Below, one piece after another: positions 1-45,152 of a stretch of DNA of 45,152 nt; positions within the stretch are counted from its first letter, which is position 1, and the number at the start of each line of letters is the position of its first letter. The translations under genes were made by a program, and so were the position numbers. The stretch is from Minisyncoccota bacterium. Its GTDB lineage: Bacteria > Patescibacteriota > Minisyncoccia > Phycocordibacterales > UBA5272. A model generated the notes under the pieces. It was not told the DNA's origin. It saw only the letters and a program-made list of their open reading frames with translations, and ran no database searches. Location of the stretch: assembly GCA_043736905.1 (NCBI GenBank), contig JAYTBQ010000011.1:1-45152 (forward strand). Direction: 5' to 3'.

Positions 1-140
1 CGTTTTTCTTTGCCTCGCCCTCAATTGTGGTGAGCGTGGCATGCTCCAAAGATAAATGCCTTATGTGAGCGCAGTCGCCCACCGCAATTACTTGCGAAGT
101 GGGGTACCACAGACATTAGTGTACACGTCACATCGTAATT
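1..140 (+). rRNA. possible 3'-terminal fragment of 23S rRNA (truncated by window edge); identity uncertain
   Basis: No credible ORF. Dense local helices are present: CCCACCGCAA-TTAC-TTGCG-AA-GTGGG at 78-103, and AATG(55-58)/CATT(114-117) plus TGTG(64-67)/CACA(108-111) as closing pairs. The strings GATAAATGCCTTATGTGAGCGCAG and CCACAGACATTAG resemble, from memory, the bacterial 23S 3' domain (GAUAGG..GUGUAAGCGCAG ... ACUAAU). A covariance-model search is needed. Confidence 0.3.
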
Positions 141-258
141 ATTCAAGCATAGTTATATACAGAAAACGTAAAGGGCCACCTTTCGATGACCCCTTGCGCA
201 GGCATTTATTTATCTTGTAGGGCACACCTTTGTGCACTCACATGATAAGTATACTATA

Positions 259-2472
259 TTATTTCTTTCCGGCAAGAAGTTGCTTAATATATTCGTCTAT
301 CTGAGCCGCAAGAGTTGGGTTATCTTTTTTTGCAGCCTGCAGAATTTCTATAGCAAGAGGAATCTGTCCTGCAGTGATAACACCAGCGAGCGAGTCTGTA
401 TCAAATCCTACCTTTTCTCCTTTTGATTCTACATATGCCTTTCCTTCTTTATACTTTCCAGCATATGAAGCACTCATCATGTACCACTTAGATGCGTCAC
501 GACATATTGTAGAGAGGTCATACGTTTCTTTAGCAAGAGCGTATGCTTCGTTTGTTTTCTTCTGAAGCAGATACGAGCGAATTAATTCAAACGAAAGTAG
601 TTGCTTGTTCGGAGCGAGAACATGTCCGGCAGTGAGTGCTTCTTCTGCGGAAACAGCATCATTAACACCATTAAGGAACATACCATAGATTGAAAGCATT
701 CGAACGTCTTCTTTGTTCGCTTCATAAGAATCCTTAACATCTTTCCTTGCTGCTGAGAGAAGATTATTAAGTGCTTGAACAGCTGCCTGCTTATCACCTT
801 GTGGCATATCTTCAGGAATCTTTATTTGGCTCATTCTCACAACGATTTGAAGAAACTGCTCACGTGCTTCGATGCTTCCCAGTGTGTTCATTGCGATTGC
901 ATTAACGAAGGCATCTTGCTGAATTTTTACTGCATCAGCAAACGGCATTGTTTTTGCATATTCACCAAAACTCATTGCTTTGATAACAAGTCGATTAACA
1001 GTAAGTGGACGATAGTTAATGTAGTACTGCGTAACAAATAATGCAATTCCAATCACCGGAATAACAAGAAGATTCATTTGATCCTTGTCAAAGAGTGGCT
1101 GGCCTTTACCGGTTACTTCGTCTTTTGTTCGTACTGTTATGTATGCAAGAACAGCAAAGAAAAGAATATAACTTGTAAGATTGTCGAATACGAAGAAGTT
1201 GTGAATAAAATATCCTGACAACATTCCAGTAAGAATTGCCTTCTCAGAAAGTGGCATACCATTTTTTCTCTTCCACATTGACCACAGTGTCACCGCGTAT
1301 AGTGAGAGGTATGCGATCAGGCCTAAAGCTCCAGCTGCAACGAGCCAATCGAAGAACACATTATGAGACCTGTCATACCACGGCTCAAGATTACACATTT
1401 TTTCTGGCAAGAACTTTCGTGCGAAGACATAACTAAAGTTATCTTGACCGTATCCAAGTAAAGGCCGTTCTTTCCATGCATCATAACTAATCTTCCACAT
1501 AGAGAGACGACTTGCCCCGGTAATATCATTTGGAGAAATACTTGCAATACGAGTAAGAATTGAAGATGACTTAACAAGTGCAGTATCCTTAAACGCAAAG
1601 ATTGACGAAACAACAACAAACATTGCAATAAGACTTCCAATAAGAATATTTCTCATATGACCTTTTTCTTTCCACGCCATAATTGTAAGCGTTACAAATG
1701 CGCCAACAACAAGACCAATCATTGTCCCTCGAGTTCCAGAATAGAGGAGTCCGATAACGTTGAGTGCTATAAGTATTGGATACAATATTTGTTTCTTTGG
1801 AGCGGAAGATTGTGACCAAAGTAGACCATACAAGAAGATGTACATGAGACAAAATACTGCAAAATATGCAGAGTTCCCAATAGTGGCATCAAGACGATTT
1901 CCGCTCATGTGAATTGCAAAGCGAGAAGAAAACCATGATGACACATTCGGAAACATTGATGAAAAGAAGAGACCTTTTGCCCCAAGAAGCTGTCCATAAG
2001 CATACACAAGAACAAGTATGTTTCCTCCCATAAAGAACTTCCACATTTTCTGCCACTCAGTAAGTGTACGAATCATAACGGTGAGTACAAAGAAATAAGC
2101 AAAGAAGTGAATATGACCTACAAATCCTTCCATGCGTTCAAAGTTACTCCACATACTCTTTTCTCTATCCACACCAAACAGGTCTGCAAGAAGCAGTGTT
2201 ACAATAAAAAGACTATAGGCAATCATTATTGGTGACTTCTTGATGTTGATTCGATACGAAGAATCGTAGAGAGCTAGGATTGCCCAACCAGCAAGAGCAA
2301 TCTCCACTAAGAATCGGAATAAAAGATTTTTCCCTGAAATAAAAGGGAAAAAGAGTCCTGACTCTCCAATCCAACCAAAAATATCAAATACTCCACCATC
2401 AGCAACATGAAGTGCCAAAAAAGGAATAATTGCAAGACACACCCACACAATTTTTTTGATACTATTTTGCAT
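259..2472 (-). CDS. O-antigen ligase / Wzy_C-family polytopic membrane protein with C-terminal TPR-like helical domain (ligase, polymerase or O-oligosaccharyltransferase)
   Basis: 737-aa ORF with ATG at 2472. The first ~470 aa carry roughly 10-12 hydrophobic helices. Wzy_C-type loop motifs: SGTRGTMIGL and RLSMWKISYDAWKERPLLGYGQDNF. The last ~260 aa are soluble and look like helical repeats. Confidence 0.8.
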   Translation of the reverse strand: MQNSIKKIVWVCLAIIPFLALHVADGGVFDIFGWIGESGLFFPFISGKNLLFRFLVEIALAGWAILALYDSSYRINIKKSPIMIAYSLFIVTLLLADLFGVDREKSMWSNFERMEGFVGHIHFFAYFFVLTVMIRTLTEWQKMWKFFMGGNILVLVYAYGQLLGAKGLFFSSMFPNVSSWFSSRFAIHMSGNRLDATIGNSAYFAVFCLMYIFLYGLLWSQSSAPKKQILYPILIALNVIGLLYSGTRGTMIGLVVGAFVTLTIMAWKEKGHMRNILIGSLIAMFVVVSSIFAFKDTALVKSSSILTRIASISPNDITGASRLSMWKISYDAWKERPLLGYGQDNFSYVFARKFLPEKMCNLEPWYDRSHNVFFDWLVAAGALGLIAYLSLYAVTLWSMWKRKNGMPLSEKAILTGMLSGYFIHNFFVFDNLTSYILFFAVLAYITVRTKDEVTGKGQPLFDKDQMNLLVIPVIGIALFVTQYYINYRPLTVNRLVIKAMSFGEYAKTMPFADAVKIQQDAFVNAIAMNTLGSIEAREQFLQIVVRMSQIKIPEDMPQGDKQAAVQALNNLLSAARKDVKDSYEANKEDVRMLSIYGMFLNGVNDAVSAEEALTAGHVLAPNKQLLSFELIRSYLLQKKTNEAYALAKETYDLSTICRDASKWYMMSASYAGKYKEGKAYVESKGEKVGFDTDSLAGVITAGQIPLAIEILQAAKKDNPTLAAQIDEYIKQLLAGKK

Positions 2473-2540
2473 ATACTGTACTACTTAAATCTTTGTTATT
2501 CGGAATAATCACTGAAGTGTACCATAGGGAGCCTATATTG

Positions 2541-3413
2541 CTATAAACCAACCCATTCCGGAGGACAGATGTTTGTATCTCCATTGAGATATGGATTTTT
2601 CCAGTCATTTGAATATACAACTATTTTCTCATGATCACTCGTTAAAAGTGTTGAAAACCAAGAGAACGTAGAGTTAGCAATAATTGCATGATTACACTCC
2701 TTCATGAGCATAAACTCTTCGACATCAGTAAGCTTTGCAAGCGATGGGTACACAGCGTTTTTAAAGAGACCACCCATTTCCTCTTTAACCCAAGCAATAT
2801 CGTCAGAAAAAATATAATATGTGGGTGTCGATACCTTACTTTCAATATGTGCTACTGCTTGAACATAATAATCTTTAGATAACACCTGCACCCCTGAACC
2901 ACTATTAAGCAAGTCACCTCTTCGTATATGTACAGAAACAGATGTTCGGTTCTTCAGACCAGATGATTCTATGTACACATCAAGCTTATCTGGATCCTTT
3001 ACTGATATTTCTTTAGAGAGTAGCGGCAGTAATTCCTCATAGTAACGATAGCTATGCCAAAAACCTTCAAAATAAGCAGTATCATTCTTTTGAAGATTTA
3101 AAAAAAAACTTTCAACATAGCCAATATAATACTTCTTTTGAATGTACCTATTGAAACCACGATAAATCTTTTCTCCAACCTTAGAAAAAAGACTGTTTGG
3201 GTAACGGGTACGTGCTATTTCTTCAGGTGTCGCTTTGCGGACGGTAGTATGCATACAGTCAAGTAAATACGGTCTTTTAGTATACTTTGTATTACCTTCG
3301 TAAAAGCTAAGGTCGTATGCGACTTCTTTCTTAAATTTTTCGGTGATAACACGACCAATACTGTACTGGAGCAATTGATTTCCTAGACCCCCCTGAACTT
3401 TAATGATAATCAT
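2541..3413 (-). CDS. glycosyltransferase family 11, alpha-1,2-fucosyltransferase
   Basis: 290 aa. GT11 signature motifs: N-terminal GGLGNQLLQY, HIRRGD, and ANSTFSWF near the C-terminus. Confidence 0.9.
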   Translation of the reverse strand: MIIIKVQGGLGNQLLQYSIGRVITEKFKKEVAYDLSFYEGNTKYTKRPYLLDCMHTTVRKATPEEIARTRYPNSLFSKVGEKIYRGFNRYIQKKYYIGYVESFFLNLQKNDTAYFEGFWHSYRYYEELLPLLSKEISVKDPDKLDVYIESSGLKNRTSVSVHIRRGDLLNSGSGVQVLSKDYYVQAVAHIESKVSTPTYYIFSDDIAWVKEEMGGLFKNAVYPSLAKLTDVEEFMLMKECNHAIIANSTFSWFSTLLTSDHEKIVVYSNDWKNPYLNGDTNICPPEWVGL

Positions 3414-4040
3414 TTAAAAAATATGAATTATATCTTTGATAACAAAAAATCTCAAAGAAGCCTGTTTACTAAGTAAAAATTTCTCCAGATCTTCAAGTCT
3501 TGGATAATTATCCTTACCTACAAAGTGCCTTGCGTCGTCAATAAGAATAACACTCCCGGGCACCCAATGCGTGAGAATATCTTCAACCTCCTTAGATATT
3601 GGTGTATCTCCAAAATCAACACTGGTTGCTGTCATTCCAGCAGAATAATGCGCATCTAGCCAAAAAAGCTTTTTTTCATTATTATTTTTGATAATAGTCT
3701 CAATAAGAAGACCACTATCCCCTTGTAGAATGTTCACTTTCTTATCATTTTTAAAATATTGTGCAGCTTCATGAGCAAGATCAACACTTAATTCAATAGT
3801 GAAAACTGTAGTAAAGAATTTTTTAACATAATTAGTCGTAACCCCAAGATAAGTGCCTGTTTCAAGAAAAAAATCTATACCGAAAAATTCTCGTGCCGAT
3901 AAAATGGTATCAATTTTATCAATATGAAATCCACGTTCTGGGTTCATATCTCTTTGTATTCTTTGAACAAAGAAAGAGCTTTTAATAAAAAGACTATTTC
4001 GGTTAATTTTTCTTTTTATGGTTTTTAAAGTTTTAATCAT
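3414..4040 (-). CDS. putative class I SAM-dependent methyltransferase
   Basis: 208 aa. Glycine-rich SAM-loop-like LETGTYLGVTT, then ILQGDS, FWLDAHYS and ILIDDARHF. The stop abuts the GT11 start (TAA then ATG). The family assignment is from motif recall only. Confidence 0.55.
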   Translation of the reverse strand: MIKTLKTIKRKINRNSLFIKSSFFVQRIQRDMNPERGFHIDKIDTILSAREFFGIDFFLETGTYLGVTTNYVKKFFTTVFTIELSVDLAHEAAQYFKNDKKVNILQGDSGLLIETIIKNNNEKKLFWLDAHYSAGMTATSVDFGDTPISKEVEDILTHWVPGSVILIDDARHFVGKDNYPRLEDLEKFLLSKQASLRFFVIKDIIHIF

Positions 4041-4255
4041 ATAGTAACGAAAAATTGTGCTAATACGAACACTTTTAATTTATAAATAATATTCTAATCA
4101 ATTCTCAAAGTATATACCACAAGAAACATATTTGGAAATTTATTCCTTCATAAACCAGAACCATTCAAGGCTATACCCCATCCCATCTGACACGAATAAG
4201 TTTTACATGCATTAAACAGAAATCAATGTGTATACATATAAGAAATAGCTAATAT

Positions 4256-4288
4256 CTGAAGAGTGTAGCATAATGGTATACTCTTCAG
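4256..4288 (+). promoter_or_regulatory. perfect 9-bp hairpin enclosing the first ATG of the GT32 gene
   Basis: CTGAAGAGT (4256-4264) pairs with ACTCTTCAG (4280-4288). ATG 4273 lies in the 15-nt loop, and a second in-frame ATG is at 4297. Confidence 0.3.
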
Positions 4289-4989
4289 ATAGATTCATGA
4301 TTCCAAAAATTATCCACTATTGCTGGTTTGGAAAGAAACCAAAAAGTAAACTCATCCTAGAGTGTATTGAGAGCTGGAAGGTCAACTGTAGTGATTTCAC
4401 AATTATTGAATGGAACGAAGATACTTTTTTAATCGACAGTCATCCATTTACCTCGAAAATGTACAAAGAACATAAATTTGCCTTTGTGGCAGATTATGTA
4501 AGGCTTATTGCACTCCGTGATCATGGTGGAATATATCTTGATACAGACATGCTCCTTGTTAAGCCAATTGATGAATTACTTACAACCGAGCTACTTCTCG
4601 GGAAGGAGTCTGATTCTTTTATAAGTTGTGGAATGATCGGTACAATTGCGCATCACCCTTTTATTGAAGAAATGAGGAGCTACTATGATACGATCACAGA
4701 GCTTAAACCAAATCCTGTCATTATGACTGAAGTATACGCAAAGCTACAACCTAATAACACACACGTCTTACCCGCTATTGCATTTTATCCGTATGATGCA
4801 GAACATATCCATCTCTACAAAGGGCAAACGCTTGATGAAGAGACATATGGGGTGCATCTATGGAACTATTCCTGGGGTCATCCACTTAATAAGACATTCA
4901 AGAAACTTCGAATTCACACAATAGGAAAAAGAATTACGGAAAAACTTGGTATCAAAAAATTACTTAAAAGACTCCTAGGGTTCGTATAA
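4273..4989 (+). CDS. glycosyltransferase family 32 (Gly_transf_sug / OCH1-like sugar transferase, DXD type)
   Basis: 238 aa. IPKIIHYCWFG N-terminal motif, FAFVADYVRLIALRDHGGIYLDTDM (DxD). An alternative start at 4297 (MIPKIIH) is possible. Confidence 0.85.
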   Translation: MVYSSDRFMIPKIIHYCWFGKKPKSKLILECIESWKVNCSDFTIIEWNEDTFLIDSHPFTSKMYKEHKFAFVADYVRLIALRDHGGIYLDTDMLLVKPIDELLTTELLLGKESDSFISCGMIGTIAHHPFIEEMRSYYDTITELKPNPVIMTEVYAKLQPNNTHVLPAIAFYPYDAEHIHLYKGQTLDEETYGVHLWNYSWGHPLNKTFKKLRIHTIGKRITEKLGIKKLLKRLLGFV

Positions 4990-4994
4990 ACAAT

Positions 4995-5891
4995 ATGATA
5001 AACAGAAGCACGTTTAAATACTCTCTTAAGAAGATTCTCCCGAACGCTCTTTTTTCATGTGTGATCTTTTTATGGAGGACTGTTTTTTTACACATTATTG
5101 AAAAGATCGATCTCGTTCGTCTTAAGAAATTTACACAAGAACAAGTGATGCACTTACATCACCAAGGCGTCGCCTTTTTGCTCCTTGTTTCACCTAAGAA
5201 CGGTTTTATAGATAAACATATATTTCTCTATGGTGTCTATGAGCCTTTTATGCTTGATCTTATTCATCAGATCTTAAAGAAAGGTATGACATTTATCGAT
5301 ATTGGAGCAAACATCGGACAGCACAGTATCTATGCAGCACGTATTGTGGATGAACATGGGAGTGTTCACTCCTTCGAACCAATACCTCATCTTGCAAAAC
5401 AGATAGAAAAAAGTTCATCCTTAAATCAACTTTCATCTATTGTTAGAGTTCATAATTGCGCACTAGGAAAAAAGGAAACTAAGGAAGAATTGTATGTATC
5501 AAAAAATATTGACGGGTCATCACTTGTTAATGATGATGATACGCAAGAAAAAATAATAGTACATGTTAAAGCTGGCGATAATGAGCTTACTCATCTAGAA
5601 GCCATCAATCTTATAAAGATTGATGTTGAAGGATATGAATATGAAGTGCTACTTGGTATAGAAAAAACACTCACTAAACATAAGCCTGATATTCTTATTG
5701 AATTTTCTGGTGCATTCTATGAATCACAAAAAAATAATCATGGACTATTAATTCTTTCACTTCTTCGGAAGCATGGATACACACTCTATGATATAGAGGA
5801 TTCAATGACTAAAGTTATAGATGATGCGCTATTTTATAACTCACTCATCAAGAAAAGAAAGCAAACCAATCTCCTTTGTATTTTTGAGTAA
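4995..5891 (+). CDS. FkbM-family SAM-dependent methyltransferase (copy 1)
   Basis: 298 aa. FIDIGANIGQHS, SFEP, IKIDVEGYEYEVLLG. Confidence 0.85.
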   Translation: MINRSTFKYSLKKILPNALFSCVIFLWRTVFLHIIEKIDLVRLKKFTQEQVMHLHHQGVAFLLLVSPKNGFIDKHIFLYGVYEPFMLDLIHQILKKGMTFIDIGANIGQHSIYAARIVDEHGSVHSFEPIPHLAKQIEKSSSLNQLSSIVRVHNCALGKKETKEELYVSKNIDGSSLVNDDDTQEKIIVHVKAGDNELTHLEAINLIKIDVEGYEYEVLLGIEKTLTKHKPDILIEFSGAFYESQKNNHGLLILSLLRKHGYTLYDIEDSMTKVIDDALFYNSLIKKRKQTNLLCIFE

Positions 5892-5902
5892 CTTTATCAT
5901 TC

Positions 5903-6685
5903 ATGAAATTCAGTATCATCACACCAACCTACAGAAGAAGCGAGAAGCTAAAGAGAGCGGTTACCTCTCTTATTGCTCAAACGTATAATGATTGGGAAAT
6001 GATTATCATTAACGACTCACCTCACGATTCTTCGTACCACGATTTTGCTACATCCATCAATGATTCAAGAATCTACTATTTCGAAAATGATACCAACAGA
6101 GGTGTTAACTACAGTAGGAATAAAGCACTCGACAAAATTTCTGCCGATTCAAAATGGGTTATTTTCCTAGATGACGATGATTACTTTGCGCCGGACGCAC
6201 TCGCTACTTTTACAAAGCTTATTATGATACATGGTGGAACAAAGTGGTTTATGACAAATCGAGCAAAGCACAATGGAGAATCAGTAACAAACGCACCTAC
6301 AAGTGACATACTGTATTCTTACGCTTGGAGCTATCTTATTCTTAAAAAGATACATGGTGATGCAACACACTGTATAGAAACTAAATACATTACACGTTTG
6401 CATGCTCGATTTTCTAACCATGTTAAGCAAGGAGAGGAATGGTTTTTCTTTTACCAAATTGGACAACAGCAAAAATTGTTCTACCATGATCATAACAGTA
6501 CGATTACTGATGGGTATGACGTTACAGCTGGGCTTAACTTTCGCATAAGAACTAAAAATGAGCACTTCGAGAGTGTATCAAAATTACTCTACGAAGGAAC
6601 AAACATAGACCTTCTTAGAAACCCTACTTTTATACTCTATATATTTTTTCGTTATGTAAAGATTTTGCTACCACCATATAGATAA
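5903..6685 (+). CDS. glycosyltransferase family 2
   Basis: 260 aa. FSIITPTYRRSEKLKRAVTSLIAQTY, IIINDSP, FLDDDDYF (DxD). Confidence 0.85.
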   Translation: MKFSIITPTYRRSEKLKRAVTSLIAQTYNDWEMIIINDSPHDSSYHDFATSINDSRIYYFENDTNRGVNYSRNKALDKISADSKWVIFLDDDDYFAPDALATFTKLIMIHGGTKWFMTNRAKHNGESVTNAPTSDILYSYAWSYLILKKIHGDATHCIETKYITRLHARFSNHVKQGEEWFFFYQIGQQQKLFYHDHNSTITDGYDVTAGLNFRIRTKNEHFESVSKLLYEGTNIDLLRNPTFILYIFFRYVKILLPPYR

Positions 6686-6687
6686 CC

Positions 6688-7317
6688 TTATGTGTTACGT
6701 TCTATAAAGGATTGTATCGAATTACTATATAAAAAATCTTTTTCTTTCTTTATTTTCTCAAGATTCCAGTTCCACCACTGTATTGTTTGTAAAGAATTTA
6801 TTTGCTCTTCGTTAAATCGATATTTAATGACTTTTGCAGGGACGCCAACAGCAATTGCAAATGGAGGAATATCAGAAATAACTAAAGCTCCAGCACCGAT
6901 AATAGCACCGTCACCTATGGTTACGGGACCAATAACTGTAACACCATAACCAATCCAAACATCATTACCAATAGTAATGTCTCCACGCTCATTTGCTTCT
7001 TTCGGTAATTTTGATGAATCAATTTTAGTGAGAGGATATGTTGTTATTAATCCTCTTTTGTGATTTGCACCGAGTAAAAGAGAGACATTGCTAGCAAAGG
7101 AAACAAAGTTCCCAACATTAAGATGACTAACTCCATCGTAACAAATAATGGTTGGAAAACCATATGAAGAAAATCCCCATGATTGTATGTATTTTTTACT
7201 TTTTTCAAATAAATATTCTGTTTTTTTATTACTTAGAAAAAGACTGATTTTACTAAGAGGATAGTATATAAACTTCATTATAAAAGTATACCACGGAATG
7301 GCATATAGACTTTTCAT
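6688..7317 (-). CDS. hexapeptide-repeat (LbH) O-acetyltransferase, Vat/CatB-like
   Basis: IGNDVWIGYGVTVIGPVTIGDGAIIGAGALVISDIPPFAIAVGVPAKVIKYRF. The ORF extends to 7389, but that would overlap the divergent gene at 7359. The internal ATG at 7317 (MKSLYAIPW) or 7278 is more likely. Confidence 0.8.
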   Translation of the reverse strand: MKSLYAIPWYTFIMKFIYYPLSKISLFLSNKKTEYLFEKSKKYIQSWGFSSYGFPTIICYDGVSHLNVGNFVSFASNVSLLLGANHKRGLITTYPLTKIDSSKLPKEANERGDITIGNDVWIGYGVTVIGPVTIGDGAIIGAGALVISDIPPFAIAVGVPAKVIKYRFNEEQINSLQTIQWWNWNLEKIKKEKDFLYSNSIQSFIERNT

Positions 7318-7358
7318 GTAAAAGCAGTAATAATGAAAGTACACTAGCCTACATTTAC

Positions 7359-8300
7359 ATGCCACGAATACTTGTAACAATACCATCATATAAACAACCG
7401 GCCATGCTCAAAAGAGCGCTTATCGCTCTTACTCATCAAACTTTCAAAGACTTTAAAGTTCTTATTATTGACGATTGTTCACAAAGCAATGTAGGAGAAT
7501 ACATAAGTAAATTCAAAGCATTATTAGATATTTCTGTTGTAGCAAATGAGCAGAATCTTGGCGCAATGAACAACTTGTACAAAAGTATTACCATTGCTAC
7601 TGAGTGTGATTATGTATTTTCACATCATGAAGATGATTTCATAAAAACAAACTACCTTGAAATAGCACTTGAAATTTTAGACAATAATAAAGATATCTCA
7701 TTTGTACTTTCTGCCGGGGAATGGTTACACAGAGATTCATCCTATATTGAAAAAAAAATTAGAAATAAGGATTTCAAAAAATTAAATCAATATACTTTTA
7801 TTGATGGTAGTCTTGATAATGAACATTATATATTTGGATCAGTTATTTACAGAAAGTCTGATCTTGTCTATGATTGGGGATTTGCAACATACAATACTTT
7901 GTGTGACAAATATTTTTTAATTTCCATACTTAAAAAGAACACCTCTTGTGCTGGGTATCTTACAGAAAGCGGTATTTTTGAAAGAGACCACTCACTAGAT
8001 ATAGACGATGTACGAGGAAGTAACTTAAGAGAAGATCATGCTATTTCCTATTTTTATTTTTTACAACAAATACTTCTTAAACAAGAGTCAAAAAAAATAG
8101 TTTCAAAAAAAATAACTAACTCACTTTTATTAATGTACTCAAGTTTGCCCGTAAAAAGCACATTAGTGTCATTTTATAAAAAGCAAAAACCATTTCATTT
8201 AATCACTATCAGTCACATAAGGAAACTTGGAGTATATGCTATAATTACAATGCATTTTAGCCAAAAAGTGAAACTAAAACTAATTAAACTTCTAAAGTAA
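7359..8300 (+). CDS. glycosyltransferase family 2
   Basis: 313 aa. ILVTIPSYKQPAMLKRALIALTHQTF, VLIIDDCS, HHEDDF. Confidence 0.8.
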   Translation: MPRILVTIPSYKQPAMLKRALIALTHQTFKDFKVLIIDDCSQSNVGEYISKFKALLDISVVANEQNLGAMNNLYKSITIATECDYVFSHHEDDFIKTNYLEIALEILDNNKDISFVLSAGEWLHRDSSYIEKKIRNKDFKKLNQYTFIDGSLDNEHYIFGSVIYRKSDLVYDWGFATYNTLCDKYFLISILKKNTSCAGYLTESGIFERDHSLDIDDVRGSNLREDHAISYFYFLQQILLKQESKKIVSKKITNSLLLMYSSLPVKSTLVSFYKKQKPFHLITISHIRKLGVYAIITMHFSQKVKLKLIKLLK

Positions 8301-9235
8301 TGAAAATAATAGCTTTATTCCCTGTAAAAAATGAAAAGTGGATACTTACAACAACAATCCCCCAACTTAAACTTTTCGCAGATGAAATTCTTTGTGTCGA
8401 CGGTGGCTCAACAGATGGAACAAAAGAATACTTAGAATCACAGGGTGTTATTGTACGAGATCAAGATCAAACAAATCTTAACTATTCATCGTGGAGACAA
8501 GAGCTTCTCGAATGGGGAAGGGAACGAGACGGGACTCACTTCGTATGGCTTGATGCAGATGAATCCTTTACAACAAATTTTCTTGCACATTACAAAGAAG
8601 ACATAGCTTCACTTAAGCCTGGCCAAAAACTTGTCATGCAGTGGTTATGTCTATGGAAAAGTGCACGACAATACAGGGATGATAAGTCGGTATGGAGTAA
8701 CCTGTACAAGGACTTTATTTTTTGTGATGACGGCATTTCTGTTTTTGAAAACATTAAGCTTCATGAAGGAAGAACTCCTGGTAAAAATGATGACTCTGTA
8801 CGAATTAAAATATCACCAGAGCATGGGGCTGTTCTTCACTTTCAAATAGCCGCATTCAATAGATCTCAAATTAAACAGGTCTTCCAGAGATGCAGAGAAC
8901 TTACATTAGGTACTGGATCAGTATACAGAATAAACTATAAGTACAGCGAAACGCTTGACACTCCGTCTGCAAAAACAACAAAAGTTCCTGATGCTTGGGT
9001 TGAAGGAATGCCAGAAATTGACACAATAGAAGACACCGATGAATCTTGGTACAATACGGCGATTCTTAATTTTTTCAAAGATAAAGGTATCATTTTTTTT
9101 GAGCCTTTAGAAATTTGGCATATAAAAAAATATAAGGATATTTTTTTAAAAGAAGTAGGAAGAGAGCCACGAATAAAAACTTATCCTCATATCATTATTT
9201 TTTTAAACAGGATAAAAAATAAAGTGCTTCGATAA
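8300..9235 (+). CDS. glycosyltransferase family 2-like (Glyco_tranf_2_4-type)
   Basis: 311 aa. IALFPVKNEKWIL, CVDGGSTDGT, WLDADE. The start overlaps the upstream stop (TAATG). Confidence 0.7.
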   Translation: MKIIALFPVKNEKWILTTTIPQLKLFADEILCVDGGSTDGTKEYLESQGVIVRDQDQTNLNYSSWRQELLEWGRERDGTHFVWLDADESFTTNFLAHYKEDIASLKPGQKLVMQWLCLWKSARQYRDDKSVWSNLYKDFIFCDDGISVFENIKLHEGRTPGKNDDSVRIKISPEHGAVLHFQIAAFNRSQIKQVFQRCRELTLGTGSVYRINYKYSETLDTPSAKTTKVPDAWVEGMPEIDTIEDTDESWYNTAILNFFKDKGIIFFEPLEIWHIKKYKDIFLKEVGREPRIKTYPHIIIFLNRIKNKVLR

Positions 9236-9242
9236 AATAATC

Positions 9243-10478
9243 ATGAGAATTCTACTAAAATCAGTACTGAGCAAATCTCCGATTGTTGTAAAAAAAAATC
9301 TTATTATATTAAATGAGTTTTATTTTTATTGTAAAGCACTTTCAAAAGAAAAGAAGGAATATCCATTTCTTGAAAAGAATAAAAAAACTGTAAAAAATAT
9401 TCTTATCTACCATATCTCTGGAATGTTTTACGCAGGAACTGAAAAAAATCTTCAGCTCATAGCAAATCAACTTGTTGAGGAATACAATGTTTTTTTCATG
9501 TACTCAAAAAATAATTTTTCACAAAGACAAAAAGATTTAATGGATACTCGCATTAATTTTATAGAATTCACATATGGGAAACAAGAAAAAGATCCTCCCC
9601 ACTTTATCACACAGATGAACCCGCATATAAAACAGATCATAAGTAGGGAATCAATTGATCTGATTATAACGTCTTCAAGTGGTAGACCAGAGTACCCGAT
9701 GAACACAGTGCGTAACATACCAATTATTACAATCAATGTATTTGGTGCACCATCTCTTCAAGCAAACACAATAGCTACAATTTTTATTTCTAAAACAATA
9801 CAAGACTATTCTGAGCAGTATACTGGAAAGAAAAATACTAATTCTTTTGCGTATTTACCTATAGCAAAACCAATACATAAAGAAATTTATTCGATACGTG
9901 ACACGGTCCGATTAAAACTAGGAATACCGAAAGATGCTTTTGTTTTTGGAAGAATAGGAAGAGGTTCAGATTCAATTTTTGACCCAATCGGAATTAATGC
10001 TTTTGAAAAAATAGTAAAAAAATACAAAAATGCCTACTATTTAATAATGTCCCCTCCTCCTATCTTAAAACAAATAGTTGAGGATAGAAGAATACCTAAT
10101 GTTCATTATATGCAAGACACTCAAGATATCTGGGATTTCTATTATAGTATAGATGCACTTGCCCACTTTCGATTAGACGGAGAAACGTTCGGACTTAATA
10201 TAGTAGAAGCAATGTATGCTGGAAATCCGATAATTTCACACAGCTCACATATTTGGAATGCACACCTAGAGTATCTACTACCCAGTTTTTCACGAATTAC
10301 AAAAAAAGATGACACGGATCAATATGCCGCTTATATGGAAGAATATATCCTTCTAAGAGAGGTGAACTTACCCTTATGGAACGAAATGAGGATGGCCGCT
10401 GAAATGAAAGCCAAAAAAGACTTTAATAAGGAAGATTATGGTAACAATATCAAAAAAATAATTCAATCATTATCATGA
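9243..10478 (+). CDS. GT-B fold glycosyltransferase (GT4-like)
   Basis: 411 aa. C-terminal E-x7-E-type motif DGETFGLNIVEAMYAGNPIISH, and FGRIGRGS. Confidence 0.75.
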   Translation: MRILLKSVLSKSPIVVKKNLIILNEFYFYCKALSKEKKEYPFLEKNKKTVKNILIYHISGMFYAGTEKNLQLIANQLVEEYNVFFMYSKNNFSQRQKDLMDTRINFIEFTYGKQEKDPPHFITQMNPHIKQIISRESIDLIITSSSGRPEYPMNTVRNIPIITINVFGAPSLQANTIATIFISKTIQDYSEQYTGKKNTNSFAYLPIAKPIHKEIYSIRDTVRLKLGIPKDAFVFGRIGRGSDSIFDPIGINAFEKIVKKYKNAYYLIMSPPPILKQIVEDRRIPNVHYMQDTQDIWDFYYSIDALAHFRLDGETFGLNIVEAMYAGNPIISHSSHIWNAHLEYLLPSFSRITKKDDTDQYAAYMEEYILLREVNLPLWNEMRMAAEMKAKKDFNKEDYGNNIKKIIQSLS

Positions 10479-11368
10479 GAAAAAAAATTTTTACAATAAT
10501 TCTAAACTTGCTTTCAAAAATAGCGTCAAAAAGGATACTATATGTGCCTCAACACAGAAGAGATGATCAAACTATTTCCGCTGTTAAAAGCAAATATGGA
10601 TTCTGGTACTGTGGTGATATTTTTGAACAGTCTGATATTGCTTACGGTGTTCTTTCGAATGGAACCGTTGAACCATATGATACTGAGATTGTAAAATCTA
10701 TTCTCCTGCAGTTACCTAAAGACTATACATTTTATGACGTTGGATCAAACACTGGATGGTATACAATGCTAGCGACATCAACTAGCTCAGAGGCAAATGT
10801 ATATAGTTTTGAACCTATTGCTGAACACATCAATTGTCAAAAAGAAACTATAGCACTTAATCGAAAGGAATCACATGTAACTATTTTCGATATAGCATTA
10901 TCAGACCATAATGGACAAGAGACAATTAGACTTGCGGGATCAGGAACCAGCCTTGAGAATGACTTTCTAACACACGACTTCGGAAAACGTGTTATTCACG
11001 TTAAAACACTTGATTCATTAGTATTAGAAAAAGGACTAAAGAAACCTGATTTTATAAAAATAGATGTTGAAGGCTATGAATACAAAGTTTTACAAGGGGC
11101 AATAAAGACGATATCTTCTAATCACCCTGTTCTTTTTATTGAAATAGCAAAAACGTTTTCTAGTAGAAATTTTATTAATAAGGACTATGAAAAAATATTT
11201 GCACTATTAGCAAAAAATGAGTACATACCTTATCTTGTAATGGACGGAGCAATTAAAGAATTTAATCCTTCAATGTCACTAGACGGTGTTGCGATGTTTT
11301 TGTTCCTTAATAAAAAAAACCATCTCGGCAAGGAAAATTTTATACCTTCCTTACAGAAGGTTGTGTAA
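10475..11368 (+). CDS. FkbM-family SAM-dependent methyltransferase (copy 2)
   Basis: 297 aa. FYDVGSNTGWYT, SFEP, IKIDVEGYEYKVLQGA. ATGA overlap with the upstream gene. Confidence 0.85.
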   Translation: MRKKIFTIILNLLSKIASKRILYVPQHRRDDQTISAVKSKYGFWYCGDIFEQSDIAYGVLSNGTVEPYDTEIVKSILLQLPKDYTFYDVGSNTGWYTMLATSTSSEANVYSFEPIAEHINCQKETIALNRKESHVTIFDIALSDHNGQETIRLAGSGTSLENDFLTHDFGKRVIHVKTLDSLVLEKGLKKPDFIKIDVEGYEYKVLQGAIKTISSNHPVLFIEIAKTFSSRNFINKDYEKIFALLAKNEYIPYLVMDGAIKEFNPSMSLDGVAMFLFLNKKNHLGKENFIPSLQKVV

Positions 11369-12286
11369 TTGATTATGTATTTTTTCTAAACCTTTTTGCA
11401 GTGTTGTTTTCTTTTCCCACCCAAGTTCTATAATTTTTGAACTATCAAGTGAGTGTTCTTTACTTTCTTTAACATACTCAGTTTCGGTTATTTTTACACC
11501 ATTTTTAAAACCTGTTACATCACATATAGTTTTAACAACTTCGTATATTGTATGCTGATAACCACCAACACAATAAATATCTCCAGGTTTTGCTTTTGCA
11601 AATAACAGTAACACAGCATCAATCACATCATCAATATAAACAAACTCACGCATACTATCTCTAAAGGAAGAGTACACTTCTGGTTGCTCTCCCTTATATA
11701 CACTAGAGAAAGACCTAGGAATTAATCGTGACTCATTTCTATCTCCAGGACCGTATACATTAACTGTTCTAAAAATAATAACAGGAACATCAAACGATCT
11801 ATAATAATCTTGTGCAATAAAATCTTGGCAAGCTTTAGCGGTTTCATATGTATTACCAGGAAAAAAGTTTGTCTCCTCGTTATATGGTGGCTCTGCATTT
11901 CCGTATACCTTGTATGAAGTGCTAACAATTACTTTTTCAATTGGAACATAAGATAATCTCACAGCTTCAAGTAACGAGGTAACACCTTGAACAGTATCTA
12001 AATACGCCTGCCTAGGATTCTTTACGTACTTTGAAACAATTGCTTCAGAAGCAAAATGAAAAACATGCGTGACTTGATTAAGTTTCAACAAATACACCAG
12101 TAATTCGAGGTTATTAATATCTCCGATTACAGGCACAATATTTCTGTTATCAGAATATTCCGGAAATGTATAACCCCTTGATAGAAGAACCAGCTTTGTA
12201 CCGGGCTCTTCAGTAATAAGCCTTTTAACTAGAGCGCTTCCAATGAAACCAGATGCTCCGGTTATTAAAATAGTCTTGTTTTTCAT
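11351..12286 (-). CDS. NAD-dependent epimerase/dehydratase (extended SDR), nucleotide-sugar modifying
   Basis: 311 aa. ILITGASGFIGSALV Rossmann motif and YETAK (YxxxK). The convergent overlap with the upstream gene is 18 nt. Confidence 0.8.
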   Translation of the reverse strand: MKNKTILITGASGFIGSALVKRLITEEPGTKLVLLSRGYTFPEYSDNRNIVPVIGDINNLELLVYLLKLNQVTHVFHFASEAIVSKYVKNPRQAYLDTVQGVTSLLEAVRLSYVPIEKVIVSTSYKVYGNAEPPYNEETNFFPGNTYETAKACQDFIAQDYYRSFDVPVIIFRTVNVYGPGDRNESRLIPRSFSSVYKGEQPEVYSSFRDSMREFVYIDDVIDAVLLLFAKAKPGDIYCVGGYQHTIYEVVKTICDVTGFKNGVKITETEYVKESKEHSLDSSKIIELGWEKKTTLQKGLEKIHNQLHNLL

Positions 12287-12299
12287 ACGTCGTAAGTGA

Positions 12300-12305
12300 A
12301 TTATA
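12300..12305 (-). promoter_or_regulatory. putative -10 box (TATAAT) 13 nt upstream of ATG 12286
   Basis: The minus strand reads aTGTATAATtcacttacgacgtATG. No SD motif lies between them. Confidence 0.3.
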
Positions 12306-12394
12306 CATTAAAGAAAGAAAAATAAAAATAAGACTATTTGTATACCGACCAAAAAAGTACTATGATTACGATACACTAAAACAATATAAACAAC

Positions 12395-13354
12395 ATGAAA
12401 TTACTTGTTACAGGAGGGGCTGGATTTATTGGTTCAAATTTTATTCACTATATATTAAATAAATATCCTTCATATTCAGTAATTAATCTTGACGCCCTTA
12501 CATATGCTGGAGACATAACTAATCTTTCACAATTTGAAAGCGATGCTCGCTATCAGTTTGTACATGGCTCAATCTGTAACCGAGCATTAGTTGATACACT
12601 AATGAATCAGGTTGATATGGTAGTTCATTTTGCAGCAGAGTCCCACGTAGACCGTTCTATCAATGATTCAAACATCTTTATTACAACTAATGTTATAGGA
12701 ACTCACACTCTTCTTGATTCAGCCTTAAAAGCAGGGAAGAAAAGATTTCATCATGTATCTACAGATGAGGTGTTTGGTTCGTTATCAAGTAATGCTCAAC
12801 CCTTTTCCGAAGGGACATCGTATGACCCGAGAAGTCCATACAGCGCATCTAAGGCAAGCTCAGATCATTTAGCTAGAGCGTATTTCCATACTCATGATCT
12901 ACCTGTAACAATTTCAAATTGCTCTAATAACTATGGACCATATCATTTTCCTGAGAAATTAATCCCCCTTGCTGTTACTAATCTTTTAACAGATAAAAAA
13001 ATACCAATCTACGGTGATGGTAGTCAAGTACGTGACTGGCTTTATGTTGAAGATCACTGTAGAGCTATTGATCTCATTATTCACAAGGGGGTCATAGGTG
13101 AAACATACTGCATAGGCGGAGATTGTGAACTAACAAATAAAGACCTCCTAAAAAAAATACTTTCTTTAATGGAAAAAGATGAGGATGCTTTCACGTATGT
13201 GCAAGATAGGCCAGGTCACGATACGAGATATGCTATTAATTTTTCAAAAATTAATAGCTCTCTTGGATGGTTACCAGAAACATCTATAGAAGAAGGTCTT
13301 AAAAAAACCATTAATTGGTATAGAGAAAATAGCTCTTGGTGGAAAAATAAATAG
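12395..13354 (+). CDS. rfbB: dTDP-glucose 4,6-dehydratase
   Basis: 319 aa. LVTGGAGFIGSNF, NLDALTYAGD, HFAAESHVDRS, YSASKASSDHL, SNNYGPYHFPEKLIP, RPGHDTRYAI. Confidence 0.93.
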   Translation: MKLLVTGGAGFIGSNFIHYILNKYPSYSVINLDALTYAGDITNLSQFESDARYQFVHGSICNRALVDTLMNQVDMVVHFAAESHVDRSINDSNIFITTNVIGTHTLLDSALKAGKKRFHHVSTDEVFGSLSSNAQPFSEGTSYDPRSPYSASKASSDHLARAYFHTHDLPVTISNCSNNYGPYHFPEKLIPLAVTNLLTDKKIPIYGDGSQVRDWLYVEDHCRAIDLIIHKGVIGETYCIGGDCELTNKDLLKKILSLMEKDEDAFTYVQDRPGHDTRYAINFSKINSSLGWLPETSIEEGLKKTINWYRENSSWWKNK

Positions 13355-13363
13355 TTTTTATGA

Positions 13364-13369
13364 TATACT
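13364..13369 (+). promoter_or_regulatory. putative -10 box TATACT 6 nt upstream of ATG 13376 (leaderless-type spacing)
   Basis: tgaTATACTggccttATG. This is one of five TATACT-N6-9-ATG instances in the window. Confidence 0.35.
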
Positions 13370-13375
13370 GGCCTT

Positions 13376-14101
13376 ATGAAAGGGATCATACTATCCGGTG
13401 GTGCAGGTACAAGGCTTAGCCCGTTGACAAAAGTAACATCAAAGCAGCTTCTTCCTGTCTATAATCGACCAATGATTTTTTACCCGCTTAATACGCTGAT
13501 TAAAGCAGGAATAAAAGAAATCCTTATCATCATTGCTCCAGAAAAAGCAGGCGAATACTTAAATCTTCTTGGCTCAGGAAAAGAATTTGGTGTAAAATTT
13601 ACATACGAAATACAAGACAAGCCAAAGGGTCTACCTGAAGCATTTATTATTGGTGAGACATTTTTAAATGGTGATGACGTTGTAATGATTCTTGGGGATA
13701 ATATTTTTGAGGAAGACTTATCTACTCACATTAATACGTTTAAACGTGGCGCACGTGTTGTTGCAAAAAAAGTAACGGATCCTGAGCGCTTTGGTGTTGT
13801 CGAATTCGACGCAAACTTACAAGTAATTTCAGTAGAAGAAAAACCAAAAAAACCAAAAAGTAATTTTATAATTCCAGGTTTATACATTTTTGATTCTAAT
13901 GTAATAAACATTGCAAAAAAATTAACACCAAGCAAGCGAGGAGAACTAGAAATTACTGACATATTAAAAATATATTTAAAAAATGGTGAACTTGATGTGA
14001 GAAAAACAAAAGGTGAATGGATAGACGCAGGAACTTTTGATTCACTTATAAAAGCAAATATGCTTGCACAAAAAAAGCTTCATAAAAACCTTATCATTTA
14101 G
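13376..14101 (+). CDS. rfbA: glucose-1-phosphate thymidylyltransferase (short form)
   Basis: 241 aa. MKGIILSGGAGTRLSPLT, SKQLLPVYNRPMIFYPL, GLPEAF, ILGDNIF. Confidence 0.88.
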   Translation: MKGIILSGGAGTRLSPLTKVTSKQLLPVYNRPMIFYPLNTLIKAGIKEILIIIAPEKAGEYLNLLGSGKEFGVKFTYEIQDKPKGLPEAFIIGETFLNGDDVVMILGDNIFEEDLSTHINTFKRGARVVAKKVTDPERFGVVEFDANLQVISVEEKPKKPKSNFIIPGLYIFDSNVINIAKKLTPSKRGELEITDILKIYLKNGELDVRKTKGEWIDAGTFDSLIKANMLAQKKLHKNLII

Positions 14102-14142
14102 AATATATTGCTTGTGCTATACTTTTATAACAATCATAACTT

Positions 14143-15054
14143 ATGAAGAAGAAACCTATTTTCTATAAAATTACCTGGAGGCTTCATTTCATGAAGAAAG
14201 CTTTTATTCCTTCAATAAAAGGTTTTTTATTTGAAAAAGAGAAACAGCCTTGGGGTTATATCTTTGATTACTGGTTCTTATCTGCTTCTCGAAGATACAC
14301 AAAATCTAGATACTATCTTGAACAAAACAAGCTGCCGGGAATATCCCTTCAAGGGAATATAATAATAATTAATAACAAGGTAATTGATATTTCTGATGCT
14401 CCTGACGGAGAAAGATGCCTCATTGCAATTATTGCAGAATATTTTGACTTTATTTATCCAAAATTAGTTACACACTCTATACCGTTTTTTATCAGTGAAG
14501 GACCTTACGAAAAGGAACAATGCAAAGTCCAAGGAGGTGATGTAATCATTGATGCGGGGGCAAACCTTGGTCTTTTTTCCTGGTTATTTTTAGACACTGT
14601 CGGTAAAAATGGACATATATATATGTTTGAACCAGTTCCATCTCTATCAAAATTATTAACAGAGTCAATAGAAATAAATAAAACAAAAGAAGAAATGACG
14701 GTAATTGAAGCTGCACTTTCAAACAAAGATGGTGTTACAAGTTTTTTGATAGAAGATTATACAGGTGGAAGCCACGAATCAAGTAATGGTGATACGCTTA
14801 TCAAAACATCGACCATAGATTCATTTGTTGCCAATAATTCCATTAGTAAAATCAACTTCATCAAAGCTGACATTGAAGGAATGGAGCCTCAACTTATTGA
14901 TGGCGCCAAAGAAACAATTAAACGAGATAAGCCAAAGATTGCCATTTGCACATATCATAATCCAAATCATAGAGCTGAACTAAAATATAAACTTGAAACA
15001 CTACGACCAGATTATAAATTTGCCTATAGTAGTCATAAACTTTTTGCTTGGTAG
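14143..15054 (+). CDS. FkbM-family SAM-dependent methyltransferase (copy 3)
   Basis: 303 aa. VIIDAGANLGLFS, MFEP, IKADIEGMEPQLIDGA. Confidence 0.8.
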   Translation: MKKKPIFYKITWRLHFMKKAFIPSIKGFLFEKEKQPWGYIFDYWFLSASRRYTKSRYYLEQNKLPGISLQGNIIIINNKVIDISDAPDGERCLIAIIAEYFDFIYPKLVTHSIPFFISEGPYEKEQCKVQGGDVIIDAGANLGLFSWLFLDTVGKNGHIYMFEPVPSLSKLLTESIEINKTKEEMTVIEAALSNKDGVTSFLIEDYTGGSHESSNGDTLIKTSTIDSFVANNSISKINFIKADIEGMEPQLIDGAKETIKRDKPKIAICTYHNPNHRAELKYKLETLRPDYKFAYSSHKLFAW

Positions 15055-15091
15055 GCTAAGTTTTAAGTTTGCAAATACGTGCCATTAGAAT

Positions 15092-16036
15092 CTATTTAAA
15101 AAATTCTGGATGATCAAGTAAGTATGCAACAGTTCTTTCTATTCCTTCACGCTGACTTTTCGTTGTTTTCCATCCAATATTTTTAAGTTTTGTATTATCA
15201 AGATGAACGAAATTATTATCCCCTTTCCATCCATGTTTTCCTCCAAGATATTTTTTTGTAATTGAAACACTTGCAGCCTTAAGAATGGTATCGACTATTT
15301 CGTCAACAGTCATGACCTCATCGTGTCCAATATTAAAAATATTAATTTTTTGTTTTGTTTTACTAATGGCTTTAAAAATTGCACTGACTCCGTCCCCGAC
15401 ATATACTGAAGACTTTCTCGGTGTCCCATCAGAAAGGAGATCAAGGGTGTCTGGATTATTTTTTATTTTCTTTAAAAGATCATACACTATTCCATGTGTA
15501 TACCTTTCCCCGACAAATGAGACGAAGCGGAAAATATATGCATTCCAATCATAATAACTGGCATATGCATGAATATACTGTTCAGAGGCAGCTTTTGCAG
15601 CACCATAAAGAGATGTTGGAGCAAAAGGAGCATCTTCACTCGTTGGATGAGTTTCTGCATCACCATAAACAGATGAGGTTGAAGCAAAGGCTATCTTTTT
15701 TACGTTGTTTTTGTACATAGCTTCAAGAACAGCCTGTGTTACTTCTAAATTTTGCGCATGATTAATAAAATGATCAGCAAGACCAGTTCTCACATCTGCA
15801 TAACCAGCAACATGAAATACAAAATCAACACCCTTCATTGCTTTGTTAAGTTTTTTTTCATCCAGAAGCTCACCTTTAACAAGGGTAAATCTATCCTCAC
15901 CTTTGTGCTGTTCTATAAAAACCTTTTTTCCTGTAGAAAAATTATCATAAACAACAACCTCATGCCCTTTTTTCATTAAGTGATCAACAATATTTGAACC
16001 AATAAACCCCGCTCCTCCTGTTACTAAATATTTCAT
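15092..16036 (-). CDS. NAD-dependent epimerase/dehydratase (UDP-glucose 4-epimerase / UDP-glucuronate decarboxylase-like extended SDR)
   Basis: 314 aa. YLVTGGAGFIGSNIVDHL and YGAAKAASE (YxxxK). The start shares one nt with the upstream stop (TAATG). Confidence 0.82.
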   Translation of the reverse strand: MKYLVTGGAGFIGSNIVDHLMKKGHEVVVYDNFSTGKKVFIEQHKGEDRFTLVKGELLDEKKLNKAMKGVDFVFHVAGYADVRTGLADHFINHAQNLEVTQAVLEAMYKNNVKKIAFASTSSVYGDAETHPTSEDAPFAPTSLYGAAKAASEQYIHAYASYYDWNAYIFRFVSFVGERYTHGIVYDLLKKIKNNPDTLDLLSDGTPRKSSVYVGDGVSAIFKAISKTKQKINIFNIGHDEVMTVDEIVDTILKAASVSITKKYLGGKHGWKGDNNFVHLDNTKLKNIGWKTTKSQREGIERTVAYLLDHPEFFK

Positions 16037-17001
16037 TATTGTGTATATACTTGATTAATAATTTTCAAAACATAATGCGCTTCTTTAAGTGATTGACCTC
16101 CATTCTTCTTATCGTTGATACGCTTAAAGAATTCAATGTTTTCTTTTTTCCACGAAAGATCCTCCCCCTTAAACTCAGATACAAACTCTTTTGGAGGACC
16201 CATTTTATGACTCATAACATACAGTATCATTTTTTCAGTTCCATAACTTCTTCCGAGGCCATCTACTTGAATTTTAGCTTTTTCGAGCATAATTTCAAAG
16301 CAAAAAACATTTTTCCACTCAAGACACGTCGTTGTCAAGTTAGCGATAAATTTTTTATCTTTTAGTATAAGAAAAGCACTATCCTCTAATTTTGTTTTCC
16401 AAAAGAGGGTCTCTGTTGCACTGCTCCCATATGTAGCCTCTCCTCTAAAAAAGTTAACAAGATCAATAAGGTGTGTTCCTTGGTCTATCAAATGACCTCC
16501 CCCTGAAATATCAGCATCAAAACGCCACTCCTTCTCATACCCAAGACGTGCACCATGTCCGTACTTCGCACGAATAAAAAGAACTGGTCCATATTTTCTT
16601 GAATCAATTATTTTCTTCGCCTTCATTATTGCAGGATGATACCGGTGATTATACCCAAACATTACAACGACCTTCTTCTTTCTGTATGCATCTATAATCC
16701 TTTCAAAATCATGTAAACCTCTAGCCCCAGGCTTTTCAATGAGGACATGTTTCCCCGCAAGAATAGCCCCTTCTGCAACATCAGCAGCAAATTTATTCGG
16801 TGTACAAATAAGTATTGCGTCAATTGTTGTATCATCAACTACCTGCTTCCAGGTATTCGAAAAAGTACATGAAAATTCTTTTGCGAACATCTCAGCCTTC
16901 ACTGTATCAACATCACATACCGTCTTTAATTTAACGTTCTTTGGTAAAGCAAGCGCTCTTTTTTTTCCAATTAGGCCAGCACCAATAATAGCTATATTCA
17001 T
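16036..17001 (-). CDS. Gfo/Idh/MocA-family NAD(P)-dependent sugar oxidoreductase
   Basis: 321 aa. MNIAIIGAGLIGKKRA, HVLIEKP. Confidence 0.8.
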   Translation of the reverse strand: MNIAIIGAGLIGKKRALALPKNVKLKTVCDVDTVKAEMFAKEFSCTFSNTWKQVVDDTTIDAILICTPNKFAADVAEGAILAGKHVLIEKPGARGLHDFERIIDAYRKKKVVVMFGYNHRYHPAIMKAKKIIDSRKYGPVLFIRAKYGHGARLGYEKEWRFDADISGGGHLIDQGTHLIDLVNFFRGEATYGSSATETLFWKTKLEDSAFLILKDKKFIANLTTTCLEWKNVFCFEIMLEKAKIQVDGLGRSYGTEKMILYVMSHKMGPPKEFVSEFKGEDLSWKKENIEFFKRINDKKNGGQSLKEAHYVLKIINQVYTQ

Positions 17002-17003
17002 AT

Positions 17004-18296
17004 TTATGATTTTGTTCCTATTCCTTTATAAATGAACCCTGATTTTTTATACTGTTCTTTGTTCAAAAAGTTCTTTGTATCAATAATAACTGAGCAGTTC
17101 ATCACCTTTACAAGATCTGAGGGGTCGACTTCTAAAAACTCTTTCCAGTCAGTCATAAGAACAATGATATCGAGATTACTTGCAAAATCAACAACAGAAG
17201 TGGCAACACGCATATAAGGATATCCATCAACAGTTTCTTTTACTGCAGGATCAAAAGCAATAATCTTTGCACCCTTTTTATGAAGAAGGGAAGCGAGATC
17301 TAAAGACATAGATCTTCGTAAAGTGCTTGTATTAGGTTTATATGTTAAACCAAGAATACCGATTTTTTTTCTTTTAATAACCAGAAGCTCTTGTTGGATC
17401 TTCTTAACAAGCCCAGGGACTCGTTCCAAATTAACAGAATATACAGATTGAATCAAACGAGGGGTGTACGAATATTTTTTAGCAATTCTTGAAAGCGACT
17501 GAATGTCACGGCCAAGTGTTCCTCCTGCAAAACCAAGACCAGGAAGCAGTGGCGCGTACGGACTGACGCGTTTATCTGAATGAAGAGCCTTAACAACGTC
17601 AAACATATCAGCCCCAGTTTTTTCAGCAATATCAGAAAGCTCACAACTTAATGAAATACAGGTAGCAAGATAAGCATTGAGAGCATGCTTCACCATTTCT
17701 GCACTCTCGAGACCCATCGCAATATATGGACATGGAAAAATAAAATCTTTCTTAAACTGTTCAATCGCCTCAATGTTATCTGAACCAAGGATAATTCTAT
17801 CCGGTTTAAGAAATGAATCGAAAGCTGTACCAAGTCTTAAATTTTCAGGAAAGTAGATAACCTTTGGGTTTTTAAACCCTCTCTTAAGCAAAAGAGAAAC
17901 AAGTCCCCTTGATGTACTTACAGGAATTTGACTTGAAATGACAATCGTAGTTAACTCATTTACTTGTTTAGCAACAAGAGCAAAGAGGGATGATATGACA
18001 GAAACATCAGCAACATCATGTTCATCAACCTCGAGATCATGGGTAATAAAAATATAATCCTTATTTTTCAAAGAAGAAGGTGCTGATGAAAAACTAATTC
18101 GGTCAGAATATTTTTCAAGTGCGTCTGTAAGGCCTGGTTCAAAAATGGGAGGAATCCCCTTTTTAAAATTATTAATGACTTTTTTATTAGCATCAAAGGC
18201 TACAACACTGTAACCCATACCAATAAGTCCAGCTGAATACACAGATCCAAGATGCCATAAACCAACCACACCAACTGTCACTGTTTTATTTGGCAT
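17004..18296 (-). CDS. UDP-glucose/GDP-mannose dehydrogenase-family protein lacking the catalytic cysteine
   Basis: VGVVGLWHLGS Rossmann motif and a three-domain length of ~430 aa. The catalytic-loop position reads GFAGGTLGRD where the family consensus is GxGGxCxPKD. The ORF-track start at 18314 is TTG; ATG at 18296 (MPNKTVTVGVVG) is preferred. Confidence 0.75.
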   Translation of the reverse strand: MPNKTVTVGVVGLWHLGSVYSAGLIGMGYSVVAFDANKKVINNFKKGIPPIFEPGLTDALEKYSDRISFSSAPSSLKNKDYIFITHDLEVDEHDVADVSVISSLFALVAKQVNELTTIVISSQIPVSTSRGLVSLLLKRGFKNPKVIYFPENLRLGTAFDSFLKPDRIILGSDNIEAIEQFKKDFIFPCPYIAMGLESAEMVKHALNAYLATCISLSCELSDIAEKTGADMFDVVKALHSDKRVSPYAPLLPGLGFAGGTLGRDIQSLSRIAKKYSYTPRLIQSVYSVNLERVPGLVKKIQQELLVIKRKKIGILGLTYKPNTSTLRRSMSLDLASLLHKKGAKIIAFDPAVKETVDGYPYMRVATSVVDFASNLDIIVLMTDWKEFLEVDPSDLVKVMNCSVIIDTKNFLNKEQYKKSGFIYKGIGTKS

Positions 18297-19128
18297 AGAA
18301 TAATTGATTATCAATTCTTCTTAATCTAAAAATATCATCATCGTTTTGAATATCTTTTAGAACTTCTTCTGTATCCCATTTAGCACTCAGCAGCCTCCCT
18401 GTAACATGATTTGAGGAATCTGAAGCTAAGTAGTGAACCATTGTAACAACATTTACAACAGAGTCACCACCACCCTCTTTTTGTTTTAGCGTTCTTTCAA
18501 ACATCTCATCACCAACTTTTTCCCTACCTTCTCTGATAACAAAATCAGTAATATTTGTATTAATTGCCCCAGGAGAAACACAATTAATTTGAATCATGTC
18601 TCCTTCCAGTTCACTAGCCACAGTTTCAGTAAATCCAACAACTGCACTTTTCGAAGTATAGTATGCTGAAAAATTTGTTAGTGTCTTTTTACTCCCAACC
18701 CCTGCTCCCGCAAAATTAATAATCTTTCCTTTTCCTGCCTTTTTCATATAGGGAAAAACAGCCTGAGTACAATAAACTGTACCAAAAAGATTTACAGAGA
18801 CAGTGTTCACAAATTGATCAAGCTTGGCATCCTTAAACAAATTAGCCTCTCCGATAGTTCCAGCATTGTTAACTAAAATATCAATTGAGCCGAATTTTTT
18901 TAATGCTACCTCAATAAGCATATGGCAATCAGACTGTATTGAGACATCCGCCATTACACCACAAAATCTGTCACCAGTTGGATCAATTTCTTTATTAAGA
19001 GCATCCACCTCATTAAGGTTGCGGCCACAAATAATTACATTTGCCCCTTTATCAAAAAAACTTTTTGCTAAAGTTTTTCCTATCCCCTTCGATCCGCCTG
19101 TGACAATAACAGTTTTACCCTGAAACAT
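18286..19128 (-). CDS. classical short-chain dehydrogenase/reductase (SDR)
   Basis: 280 aa. VIVTGGSKGIGKTLA, NNAG, YYTSKSAV (YxxxK). Confidence 0.85.
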   Translation of the reverse strand: MFQGKTVIVTGGSKGIGKTLAKSFFDKGANVIICGRNLNEVDALNKEIDPTGDRFCGVMADVSIQSDCHMLIEVALKKFGSIDILVNNAGTIGEANLFKDAKLDQFVNTVSVNLFGTVYCTQAVFPYMKKAGKGKIINFAGAGVGSKKTLTNFSAYYTSKSAVVGFTETVASELEGDMIQINCVSPGAINTNITDFVIREGREKVGDEMFERTLKQKEGGGDSVVNVVTMVHYLASDSSNHVTGRLLSAKWDTEEVLKDIQNDDDIFRLRRIDNQLFYAK

Positions 19129-19133
19129 GTTAA

Positions 19134-19916
19134 TTATTTAGACTTAAGTGTTTGCCATGCCTTATCAAAATCTGCATTCGTCTCAATAGTACGCTGACTA
19201 AAAAGTTTTGCTTCAAGGGTTGCAGGCTGAATTGTAACGATGTTAGCGCCTGCTGCAAAAGCATCACCAATCTGACCTACATTTCTGATGCTACCGACAA
19301 CAAGCTTAGGAACAGAGTATCCGCCTTTCTCTAAAAATTCTACAATTGCTTGAGTAATTTTAGAGGGATGACTATTAACCTCCGCAGGTATTCCCATAAT
19401 CTCATTATTCTTAATAAACTCTTTATCAGATCGATATTTCTGATGATCCTCAATACTACGAGCCCAGAAGAGGCTAATAAATGAAGGTGACGGATGATTG
19501 CGAATAGCAAGAGCAGCGATAACAAGCTGCTCATAGGTCATCATTGCGGTTACGTTTACTGGAATTTTTAAATCTCCTAGTTTCTTAATAACAATAAGAC
19601 TTTTAATATCTCCTGGTATAAGTGGGACTTTTACGACAATATTATCTCCAAGTTCTCTGTACTTCTTTGCTTCACTAATCATTTCTTCAACAGAAGCTGT
19701 ACTATCACTTAGTTCAATCGAGACAGGTTTACCTTTCATGATTTTACAGATAGCCTTAATCGTAGGCTTGAGCTGCTTAAGTGTAATTCCGTCCTTAAGC
19801 ATAATACTCTGATTAGTTGTAACACCATCAATGATGCCTGTCTTGCTCCATTTTTCAATCTCTTTAATGCTTGACGAATCCAAAAAAATACTACGATTAA
19901 AATCTAATTTTTTCAT
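19134..19916 (-). CDS. transaldolase / fructose-6-phosphate aldolase family protein (TalC/FSA-like)
   Basis: FLDSSSIKEIEKW, IDGVTTNQS (family GVTTNPS), VVKVP (Schiff-base Lys context). The ORF-track start at 19952 is TTG; ATG at 19916 (MKKLDFNRSIFLDSS) is preferred. Confidence 0.75.
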   Translation of the reverse strand: MKKLDFNRSIFLDSSSIKEIEKWSKTGIIDGVTTNQSIMLKDGITLKQLKPTIKAICKIMKGKPVSIELSDSTASVEEMISEAKKYRELGDNIVVKVPLIPGDIKSLIVIKKLGDLKIPVNVTAMMTYEQLVIAALAIRNHPSPSFISLFWARSIEDHQKYRSDKEFIKNNEIMGIPAEVNSHPSKITQAIVEFLEKGGYSVPKLVVGSIRNVGQIGDAFAAGANIVTIQPATLEAKLFSQRTIETNADFDKAWQTLKSK

Positions 19917-20012
19917 TTTGTTGATTAGTGTGTATCTTAATATATAAAGCAATGATAACCACGTTCTTATAGTATACTACAAAAATCACAACAACAAATT
20001 TGCTTGATATTC

Positions 20013-21344
20013 ATGAAAAAAGCCCTATTTTTAGACCGAGATGGTATCATAAATCAACTTGTTAAAGATTCCTATGGGATCTTAAAATCACCAGGAAACA
20101 GAGATTCTGTCCGTTTAATGGATGGGATTGTGCAAATAATTCGATGGGCAAATAATAAAAATATCCCTACTATTGAAATCACAAATCAGCCCGATGTAGC
20201 TAAGGGTACACTTACTTTGGAAGAGCTAGATAGTATTGAGGAACAGATTCATTGCTTATTAAAAAGTGAAGGGGCTCATATTGATTATTCTTATAGATGT
20301 CTTCACCATATAAACGCAGATATACCTATGTATAAAAAGATATGCTCATGCAGAAAACCAGAGCCAGGGATGCTTCTACAGGCAAGCAAGGATCACTCAA
20401 TAGATCTTTCAAAAAGTTTTTTCCTCGGAGACAACTTAACTGATATCGAGGCCGGTTATACAGCTGGATGTAAAACAATACTCTTTCCGTATAACAAACA
20501 TCCAAACGACACCCCTGAGAGACTTAAAAAAAATAAAGCATACTGTTCTACAAAAATCATTAACTCATTAAATGAAGTGGTGCCATTTCTTAGTTCTGAA
20601 TGGAGTATTTCTGAGAAACTTATAGCAATAATTGTTGCAGGAGGAAGGGGTGAAAGATTAAGACCTCTTACAGAATCAGTCCCAAAACCGATGGTTCAGG
20701 TTGGAGGAAAACCTATTCTATTACATACAATTGAATTACTTAAAAGTTACGGGGTGCGTGATTTTGTACTTGCGCTATGTTATCTCCCTGAGGTGATTAA
20801 AGAATATTTTGGTGATGGCTCTCATTTTGGTGTATCAATTAGATATACATTTGAGGACCCTCTTCATCCACTCGGAACAGCGGGGGCAATAGTTCCAGCA
20901 AAACCCTTCATTCATTCTACATTTATTGTGACATACGCAGATATTATAAGAGAAATGGATATTCTAAAAATGATCCAGTTTCATAAAGAGAACAAAAGTA
21001 CCGCGACACTCCACGCATATAACAATGTGAGTAGTACTTTTAAAAGTACTCTCATTTTTAATGAGGATAAACGATTACTTACTTTTACTGAAAATGAAAG
21101 TAAAGAACAAAGAAATGATAGAGATATCTGGTCAAATGGTTCATTGTATATCTTTGAGCCGGGTATTTTTAAGTATATCCACAATAAAAAAAAGACTGAT
21201 TTTGCAAAAGATGTTTTTCAAAAAATGCTAACTGAGGGAGAAAACATTTCTATCTTCCAAACAAAGGATCAGTATTTTATCGATATAGGTACGATTGATA
21301 AACTTGAGCAAGCAGAAAAACACCACACTAACTATAAGAGCTGA
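20013..21344 (+). CDS. bifunctional D,D-heptose 1,7-bisphosphate phosphatase (GmhB, HAD) / D-glycero-alpha-D-manno-heptose 1-phosphate guanylyltransferase (HddC-like) fusion
   Basis: N-terminal half: FLDRDGIIN, CSCRKPEPGML, GDNLTDIEAG (GmhB/HisB-type HAD). C-terminal half: IIVAGGRGERLRPLTESVPKPMVQVGGKPIL (sugar-1-P nucleotidyltransferase). ATG 20013 is preferred over TTG 20004. Confidence 0.8.
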   Translation: MKKALFLDRDGIINQLVKDSYGILKSPGNRDSVRLMDGIVQIIRWANNKNIPTIEITNQPDVAKGTLTLEELDSIEEQIHCLLKSEGAHIDYSYRCLHHINADIPMYKKICSCRKPEPGMLLQASKDHSIDLSKSFFLGDNLTDIEAGYTAGCKTILFPYNKHPNDTPERLKKNKAYCSTKIINSLNEVVPFLSSEWSISEKLIAIIVAGGRGERLRPLTESVPKPMVQVGGKPILLHTIELLKSYGVRDFVLALCYLPEVIKEYFGDGSHFGVSIRYTFEDPLHPLGTAGAIVPAKPFIHSTFIVTYADIIREMDILKMIQFHKENKSTATLHAYNNVSSTFKSTLIFNEDKRLLTFTENESKEQRNDRDIWSNGSLYIFEPGIFKYIHNKKKTDFAKDVFQKMLTEGENISIFQTKDQYFIDIGTIDKLEQAEKHHTNYKS

Positions 21345-21356
21345 ACCCTGTAATGA

Positions 21357-22061
21357 TTACTTCAATCTAGGATGTGTTGCAAGGAGATGCCAAACAACCG
21401 CCTGGAAAGCTTCAGCAATTGGAGTAATAAACGCCGCTTCACCAACAGGAACCAGAATTGATGTCGTTGCAACCTTTCTTGTATATCCACCATCACGACT
21501 AACAATACCTAAAATAGGAGTACCTAACTCCTTTGCATATTGCAATGCTTTTACAATATTTGTGCTAACATTTTTTTCAACATTACCACCTCCTACAGAT
21601 AATACAAAAATACCATCATTAGCAGTTAAGTTACTAACCTTTAACCAATTACTAAATATAGTATCCCATCCATCATCATTTGCTCGTGCTGTAAGCTCAG
21701 AAACGTTATCAGTAGGTGCGTAAGATTCAATATTTGCAATTTTACGAAAATCGTTAACGGCATGTGAACAATTCCCTGCTGAACCTCCGATACCGAGCAT
21801 GAATAACCTTCCTTTTCGCTTTTTAAGATTAGCTAACTGAGACAATGTTTCATCGATCTCATCAAGATTAAGCGCCTCAGTAACACTTCGTACGTGATTG
21901 AAATAATGTGCTGTATACTCACTTGCCTCTTTACGTTTTTTTTCTTCAAGGAGAAGAGCAATTGCTTCGTCAAGATCTTTCACACTTCCTTGATTTGCGA
22001 TTTTCTTTAAATAGTCTAGCTTATTTCCCTGTTCATTGTTTCTTGCTGTGTTTTGTTCCAT
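21357..22061 (-). CDS. gmhA: sedoheptulose-7-phosphate isomerase (SIS domain, GmhA-like) with N-terminal extension
   Basis: 234 aa. LFMLGIGGSAGNCSHAVNDFRK, LSVGGGN. Confidence 0.8.
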   Translation of the reverse strand: MEQNTARNNEQGNKLDYLKKIANQGSVKDLDEAIALLLEEKKRKEASEYTAHYFNHVRSVTEALNLDEIDETLSQLANLKKRKGRLFMLGIGGSAGNCSHAVNDFRKIANIESYAPTDNVSELTARANDDGWDTIFSNWLKVSNLTANDGIFVLSVGGGNVEKNVSTNIVKALQYAKELGTPILGIVSRDGGYTRKVATTSILVPVGEAAFITPIAEAFQAVVWHLLATHPRLK

Positions 22062-22069
22062 ATCTGATG

Positions 22070-23107
22070 TTAAAAATTAATAAGCACTCTACTTCCTTCA
22101 AAACTAAACCTTACACCCTTCTCCTCTAGGCCAAGCTCTTTCATTTTTTTTCTAAAATCTTTTTTATTTTCTTTTACATAAAAGACAAACCATCCTCCAC
22201 CCCCTGCACCCATAATCTTTCCGCCTAACGCCCCCATCTTCATTGCTTCAGAGTACCAGTGATCAATCTGCGGATTAGATACTTTATCTGACAACGTTTT
22301 TTTTATTCTCCAGTGTTCATCAAAAGTTTTACCGAAACTATCGACATCTCCAGACAAAAGATATTTTTTTGCTTTCTGTCCTAGTTTTTTTATGTCATCC
22401 AATGCTTTTATTTTTTGTACAGTAGTATTATTTTTTTGATCAGCAAGCGCAACCCCTGCATCTCGATACATTCCAGTTCTAAAGTAGAGAAGATTCGACT
22501 CAAGCTCTGCAATTGTATGGAGTGGGATATCAAGTACTTCAGCTGTCACATTACCCTTAGTATCTCTTTCGAAATACTGAATCCCTCCTAGTGCAACAAT
22601 GTACTGATCCTGAGGACCAATGAAATCTCTTTTTAATTTAACACGTTCAATATAAAACGCCTTTTCACCAAGTTGCTCTTTAGAGACTGATTCATTTTTA
22701 TAACAATACAGCGCGTTTAATAGACCAACTTCAAGTGCGCCTGAACCTCCAAGACCGGAACGACCAGAGACTTCAGAAGTAATACTTACACTAATCCCTT
22801 TCTTAACACCTGTATACTCCATACAGGCTTTCACGTACGGATTAGGTATTTTTGTATATGAATCACCTTGCACAGCTTCTTCTCCGTATGAATAACCAAC
22901 AAAATTAGGATCCTCTGTTTTAGTTAATGTGACAACTAGATATCGATTAATTGTTGCACTAATCCATGCTCCGCCTTTCATATTACTGTACCAATCAACA
23001 TCAGTCCCTCCACCGGCAAGGGTTATGCGCATGGGTGTCTCTGTAATAATAATTGCTCGCGCTTGCCTGTTAGGATTTTCTTGTTTTTTTTGAATTAGCT
23101 TTGGCAT
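22070..23107 (-). CDS. hddA: GHMP-family sugar kinase, D-glycero-alpha-D-manno-heptose 7-phosphate kinase (HddA-like)
   Basis: 345 aa. PMRITLAGGGTDVDWY, SGLGGSGALEVG (GHMP motif II), GAGGGGWF. Confidence 0.8.
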   Translation of the reverse strand: MPKLIQKKQENPNRQARAIIITETPMRITLAGGGTDVDWYSNMKGGAWISATINRYLVVTLTKTEDPNFVGYSYGEEAVQGDSYTKIPNPYVKACMEYTGVKKGISVSITSEVSGRSGLGGSGALEVGLLNALYCYKNESVSKEQLGEKAFYIERVKLKRDFIGPQDQYIVALGGIQYFERDTKGNVTAEVLDIPLHTIAELESNLLYFRTGMYRDAGVALADQKNNTTVQKIKALDDIKKLGQKAKKYLLSGDVDSFGKTFDEHWRIKKTLSDKVSNPQIDHWYSEAMKMGALGGKIMGAGGGGWFVFYVKENKKDFRKKMKELGLEEKGVRFSFEGSRVLINF

Positions 23108-23163
23108 TCAGGTAATTTTAACGTATACAGTTTTTAAACACAACAAAAATTTTATACAAAAAG

Positions 23164-24417
23164 TCAATCTTTACTATCTAAAAATCTATTTGAATATAAA
23201 AGTGCCGCCATAGTTGAATAGGCTACAACGGTTGCAAGAGAAACACCAGCTGAACCAAAGTGAGGATATAATAGTATAATTAAACTAATATTAATAATAA
23301 GTCCAAAGATATAGACTACTGATTGTTTGAATTGACGCTGTGTAGCACTATAAATTGAGAAGTAATGAACACAAAGAAACATTCCCGGAATAGATAATGC
23401 ATATACCTGGAGAATAGGTACAGCTTCTTTAAATGAATCTCCATATAAAAGATGAATAAGAAATGGGGCGAAAACAATAATCACAAGGGCAGCGAAAATT
23501 CCTGAGAGGAGATATGTTCGAAAGATAATGTTTAGAGATTTATGCGAACCCTCTTCATTATTACGCACAAAAGAAGCAATTCGAGAAACTAAACTTATAT
23601 GGAGAATACTAATAAAAAAATTGGGTATCTCTGCTATTTTAACTGCCGAAACATAAATACCAAGTGTGTGTGCATTACTTATAGCAGCTAAGATAAGTTG
23701 GTCAACTCTTAAGATAAGTTGCCAAAGTATTAGAACGATAACATGCATTTTTATAGACCATAAAACAGAAAAGGTACTCTGTAGTGTTGGGAAAGGTGTC
23801 TTTGAAAATTCTAAACGGATACTTTTATTTTTTATAAATGAAAAGAAAATAATCACTGCGAACAAAACACCTTCAATTGATGAAACTATAACAAAAGAAA
23901 GTAATGGTGCTTTTAAAAAAACAAGTGTTGCCTTTGCTAAAAAAGCAGCACCTGATGCAAGTATCTGGAAAAAAGCAACTCTTTTTGCTTGCTGTGTAAC
24001 AACCGCATATACTGAAAATCCACTAACTGAACCAAGAACAAATGGGATAAAAACAATTGTAGCGTACAGTGCAACATCGTACTGTAACAACATCCAAGCA
24101 AGCCCAATACCAAAACATGTTATGAAACTTGCAATAATAATCTTATGTCCTGTAAATTTTTTTAATTCAGAAATCTTATTATCACTTTTAGCAATATTCC
24201 AAGTAAAATAAACATCGAGACCTGTTAGCACGGTACTAAAAACTAAGAGATAATTTTGGACAAAACTGTAGATTCCTAGATTTGTAGGCCCAAAGTATCG
24301 AGAAGTTAATAAAACACCAAGAAACGTAAATATTTGGATGAAAAATTGACCAAGAGTGTACCAAGACATCTCTTTTAAAATTGGTCTATTTAAAAAATTC
24401 TTTGTAAGTAACAGCAT
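23164..24417 (-). CDS. wzx: Wzx-type oligosaccharide flippase (MOP superfamily polysaccharide biosynthesis protein)
   Basis: 417 aa with roughly 12 hydrophobic helices throughout, positioned within the glycan operon. Confidence 0.75.
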   Translation of the reverse strand: MLLLTKNFLNRPILKEMSWYTLGQFFIQIFTFLGVLLTSRYFGPTNLGIYSFVQNYLLVFSTVLTGLDVYFTWNIAKSDNKISELKKFTGHKIIIASFITCFGIGLAWMLLQYDVALYATIVFIPFVLGSVSGFSVYAVVTQQAKRVAFFQILASGAAFLAKATLVFLKAPLLSFVIVSSIEGVLFAVIIFFSFIKNKSIRLEFSKTPFPTLQSTFSVLWSIKMHVIVLILWQLILRVDQLILAAISNAHTLGIYVSAVKIAEIPNFFISILHISLVSRIASFVRNNEEGSHKSLNIIFRTYLLSGIFAALVIIVFAPFLIHLLYGDSFKEAVPILQVYALSIPGMFLCVHYFSIYSATQRQFKQSVVYIFGLIINISLIILLYPHFGSAGVSLATVVAYSTMAALLYSNRFLDSKD

Positions 24418-24426
24418 GACAAATAA

Positions 24427-24432
24427 AGTATA
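24427..24432 (-). promoter_or_regulatory. putative -10 box TATACT 9 nt upstream of ATG 24417
   Basis: The minus strand reads ctataTATACTttatttgtcATG. Confidence 0.3.
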
Positions 24433-24494
24433 TATAGGGAGTATGTTACTTATAATACTATCACAATCTGCAACTTTTACAGGGAGAGGGTCTA

Positions 24495-25619
24495 TTACTT
24501 TAGGACATCGTTTTGATCCTGAGTAGACCTAAAAGCTTTTTCAAGTACTGACATATTTACTATTTTCGCCGTTATATCATCCTTTTTACTTATTGAAATA
24601 AGGGTACGAACCATTACTTTTTCACTGGTATGATATTCATCAATTGTTTCACTGTCATTGGAATTAAGAGATTGTAATGAATAAAAATCGAAAACTTTGA
24701 ATCCATACTTAGCGAAAATAGGATTTGTTTTCTCATATACTTTTTGCATATACCTATATTGAGTATGTTTTTTATATTCATTTTCAATACTCTTTGGAGT
24801 TGGAGGGACATAACCAACAACATATATATTCTCATCACGGCAATACTGTAAAAAAGCATCCAATTCTGTCAAAGCCTCAGAAGAAAAAGCACCCTCAGTA
24901 TTCTGGGTTTTTTTTGACGCAATAAACTGTACAGCTCTTTCAATTTTCTTATCACGCTCACCCTCATCTTCATACTGCCTTCCGTAATGGTAACTACCAT
25001 CTCTTCTTGTTCCGCTTCCGGTAATTCTTGCTTGCAACCCCATTGTTTCAAAAGTGTCTTTTGGGTGAATAATATCTTTTACAGAAAATTTATGGAGCAG
25101 GTAATCACTATACACCTTTGACCAGTTTCTACTTATCATATTTCCCACCCTTGTTACTTCACTTATACTCTCAAACTTTTGAGGATTAAATCTGGTATCA
25201 ACTACTAAACTCGAATCGAAATGTAATGGCTCAACAGTAATATAAATTACCTTCGGCTTTATTTTAGTCTGTATAAGAAACTTTCTAAATGACGCTATCT
25301 CACTTACTGTACCCCCTGCGTTATAGAACCTAACCGATGGTTTAAAAAATTCCTTCCTCATTGTAAGAATTTTCGAATTTCCAAGCGCTAAGACATCAGG
25401 ATTGATACGGCTTGCCATCTGGCTTTTATGATACAAGGTTTGGTCACTATATGCAGGACCGTAGACTAATTCCTTTGTCTTATTTTCTTCTAATTGTTTT
25501 TTAAGTATGACAGAAAAAGGTACAAACTCACCAGAAGTGTAGTAAATAAATATCGGAAAACTAAGAAGGGCACAAAAAGGTAGTATTAGAAGTATACTTT
25601 TTTTAAATAAAATATTCAT
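24495..25619 (-). CDS. membrane-anchored DltD/AlgJ/AlgX-like (SGNH-like) acyl-transfer protein, partner of the MBOAT
   Basis: 374 aa from ATG 25619, 4 nt after the MBOAT stop. N-terminal TM helix (ILLILPFCALLSFPIFIYY). LALGNSK (candidate nucleophile Ser) and TIDEYHTSEK (D-x-x-H). Its position immediately downstream of the MBOAT matches the dltB-dltD / algI-algJ arrangement. Confidence 0.6.
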   Translation of the reverse strand: MNILFKKSILLILPFCALLSFPIFIYYTSGEFVPFSVILKKQLEENKTKELVYGPAYSDQTLYHKSQMASRINPDVLALGNSKILTMRKEFFKPSVRFYNAGGTVSEIASFRKFLIQTKIKPKVIYITVEPLHFDSSLVVDTRFNPQKFESISEVTRVGNMISRNWSKVYSDYLLHKFSVKDIIHPKDTFETMGLQARITGSGTRRDGSYHYGRQYEDEGERDKKIERAVQFIASKKTQNTEGAFSSEALTELDAFLQYCRDENIYVVGYVPPTPKSIENEYKKHTQYRYMQKVYEKTNPIFAKYGFKVFDFYSLQSLNSNDSETIDEYHTSEKVMVRTLISISKKDDITAKIVNMSVLEKAFRSTQDQNDVLK

Positions 25620-25623
25620 ACAT

Positions 25624-27114
25624 TTAGAACTGGAAATAAATAAATTCTTGAGCACCAAATATACCAAAGCTTAGAATAGAAAGAATAAGACCGTAATATA
25701 CAAACCAGCGAATGGCAAAGTGATATCTAGCCAAGAACAACCAAAAAGATATCCGTCTTTCTATAAGGTCATAAATAAATACTATCAAAGATGATACGAT
25801 TGCAATAATAACTTCAGATTTAAGAATCAGACCATTAAGTGAAAGGAGATTCTTCCACGTTTGATATTTATATGAATTACTTAAAAAGTCAAATAGACCA
25901 TTCCCTGTGTGAGTAATAATATATATAGCTTGATCAATAGATGTTGCTCTAAAAAAAACCCAGCCAATACACACTAGTGAGAAAGTAAGTAGTACATTAC
26001 AGAATGTACTTAGGCGCTTATTAAGCCCACCGTATACATATATCTTAGGTAAAGGAAACTTTATTCTTTTTCTTATTTCAGCAAAAATAATATACATTCC
26101 AAAAATTCCACCCATGCATACATATGTCCATGACGCACCATGCCATAAACCGCTCACTAAAAACGTAACCAGAGTTACTCCATATAATTTTATTCGACTT
26201 GGCTTTTTTATAGACAGTGCAAGTGGATAATAAAGATAATCTCTTAACCATGTTGAGAGGGAAATGTGCCAACGTCTCCAAAACTCTGCAATTGATTTTG
26301 AAAAATATGGCCGCTCAAAGTTTTCCATAAGCGAAATACCCATTACTTTTGATGCACCTAATGCTATATCTGAATAACCAGAAAAATCACAATAGAGCTG
26401 AATCGCAAAAAAAACCATCGCCATTATGAGAGTTGGTCCATCAAAGGCTTGAGGGTTTGCGTACACCGCATTTACAATAATTGCAAGATTGTCAGCAACA
26501 ACAGTTTTTTTGAAAAATCCCCACGCCATTCTCTTCAAACCAAGTGTGACACCCTCCGGATCAAAGGCATGCGGTGCATGAAACTGATGCAGTAGATTCT
26601 GAGGTCGTTCGATTGGTCCCGCCACAAGTTGAGGATAGTACATAACATAAAGAGCATAAATACCTAAATGCTTCTCTGCTTTTTGTTTCTTTCGGTAAAC
26701 TTCGAACACATAGCTAAGCGCCTGAAACGTATGGAATGATAGACCGATAGGTAAAATGATACTTAATAACGAAAGTGAGTAATTAAAATTAAGCGCCTGC
26801 GCTATTGCATTTATATTCTCAGCAAAAAAGTTAAAATATTTAAAGAAGCCAAGAACTGCTATGTTAGAAATAATACAAGCAAGAAAAATACCCTTCCTGG
26901 CTCGTTCGCTGTAAGAAGAGTCCAGCAAAATACCTGCTACATAATTAACTACTATCGTTGCAAATAATATAAGAATATACTTTGGCACAAAGGCCATATA
27001 AAAATATGAACTTGCAACAAGAAGCATCATCCATCTATATCTATGGGGTAAAAGATAATACAAGGCAGAAACAACAATGAAATAAATAATAAAAGAATAA
27101 GAATTAAAAAGCAT
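25624..27114 (-). CDS. MBOAT-family membrane-bound O-acyltransferase (DltB/AlgI-like)
   Basis: 496 aa. FHTFQALSYVFEVYR, YYPQLVAGPIERP, FWRRWHISLSTWLRDYLYYPL, SGLWHGASW (conserved His). Confidence 0.92.
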   Translation of the reverse strand: MLFNSYSFIIYFIVVSALYYLLPHRYRWMMLLVASSYFYMAFVPKYILILFATIVVNYVAGILLDSSYSERARKGIFLACIISNIAVLGFFKYFNFFAENINAIAQALNFNYSLSLLSIILPIGLSFHTFQALSYVFEVYRKKQKAEKHLGIYALYVMYYPQLVAGPIERPQNLLHQFHAPHAFDPEGVTLGLKRMAWGFFKKTVVADNLAIIVNAVYANPQAFDGPTLIMAMVFFAIQLYCDFSGYSDIALGASKVMGISLMENFERPYFSKSIAEFWRRWHISLSTWLRDYLYYPLALSIKKPSRIKLYGVTLVTFLVSGLWHGASWTYVCMGGIFGMYIIFAEIRKRIKFPLPKIYVYGGLNKRLSTFCNVLLTFSLVCIGWVFFRATSIDQAIYIITHTGNGLFDFLSNSYKYQTWKNLLSLNGLILKSEVIIAIVSSLIVFIYDLIERRISFWLFLARYHFAIRWFVYYGLILSILSFGIFGAQEFIYFQF

Positions 27115-27132
27115 ACTGTTTATATATTTAAT

Positions 27133-27885
27133 CTATTCATACTCTGGGGCTAGTAGCAAGGTTAACTCTGTTTCTTTTGTGATCTGTGAAGGTTGACAAA
27201 GTTCCACTATACTTGTTGCAAGATTTTCTCGGGTAAGAAGTACCTTAGAAACGCTTTTTTGGCGAATAATTTCAACAAAAGCTTGAGGTATACCGCTATT
27301 CATCCCTCCTTCCATAAACCCCGGAGCAACAGAGTATACACGAACACCGGACGGAGCAAGCTCATGCTTAAGCATAACAAGAACCCCCTGAAGGGCGTAC
27401 TTAGCAGGAGTGTAAGCACCTAACGACTGAGCAGCAGCCTCAACAACAACACCAGCAGTCGTAACCCCAATAAGCACACCGTCACCTCTTTCTTTCATTT
27501 TTTTTCCACATGAAGTGAGGAGATTGAAACCTCCAAGTGCTGTTGAAGTAAATTGCAATAACATCTCTTCCTGTGTTGTTTGAATAATTTTTTTTCGCAA
27601 AGGTTTTCCACCTGCCATATGGATACACGCATAAATTATTCCTTCACTTTCCTCTATATCTCTGACTGTCTGATTAACAGAAATTTCGTCATCAAGATGA
27701 CAACAATATGTGGCATGCCCCTCTCCTGGCAATGTCTCTATTATTTTTTTTGCCACCATTAATGAAGAGTTCCTGTGCACCATAATTATTTTCATCCCCT
27801 CTTCTGCAAGTTTTTTTACAAGAAAGGAACCGGCATAGCCAGTACCCCCAGAAATTACAACTATTTTTTTATCGAGAAGTTTCAT
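27133..27885 (-). CDS. SDR-family reductase (FabG/ketoreductase-like)
   Basis: 250 aa. VVISGGTGYAGSFLV and YTPAKYAL (YxxxK). Confidence 0.75.
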   Translation of the reverse strand: MKLLDKKIVVISGGTGYAGSFLVKKLAEEGMKIIMVHRNSSLMVAKKIIETLPGEGHATYCCHLDDEISVNQTVRDIEESEGIIYACIHMAGGKPLRKKIIQTTQEEMLLQFTSTALGGFNLLTSCGKKMKERGDGVLIGVTTAGVVVEAAAQSLGAYTPAKYALQGVLVMLKHELAPSGVRVYSVAPGFMEGGMNSGIPQAFVEIIRQKSVSKVLLTRENLATSIVELCQPSQITKETELTLLLAPEYE

Positions 27886-27898
27886 ACTAATAATTTAT

Positions 27899-28315
27899 TT
27901 ATATTATTTTAACAACGGCACTACCTATCACAACAATAGCATTTTCTTTTTTTATGGTCGTAGTAATTGTTACGAGGGAAGTTGCAACACTTTTGGAAAT
28001 AACCACCCCTTCAACATCAACAGTTTCCCCAATATATACAGGACTTTTAAATGAAAGCTCTTGTTTAAGATATAAACACCTTCTCCCTGGTAGATGCATA
28101 CCAACAAGTTTTGAACAGAGGGAACCAAGAAACATCCCATGGACAACCCTCTTTCCAAAGAAAGTTGTTGCAGCGTAGGCGTCATCCATATGGAGAGGAT
28201 TGAAATCACCACTAAGCTCTGCAAAAATTTGGACATCACTCTCTGATATTTCACGGCTAAATACAGCACGAGAGCCTATCTCTATATTGTTAATGGAAAA
28301 ATCACTAGGAAGCAT
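27899..28315 (-). CDS. MaoC-like hotdog-fold dehydratase
   Basis: 138 aa. FAELSGDFNPLHMDDAYAATTFFGKRVVHGMFL (MaoC hydratase motif). Confidence 0.85.
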   Translation of the reverse strand: MLPSDFSINNIEIGSRAVFSREISESDVQIFAELSGDFNPLHMDDAYAATTFFGKRVVHGMFLGSLCSKLVGMHLPGRRCLYLKQELSFKSPVYIGETVDVEGVVISKSVATSLVTITTTIKKENAIVVIGSAVVKII

Positions 28316-28329
28316 GTATATACCAATTA

Positions 28330-28548
28330 TTATTTACCTTCAACAACTTTACGAATATCACCAAGCGTTTGTGCATTCATTACTTGATCCATACTAAAGG
28401 ATATATTGAATTCTTTCTCTAATTCTGCAACAAAAAGTAAATAATTCATTGAATCCCACTCAGGGATATCTTTTGACGAAAGCGAATCATTGACAGTGCT
28501 TTCATTAATTAAAAAAAGTTCTGATACTATTTGATTAAATGTTTTCAT
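28330..28548 (-). CDS. acyl/peptidyl carrier protein (DltC-sized, 72 aa)
   Basis: PEWDSMNYLLFVAELEKEF, a DS(M/L) phosphopantetheine-attachment serine at the start of helix 2. The start overlaps the FkbH-like stop by 14 nt. Confidence 0.85.
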   Translation of the reverse strand: MKTFNQIVSELFLINESTVNDSLSSKDIPEWDSMNYLLFVAELEKEFNISFSMDQVMNAQTLGDIRKVVEGK

Positions 28549-29587
28549 AGTTATGTGCTGTAATCCATTTTGGACTATCTATTGATAAGGGAACGTTATA
28601 GGAATAATTAATAAAGTGCTTTTCAATAAAATTTTTTGCGGGAGCATTTTTTGGAGTTGCTTCATAATCAATCGTTAATGTAGTAACCCCTGACAATTTT
28701 GCTTCTCGTAACAGTTCTGCAAAAAATGCTTCTTCAACATCTCTACCGAAAACCCTGCAACTCATAAGCAGAGATGAGATGTGCCAGGAAGTTTTACTTT
28801 TCTCAATTACAGAAAAAATAATAACTCCGTAATCTCCAAATATGTCATGCAATTTACCGTAATAAACTGAATGGGTCCTACTTTCTATTAACATAGCAAT
28901 ATCATTCTCAGAAAGAGGGTTTTTTGCTATATTAAATTGATTAGTTTTTTCTGTCAGCTGAGCAAGTCTAGCAAGACATGTGTCGTCATCTTTACGCACA
29001 ACTAACTCTAGCGAAAGTGACGCGAGAAAATCTTCTTTGGTTGAGCAAGTCTTTTCAACCTCTTTACGAAGTCGCTCTGTCACATAAAGATTTCCCCTCA
29101 TTTGATCTTCATCAGTAATAACTGTTGTTTCAAAATAAGTAAGAGTGTTAAAAAACTTTGTATACTCTTTTGGATCTTTTGGAAGTTCAGGAACAGCAAC
29201 CTCTGGATGAAGAGTTCGAACAAGTTCTCTATTTGTCTCATCATCATCAAGAAAGACAATTGAATCAATTCCAATATTTAATTCTTGAGCAATCTCTTTA
29301 ATATTTTCAGCTTTATCTTTCCAATTGATACGAAAAGCAGCAAAATGGTGCTCTTTCAAAATCATGTTAGGATGTCTTCTTATCACAGAAAAGGCATCCT
29401 CTTCGTTGTTTCTACTATTTATTGCCAAAATTACACCTTTATTATGGACGTCCAAAATAGCTTGTTGGAAAGCGATAAAACTATTTCCTGGAGAACTAAG
29501 ACCAAGATGGATACCCTCGAATCCATCCTCTCCAACAACGCCACCCCATAATGTATTATCCAGATCAAGTACAAGACATTTCTTCAT
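28535..29587 (-). CDS. FkbH-like protein (HAD superfamily subfamily IIIC phosphatase + C-terminal acyltransferase-like domain)
   Basis: 350 aa. LVLDLDNTLWGG (DxDxT), LAINSRNNEEDA, VFLDDDETN, C-terminal LLMSCRVFGRDVEEAF. Confidence 0.85.
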   Translation of the reverse strand: MKKCLVLDLDNTLWGGVVGEDGFEGIHLGLSSPGNSFIAFQQAILDVHNKGVILAINSRNNEEDAFSVIRRHPNMILKEHHFAAFRINWKDKAENIKEIAQELNIGIDSIVFLDDDETNRELVRTLHPEVAVPELPKDPKEYTKFFNTLTYFETTVITDEDQMRGNLYVTERLRKEVEKTCSTKEDFLASLSLELVVRKDDDTCLARLAQLTEKTNQFNIAKNPLSENDIAMLIESRTHSVYYGKLHDIFGDYGVIIFSVIEKSKTSWHISSLLMSCRVFGRDVEEAFFAELLREAKLSGVTTLTIDYEATPKNAPAKNFIEKHFINYSYNVPLSIDSPKWITAHNYENI

Positions 29588-29609
29588 TATTCAGATAGTA
29601 ACGCAAAAA

Positions 29610-29966
29610 TTACCCGATAGCAATGGCGATAGCTATATCATTTGTATGAGTTATTGAAATTGAAACAGGAAGAGCTGTTCCGTTCTGACAAGCATAAGGA
29701 GCTCCTTCTTTTGTGTGACATATCTCAATGGAGATTACAGGAAATAATGTAGTCCCGAGAGCCTTGCTTACAGCCTCTTTAGCAGCATATGTTCCAGCAA
29801 AATGAACATCACTTTTTTTAAACGACGAAGAATATTCTATTTCGGAATCCATGAAAAGCTTCTTCATTGCATGAAGATTCCCAGAGGAAATAATTTTTTT
29901 TACTCTTTTTATAGTAACTGCATCAATTCCTACTTTTGGTATTTTTTTGCTAATGTGTAAAGACAT
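29610..29966 (-). CDS. acpS: holo-[acyl-carrier-protein] synthase (AcpS-type 4'-phosphopantetheinyl transferase)
   Basis: 118 aa. VGIDAVTIKRV, FAGTYAAKEAVSKALGT, ISITHT. Confidence 0.85.
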   Translation of the reverse strand: MSLHISKKIPKVGIDAVTIKRVKKIISSGNLHAMKKLFMDSEIEYSSSFKKSDVHFAGTYAAKEAVSKALGTTLFPVISIEICHTKEGAPYACQNGTALPVSISITHTNDIAIAIAIG

Positions 29967-30075
29967 ACTACAGATATTTACTCATAATGATACTTTTTTT
30001 GAAATTGATATGCAAACTAACTCATAATATATATTTATTTTAATAACAACAGTATGAAAATTTATAAAATACTTG

Positions 30076-30081
30076 TATAAT
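30076..30081 (+). promoter_or_regulatory. putative -10 box TATAAT 13 nt upstream of gmd ATG
   Basis: acttgTATAATaaaatgactttctATG in the divergent intergenic region 29967-30094. No SD motif. Confidence 0.3.
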
Positions 30082-30094
30082 AAAATGACTTTCT

Positions 30095-31162
30095 ATGAAA
30101 AAAGCTTTAATTACTGGGATTACTGGACAAGACGGAGCATACCTTGCAAAATTTCTTCTTAGTATAGGATATGAAGTACATGGGATAAAGAGAAGGACTT
30201 CTCTTTTTAATACTGCTCGTATCGATGACATTTATGAGGACAAGCACAATAGTCCCCGGTTTGTTCTTCACTATGGTGATCTTACTGACACGAGTAGTCT
30301 TATTCACATTGTTCAACAAGTTCAGCCCGATGAAATTTATAACCTTGGAGCTCAATCACATGTAAAAGTCTCATTTGAGAACCCAGAATATACTGCTGAT
30401 GTGGATGCTCTTGGTGTCCTTCGTCTCCTTGAAGCAATTAGAATATGTGGACTTGAAAAGAAAACAAAATTCTATCAAGCCTCATCCTCAGAAATGTTTG
30501 GTAAGGTTGCTGACATACCACAACATGAACTTACTCCCTTTCATCCTCGTAGCCCTTACGGTGTTGCTAAACTTTTTGGCTATTGGATTGTAAAAAACTA
30601 TAGAGAGAGCTACGGTATGTTTGCGGCGAATGGCATCTTATTTAATCACGAAAGTCCTCATCGTGGAGAGACCTTTGTCACAAGAAAAATAACACGTGCT
30701 GTTGCTCGTATTCACCATGATCTTGAAGAGATGTTATATCTCGGCAACCTTGATGCGAAGAGAGACTGGGGTCATGCAAAAGATTATGTTGAAGCAATGT
30801 GGAAGATTCTACAGCACGATACGCCGGATGATTTTGTTATTGCCACAGGAGAACAACATAGTGTCCGAGACTTTGTAAGTTGGGCATTTGAACATGTCGG
30901 ACGAACACTTGAATGGAAACATTCTGGAATTGACGAAGTGGGTACCGAAAAGGCAACAGGAATTATACGAGTTCGAGTAGATAGTGTCTACTATAGGCCT
31001 GCGGAAGTTGAAACACTTCTTGGTGAAGCAAAAAAGGCAAGAGAAGCTCTTAAGTGGGATCCTCAGATTAGTACTCAGGACCTGATGAAAGAAATGCTGG
31101 AGAATGATCTACAGATAGCTGAGCGAGAAAAATATCTTAAGAACGGTGGATTTAAAGCATAA
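30095..31162 (+). CDS. gmd: GDP-mannose 4,6-dehydratase (or GDP-heptose 4,6-dehydratase, DmhA-like)
   Basis: 355 aa. [68 protein letters not shown]. Confidence 0.92.
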
Positions 31163-31189
31163 TCTACCACATTACTATTACACAACATC

Positions 31190-32140
31190 ATGAAAAAAGA
31201 TTCTCTCATTTTTGTTACAGGACATAGAGGTCTCGTTGGTAGTGCTATAGTGAGAAATTTACTCCAACGAGGGTTTACTAATGTTGTTACAAAATCACGT
31301 ACTGAACTTGATCTTACCAGTCAGAGTCAAGTGCAGTCATTTTTTCAAGACACTAAACCTGAATATGTTTTCTTGGCAGCGGGAAAAGTTGGTGGCATTA
31401 TCGGTAACAAAAAAAGCCCAGCTGATTTTATCTACGAAAATTTACTTATGACTGCGAATGTCATTCACACAGCACACACTAACAAAGTAACAAAGCTGCT
31501 TTTCCTTGGTTCATCATGCATTTACCCAAAATTTGCACAGCAACCAATCACTGAATCAGAGCTCTTAAGGGGTGAACTTGAACCAACCAATGAGTACTAT
31601 GCCATCGCAAAAATAGCAGGAATCAAACTATGTGAATCATACCGTAAACAGTATGGTGATAATTTTATTTCTGTAATGCCAACTAACTTATACGGCCCAG
31701 GTGACAATTATCATCCAGAAAATTCACATGTACTTCCGGCAATGCTACGACGTTTCCATGAAGCGAAGCAGGCCGATCTTCCGACTGTGACCATCTGGGG
31801 AACTGGATCTCCAAAAAGAGAGTTTCTGCATGTTGATGACCTAGCAGATGCATGTATAAGAATGATGGAAACATATAATGAAGATACACATATCAATATT
31901 GGAACGGGAGAAGATGTTAGTATTAAAGAACTTGCAGAGGCTATCAAGAAAGTCGTCGGATACGATGGTGAAATCATTTTTGATACATCTAAACCTGACG
32001 GAACCCCTCGCAAACTTCTTGATGTTTCGAAATTACATAACCTTGGTTGGAAGCACACAATTTCACTAGACGAAGGAATTAAAAAAACATATCTGGCCTT
32101 TCTTGAGGAACTCGAATCAGGAAAACTTAGAGAAAAGTAA
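31190..32140 (+). CDS. fcl: GDP-L-fucose synthase (GDP-4-keto-6-deoxy-D-mannose 3,5-epimerase/4-reductase)
   Basis: 316 aa. [42 protein letters not shown]. Confidence 0.9.
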
Positions 32141-32162
32141 CTTCATTTTTTAACACTGTTTT

Positions 32163-33488
32163 CTATTTTCCAAATAGTGATTTAAAAAAACTAGCAAGTC
32201 TAATATCCTTTTTTTGACTATGACTCGTCTGTGTTGAAGTAGCTATGACTTTTGTTTTTTGTTGTATGACTTCTTTTACAACAGGCTGCTTTGTTGCTAC
32301 GTTTTGCTTAATTTTTAACGGTGTAAATTTTGTGATACTTTTTACAGTGTCTTTTGTACTACTAGGTACTATTTCTGTAGTGGTTCCTTGAATAATTCGT
32401 ATCACTTCTTCCATTGTAGGAAATAGTAATTTAATGACGGTACTCGTTGAAATTGTAGTACTTGCAAACCCCATAGCAATTCCAGAAAAATGCGTAGTGC
32501 CAGACCCTAGTAGAGTATTTTTTGGGAATGAAAAAAGTGCTCCATCAAGAGACAGTTTCCAGCCAGAAATTTCTAAATCGTAACTATTTGGGTTGGTAAT
32601 GTCAATAAAGTTTCCATACTTCCCTTGCTCGATTGGAGCGATTGCAATATCTGGAGCAACAACGTTAACAATCATTCTTCCAGTTCCAAGTACAAGACCA
32701 TTACCTCCTTCAATCTGAAGAATATACCTTCCTGGGTACAAATATCTGTATAATGTTGTACTTCCTGTCCCCTGACCCCCTTCACCAAATGACCACAGAT
32801 AGGACATATTTTCTAAAGGTTTACCTGCTCGAGTCATCCCTTGTGTAGAAAATAAAGCAGGAGCTCCAGCTACCACTGTCTTTTCAAAAGGAAGGAATAA
32901 AACTATATCTGCTGAAGGCGAAGACATTTGTGAAAGAGTCACCTGATTTCCTGATTGAATAGTTGTTGTTGATGTAGAGTCAGTTCCCGAAGTTGACCTC
33001 ACATTTTCCGCTCCAGGTGTAGGAACACCTGTCACAAAGACACCCTCTATGAGTGAATACGTGCTTCCTTCCTTTGCTGCCGTATACGAGGGAATACTGT
33101 CAGTCACAGAGCCTTGTAGATTGAGACTAATTGAAGTGATGCCTGCATTAACAAGACTGATGGAACTCTTTAAAAGTAGCCCATTGTAGCTAGGATAATC
33201 AAGTAAAAATTTTGTCTGTCCGGAAACTGTTGAAGCTATAATTCCAAAAGAATGAGGGGTAAGTGTAGTCCCCCCTGATACTGGTGTTGTAACAATATGA
33301 GCTCCACCCTTAATCGACACCGTCACCCCAGAAATATCAATATCACTATCTGTAGGATTATATACCTCAATCCATTCACGACCACCATCATCCCCTATTG
33401 GATTAGACATTACTTCACTAAGTACTAAAGCATACGAAAAAAAGAATGAATTAATTATGAGAAGTGAAATAATGATAATGCTTCTCAT
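32163..33488 (-). CDS. secreted/anchored protein with lamin-tail (LTD) domains and a PKD-like domain
   Basis: N-terminal signal/anchor (IIIISLLIINSFFF). LTD motif EVMSNPIGDDGGREWIEVYNPT. PKD-like YLWSFGEGGQGTG...YPGRYILQIEG. Second LTD-like stretch NFIDITNPNSYDLEISGWKL. ATG 33488 is preferred over TTG 33494. Confidence 0.7.
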   Translation of the reverse strand: MRSIIIISLLIINSFFFSYALVLSEVMSNPIGDDGGREWIEVYNPTDSDIDISGVTVSIKGGAHIVTTPVSGGTTLTPHSFGIIASTVSGQTKFLLDYPSYNGLLLKSSISLVNAGITSISLNLQGSVTDSIPSYTAAKEGSTYSLIEGVFVTGVPTPGAENVRSTSGTDSTSTTTIQSGNQVTLSQMSSPSADIVLFLPFEKTVVAGAPALFSTQGMTRAGKPLENMSYLWSFGEGGQGTGSTTLYRYLYPGRYILQIEGGNGLVLGTGRMIVNVVAPDIAIAPIEQGKYGNFIDITNPNSYDLEISGWKLSLDGALFSFPKNTLLGSGTTHFSGIAMGFASTTISTSTVIKLLFPTMEEVIRIIQGTTTEIVPSSTKDTVKSITKFTPLKIKQNVATKQPVVKEVIQQKTKVIATSTQTSHSQKKDIRLASFFKSLFGK

Positions 33489-33494
33489 ACTCAA

Positions 33495-35366
33495 TTATTG
33501 ATCCTCAATTAACTTACGAAGAACATCTTCATCCACCTCCTTACGAACCTTAAGTTCGCGTTCTTCTCTTTCTAGTTTCTCTCCCCCATGATCGTGCATT
33601 GCTTTTGCAAGTGCATCCTTTAAGGACATTGCGGGCTTGTCATCAAATGTTGGGACAGACATGCCTTTTAGAAGACTTTCCTCCTTACTATCTCTTTCAT
33701 CTTGATGTGGTACGGAATATTGATCTACCTGCCTATGTATTACTTGTGGTGGCTTATGGAACTGTTCTTCTATTTTTCTGTTATCGGAATAAACACTGTC
33801 TCGCTCTGATTCTCTCCTAACAGGTTCCTCACGTCGTGGTTCCATCCTTTTCGGCGGGAGCGGTGTATCATTAGTTATCTTTCTCACCCTCAAATCTCGC
33901 TGCTCACGAGCTGGTTGTTGTGGTTGGCGATTAGTGTCCCTATTGTTAGAATATGGCTGCTGGTAGGCAGGTTTTGGCTGTTGTTGGTATGTTTTTTGCT
34001 CTATCTGTGGCTGAGAATATGCTTGTGGTGATATAGGATCCTTTTTCTTCTCTTCTTTTTGAATAGGTAGATAGAATGTGGCAATTTCTTCCTCGACAAC
34101 AAAACGGGGCTTTGCATATTCATTTCGTGTGTGAGTGATAACAGACTTAGCAAATGAGTGTGCAGGTTTTTGAATTGGGTCAAGGGTATGTGCAGAAAAA
34201 GGATTAGACCCAACCCCGTCAATCATAAGACGAAGATAAATTTGGTGTGCGGATAAGTTAACAAAATCATCCATAATAAAATATGGTGCAAATTCCTTTT
34301 CAAAGACTTCGGCGTCAGTTGCTCCAATACGAAATACTATCATTGTCCCTACGTTACCAAATACTGCCGACTTTACTTCATCGGTCATCTGCTCAACATA
34401 TTGATGAGCAACAGTAAGAGCCAACTTGTACTTACGAGCTTCTGAAAGAATACTTGCAAATGACTCGTTAGCAAAGTTCTGGAATTCGTCCACGTAGAAA
34501 TAAAAAGGTGGCAACTTCTCTGCAGCATATGGATCAATATCAGCACGTGACATTGCTGCTAGATAAATTTTGGTAATAAGAAGTGACCCAAGGAGGTTTG
34601 CATTTCCTTCACCAACTTTTCCTTTTGAAAGGTTAATGATAAGAATCTTTTTATTATCCATGAGCTCACGAATATTAAAAGATGTCTTCTGCTGGCCAAT
34701 GATATTTCTAATAAGTGGATTAGAAACAAACTGTCCAATCTTGTTCTGAATTCCTGGAGCAAGTTCTTGTGTTGTCTTCTCAGTATAGTTAGCATACTCG
34801 TTCATCCAAAAATCCTTTACTGTCGGATCAGTAACGTTGGCTACAATCTTCTTTCGATACTCTTTATCGAAAAGCATACGGTTAATACCAAGCAATGTCT
34901 GATTATCATTTTCAAGAAGCGCAAGAATGATGTAGTTAAGAACATACTCCATACGAGCACTAAAGGTTGCCTTACCGTCACCGTCAACAAAAATTTTCTT
35001 AAACGCCGACATCAAGCCATTTGCCACCAAATATCTCTTATCTGCTGGAACTTTTTCAAGCACATTAAGTCCAATAGGGTGATCATTATCAGATGGGGAA
35101 AAATATACCACATCTTTAATTCGAGACTCTGGAATATGATCGAGAAGCTTCTCTGCCATCGACCCGTGTGGATCAATAACACACAAACCCTCTCCATTGT
35201 TGATATCTTGAATGGCAAGATTTTCTAGAAGTGTTGACTTACCCATACCTGACTTACCAATTACATAGGTGTGCTTGGTTCTATCATTTTCTCGTATCCC
35301 AAAAGGGAGCTCCTTGTTACGAAAATCAACTTTTCCAATGTAGGTTACTTTTTGTTGATCTGACAT
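33495..35366 (-). CDS. soluble TraD/TraG/VirD4-like (type IV coupling protein-like) P-loop ATPase with long low-complexity C-terminal tail
   Basis: 623 aa from ATG 35366 (MSDQQKV). Walker A VIGKSGMGKST, VIDPHG, Walker B FYFYVDEFQNF, LTVAHQY. No N-terminal TM helices. The last ~170 aa are Q/P/R/E-rich. The 778-aa ORF-track version extends over the 3' end of the upstream gene and is rejected. Confidence 0.7.
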   Translation of the reverse strand: MSDQQKVTYIGKVDFRNKELPFGIRENDRTKHTYVIGKSGMGKSTLLENLAIQDINNGEGLCVIDPHGSMAEKLLDHIPESRIKDVVYFSPSDNDHPIGLNVLEKVPADKRYLVANGLMSAFKKIFVDGDGKATFSARMEYVLNYIILALLENDNQTLLGINRMLFDKEYRKKIVANVTDPTVKDFWMNEYANYTEKTTQELAPGIQNKIGQFVSNPLIRNIIGQQKTSFNIRELMDNKKILIINLSKGKVGEGNANLLGSLLITKIYLAAMSRADIDPYAAEKLPPFYFYVDEFQNFANESFASILSEARKYKLALTVAHQYVEQMTDEVKSAVFGNVGTMIVFRIGATDAEVFEKEFAPYFIMDDFVNLSAHQIYLRLMIDGVGSNPFSAHTLDPIQKPAHSFAKSVITHTRNEYAKPRFVVEEEIATFYLPIQKEEKKKDPISPQAYSQPQIEQKTYQQQPKPAYQQPYSNNRDTNRQPQQPAREQRDLRVRKITNDTPLPPKRMEPRREEPVRRESERDSVYSDNRKIEEQFHKPPQVIHRQVDQYSVPHQDERDSKEESLLKGMSVPTFDDKPAMSLKDALAKAMHDHGGEKLEREERELKVRKEVDEDVLRKLIEDQ

Positions 35367-35375
35367 TATGACGAA

Positions 35376-35381
35376 AGTATA
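35376..35381 (-). promoter_or_regulatory. putative -10 box TATACT 9 nt upstream of ATG 35366
   Basis: The minus strand reads gtTATACTttcgtcataATG. Confidence 0.3.
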
Positions 35382-35420
35382 ACAAACATGTTGGGAAAAA
35401 GTGAACGGAAAAGATGAGAC

Positions 35421-35457
35421 TATAAAATGGTTGAGCCGCGCTTCGTGTGACTCAACC
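35421..35457 (-). terminator. putative intrinsic terminator after the DUF4015-like gene
   Basis: GGTTGAG (35429-35435) pairs with CTCAACC (35451-35457), with further G-U/G-C pairs inside. On the minus strand it is followed by ATTTTATA. It starts 4 nt after the stop at 35461. Confidence 0.4.
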
Positions 35458-35460
35458 AGT

Positions 35461-36663
35461 TTACTCCTTCTTAAGAGCACTCGGTGTATACTTATTTGCT
35501 GGATCCCACAGCATCCATGAAGTAACATTATATTTTTCACCTGCCGTGATTTGTGCTCGAACCATCTCTTTTGTGTACGTTGCCCCCATATCAAAGTCTT
35601 GATACCAAGGGCGAAGCTTGGCAATGAGAGTGCTCGAAGCGAGGATGTCTTGGGTACTTGTTGCGCCTTGTGTAGAACTTGCGGTAGCAATTGCAATAGC
35701 AACAGCTCCTCGAGTAGAGTAATCAATAATTTCTCCTGGATGTGCCGCAGGGTTCTTAATGCCTGCTGTCCCTGCGTAAAAATGTGAAGGGTACACCATG
35801 AGTGCCACATAATCAAAATAGACAAGCGCATCTCCTAAATCCTGACCAAGTGTCTTCGTCTCATTTGCATTCGTTGCAATAATTCCAAAGAGGTCTCCAG
35901 AAATAGGAATACCAAGTGGTGAGAACTCATCATGAAGAAACTTGTAGAATTCTTTTACAATGCCGCGTTTATCTGTAAGACCACGCTCTCCAGAAACAGG
36001 GAATCTCATCGAAGAAAGATTTCCATCAGTAGGAAAACGGATATAATCATAATTAAGTTCATCAAATCCTCGTGCATGTGACTCTTTACCTATTTGTACT
36101 AAATACTCCCACATCGCACGCGACCCAGTATCCACCCACGGTACACCTTTATGATCTTTCCAGATACCTACTTTCTTTATATCGGTTACAGCAAGTTCTG
36201 GATGAAGCTTTACATACAAGGGGTCCTGAAAAGCAGCAATACGTGCGATGACATAAATATTTTTATCATGAAGCTCTTTAATAAGAATGTTCAGGTCTCT
36301 AATTCTCCCATTCCAACTCAGAGTTCCTGTATTATCTTTTACATCAATAACGACTGCATTTAGTTCAGTTGTATCAATAAGTGTAATCAAACGTTCACGC
36401 ACAGACGGTGTACCTGCCACCCATGACGACATATAGATTGCCTTTACATGCTTAGGTGTTGCAATATGAGTAATAACAGGTAAAGATGTTGAGGCAGTTG
36501 ATGTAGCATTAGAACTGTTTTGCACGGTTGATGAAGAGATACTGTCTTTGGTATATGCTTCTTTTCCAAACGTTGTAACTGCAGCAAAAGGAGAAGAAAA
36601 ATCTCCAACAATCCAGAAAATAAAGATAGAGAAGAAAAGTGCAAAAACTACAATTGACTTCAT
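35461..36663 (-). CDS. putative extracytoplasmic glycoside hydrolase, DUF4015/COG1306-like TIM-barrel
   Basis: 400 aa. N-terminal TM helix, Ser/Thr-rich linker, NAVVIDVKDNTG, GFDELNYDYIRFP. Confidence 0.65.
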   Translation of the reverse strand: MKSIVVFALFFSIFIFWIVGDFSSPFAAVTTFGKEAYTKDSISSSTVQNSSNATSTASTSLPVITHIATPKHVKAIYMSSWVAGTPSVRERLITLIDTTELNAVVIDVKDNTGTLSWNGRIRDLNILIKELHDKNIYVIARIAAFQDPLYVKLHPELAVTDIKKVGIWKDHKGVPWVDTGSRAMWEYLVQIGKESHARGFDELNYDYIRFPTDGNLSSMRFPVSGERGLTDKRGIVKEFYKFLHDEFSPLGIPISGDLFGIIATNANETKTLGQDLGDALVYFDYVALMVYPSHFYAGTAGIKNPAAHPGEIIDYSTRGAVAIAIATASSTQGATSTQDILASSTLIAKLRPWYQDFDMGATYTKEMVRAQITAGEKYNVTSWMLWDPANKYTPSALKKE

Positions 36664-36872
36664 GCATTCACTACATGTGTTGCAACTGGACGACTCTCTG
36701 TCTCTTGATGGTGATCACTGTGAACAACCTTTTTACGAAGATCAAGCGTACTTACAAAAAGAAGAATACCTGCAATAATAAAAATAACATCTTTAATAAC
36801 GGTTGGAATAAAAATCCACGGAGAAAGGAGGAGCAGGAAAGAAACAGTTCGTTGAATTCCAAGTGGTGACAT
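36660..36872 (-). CDS. small membrane protein (70 aa), hypothetical
   Basis: Two hydrophobic helices. ATGA overlap with the downstream gene start and a TATACT box upstream. Confidence 0.45.
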   Translation of the reverse strand: MSPLGIQRTVSFLLLLSPWIFIPTVIKDVIFIIAGILLFVSTLDLRKKVVHSDHHQETESRPVATHVVNA

Positions 36873-36881
36873 AATAGGCCC

Positions 36882-36887
36882 AGTATA
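36882..36887 (-). promoter_or_regulatory. putative -10 box TATACT 9 nt upstream of ATG 36872
   Basis: The minus strand reads gactgTATACTgggcctattATG. Confidence 0.3.
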
Positions 36888-36925
36888 CAGTCTTTTTTTA
36901 TAGAATTCCAGTTTTCGGCTGTTTG

Positions 36926-37618
36926 CTACACACCATCAACAATAACAACAAACTCACCACGAAGATGATCTTTATGTACTTCAAAATATACTTTTACCTC
37001 ATGGGCGCTCCCACGTACAACCTCTTCATGAATCTTGGTAAGTTCACGTACGATAACAACAGTTCTCTCTGGTTCAAGAATCTCCGAAAGGGAGAGTAAC
37101 GTTTTTTCGATTCGATGAACAGATTCATAGAACACTGAAGTGACATTGCTTGTTTGTATTGTTTTAAAAATAGTTTCTCTCCCCTTCTTATGTGGTAAAA
37201 AACCATAAAATGAAAATGTTGCAGACGATATACCAGATGCCGATAAAGCGGTAGTAAGTGCTGATGCCCCAGGGAGCGCAATCACTCGCACATCTGGAAG
37301 TTCTTTGTAAATTTTCTGAACAAGAAGAACTCCAGGGTCTGAGATTGTTGGTGTTCCTGCATCAGAGACAAGGGCGAGTGACTTACCTTCTTCAAGAAGG
37401 CCCATTATTTTTTCAATATTCTTGATACCAGTGTTGGCATAAAAAACAGTCGTTGACGTAGTAATATCATATTCTTTAAATAATCGTTGAGTAACAGAAG
37501 TATTTTCACACAAGACAACATTCACTTCTTTCAAAATACGAATAGCTCGAAGGGTTATGTCTTCAAGATTACCAATTGGTGTTGGCACAATATAGAGAAT
37601 CCCTTGTGATTCATTCAT
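36926..37618 (-). CDS. rsmI: 16S rRNA (cytidine1402-2'-O)-methyltransferase
   Basis: ILYIVPTPIGNLEDITLRAIRILKEVNVVLCE, VSDAGTPTISDPG. ATG 37618 (MNESQG) is preferred over 37654. Confidence 0.88.
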   Translation of the reverse strand: MNESQGILYIVPTPIGNLEDITLRAIRILKEVNVVLCENTSVTQRLFKEYDITTSTTVFYANTGIKNIEKIMGLLEEGKSLALVSDAGTPTISDPGVLLVQKIYKELPDVRVIALPGASALTTALSASGISSATFSFYGFLPHKKGRETIFKTIQTSNVTSVFYESVHRIEKTLLSLSEILEPERTVVIVRELTKIHEEVVRGSAHEVKVYFEVHKDHLRGEFVVIVDGV

Positions 37619-37643
37619 ATGAATGATACTAACAGATACAAAG

Positions 37644-37675
37644 GAGAAAAACAAAAGCCGCGCTGCGCGCGGCTC
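37644..37675 (-). terminator. intrinsic terminator downstream of the hypothetical gene 37695-38045
   Basis: GC-rich stem AGCCGCGC (37656-37663) / GCGCGGCT (37667-37674). On the minus strand it is followed by TTTTGTTTTTCTC. Confidence 0.7.
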
Positions 37676-37694
37676 GTATAGAGAATTTCAGAAA

Positions 37695-38045
37695 TCATGC
37701 AAGAACACAGTTCTGCTCATTCTTCAAAATTATCTCTTTCAAATCTGGAGGAAGAAGCTCACCCCCAAACATGATTTCATCAAATGAAATCCGTTGACGT
37801 CTCTCAAGGAGTTCCCTTGTCGGAACGGTGTGCACCTCAATTAAATCAATAGGTTCCAACTGATTTGAAGTATTACGAATCAGGTGAGTTATTGCCCCAT
37901 CTAAATACCGAAGTAAATATTCACTTTTTTTACTATCAAACAATACTTCAGCAAGGGAAGCTACTCCAGTCCCCCCTCTTTTCTGGCAATAAACCAGCAC
38001 TTTTCTTCGACACGCCTCTGTCAACATTCCTACTTTGAAACTCAT
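37695..38045 (-). CDS. hypothetical protein (116 aa)
   Basis: ATG 38045 is preceded by GAGGAG 9 nt upstream, one of only two SD-like motifs seen in the window. The ORF is open up to 38159, which would overlap murB by 13 nt. No family recognised. Confidence 0.5.
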   Translation of the reverse strand: MSFKVGMLTEACRRKVLVYCQKRGGTGVASLAEVLFDSKKSEYLLRYLDGAITHLIRNTSNQLEPIDLIEVHTVPTRELLERRQRISFDEIMFGGELLPPDLKEIILKNEQNCVLA

Positions 38046-38146
38046 AATAAAGAACTCCTCTTTTTCTATTTTGAAAATAAAATGCATGGCTGAAACACCA
38101 TGCGATAACACCATAATAACACAAAATACCATTTTACGCAAACGGT

Positions 38147-39148
38147 CTACGGTACACATTTAACCTCTTGTTCGAGTACTATACCCGTCGTATCTTTAAC
38201 AGAAGTAATTATTTTTTGAGAAAAAATAATTACTTCTGATGCATCTGCCTCGCCATAATTAACAATAACAAGGGGTTGATTTGGCCATGTGCCAATATTA
38301 CCTGTTCTTACCCCTTTCATATGTGCCACGTGCTCTATAAACCACGCAGCAGGAATTTTATACCCCTCACTCACCTCAATAAGTGGTAATTCCGGATAGA
38401 TACAACGTAGGGCTTCGCCTTGTGCTTTAGTCACCACCGGATTCTTAAAAAATGACCCAGCATTTGGATATTCTCTATAATCAGGAAGCTTTGCCTTTCG
38501 TGTTGCTACAACAAGACTCCTAACATCATGTGGTGTTATATCACCCTTACCAACAAGAGTATCTAGTGGTTTGTAGGTAAGTACTGGTGCCGGCAAATGA
38601 AAAAGCTTAAGTGTCACTGAAATGATTATGTACTTTCCATATTCTAGTTTAAACAATGAATTCCTATATCCAAAGTTACAAGCAGAAGCATCTATCTCTA
38701 CAACGTTAAGAGTATCTCTATCAAGAGCAGACAATGATACGAGTACATCTTTAAGCTCAACTCCATACGCTCCTATGTTCTGCACAGGTGCTGCACCAAC
38801 GGTTCCTGGAATTGCTGAGAGATTTTCTATTCCCCATAATTTCTTATCACATGCAAAGAGCACGATATCATCCCATGATTCCCCGGAGGATGCAGTAATA
38901 TAACAGTACTCATCCTTATCTTCAAACGACACGCCTTTCAGATAAAGCTTAACGACCAATACGTCAACAAGGTCACTGCCAAAAAAAGTATTCGTCCCCT
39001 CTCCGAGAATGTGAATGCGCTTACTGTGCGCCTTTGCATACATAACAGCTTCAACAAGTTCAATTGCAGTTGTAACAATTACCATGTCACCATTACCTCC
39101 GACACGAAGTGATGAGTAGTTTTTAAGAGAGACATTTCTGATTTCCAT
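38147..39148 (-). CDS. murB: UDP-N-acetylenolpyruvoylglucosamine reductase
   Basis: 333 aa. LKNYSSLRVGGNGD, LGEGTNTFF, AIPGTVGAAPVQNIGAYGVE, AGSFFKNP. Confidence 0.9.
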   Translation of the reverse strand: MEIRNVSLKNYSSLRVGGNGDMVIVTTAIELVEAVMYAKAHSKRIHILGEGTNTFFGSDLVDVLVVKLYLKGVSFEDKDEYCYITASSGESWDDIVLFACDKKLWGIENLSAIPGTVGAAPVQNIGAYGVELKDVLVSLSALDRDTLNVVEIDASACNFGYRNSLFKLEYGKYIIISVTLKLFHLPAPVLTYKPLDTLVGKGDITPHDVRSLVVATRKAKLPDYREYPNAGSFFKNPVVTKAQGEALRCIYPELPLIEVSEGYKIPAAWFIEHVAHMKGVRTGNIGTWPNQPLVIVNYGEADASEVIIFSQKIITSVKDTTGIVLEQEVKCVP

Positions 39149-39159
39149 ACTCTAAGAAT

Positions 39160-39200
39160 ACCAAAACAAAACCACTTCGTATATGAAGTGGTTTTGTTGT
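39160..39200 (-). terminator. intrinsic terminator (14-bp perfect stem) between the 2-hydroxyacid dehydrogenase gene and murB
   Basis: AACAAAACCACTTC (39165-39178) pairs with GAAGTGGTTTTGTT (39185-39198), loop GTATAT. The minus-strand 3' arm runs into TTTTGGTATTC. Confidence 0.7.
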
Positions 39201-39210
39201 ACCCTCTAGC

Positions 39211-40200
39211 TTATTTTATAATAGAGGTGACAGCGTTTCCTGTTTCAAAAAAACTAATGATGTTCTGTGCAACAATTTCAGACATTTTTACTCTGACACT
39301 CTCACGAGCTGAAGCAATATGAGGAGTAAGAACTACACCTTCAGAGTTCATCAAACCTTTGGAAAGAATTGGCTCAAATTCAAAGACATCTAGACCTACT
39401 CCACGGACTTTTTTTGAGGCAAGACCCCGCACTAGAGCATGTTCATCAATAACTGGACCGCGTGCAGTATTAATAATAATCACCCCATCTTTCATCATTG
39501 CAATTGTTTCATCGTTAATAAGGTGGGTTGTTGACGCTAGAAGAGGAACATGAAGCGAAATAATATCAGCGGTAGAAAAAAGTTCTTCATTAGGAACGAA
39601 AACTGTCCCACATTCCGCATCAAGCATTTCATTTGCTTTGAGGTCTGTATATACAATATTACAGCCAAACCCCTTTACAAGAATTCTTGCTGTCTGCACA
39701 CCGATATCACCAAGTCCAATTAAACCAATTTTTTTACCTGAAAGATCTGTCCCAATGAGAAGTTCAGGCTGCCATCCTGAGTATTTACCTGACCGCATGT
39801 AAGCATCCCCTTCTGCAATTCTTGCAGTGACAGCAAGCATGAGCGCTACGGTATGTTCTGCCACCGCTTTACCAGCACATCCTGGTGTATTCGTCACCAC
39901 CACTCCATTGCTCTTTGCATCTTCTATATTGATATTATTAAAACCAACAGCATAATTAGCGAAAATTTTTGCAGTCGGGCAGACATTAAATAAAGAAGCA
40001 TCGACAGTATCTGTAAGAAAGGTAACAACAGCATCATATGGGACTGAAGCAATTGCACTCACAACACTTTCATGTGTTGGGGTATCTCCAGGTGGACCCA
40101 TAGTAATAGTGTATCCTTTTTCGCGAAGCATGGTCACACCAGATTCATGAATAGGTCGTGTCATGTAAATATTTTTTGTCATAGTGTTATAAGTATACAT
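39211..40200 (-). CDS. D-isomer-specific 2-hydroxyacid dehydrogenase (glyoxylate/hydroxypyruvate reductase or D-glycerate dehydrogenase-like)
   Basis: GKKIGLIGLGDIGVQTARIL, LHVPL, INTARGPVIDEHAL, GLDVFEFEP, TPHIASA. The start is uncertain (40200, 40182 or 40164). 40200 gives the TAATG overlap seen elsewhere in the window. Confidence 0.85.
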   Translation of the reverse strand: MYTYNTMTKNIYMTRPIHESGVTMLREKGYTITMGPPGDTPTHESVVSAIASVPYDAVVTFLTDTVDASLFNVCPTAKIFANYAVGFNNINIEDAKSNGVVVTNTPGCAGKAVAEHTVALMLAVTARIAEGDAYMRSGKYSGWQPELLIGTDLSGKKIGLIGLGDIGVQTARILVKGFGCNIVYTDLKANEMLDAECGTVFVPNEELFSTADIISLHVPLLASTTHLINDETIAMMKDGVIIINTARGPVIDEHALVRGLASKKVRGVGLDVFEFEPILSKGLMNSEGVVLTPHIASARESVRVKMSEIVAQNIISFFETGNAVTSIIK

Positions 40201-40991
40201 TAGAGTAAGTGGTGTGGCGATTGTTTTTCATCCTCAGCAAACAGTAAAATTTTTTTCATCATCGTCACTGTCTCTACGGGGTGCTTACCCCGCGCAGTCT
40301 CTTCCGAAAGCATGACGGCATTCGCGCCGAGCACTACCGCAGCAGCAACATCAGTAACTTCAGCACGTGTTGGAGTAAGTGCTTCTGTCATTGATAACAT
40401 CATCTCCGTTGCAACAATGACAAACTTTCCTTTTCTATTACAAAGCTCGATAATATCTTTCTCAATTGCGGGGAGCTCCTCAATCGGCACAGCAAGTCCG
40501 AGGTCGCCTCGAGCAATCATAATACCATCTGCTGCGTCACAGATTGCCTCCATGTTATCAAGTGCTTCTTGCCTCTCAATTTTTGCAATAACAGGTGTCA
40601 CGAATCCTTGTTCTACCATTAATTGACGAAGTGAATGAATATCATCTGCACTTGAAACATATGATAATGCAACATACTCAACGCCGTTGTTTAAACCAAA
40701 AGAAAGGTCGTGTTTATCTTTCTCAGTAATCACTCCCTCTATCTCGTCATTTATCTTATGTCCATGTTCCATAACAAGTCGAGGACCTGACAGATCCTGA
40801 AGGATTGGAATAGTTATTCCTTTTTCGTCCGCAATTTCTCTTACATAGGTAATGAGCTCAAGCATATTCTCATGAGTCCCCCATGAGAAATTAAGTCGAA
40901 TGATATCAACTCCTGCGTCAATAATTCCAGAAAGTATTTCTTTTGTACTCGTTGCTGGCCCGACCGTTGCTATGATTTTTGTTGTTTTCAT
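40200..40991 (-). CDS. pyruvate kinase-family protein reduced to the A (TIM-barrel) domain, with no B lid and no C domain
   Basis: 263 aa. KIIATVGPAT, RLNFSWG, LQDLSGPRL followed after only ~14 aa by ITEKD, IAKIERQEAL, IMIARGDLGLAVP, ATEMMLSM, PTRAEVTDVA, MLSEETA. Confidence 0.8.
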   Translation of the reverse strand: MKTTKIIATVGPATSTKEILSGIIDAGVDIIRLNFSWGTHENMLELITYVREIADEKGITIPILQDLSGPRLVMEHGHKINDEIEGVITEKDKHDLSFGLNNGVEYVALSYVSSADDIHSLRQLMVEQGFVTPVIAKIERQEALDNMEAICDAADGIMIARGDLGLAVPIEELPAIEKDIIELCNRKGKFVIVATEMMLSMTEALTPTRAEVTDVAAAVVLGANAVMLSEETARGKHPVETVTMMKKILLFAEDEKQSPHHLL

Positions 40992-40994
40992 ACT

Positions 40995-42230
40995 CTATTG
41001 TGTGACGCTTTTTTCAATTGCGAGAAGTCTATCATACTTCACCTCGCGTTCTTTTGGTCCTCGTGCGCCTGCCTTAATACCAAATGCCGCAGAAGCGTAG
41101 GCTAGATCTGCAATAAAATTATCAAGCGTCTCTCCGCTTCTATGACTTACAACACACTTAATACCATGCTCACGGGCACACACCATCGTTTCTATTGTCT
41201 CAGTGAGTGTTCCTATTTGGTTAGGTTTTATTATCAAAGCATCAATACTCTTTTCTTCTATTGCTTTAAGTAGGCGGTCTTTACTTGTTGTCGTTAGATC
41301 ATCACCCACTCGTAACGTATCCCCCACGCGTGAAGGAAGAGCAGTGAACGAAGCAAAATCTTCTTCATCAAATGGATCTTCTATTGAAAGTAGCTTGTAT
41401 GTAGACGCAAGATTTTCATACAGAGCATTCATTGTATAGACATCACACGGTAATCCATTAACAACGTACTCGCCCTTGTCAGCACTAAAGAATGATGAGG
41501 CAGCAACATCAAGTGCAAAATCAATTTGATCGCGAATACCAATCTTTGTCGTGATTTCTTCCAAGAGGGCAAGTGGTTCCTCAACATCAACAAGAGGGAG
41601 AGCATACCCACCTTCATCTCCGGTTTTTATTTCTCCAAACCGTTTAGCAATTGTCTCATGTAAAACATCTTGTATCTGTGTCGCAAAAGCGAGGGCGTCT
41701 TTCATAACTGTTGTCTTAGGAACAATGTGATACTCCTGAAAGGCAAGCTTCGTTGCTGCGTGTTTACCACCATTGATAACGTTGAGATATAAACGTGGAA
41801 ATGCTGGTTGTGTCTCATTAAAATAGTTATCATGTAAATACTGCCACACCTCCTTACCATTTGCTTTTGCCGCAGCTTTTGCAAGTGCGATACTTACTCC
41901 GATGAGTGTGTTTCCACCCAACCTCTTTTTATTTGGAGTACCGTCTAGATTTCTAAGAAAGTCATCAATCTCTTTTTGTGCAAAAATATCTTTTCCCAGA
42001 AGTGCTGGGGCAATTTCTTCATGCAGGCATGATAGAGCAAATGAAACATTACCTCTTCCTGATTCATCGTCACGAAGCTCAAATGCCTCATGAATACCAG
42101 TACTTGCCCCCGAAGGAACAGAAAAAGTTCCCGTACTCCCATCACTTCCTAGGACAGTAATACTAAGTGTTGGTGTGCCTCGTGAATCTTTAATAATCTC
42201 CCCTGTTACTGATGCTATTGTTACAGACAT
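40995..42230 (-). CDS. eno: enolase (phosphopyruvate hydratase)
   Basis: 411 aa. DSRGTPT, SGASTGIHEAFELRD, NVINGGKHA, IEDPFDEEDF, VGDDLTTT, IKPNQIGTLTET, SHRSGET. Confidence 0.93.
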   Translation of the reverse strand: MSVTIASVTGEIIKDSRGTPTLSITVLGSDGSTGTFSVPSGASTGIHEAFELRDDESGRGNVSFALSCLHEEIAPALLGKDIFAQKEIDDFLRNLDGTPNKKRLGGNTLIGVSIALAKAAAKANGKEVWQYLHDNYFNETQPAFPRLYLNVINGGKHAATKLAFQEYHIVPKTTVMKDALAFATQIQDVLHETIAKRFGEIKTGDEGGYALPLVDVEEPLALLEEITTKIGIRDQIDFALDVAASSFFSADKGEYVVNGLPCDVYTMNALYENLASTYKLLSIEDPFDEEDFASFTALPSRVGDTLRVGDDLTTTSKDRLLKAIEEKSIDALIIKPNQIGTLTETIETMVCAREHGIKCVVSHRSGETLDNFIADLAYASAAFGIKAGARGPKEREVKYDRLLAIEKSVTQ

Positions 42231-42244
42231 ACGATGTATAAATA

Positions 42245-43513
42245 TTACCCTTGTAAATAAATGATGCAGTCAGACACATTGCTTCCTGTTGGTCCGGTAA
42301 TGATCTGAATACCAAGATCTTTACACAGGTCATCATGCCTGCCCTGTTCTAAATACTCCTCTATGTTAATTCCTTTCTCTTTAGTGGTCGCTATGACTGA
42401 GGTATCAATAATTGCTCCTGCTGCATCTGATTTGTTATCGACACCATCGGTTGCAAAAGGAATACATACCTGATTTTCTTCGACAATTGAAAGGGCTTTC
42501 CCTGCAGCGTACTCATTTCTTCCACCATTGTCCCCACTGTGAGTTACCACAACGGACGGTTCACCTGCCACAATAACAACAGTCTTTGGAGTAAGCGCAT
42601 TTTTCATTTCCGTAATAACAATAGATGCCTCACGATATTCATCGGTACTTTGTACAACAACATGATATCCAAGTTCCTCTGCTTTTGTCTTCATCCCCTC
42701 GACCGCATGAAGATTAGACACTAGGGGAATATTCGTAATTTTTTCAAAGTACATATCTTCCTTTGGTGTCTCATTAAAAGTAAACGTATCCTCAATGTTA
42801 TATTTTTTCAAAATTGCCTTTGCATCTTCAATTGTTGTTGCATCTTTATATGTTGGACCTGATGCAACTTTGTCATATGCATCCCCTGGTACGTCGGAGA
42901 AAATAAGAGCTGCGACTGTTGCCGGATAGAGAAGCTTGGCAAGTCCTCCCCCTTTTATTGAAGAAATGTGCTTTCGAAGTGTGTTTAATTCTGATATCGT
43001 TCCTCCTGTTGCAAGAAATGATTCGTAGAGAACATTACCCTGATCACATTCAGACATTGGCCAGCACAGAAGTGATGACCCACCACCTGAGACAACAACA
43101 AGCACAAGGTCTTTCTCTGTTGCCTTAATTGCAAGATCAGCAACCTTTCCAGACAGGTCAACATTAAGCGCTGTTGGAAGCGGGTGCGTCCCTTGGTACA
43201 CTTTCACTGTCTGACAAACGCCAGGGCTCTTGTCAATAACTACACCTTCCGACACTTTATCAGTAAGCACATCCTCAAGGGCAGATGATGCTGTGTATGA
43301 CGTTTTTCCAAAACCGATAATATAAATATGCTCGAAGTGAGCAACCTCATATGATTGTAAACCAACATGAAAAATACCATTATCAAGGTAACAATGTTTA
43401 TGAACAACTGCTTTAGTATCAATTGCTTCATAAGCAGCTTCCACAATAGTGAGAGCATCTTTTCTAAGTGGTGTCGTTGCTAGTGTTTCAAAGTTAGAAA
43501 TATAGGTGCTCAT
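42245..43513 (-). CDS. glycerate kinase, MOFRL family (DUF4147 + MOFRL; glycerate 2-kinase type)
   Basis: 422 aa. GFGKTS, VVSGGGSSLL, LRKHISSIKGGGLAKL, IFSDVPGD, ASGPT, GGRNEYA, ATDGVDN. Confidence 0.85.
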   Translation of the reverse strand: MSTYISNFETLATTPLRKDALTIVEAAYEAIDTKAVVHKHCYLDNGIFHVGLQSYEVAHFEHIYIIGFGKTSYTASSALEDVLTDKVSEGVVIDKSPGVCQTVKVYQGTHPLPTALNVDLSGKVADLAIKATEKDLVLVVVSGGGSSLLCWPMSECDQGNVLYESFLATGGTISELNTLRKHISSIKGGGLAKLLYPATVAALIFSDVPGDAYDKVASGPTYKDATTIEDAKAILKKYNIEDTFTFNETPKEDMYFEKITNIPLVSNLHAVEGMKTKAEELGYHVVVQSTDEYREASIVITEMKNALTPKTVVIVAGEPSVVVTHSGDNGGRNEYAAGKALSIVEENQVCIPFATDGVDNKSDAAGAIIDTSVIATTKEKGINIEEYLEQGRHDDLCKDLGIQIITGPTGSNVSDCIIYLQG

Positions 43514-43521
43514 TTTTTTCT

Positions 43522-43527
43522 AGTATA
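43522..43527 (-). promoter_or_regulatory. putative -10 box TATACT 8 nt upstream of ATG 43513
   Basis: The minus strand reads ggtgTATACTagaaaaaaATG. Confidence 0.3.
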
Positions 43528-43679
43528 CACCACGAACTATGAATTTTTTGAGATATGCACTTCACTACTACTTAAAAACAGAAAGCATGCTGTGTGGCAG
43601 AATTTTCTGAGCATAGTAGACTTAAATCAGGAACATAATCTGTGAGGAATGCTTTGAGTCCTCTGCCTCACGAGCTTGC

Positions 43680-43752
43680 GCCATCGAACCAAAATTCTAA
43701 CTTGGAACCGCTCGAGTATCATTCGAGTGCTCTACCAGCTAAACTTAACCAG
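43680..43752 (-). pseudogene. degenerate copy of tRNA-Ile(GAU) (pseudo-tRNA / partial direct repeat)
   Basis: 43685-43740 matches 44012-44067 at 52 of 56 positions. The T-loop is mutated (TTAGAAT vs TTCGAAT), the D-stem is mutated, and the acceptor arms cannot pair. Confidence 0.6.
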
Positions 43753-43993
43753 TATTATGCTTTTTATTAAAAAATCTTAAGAAGTATTTTAGAGATGTTG
43801 CAATAGCCGACGCAAAAGAAATCCACAGCACAAAATTAATTCCGACAAGCCAATAATTATAACTGTGATTACTTATAACATTTAAAGGGAATCCTGCACT
43901 TACAAGAATACACACTGAGGGACAATCTGTTGTTTCCATTGTTATAACTAGTGAAACAAGAAAAGCAACTAATCCAATTAAGATTACTAACAA
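43745..43993 (-). CDS. hypothetical small membrane protein (82 aa), doubtful
   Basis: Two hydrophobic helices, but the start is TTG and the first ATG is at 43939. It is wedged between the tRNA and its degenerate copy. Confidence 0.3.
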   Translation of the reverse strand: MLVILIGLVAFLVSLVITMETTDCPSVCILVSAGFPLNVISNHSYNYWLVGINFVLWISFASAIATSLKYFLRFFNKKHNTG

Positions 43994-44007
43994 TTTCTTT
44001 TTTATTG

Positions 44008-44080
44008 TGCGCGAACCAAGATTCGAACTTGGGACCGCTCGAGTATCAGTCGAGTGCTCTACCAGCTGAGCTATTCGCGC
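44008..44080 (-). tRNA. tRNA-Ile (anticodon GAU), CCA not encoded
   Basis: The minus strand reads GCGCGAA-TA-GCTC-AGCTGGTA-GAGC-A-CTCGA-CTGATAC-TCGAG-CGGTC-CCAAG-TTCGAAT-CTTGG-TTCGCGC-A. All four stems are perfectly paired, giving a 73-nt cloverleaf. Confidence 0.93.
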
Positions 44081-44144
44081 ATATATTTATTAGAGTAAAC
44101 ACAAGCAAACGTTCAACTATACTACCATATATACAGAAATTATT

Positions 44145-44175
44145 AAAGGCCAGCACGCGTTGCGTGCTGGCCTTT
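44145..44175 (-). terminator. GC-rich hairpin terminator (potentially bidirectional)
   Basis: AAAGGCCAGCACGC-GTT-GCGTGCTGGCCTTT, a 14-bp perfect stem. It lies 16 nt downstream of the stop of the 30-aa minus-strand ORF and upstream of tRNA-Ile. Confidence 0.6.
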
Positions 44176-44191
44176 CAGCAGTGTTGCCCTG

Positions 44192-44284
44192 CTAGTTTTT
44201 TGCCAATGCATAGCCAATGGCAATGAGAAGGACGATTCCAAGGTTGGTCAGATGATATACCAACCGATTTCGACTATTCTTCAT
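44192..44284 (-). CDS. possible 30-aa membrane peptide (MKNSRNRLVYHLTNLGIVLLIAIGYALAKN)
   Basis: Hand-translated ORF below the ORF-track cutoff. It has one hydrophobic helix and is followed by the strong hairpin at 44145-44175. Confidence 0.25.
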   Translation of the reverse strand: MKNSRNRLVYHLTNLGIVLLIAIGYALAKN

Positions 44285-44420
44285 ATTGCAACCACATTAT
44301 GTGGCAAAGTTAATCTAAATTTATGATAACATACTATATAAATGAGTCAATAATCTTGCGTTTTTTGTATAAAAAAGGTAGAACTAGCAAGGACAATGAA
44401 CCTTAATCAACAGGAGAAGA

Positions 44421-44780
44421 ATGATGGGAAACCAAGTTACCATATGGTTTATGGAAAGTAAAGACAGTCACACCAACGAAGTTATTGCTACTGCGCTTGA
44501 GGGTCTACACAGTGCGGAAAAATTCAAAACCATTGAATGCTCGGATGGGAAGAAGAGGAACCTGGCTGAGGTCCCTGACTATGCATTCGTTGCAAGATTG
44601 CAACGGTCCAAAAAGGACCTTGGCATATCCTTTGAAACTTTTCGCACACAAGGCCCTAGCCTGCCTACCCTTTGGACATTCTCTACAAAAAAGAGAACAA
44701 CTCTGGATGCGCTTAAAAAGAAAGGAGTGGTACATCCAGCATCGAAGAAATCCACAAGAAAGAGTGCTACTCGGTTTTGA
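44421..44780 (+). CDS. hypothetical basic protein (119 aa)
   Basis: AGGAGA lies 5 nt upstream of the ATG, and a strong terminator follows 6 nt after the stop. No family recognised. The overlapping alternative-frame ORFs run through the terminator and are rejected. Confidence 0.6.
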   Translation: MMGNQVTIWFMESKDSHTNEVIATALEGLHSAEKFKTIECSDGKKRNLAEVPDYAFVARLQRSKKDLGISFETFRTQGPSLPTLWTFSTKKRTTLDALKKKGVVHPASKKSTRKSATRF

Positions 44781-44786
44781 GGATGA

Positions 44787-44820
44787 GGGCGAGTCGCGTA
44801 AGCGACTCGCCCTTTCGTCT
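44787..44820 (+). terminator. intrinsic terminator of the 119-aa ORF
   Basis: GGGCGAGTCGC-GTAA-GCGACTCGCCC followed by TTTCGTCT. Confidence 0.75.
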
Positions 44821-45061
44821 GACAATTTACAGAGAAATATCAAAAATTCCCTTATGGTAAGGGTTGTTAAAGCATACAGTACACAAATTGTGAGTTTGTT
44901 TTTATCTTTCTTTTGTCACACTCTAGCGCACTATGGCGACTTGTGTTCATTTTCGCTTGAACGCGGATAGTGTTGGAAGGATCACTATCAAGTCCTCTAT
45001 TGAAAACAATAAATCGACAATATTCGTACACCGTACTAAAACGTATGTAGAACGATTTCAC

Positions 45062-45152
45062 ATTGAATTAATCCACGACCAGCTTCCGCTAGCCGTGCCT
45101 TGTTACGACTTACTCCCTGTCACCGAATTCACCTTAGTCCTAGACAAGCTAA
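45062..45152 (-). rRNA. rrs: 16S rRNA, 3'-terminal ~90 nt (gene continues beyond the window)
   Basis: The minus strand reads ...AGTAAGTCGTAACAAGGCACGGCTAGC-GGAA-GCTGGTCGTGGATTAATTCAATG. This covers the universal AAGTCGTAACAAGG (1492R site) and helix 45 with a GGAA tetraloop (10 bp at 45074-45083 / 45088-45097). Confidence 0.9.

Follow-up and report, generated by a model that had tools for sequence, protein, structure and literature searches.

An operon of a Minisyncoccota bacterium probably encodes a carrier-protein-dependent pathway for the transmembrane O-acylation of a surface glycan, in which an FkbH acyl-ACP cassette would supply an MBOAT-SGNH pair and a MaoC/SDR pair would turn the acyl group into lactyl. 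We found no description in the literature of an FkbH/ACP cassette combined with an MBOAT-SGNH pair.

Gene content and layout of the operon

In the analysed stretch of 45,152 nucleotides, referred to here as the window, an ORF recheck placed ten minus-strand ORFs head-to-tail at the coordinates predicted for them.

29610 to 29966, minus strand: AcpS-type 4'-phosphopantetheinyl transferase, 118 aa (PF01648, 59 bits; TIGR00556, 62 bits)
28535 to 29587, minus strand: short-form FkbH (HAD-IIIC phosphatase plus glyceryl transferase), 350 aa (TIGR01686, 292 bits, plus HAD-IIIC)
28330 to 28548, minus strand: acyl carrier protein (ACP), 72 aa, serine in WDSMNYL motif (PF00550, 27.8 bits, cutoff 20.8)
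27899 to 28315, minus strand: MaoC-type (R)-hydratase/dehydratase hotdog protein, 138 aa (PF01575, 79 bits; SGDFNPLH hydratase-2 motif)
27133 to 27885, minus strand: short-chain dehydrogenase/ketoreductase (SDR), 250 aa (adh_short_C2, 87 bits; KR, 33 bits; YxxxK motif)
25624 to 27114, minus strand: C-terminally extended MBOAT, 496 aa, histidines of RWH and WHG conserved (PF03062, 92.8 bits)
25627 to 25644, minus strand: C-terminal hexapeptide FIYFQF, which fits the FXYXXF acyl-shuttle motif (read from sequence)
24495 to 25619, minus strand: p7, N-anchored SGNH/DltD-like transferase, 374 aa (Ser82, Asp327-x-x-His330; fold match)
23164 to 24417, minus strand: Wzx-type flippase, context for lipid-linked glycan repeat export (PF01943, Polysacc_synt, 38.5 bits)
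21357 to 23107, minus strand: HddA-like GHMP kinase and GmhA-like SIS isomerase (NF049969, 157 bits; TIGR00441, 49 bits; both under cutoff)

The first seven genes form a closely packed core, spaced by 4-22 nt except for a single 14-nt overlap: 22 nt separate AcpS from FkbH, the ACP start overlaps the FkbH stop, and gaps of 14, 13, 18 and 4 nt follow between ACP and MaoC, MaoC and SDR, SDR and MBOAT, and MBOAT and p7 (with the ATG at 25619 as the p7 start). Downstream, 77 nt precede Wzx, the largest gap of all, and 56 and 8 nt separate Wzx from the GHMP kinase and the kinase from the SIS isomerase. ORF and spacing computation thus bore out the ten genes, the coordinates and the maximum gap of the initial annotation; its quoted motifs (DLDNTLWGG, LMSCRVFGR, EWDSMNYL, LGNSK and DEYH) were all found in the translations, and profile-HMM searches upheld its AcpS, FkbH, PP-binding, MaoC, SDR, MBOAT and Wzx assignments. 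The claim that the window lacks an adenylation ligase was equally correct, as no stop-to-stop ORF, including the other large ORFs searched against Pfam, holds an adenylation-domain homolog. Across all stop-to-stop ORFs there is one ACP, one MBOAT and one p7. Pfam searches of the window's large ORFs revealed no soluble or other acyltransferase inside the operon; the sole other acyltransferase of the window, a hexapeptide-repeat protein at 6688-7389, lies 17 kb off and is not conserved with the cassette.

The FkbH protein scores at about twice the TIGR01686 cutoff of 146.65 bits, spanning model positions 3-317 of 323, and its N-terminal half matches PDB 3slr (BF1531; E 2e-44). The catalytic Asp and Cys residues, on whose conservation the initial annotation had staked its reading, are 100% conserved: the DxD residues D8 and D10 and the triplet S276-C277-R278 are invariant in an alignment of 44/44 diverse homologs. 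FkbH domains load glycerate from 1,3-bisphosphoglycerate on to carrier proteins (PMC13122637; PMC5318452), and the window protein is a predicted glyceryl-ACP loader. ACP orthologs stand directly after FkbH in nearly all loci, with the same 14-nt overlap kept in L001, L003 and L131. AcpS, which presumably activates the operon's carrier protein, is the first operon gene in L003, L008, L011, L012, L013, L014, L130 and L131. As to tailoring, the closest match of MaoC is to the enoyl-CoA hydratase domain of PRK08190 (105 bits), and MaoC and SDR are fused into a single protein in L029 and L037. Because MaoC occurs without a neighbouring SDR in L009, L060, L066 and L130, a lactyl end-product is not universal. 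The acyl group may be lactyl, pyruvoyl or glyceroyl.

The MBOAT and its extracytoplasmic partner

The MBOAT finds its best PDB matches in DltB (8jem and 6bug; E ~7e-29), in an alignment that stops at residue 389, and reaches 164 bits against a DltB equivalog cutoff of 375. Its FXYXXF motif, as defined in PMC12148441, sits fused on an extra C-terminal extension of ~107 residues, and no DltX microprotein accompanies it; a DltB-type assignment is thereby ruled out. Of the Dlt-like module first proposed, the linkage of carrier protein, MBOAT and SGNH protein is supported, whereas the MBOAT architecture is of the PatA/AlgI type. The motif is present in 18/19 of the full-length cassette-linked MBOAT ORFs listed, the exception given being L032 (FVYCQF), and reads FLYQGF in Sinorhizobium meliloti. 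The Tyr of FIYFQF is predicted to be the acyl-carrying residue.

The partner protein p7 had no match in Pfam (including the DltD model), NCBIfam or PDB sequences. G80, S82, D327, H330 and E333 are invariant in a 16-member family alignment with identity down to 26%. With an AF2 model (pLDDT 89; helix 2-29 as predicted anchor), Foldseek placed DltD on top (6o93, 3bma, 6pfx, 7dxm), followed by SGNH hydrolases and PatB; the probability for DltD was 0.96-0.99, yet the TM score was only ~0.37. The initial assignment of p7 to the DltD/AlgJ/AlgX type is thus favoured by the invariant Ser/Asp-x-x-His residues and the top fold match, but the likeness is remote. An iterated p7 profile retrieved 70 proteins, 60 of them encoded directly downstream of an MBOAT, and the partners of related MBOATs gave weak matches to GDSL, DUF1574, ALGX and DltD models.

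MBOATs with a fused FXYXXF, of the PatA/AlgI type, are thought to use acyl-CoA and no carrier protein (PMC12148441). Conceivably, then, two separate systems lie side by side, an acetyl-CoA-dependent MBOAT/p7 pair (PatA/PatB or AlgI/AlgJ type) and a cassette that feeds a cytoplasmic transferase, for example in amino-sugar N-acylation. We regard this as unlikely, although the fused motif is not the only point in its favour. MBOATs at about 50% identity mostly lack the cassette (it is absent at ~52%, for instance in the cultured Adhaeribacter and Clostridium), so that the carrier-protein link is specific to certain clades, and we found no convergent residue signature that tells cassette-linked from unlinked MBOATs, or one donor from another. 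An FkbH-domain gene, cj1302, also occurs in the flagellar glycosylation locus of Campylobacter jejuni (PMC7099621). Moreover, Parcubacteria locus L013 carries an identical cassette with a soluble AAC(3)-family N-acyltransferase after the SDR, in place of MBOAT/p7, and the cassette can hence serve a soluble enzyme. The same substitution implies that this slot belongs to the consumer of acyl-ACP, and no soluble acyltransferase is encoded in the window operon or in the conserved blocks of L003, L008 and L011.

Recurrence of the cassette with MBOAT-SGNH pairs

The distribution of the gene combination also speaks against two unrelated systems. Whether MBOAT/SGNH pairs co-occur with FkbH/ACP genes elsewhere had been named beforehand as a point on which the annotation could fail, and the co-occurrence proved to be repeated, in several phyla and in differing gene orders. 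Within the window's MBOAT clade (neighbour-joining tree of 100 MBOATs), FkbH/ACP accompanies 14/14 members with usable flank, and with the cassette-bearing L130 and L131 the cassette adjoins the MBOAT in 16/16 informative members. The seven-gene order is identical in L003, L008, L011 and L131; in L001 all of these genes are present, and an additional MBOAT/p7-like pair is inserted between AcpS and FkbH. Inherited synteny could partly underlie the conservation within this Patescibacteria clade.

The combination recurs in at least five phyla. At least five other, independent lineages have the four components side by side, their order permuted and the tailoring genes fused or swapped. Omnitrophica L029 encodes FkbH, a MaoC-SDR fusion, MBOAT and GDSL; Omnitrophota L032 and Planctomycetales L033 a small IDSL-motif protein, FkbH, a TylF-like methyltransferase, MBOAT and GDSL-TPR; Caldimonas L037 FkbH, ACP, MBOAT and a MaoC-SDR fusion; and Acidobacteriota L046 MBOAT, SGNH, FkbH and ACP, while in Acidobacteriota L017 the MBOAT-SGNH pair follows FkbH and ACP at ~7 kb. 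On S. meliloti pSymB the order is MBOAT, SGNH, ACP, FkbH, at >=95% identity in 39 complete pSymB records, strain 1021 (pSymB 631,205-636,404) included. The ACP gene abuts the MBOAT gene in L087 (9 nt) and in metagenome locus L105 (FkbH, ACP, MBOAT; 30 nt), and in L005, a distant p7/MBOAT pair, a PP-binding protein lies immediately upstream of the MBOAT, with an AMP-binding and PP-binding pair nearby. As a control, among 102 genes upstream of cassette-free MBOAT relatives, the 25 commonest Pfam families include no carrier protein, adenylating enzyme or FkbH. It counts against the link that, outside Patescibacteria, an MBOAT is missing from the 10 kb around most FkbH loci. Because the arrangement is conserved across loci and lineages, chance adjacency does not explain it, and the linkage of FkbH/ACP to the window-type MBOAT is strong.

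A proposed route and its relation to known systems

How might the operon acylate a glycan? We envision that the 72-aa ACP is first converted to its holo form by the operon's own AcpS, which would be needed because fatty-acid synthesis is generally missing in Patescibacteria. FkbH, by family function, would dephosphorylate 1,3-bisphosphoglycerate and pass glycerate via Cys277 to holo-ACP. By analogy with FkbH-DH-KR lactate starter modules, MaoC might then strip the 3-OH to give enol-pyruvoyl/pyruvoyl-ACP, and the SDR might reduce the 2-oxo group to give lactyl-ACP. Gene linkage suggests that the phosphopantetheine thioester delivers the acyl group to the cytoplasmic tunnel of the MBOAT; as in PatA and DltX, the catalytic His of the MBOAT may place the acyl group on the enzyme's own FIYFQF Tyr at the outer face. 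From there the group would move to Ser82 of the Ser/Asp/His triad of membrane-anchored p7, which may esterify a hydroxyl of the heptose/fucose-type glycan that the surrounding locus assembles and flips.

It is improbable that the cassette feeds MBOAT/p7 for another envelope acceptor (for example a lipid, a surface protein or a polymer akin to teichoic acid) or that the acyl group stays glyceroyl or pyruvoyl. Dlt does act on lipoteichoic acid and not on a Wzx product, the MBOAT-DUF1574 pairs of Adhaeribacter and Clostridium lie outside glycan loci, and in several loci MaoC comes without an SDR or tailoring genes are missing altogether. Yet in the window, L001, L003 and L131 the module is surrounded by genes for Wzx, heptose, GDP-sugars and glycosyltransferases, and in S. 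meliloti the capsule export genes rkpR and kpsF lie ~4 kb away from it; MaoC and SDR beside FkbH fit the order glyceryl, pyruvoyl, lactyl. Wzx is kept near the module in L003 and L004, and the GHMP kinase and SIS isomerase, which in this context may supply nucleotide-heptose for the same glycan, are kept downstream in L001, L003 and L131. A point against the proposed route is an AT3 acyltransferase that adjoins AcpS in L001 and L131.

The proposed glycan O-acylation resembles the Dlt system for D-alanylation of teichoic acids (DltA, DltC, DltB, DltX, DltD) in the use of a small carrier protein of its own that bears the acyl group in thioester linkage to phosphopantetheine, in an MBOAT that moves it across the membrane with the FXYXXF Tyr as predicted shuttle, and in an N-anchored Ser/His/Asp SGNH-like protein that finishes the transfer; DltB is also the top PDB hit for the MBOAT sequence and DltD the top fold hit for p7, and lactyl, if the true product, is the hydroxy analogue of alanyl. 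It differs in that FkbH replaces the adenylating DltA, the shuttle motif is part of the MBOAT itself and not of a DltX microprotein, the MBOAT falls far under the DltB cutoff and p7 lacks a DltD Pfam match, the acyl group is predicted to be tailored on the carrier by dehydratase and reductase, and the context is a Wzx-type glycan locus rather than one for teichoic acid synthesis. PatA/PatB (peptidoglycan), AlgI/AlgJ/AlgX (alginate) and WssH/WssI (cellulose) likewise combine an MBOAT of ~480-500 aa, whose C-terminal extension closes with FXYXXF, with an adjoining gene for an extracytoplasmic SGNH-like partner, but are described as acetyl-CoA users without carrier protein (PMC12148441). Here, by contrast, the MBOAT-SGNH pair shares its operon, in discrete clades, with a PPTase, a loader, an ACP and tailoring enzymes dedicated to it.

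Glyceryl-ACP loaders of the FkbH/OzmB type, and lactate starter modules made up of FkbH-DH-KR, belong to polyketide synthases of the FR901464 and bryostatin type. Alike are the FkbH with DxD and SCR-Cys motifs beside a carrier protein, and a dehydratase and ketoreductase that could turn glyceryl-ACP into lactyl-ACP; in the window, however, every protein stands alone, with a single MaoC hotdog as dehydratase in place of a PKS DH domain, and the predicted fate of the acyl group is glycan transfer, not chain initiation. A small-molecule (polyketide- or lipid-like) pathway to which FkbH and ACP would belong, and whose product is acylated by the MBOAT, is highly improbable: many FkbH homologs do lie in PKS/NRPS clusters (for example on Methylosinus pOB3b3, with KAS III and a type I PKS) and the suomilide cluster includes an MBOAT that acylates a glycosylated peptide, but ketosynthase, condensation and adenylation domains are all absent from the window and from its orthologous loci, and the surroundings are exclusively glycan-assembly genes. 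The C. jejuni flagellar locus, which presumably also holds ACP genes, likewise sets an FkbH-family gene in a glycan-modification locus, and flagellin nonulosonic acids bear glyceroyl-type N-acyl groups. It differs in that no MBOAT/SGNH pair is reported and acylation is presumed to be cytoplasmic N-acylation; L013 is its closer analogue.

The FkbH/ACP-fed operon is thus best read, on sequence grounds, as a new variant of MBOAT-SGNH acylation. In loci without MaoC/SDR, glyceroyl would be the group transferred, and in those with a TylF-like methyltransferase it would be O-methylglyceroyl.

The operon and the locus around it

The ORF listing across 19-33 kb reproduced exactly the coordinates that the initial annotation had assigned to ten head-to-tail genes on the minus strand, and all peptide motifs it quoted were found in the translations. 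The AcpS and FkbH genes are separated by 22 nt, FkbH and ACP overlap by 14 nt, and gaps of 14, 13, 18 and 4 nt follow between ACP and MaoC, MaoC and SDR, SDR and MBOAT, and MBOAT and p7 (protein 7, an N-anchored protein with a Ser/Asp-x-x-His pattern). A gap of 77 nt lies ahead of Wzx, followed by 56 nt between Wzx and GHMP and 8 nt between GHMP and SIS. Profile searches against Pfam and NCBIfam bore out the proposed families of AcpS, FkbH, ACP, MaoC, SDR, MBOAT and Wzx.

Profile assignments of operon proteins, in gene order
AcpS: ACPS family, 59 bits
FkbH: TIGR01686, 292 bits against a cutoff of 146.65, nearly the full model covered; also HAD-IIIC
ACP: PP-binding, 27.8 bits against a cutoff of 20.8; WDS motif
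Dehydratase: MaoC hotdog
Reductase: SDR/KR
MBOAT: MBOAT family, 92.8 bits
Flippase: Wzx
GHMP kinase: HddA-like
SIS protein: GmhA-like

The window holds one ACP, one MBOAT and one p7 in total. A homolog search over all window ORFs and the Pfam scans returned no AMP-binding adenylation enzyme, confirming the earlier observation that the window lacks an adenylation-domain ligase. Promoter and terminator counts for 21,000-30,400 lay within shuffle expectation and are uninformative on transcription units. Scanning with Rfam and tRNA models gave no match in the operon region, the sole one elsewhere being a tRNA-Ile at 44,007-44,080.

According to the Pfam matches of the window ORFs, positions 259-32,140 constitute one large glycan locus, encoding a Wzy_C protein, GT11, GT2 and GT1 glycosyltransferases, three FkbM methyltransferases, one hexapeptide acyltransferase, several epimerases/dehydratases, a UDP-sugar dehydrogenase, heptose-activation genes, a GDP-mannose dehydratase and a fucose-synthase-like gene. 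The three FkbM genes together with GT11 suggest a heavily O-methylated glycan with fucose and heptose.

Further features of the window
2541-3413: GT11 fucosyltransferase-like gene
4995-5891, plus strand: FkbM-family methyltransferase
10475-11368, plus strand: FkbM-family methyltransferase
14143-15054, plus strand: FkbM-family methyltransferase
15092-19952, minus strand: five-gene block (transaldolase/FSA-like, SDR, UDP-glucose/GDP-mannose dehydrogenase, GFO/MocA oxidoreductase, epimerase) adjoining the heptose genes
20004-21344, plus strand: GmhB-like HAD phosphatase-nucleotidyltransferase fusion, 446 aa
32163-35831, minus strand: surface protein with lamin-tail domain (LTD) and PKD, beside a TrwB/VirD4-like coupling ATPase
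33495-35831, minus strand: VirD4-like ORF, overlapping the next by ~370 nt
35461-36663, minus strand: DUF4015 ORF
40200-40991, minus strand: 263-aa ORF matching part of the pyruvate kinase barrel only (profile 174-328 of 328)

The five-gene block recurs in the same order in L001, with matching parts in L004 and L131 (L numbers denote genomic loci of relatives), and may make a sugar nucleotide by an uncharacterised route or provide sedoheptulose-7-phosphate. The two parts of the GmhB-like fusion are separate adjacent genes in L001, L003 and L131. In L003 and L131 the glycan locus likewise has an LTD/PKD protein on its flank. The VirD4-like gene, the downstream member of its overlapping pair, probably begins inside the listed ORF. 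The pyruvate-kinase-like ORF lies between enolase and D-2-hydroxyacid dehydrogenase genes; it may represent a pyruvate kinase that has been truncated or split, or its start may have been mis-assigned.

It is accepted that FkbH domains take glycerate from 1,3-bisphosphoglycerate and load carrier proteins with it (PMC13122637; PMC5318452). The operon protein exceeds the curated TIGR01686 cutoff, with the DxD signature of HAD proteins and the catalytic Cys both present; its N-terminal half matches the Bacteroides fragilis structure 3slr. It is 63-65% identical to proteins of Saccharibacteria and Patescibacteria MAGs, which, with a GC content of ~35% for the DNA studied here, makes a Patescibacteria genome the probable source. 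Loss of the conserved Asp and Cys residues had been named beforehand as grounds for rejecting such a loader; D8, D10 and C277 are invariant in 44 of 44 homologs. A carrier protein gene adjoins FkbH here, and an ACP gene follows it in most of 42 genome loci.

The MaoC and SDR genes, placed between ACP and MBOAT, occur as a single fused gene in L029 and L037. The FkbH-DH-KR lactate starter modules of polyketide synthases provide a precedent for turning glyceryl-ACP into lactyl-ACP; the putative operon dehydratase is of the MaoC hotdog type, other than a PKS DH domain. A methoxymalonyl-ACP pathway (FkbG/H/I/J/K) was rejected, because FkbH is partnered here by MaoC and SDR and the operon contains no acyl-CoA dehydrogenase (FkbI) or 3HCDH-family (FkbK) gene; a PKS or lipid product was discarded for want of KS, C or A domains. 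An AcpS gene accompanies the others in the loci from Patescibacteria, in a single locus from Omnitrophota (L016) and in a few taxonomically unassigned metagenome loci, and is absent from Acidobacteriota and Proteobacteria loci, a distribution that would fit hosts devoid of a housekeeping AcpS.

A fused-shuttle MBOAT and its SGNH-like partner

What kind of MBOAT accompanies this putative loader? According to Anderson et al., DltB accepts D-Ala from its carrier DltC and transfers it to a Tyr within the FXYXXF motif of DltX, a separate microprotein, whereas in all other bacterial MBOATs of MBOAT-SGNH pairs FXYXXF is part of the MBOAT itself, at the C-terminal end and borne by two additional helices (PMC12148441). 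The current division sets Dlt, with a carrier protein and separate DltX, against all others, with a fused Tyr shuttle, acetyl-CoA and no carrier protein (PMC12148441).

The only solved relatives of the window MBOAT found by PDB sequence search are DltB structures (E ~7e-29), to which both histidine motifs (RWH, WHG) align. The alignment ends at residue 389 of 496, and the protein extends ~107 residues further to a C-terminus reading ...QEFIYFQF, an FXYXXF-type ending common to essentially all of its relatives; the DltB equivalog gives 164 bits against a cutoff of 375. The description of the module as Dlt-like needs correction for the MBOAT architecture, which with its fused FIYFQF is of the PatA/AlgI type rather than the DltB type. 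The operon encodes a PP-binding protein bearing a WDS motif, along with an AcpS of its own, and conserved linkage suggests that this carrier may act as acyl donor to the MBOAT, as DltC does in Dlt. Unlike in Dlt, there is no DltA-type adenylating ligase, and the shuttle motif is fused to the MBOAT instead of residing on a separate DltX; the intergenic gaps, at 4-22 nt, are too short for a DltX-like microprotein gene. The likeness to PatAB/AlgIJ pairs comprises the catalytic His residues, the C-terminal FXYXXF on an extra segment and, 4 nt past the MBOAT stop, a gene (p7) for an SGNH-fold partner with Ser/His/Asp. The occurrence of a PatA/AlgI-type MBOAT within an ACP operon is the most interesting point of this analysis.

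The partner itself was placed solely by structure prediction with Foldseek and by an iterated profile, as p7 matched nothing in Pfam, NCBIfam or PDB sequences. Gly80, Ser82, Asp327, His330 and Glu333 are invariant in a 16-sequence alignment of its family (identity down to 26%), and the AlphaFold2 model built from this alignment (pLDDT 89, pTM 0.88) has an N-terminal helix at residues 2-29. Foldseek against the PDB ranked DltD first (6o93, 3bma, 6pfx, 7dxm; probability 0.96-0.99, but E ~5e-3 and TM ~0.37), ahead of generic SGNH hydrolases and PatB. As to the proposal that p7 is a DltD-type protein, DltD is the top fold match and Ser, Asp and His are invariant, but the Pfam scan gave no PF04914 (DltD) match and, as judged from the model, p7 appears only remotely related to DltD.

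An iterated profile seeded with the p7 family found 70 proteins in the fetched loci, 60 of them encoded directly downstream of an MBOAT and some weakly matching GDSL, DUF1574, ALGX or DltD models. Exhaustive searching with a profile yielded 3,181 cluster representatives at E <=1e-3 and 1,047 at E <=1e-30, so that the apparent confinement of p7 to a tiny family of 19 proteins in a word-indexed homolog search was a sensitivity artefact. Taken with the fold matches, these counts place p7 in a large SGNH-like family, as yet unannotated, whose members partner MBOATs.

Linkage between loader cassette and MBOAT

A search with FkbH as query, in one genome per GTDB species, gave 42 loci, which were mapped by phmmer/HMM searches and Pfam ("cassette" denotes the FkbH/ACP genes with their AcpS and tailoring genes where present).

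Gene content of loci found with FkbH
L008 and L011, Saccharibacteria: full seven-gene order
L012, Patescibacteria: cassette, MBOAT, 331-aa partner
L009, Patescibacteria: FkbH-ACP-MaoC-MBOAT-partner
L014, Adlerbacteria: cassette, convergent MBOAT, two SGNH-like genes
L010, Patescibacteria: locus truncated
L013:9618-15554, Parcubacteria GW2011_GWA1_56_13: AcpS-FkbH-ACP-MaoC-SDR, then AAC(3)-family (Antibiotic_NAT) N-acyltransferase, DUF4910/DUF2172/HTH_47 protein, PseB/CapD-like dehydratase; no MBOAT/p7
L029, Omnitrophica: FkbH, MaoC-SDR fusion, MBOAT, GDSL protein
L032:425-6319 and L033:9044-14989, Omnitrophota and Planctomycetales: small IDSL-motif protein, FkbH, TylF-like O-methyltransferase, MBOAT, GDSL-TPR fusion
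L037, Caldimonas: FkbH, ACP, MBOAT, MaoC-SDR fusion
L046, Terracidiphilus: MBOAT, SGNH-like protein, FkbH, ACP
L017, Acidobacteriaceae: FkbH, ACP, GT2; MBOAT and DUF1574/GDSL partner ~7 kb further

Genes for FkbH, ACP, MBOAT and an SGNH partner are found together, in permuted order, in no fewer than five named phyla, and the tailoring genes between loader and MBOAT range from none through MaoC alone, or MaoC and SDR either separate or fused, to an O-methyltransferase. The initial annotation had reasoned that MBOAT/DltD-like pairs never found with FkbH/ACP genes would point to chance adjacency; co-occurrence proved to be repeated, across several phyla and in varied gene orders. The IDSL-motif protein of L032/L033, which has no Pfam match, is likely a divergent ACP, and the gene set of these two loci suggests an O-methylglyceroyl donor. 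About 25 long-form FkbH loci have an ACP and no MBOAT within 10 kb. Two loci (L001:2233-10376 and L096:1254-9624) have two MBOAT(-SGNH) sets beside one FkbH/ACP cassette, either as two acceptors for one acyl-ACP or with one pair using another donor.

In the reverse search, starting from the MBOAT, only 11 of the best 80 relatives of the window protein in JGI metagenomes (38-54% identity) have FkbH/ACP in the available flank. In a neighbour-joining tree of 100 MBOATs, the window protein falls into a 15-leaf clade with the cassette in 14 of 14 members with usable flank, the fifteenth being a 2.5-kb contig; the remaining cassette-linked MBOATs group in small clades of their own or stand as single leaves. 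A like break appears among homologs overall, with 17 proteins at 57-71% identity ahead of a plateau of thousands at ~52%, and two further clade members, L130 (57%) and L131 (66%), bring cassette linkage in the clade to 16 of 16. PatAB/AlgIJ pairs are described as using acetyl-CoA without a carrier protein; this genomic context argues against acyl-CoA as donor in the window clade. Cassette-free relatives fit the classical acyl-CoA picture: among plateau MBOATs of cultured species, that of Adhaeribacter arboris has a DUF1574 partner only and that of Clostridium sp. BNL1100 has unannotated neighbours only, and PP-binding, AMP-binding and FkbH are absent from the 25 most frequent Pfam families among 102 genes upstream of cassette-free MBOATs.

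A tblastn search of FkbH against plasmids led to Sinorhizobium meliloti pSymB, which encodes consecutively an MBOAT of 577 aa (ending FLYQGF), a p7-like protein of 409 aa (GGS, DPGH), an ACP (WDSL) and a long-form FkbH (DLDNT, SCRV). This four-gene module (L134:3879-9077 on SM11 pSmeSM11d; NC_003078.1:631205-636404 on pSymB of strain 1021; also L138, CP140955.1) is present at at least 95% identity in 39 complete pSymB records, strain 1021 included; rkpR and kpsF, which serve capsule export, lie ~4 kb downstream of it. Its SGNH gene is annotated 'TonB-dependent receptor', which looks like a mis-annotation. FkbH loci on Methylosinus and Paroceanicella plasmids lie in PKS or MprF contexts without MBOAT. 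In L005:799-9348, a distant pair, the fused-shuttle MBOAT ends in FIYFAF and has a p7-like partner gene. An 83-aa PP-binding protein is encoded just ahead of this MBOAT, and nearby genes specify a pair of AMP-binding and PP-binding proteins, methyltransferases and a radical-SAM/SPASM enzyme; the arrangement has the look of a Dlt-style loader, based on adenylation, that supplies a fused-shuttle MBOAT of non-DltB type.

Proposed donor supply and its implications

Could the MBOAT and p7 instead form an acetyl-CoA-dependent pair that happens to lie beside an unrelated cassette serving a cytoplasmic transferase? The main argument for this is the PatA/AlgI-type fused-shuttle architecture of the window MBOAT, which has been linked to acyl-CoA use. 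MBOAT relatives at 52% identity are cassette-free, and much of the 16 of 16 comes from one Patescibacteria clade, in which synteny may be inherited. Moreover, a comparison of cassette-linked MBOATs (11 lineages) with 41 unlinked ones found a few conservative differences, none including the Patescibacteria clade, and no convergent residue signature; conceivably, a donor switch may need surface changes only, because CoA and holo-ACP carry the same phosphopantetheine thioester. The cassette can also serve other transferases, as L013 probably represents a cytoplasmic N-acylation route drawing on the same acyl-ACP. Yet the exchange in L013 of MBOAT/p7 for a soluble N-acyltransferase at the same position, together with permuted gene order and varied tailoring genes, is predicted by functional coupling and not by chance adjacency.

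The operon and its relatives look like a hybrid that joins a fused-shuttle MBOAT to a donor supply of its own, made up of PPTase, FkbH, ACP and tailoring enzymes; on this reading the donor-supply module is the new element and MBOAT-SGNH transmembrane acylation the known one. In the proposed ACP-fed pathway, MaoC would dehydrate glyceryl-ACP to pyruvoyl-ACP, by the logic of β-hydroxy elimination and the FkbH-DH-KR precedent, and SDR would reduce this to lactyl-ACP. The MBOAT may then acylate its own C-terminal Tyr, from which the acyl group would move to Ser82 of p7, and p7 in turn would esterify the glycan. We give even odds to the broader proposal that these loci represent a second widespread class of carrier-protein-dependent transmembrane acylation beside Dlt, whereby an FkbH-derived C3 acyl group on a dedicated ACP reaches surface glycans through the Tyr of a PatA/AlgI-architecture MBOAT and an SGNH partner in Patescibacteria, Omnitrophota, Planctomycetota, Acidobacteriota and Proteobacteria including S. 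meliloti, the acyl group being glyceroyl, pyruvoyl, lactoyl or O-methylglyceroyl as set by the tailoring genes.

A full-text literature search found no description of an FkbH-to-MBOAT route, in keeping with the earlier remark that no characterised one was known. The nearest report is of an FkbH-domain gene in a C. jejuni flagellar glycan locus, and co-mentions of FkbH and MBOAT concern unrelated aeruginosin/suomilide peptide clusters. If the proposal is true, fused-shuttle MBOATs are not confined to acyl-CoA donors and the donor repertoire of bacterial MBOATs is wider. It would predict glyceroyl, lactoyl and O-methylglyceroyl esters on surface glycans, whose biosynthetic genes we did not find described; this would be an unrecognised family of glycan esters, including a lactyl ester as the hydroxy analogue of D-alanyl. 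It would also give a function to the large unannotated SGNH-like family, and the pSymB module makes the hypothesis directly testable in a model organism by genetics and polysaccharide chemistry. The episymbiotic lifestyle of Patescibacteria depends on surface contacts, and such a pathway would bear on the cell surface of these organisms.
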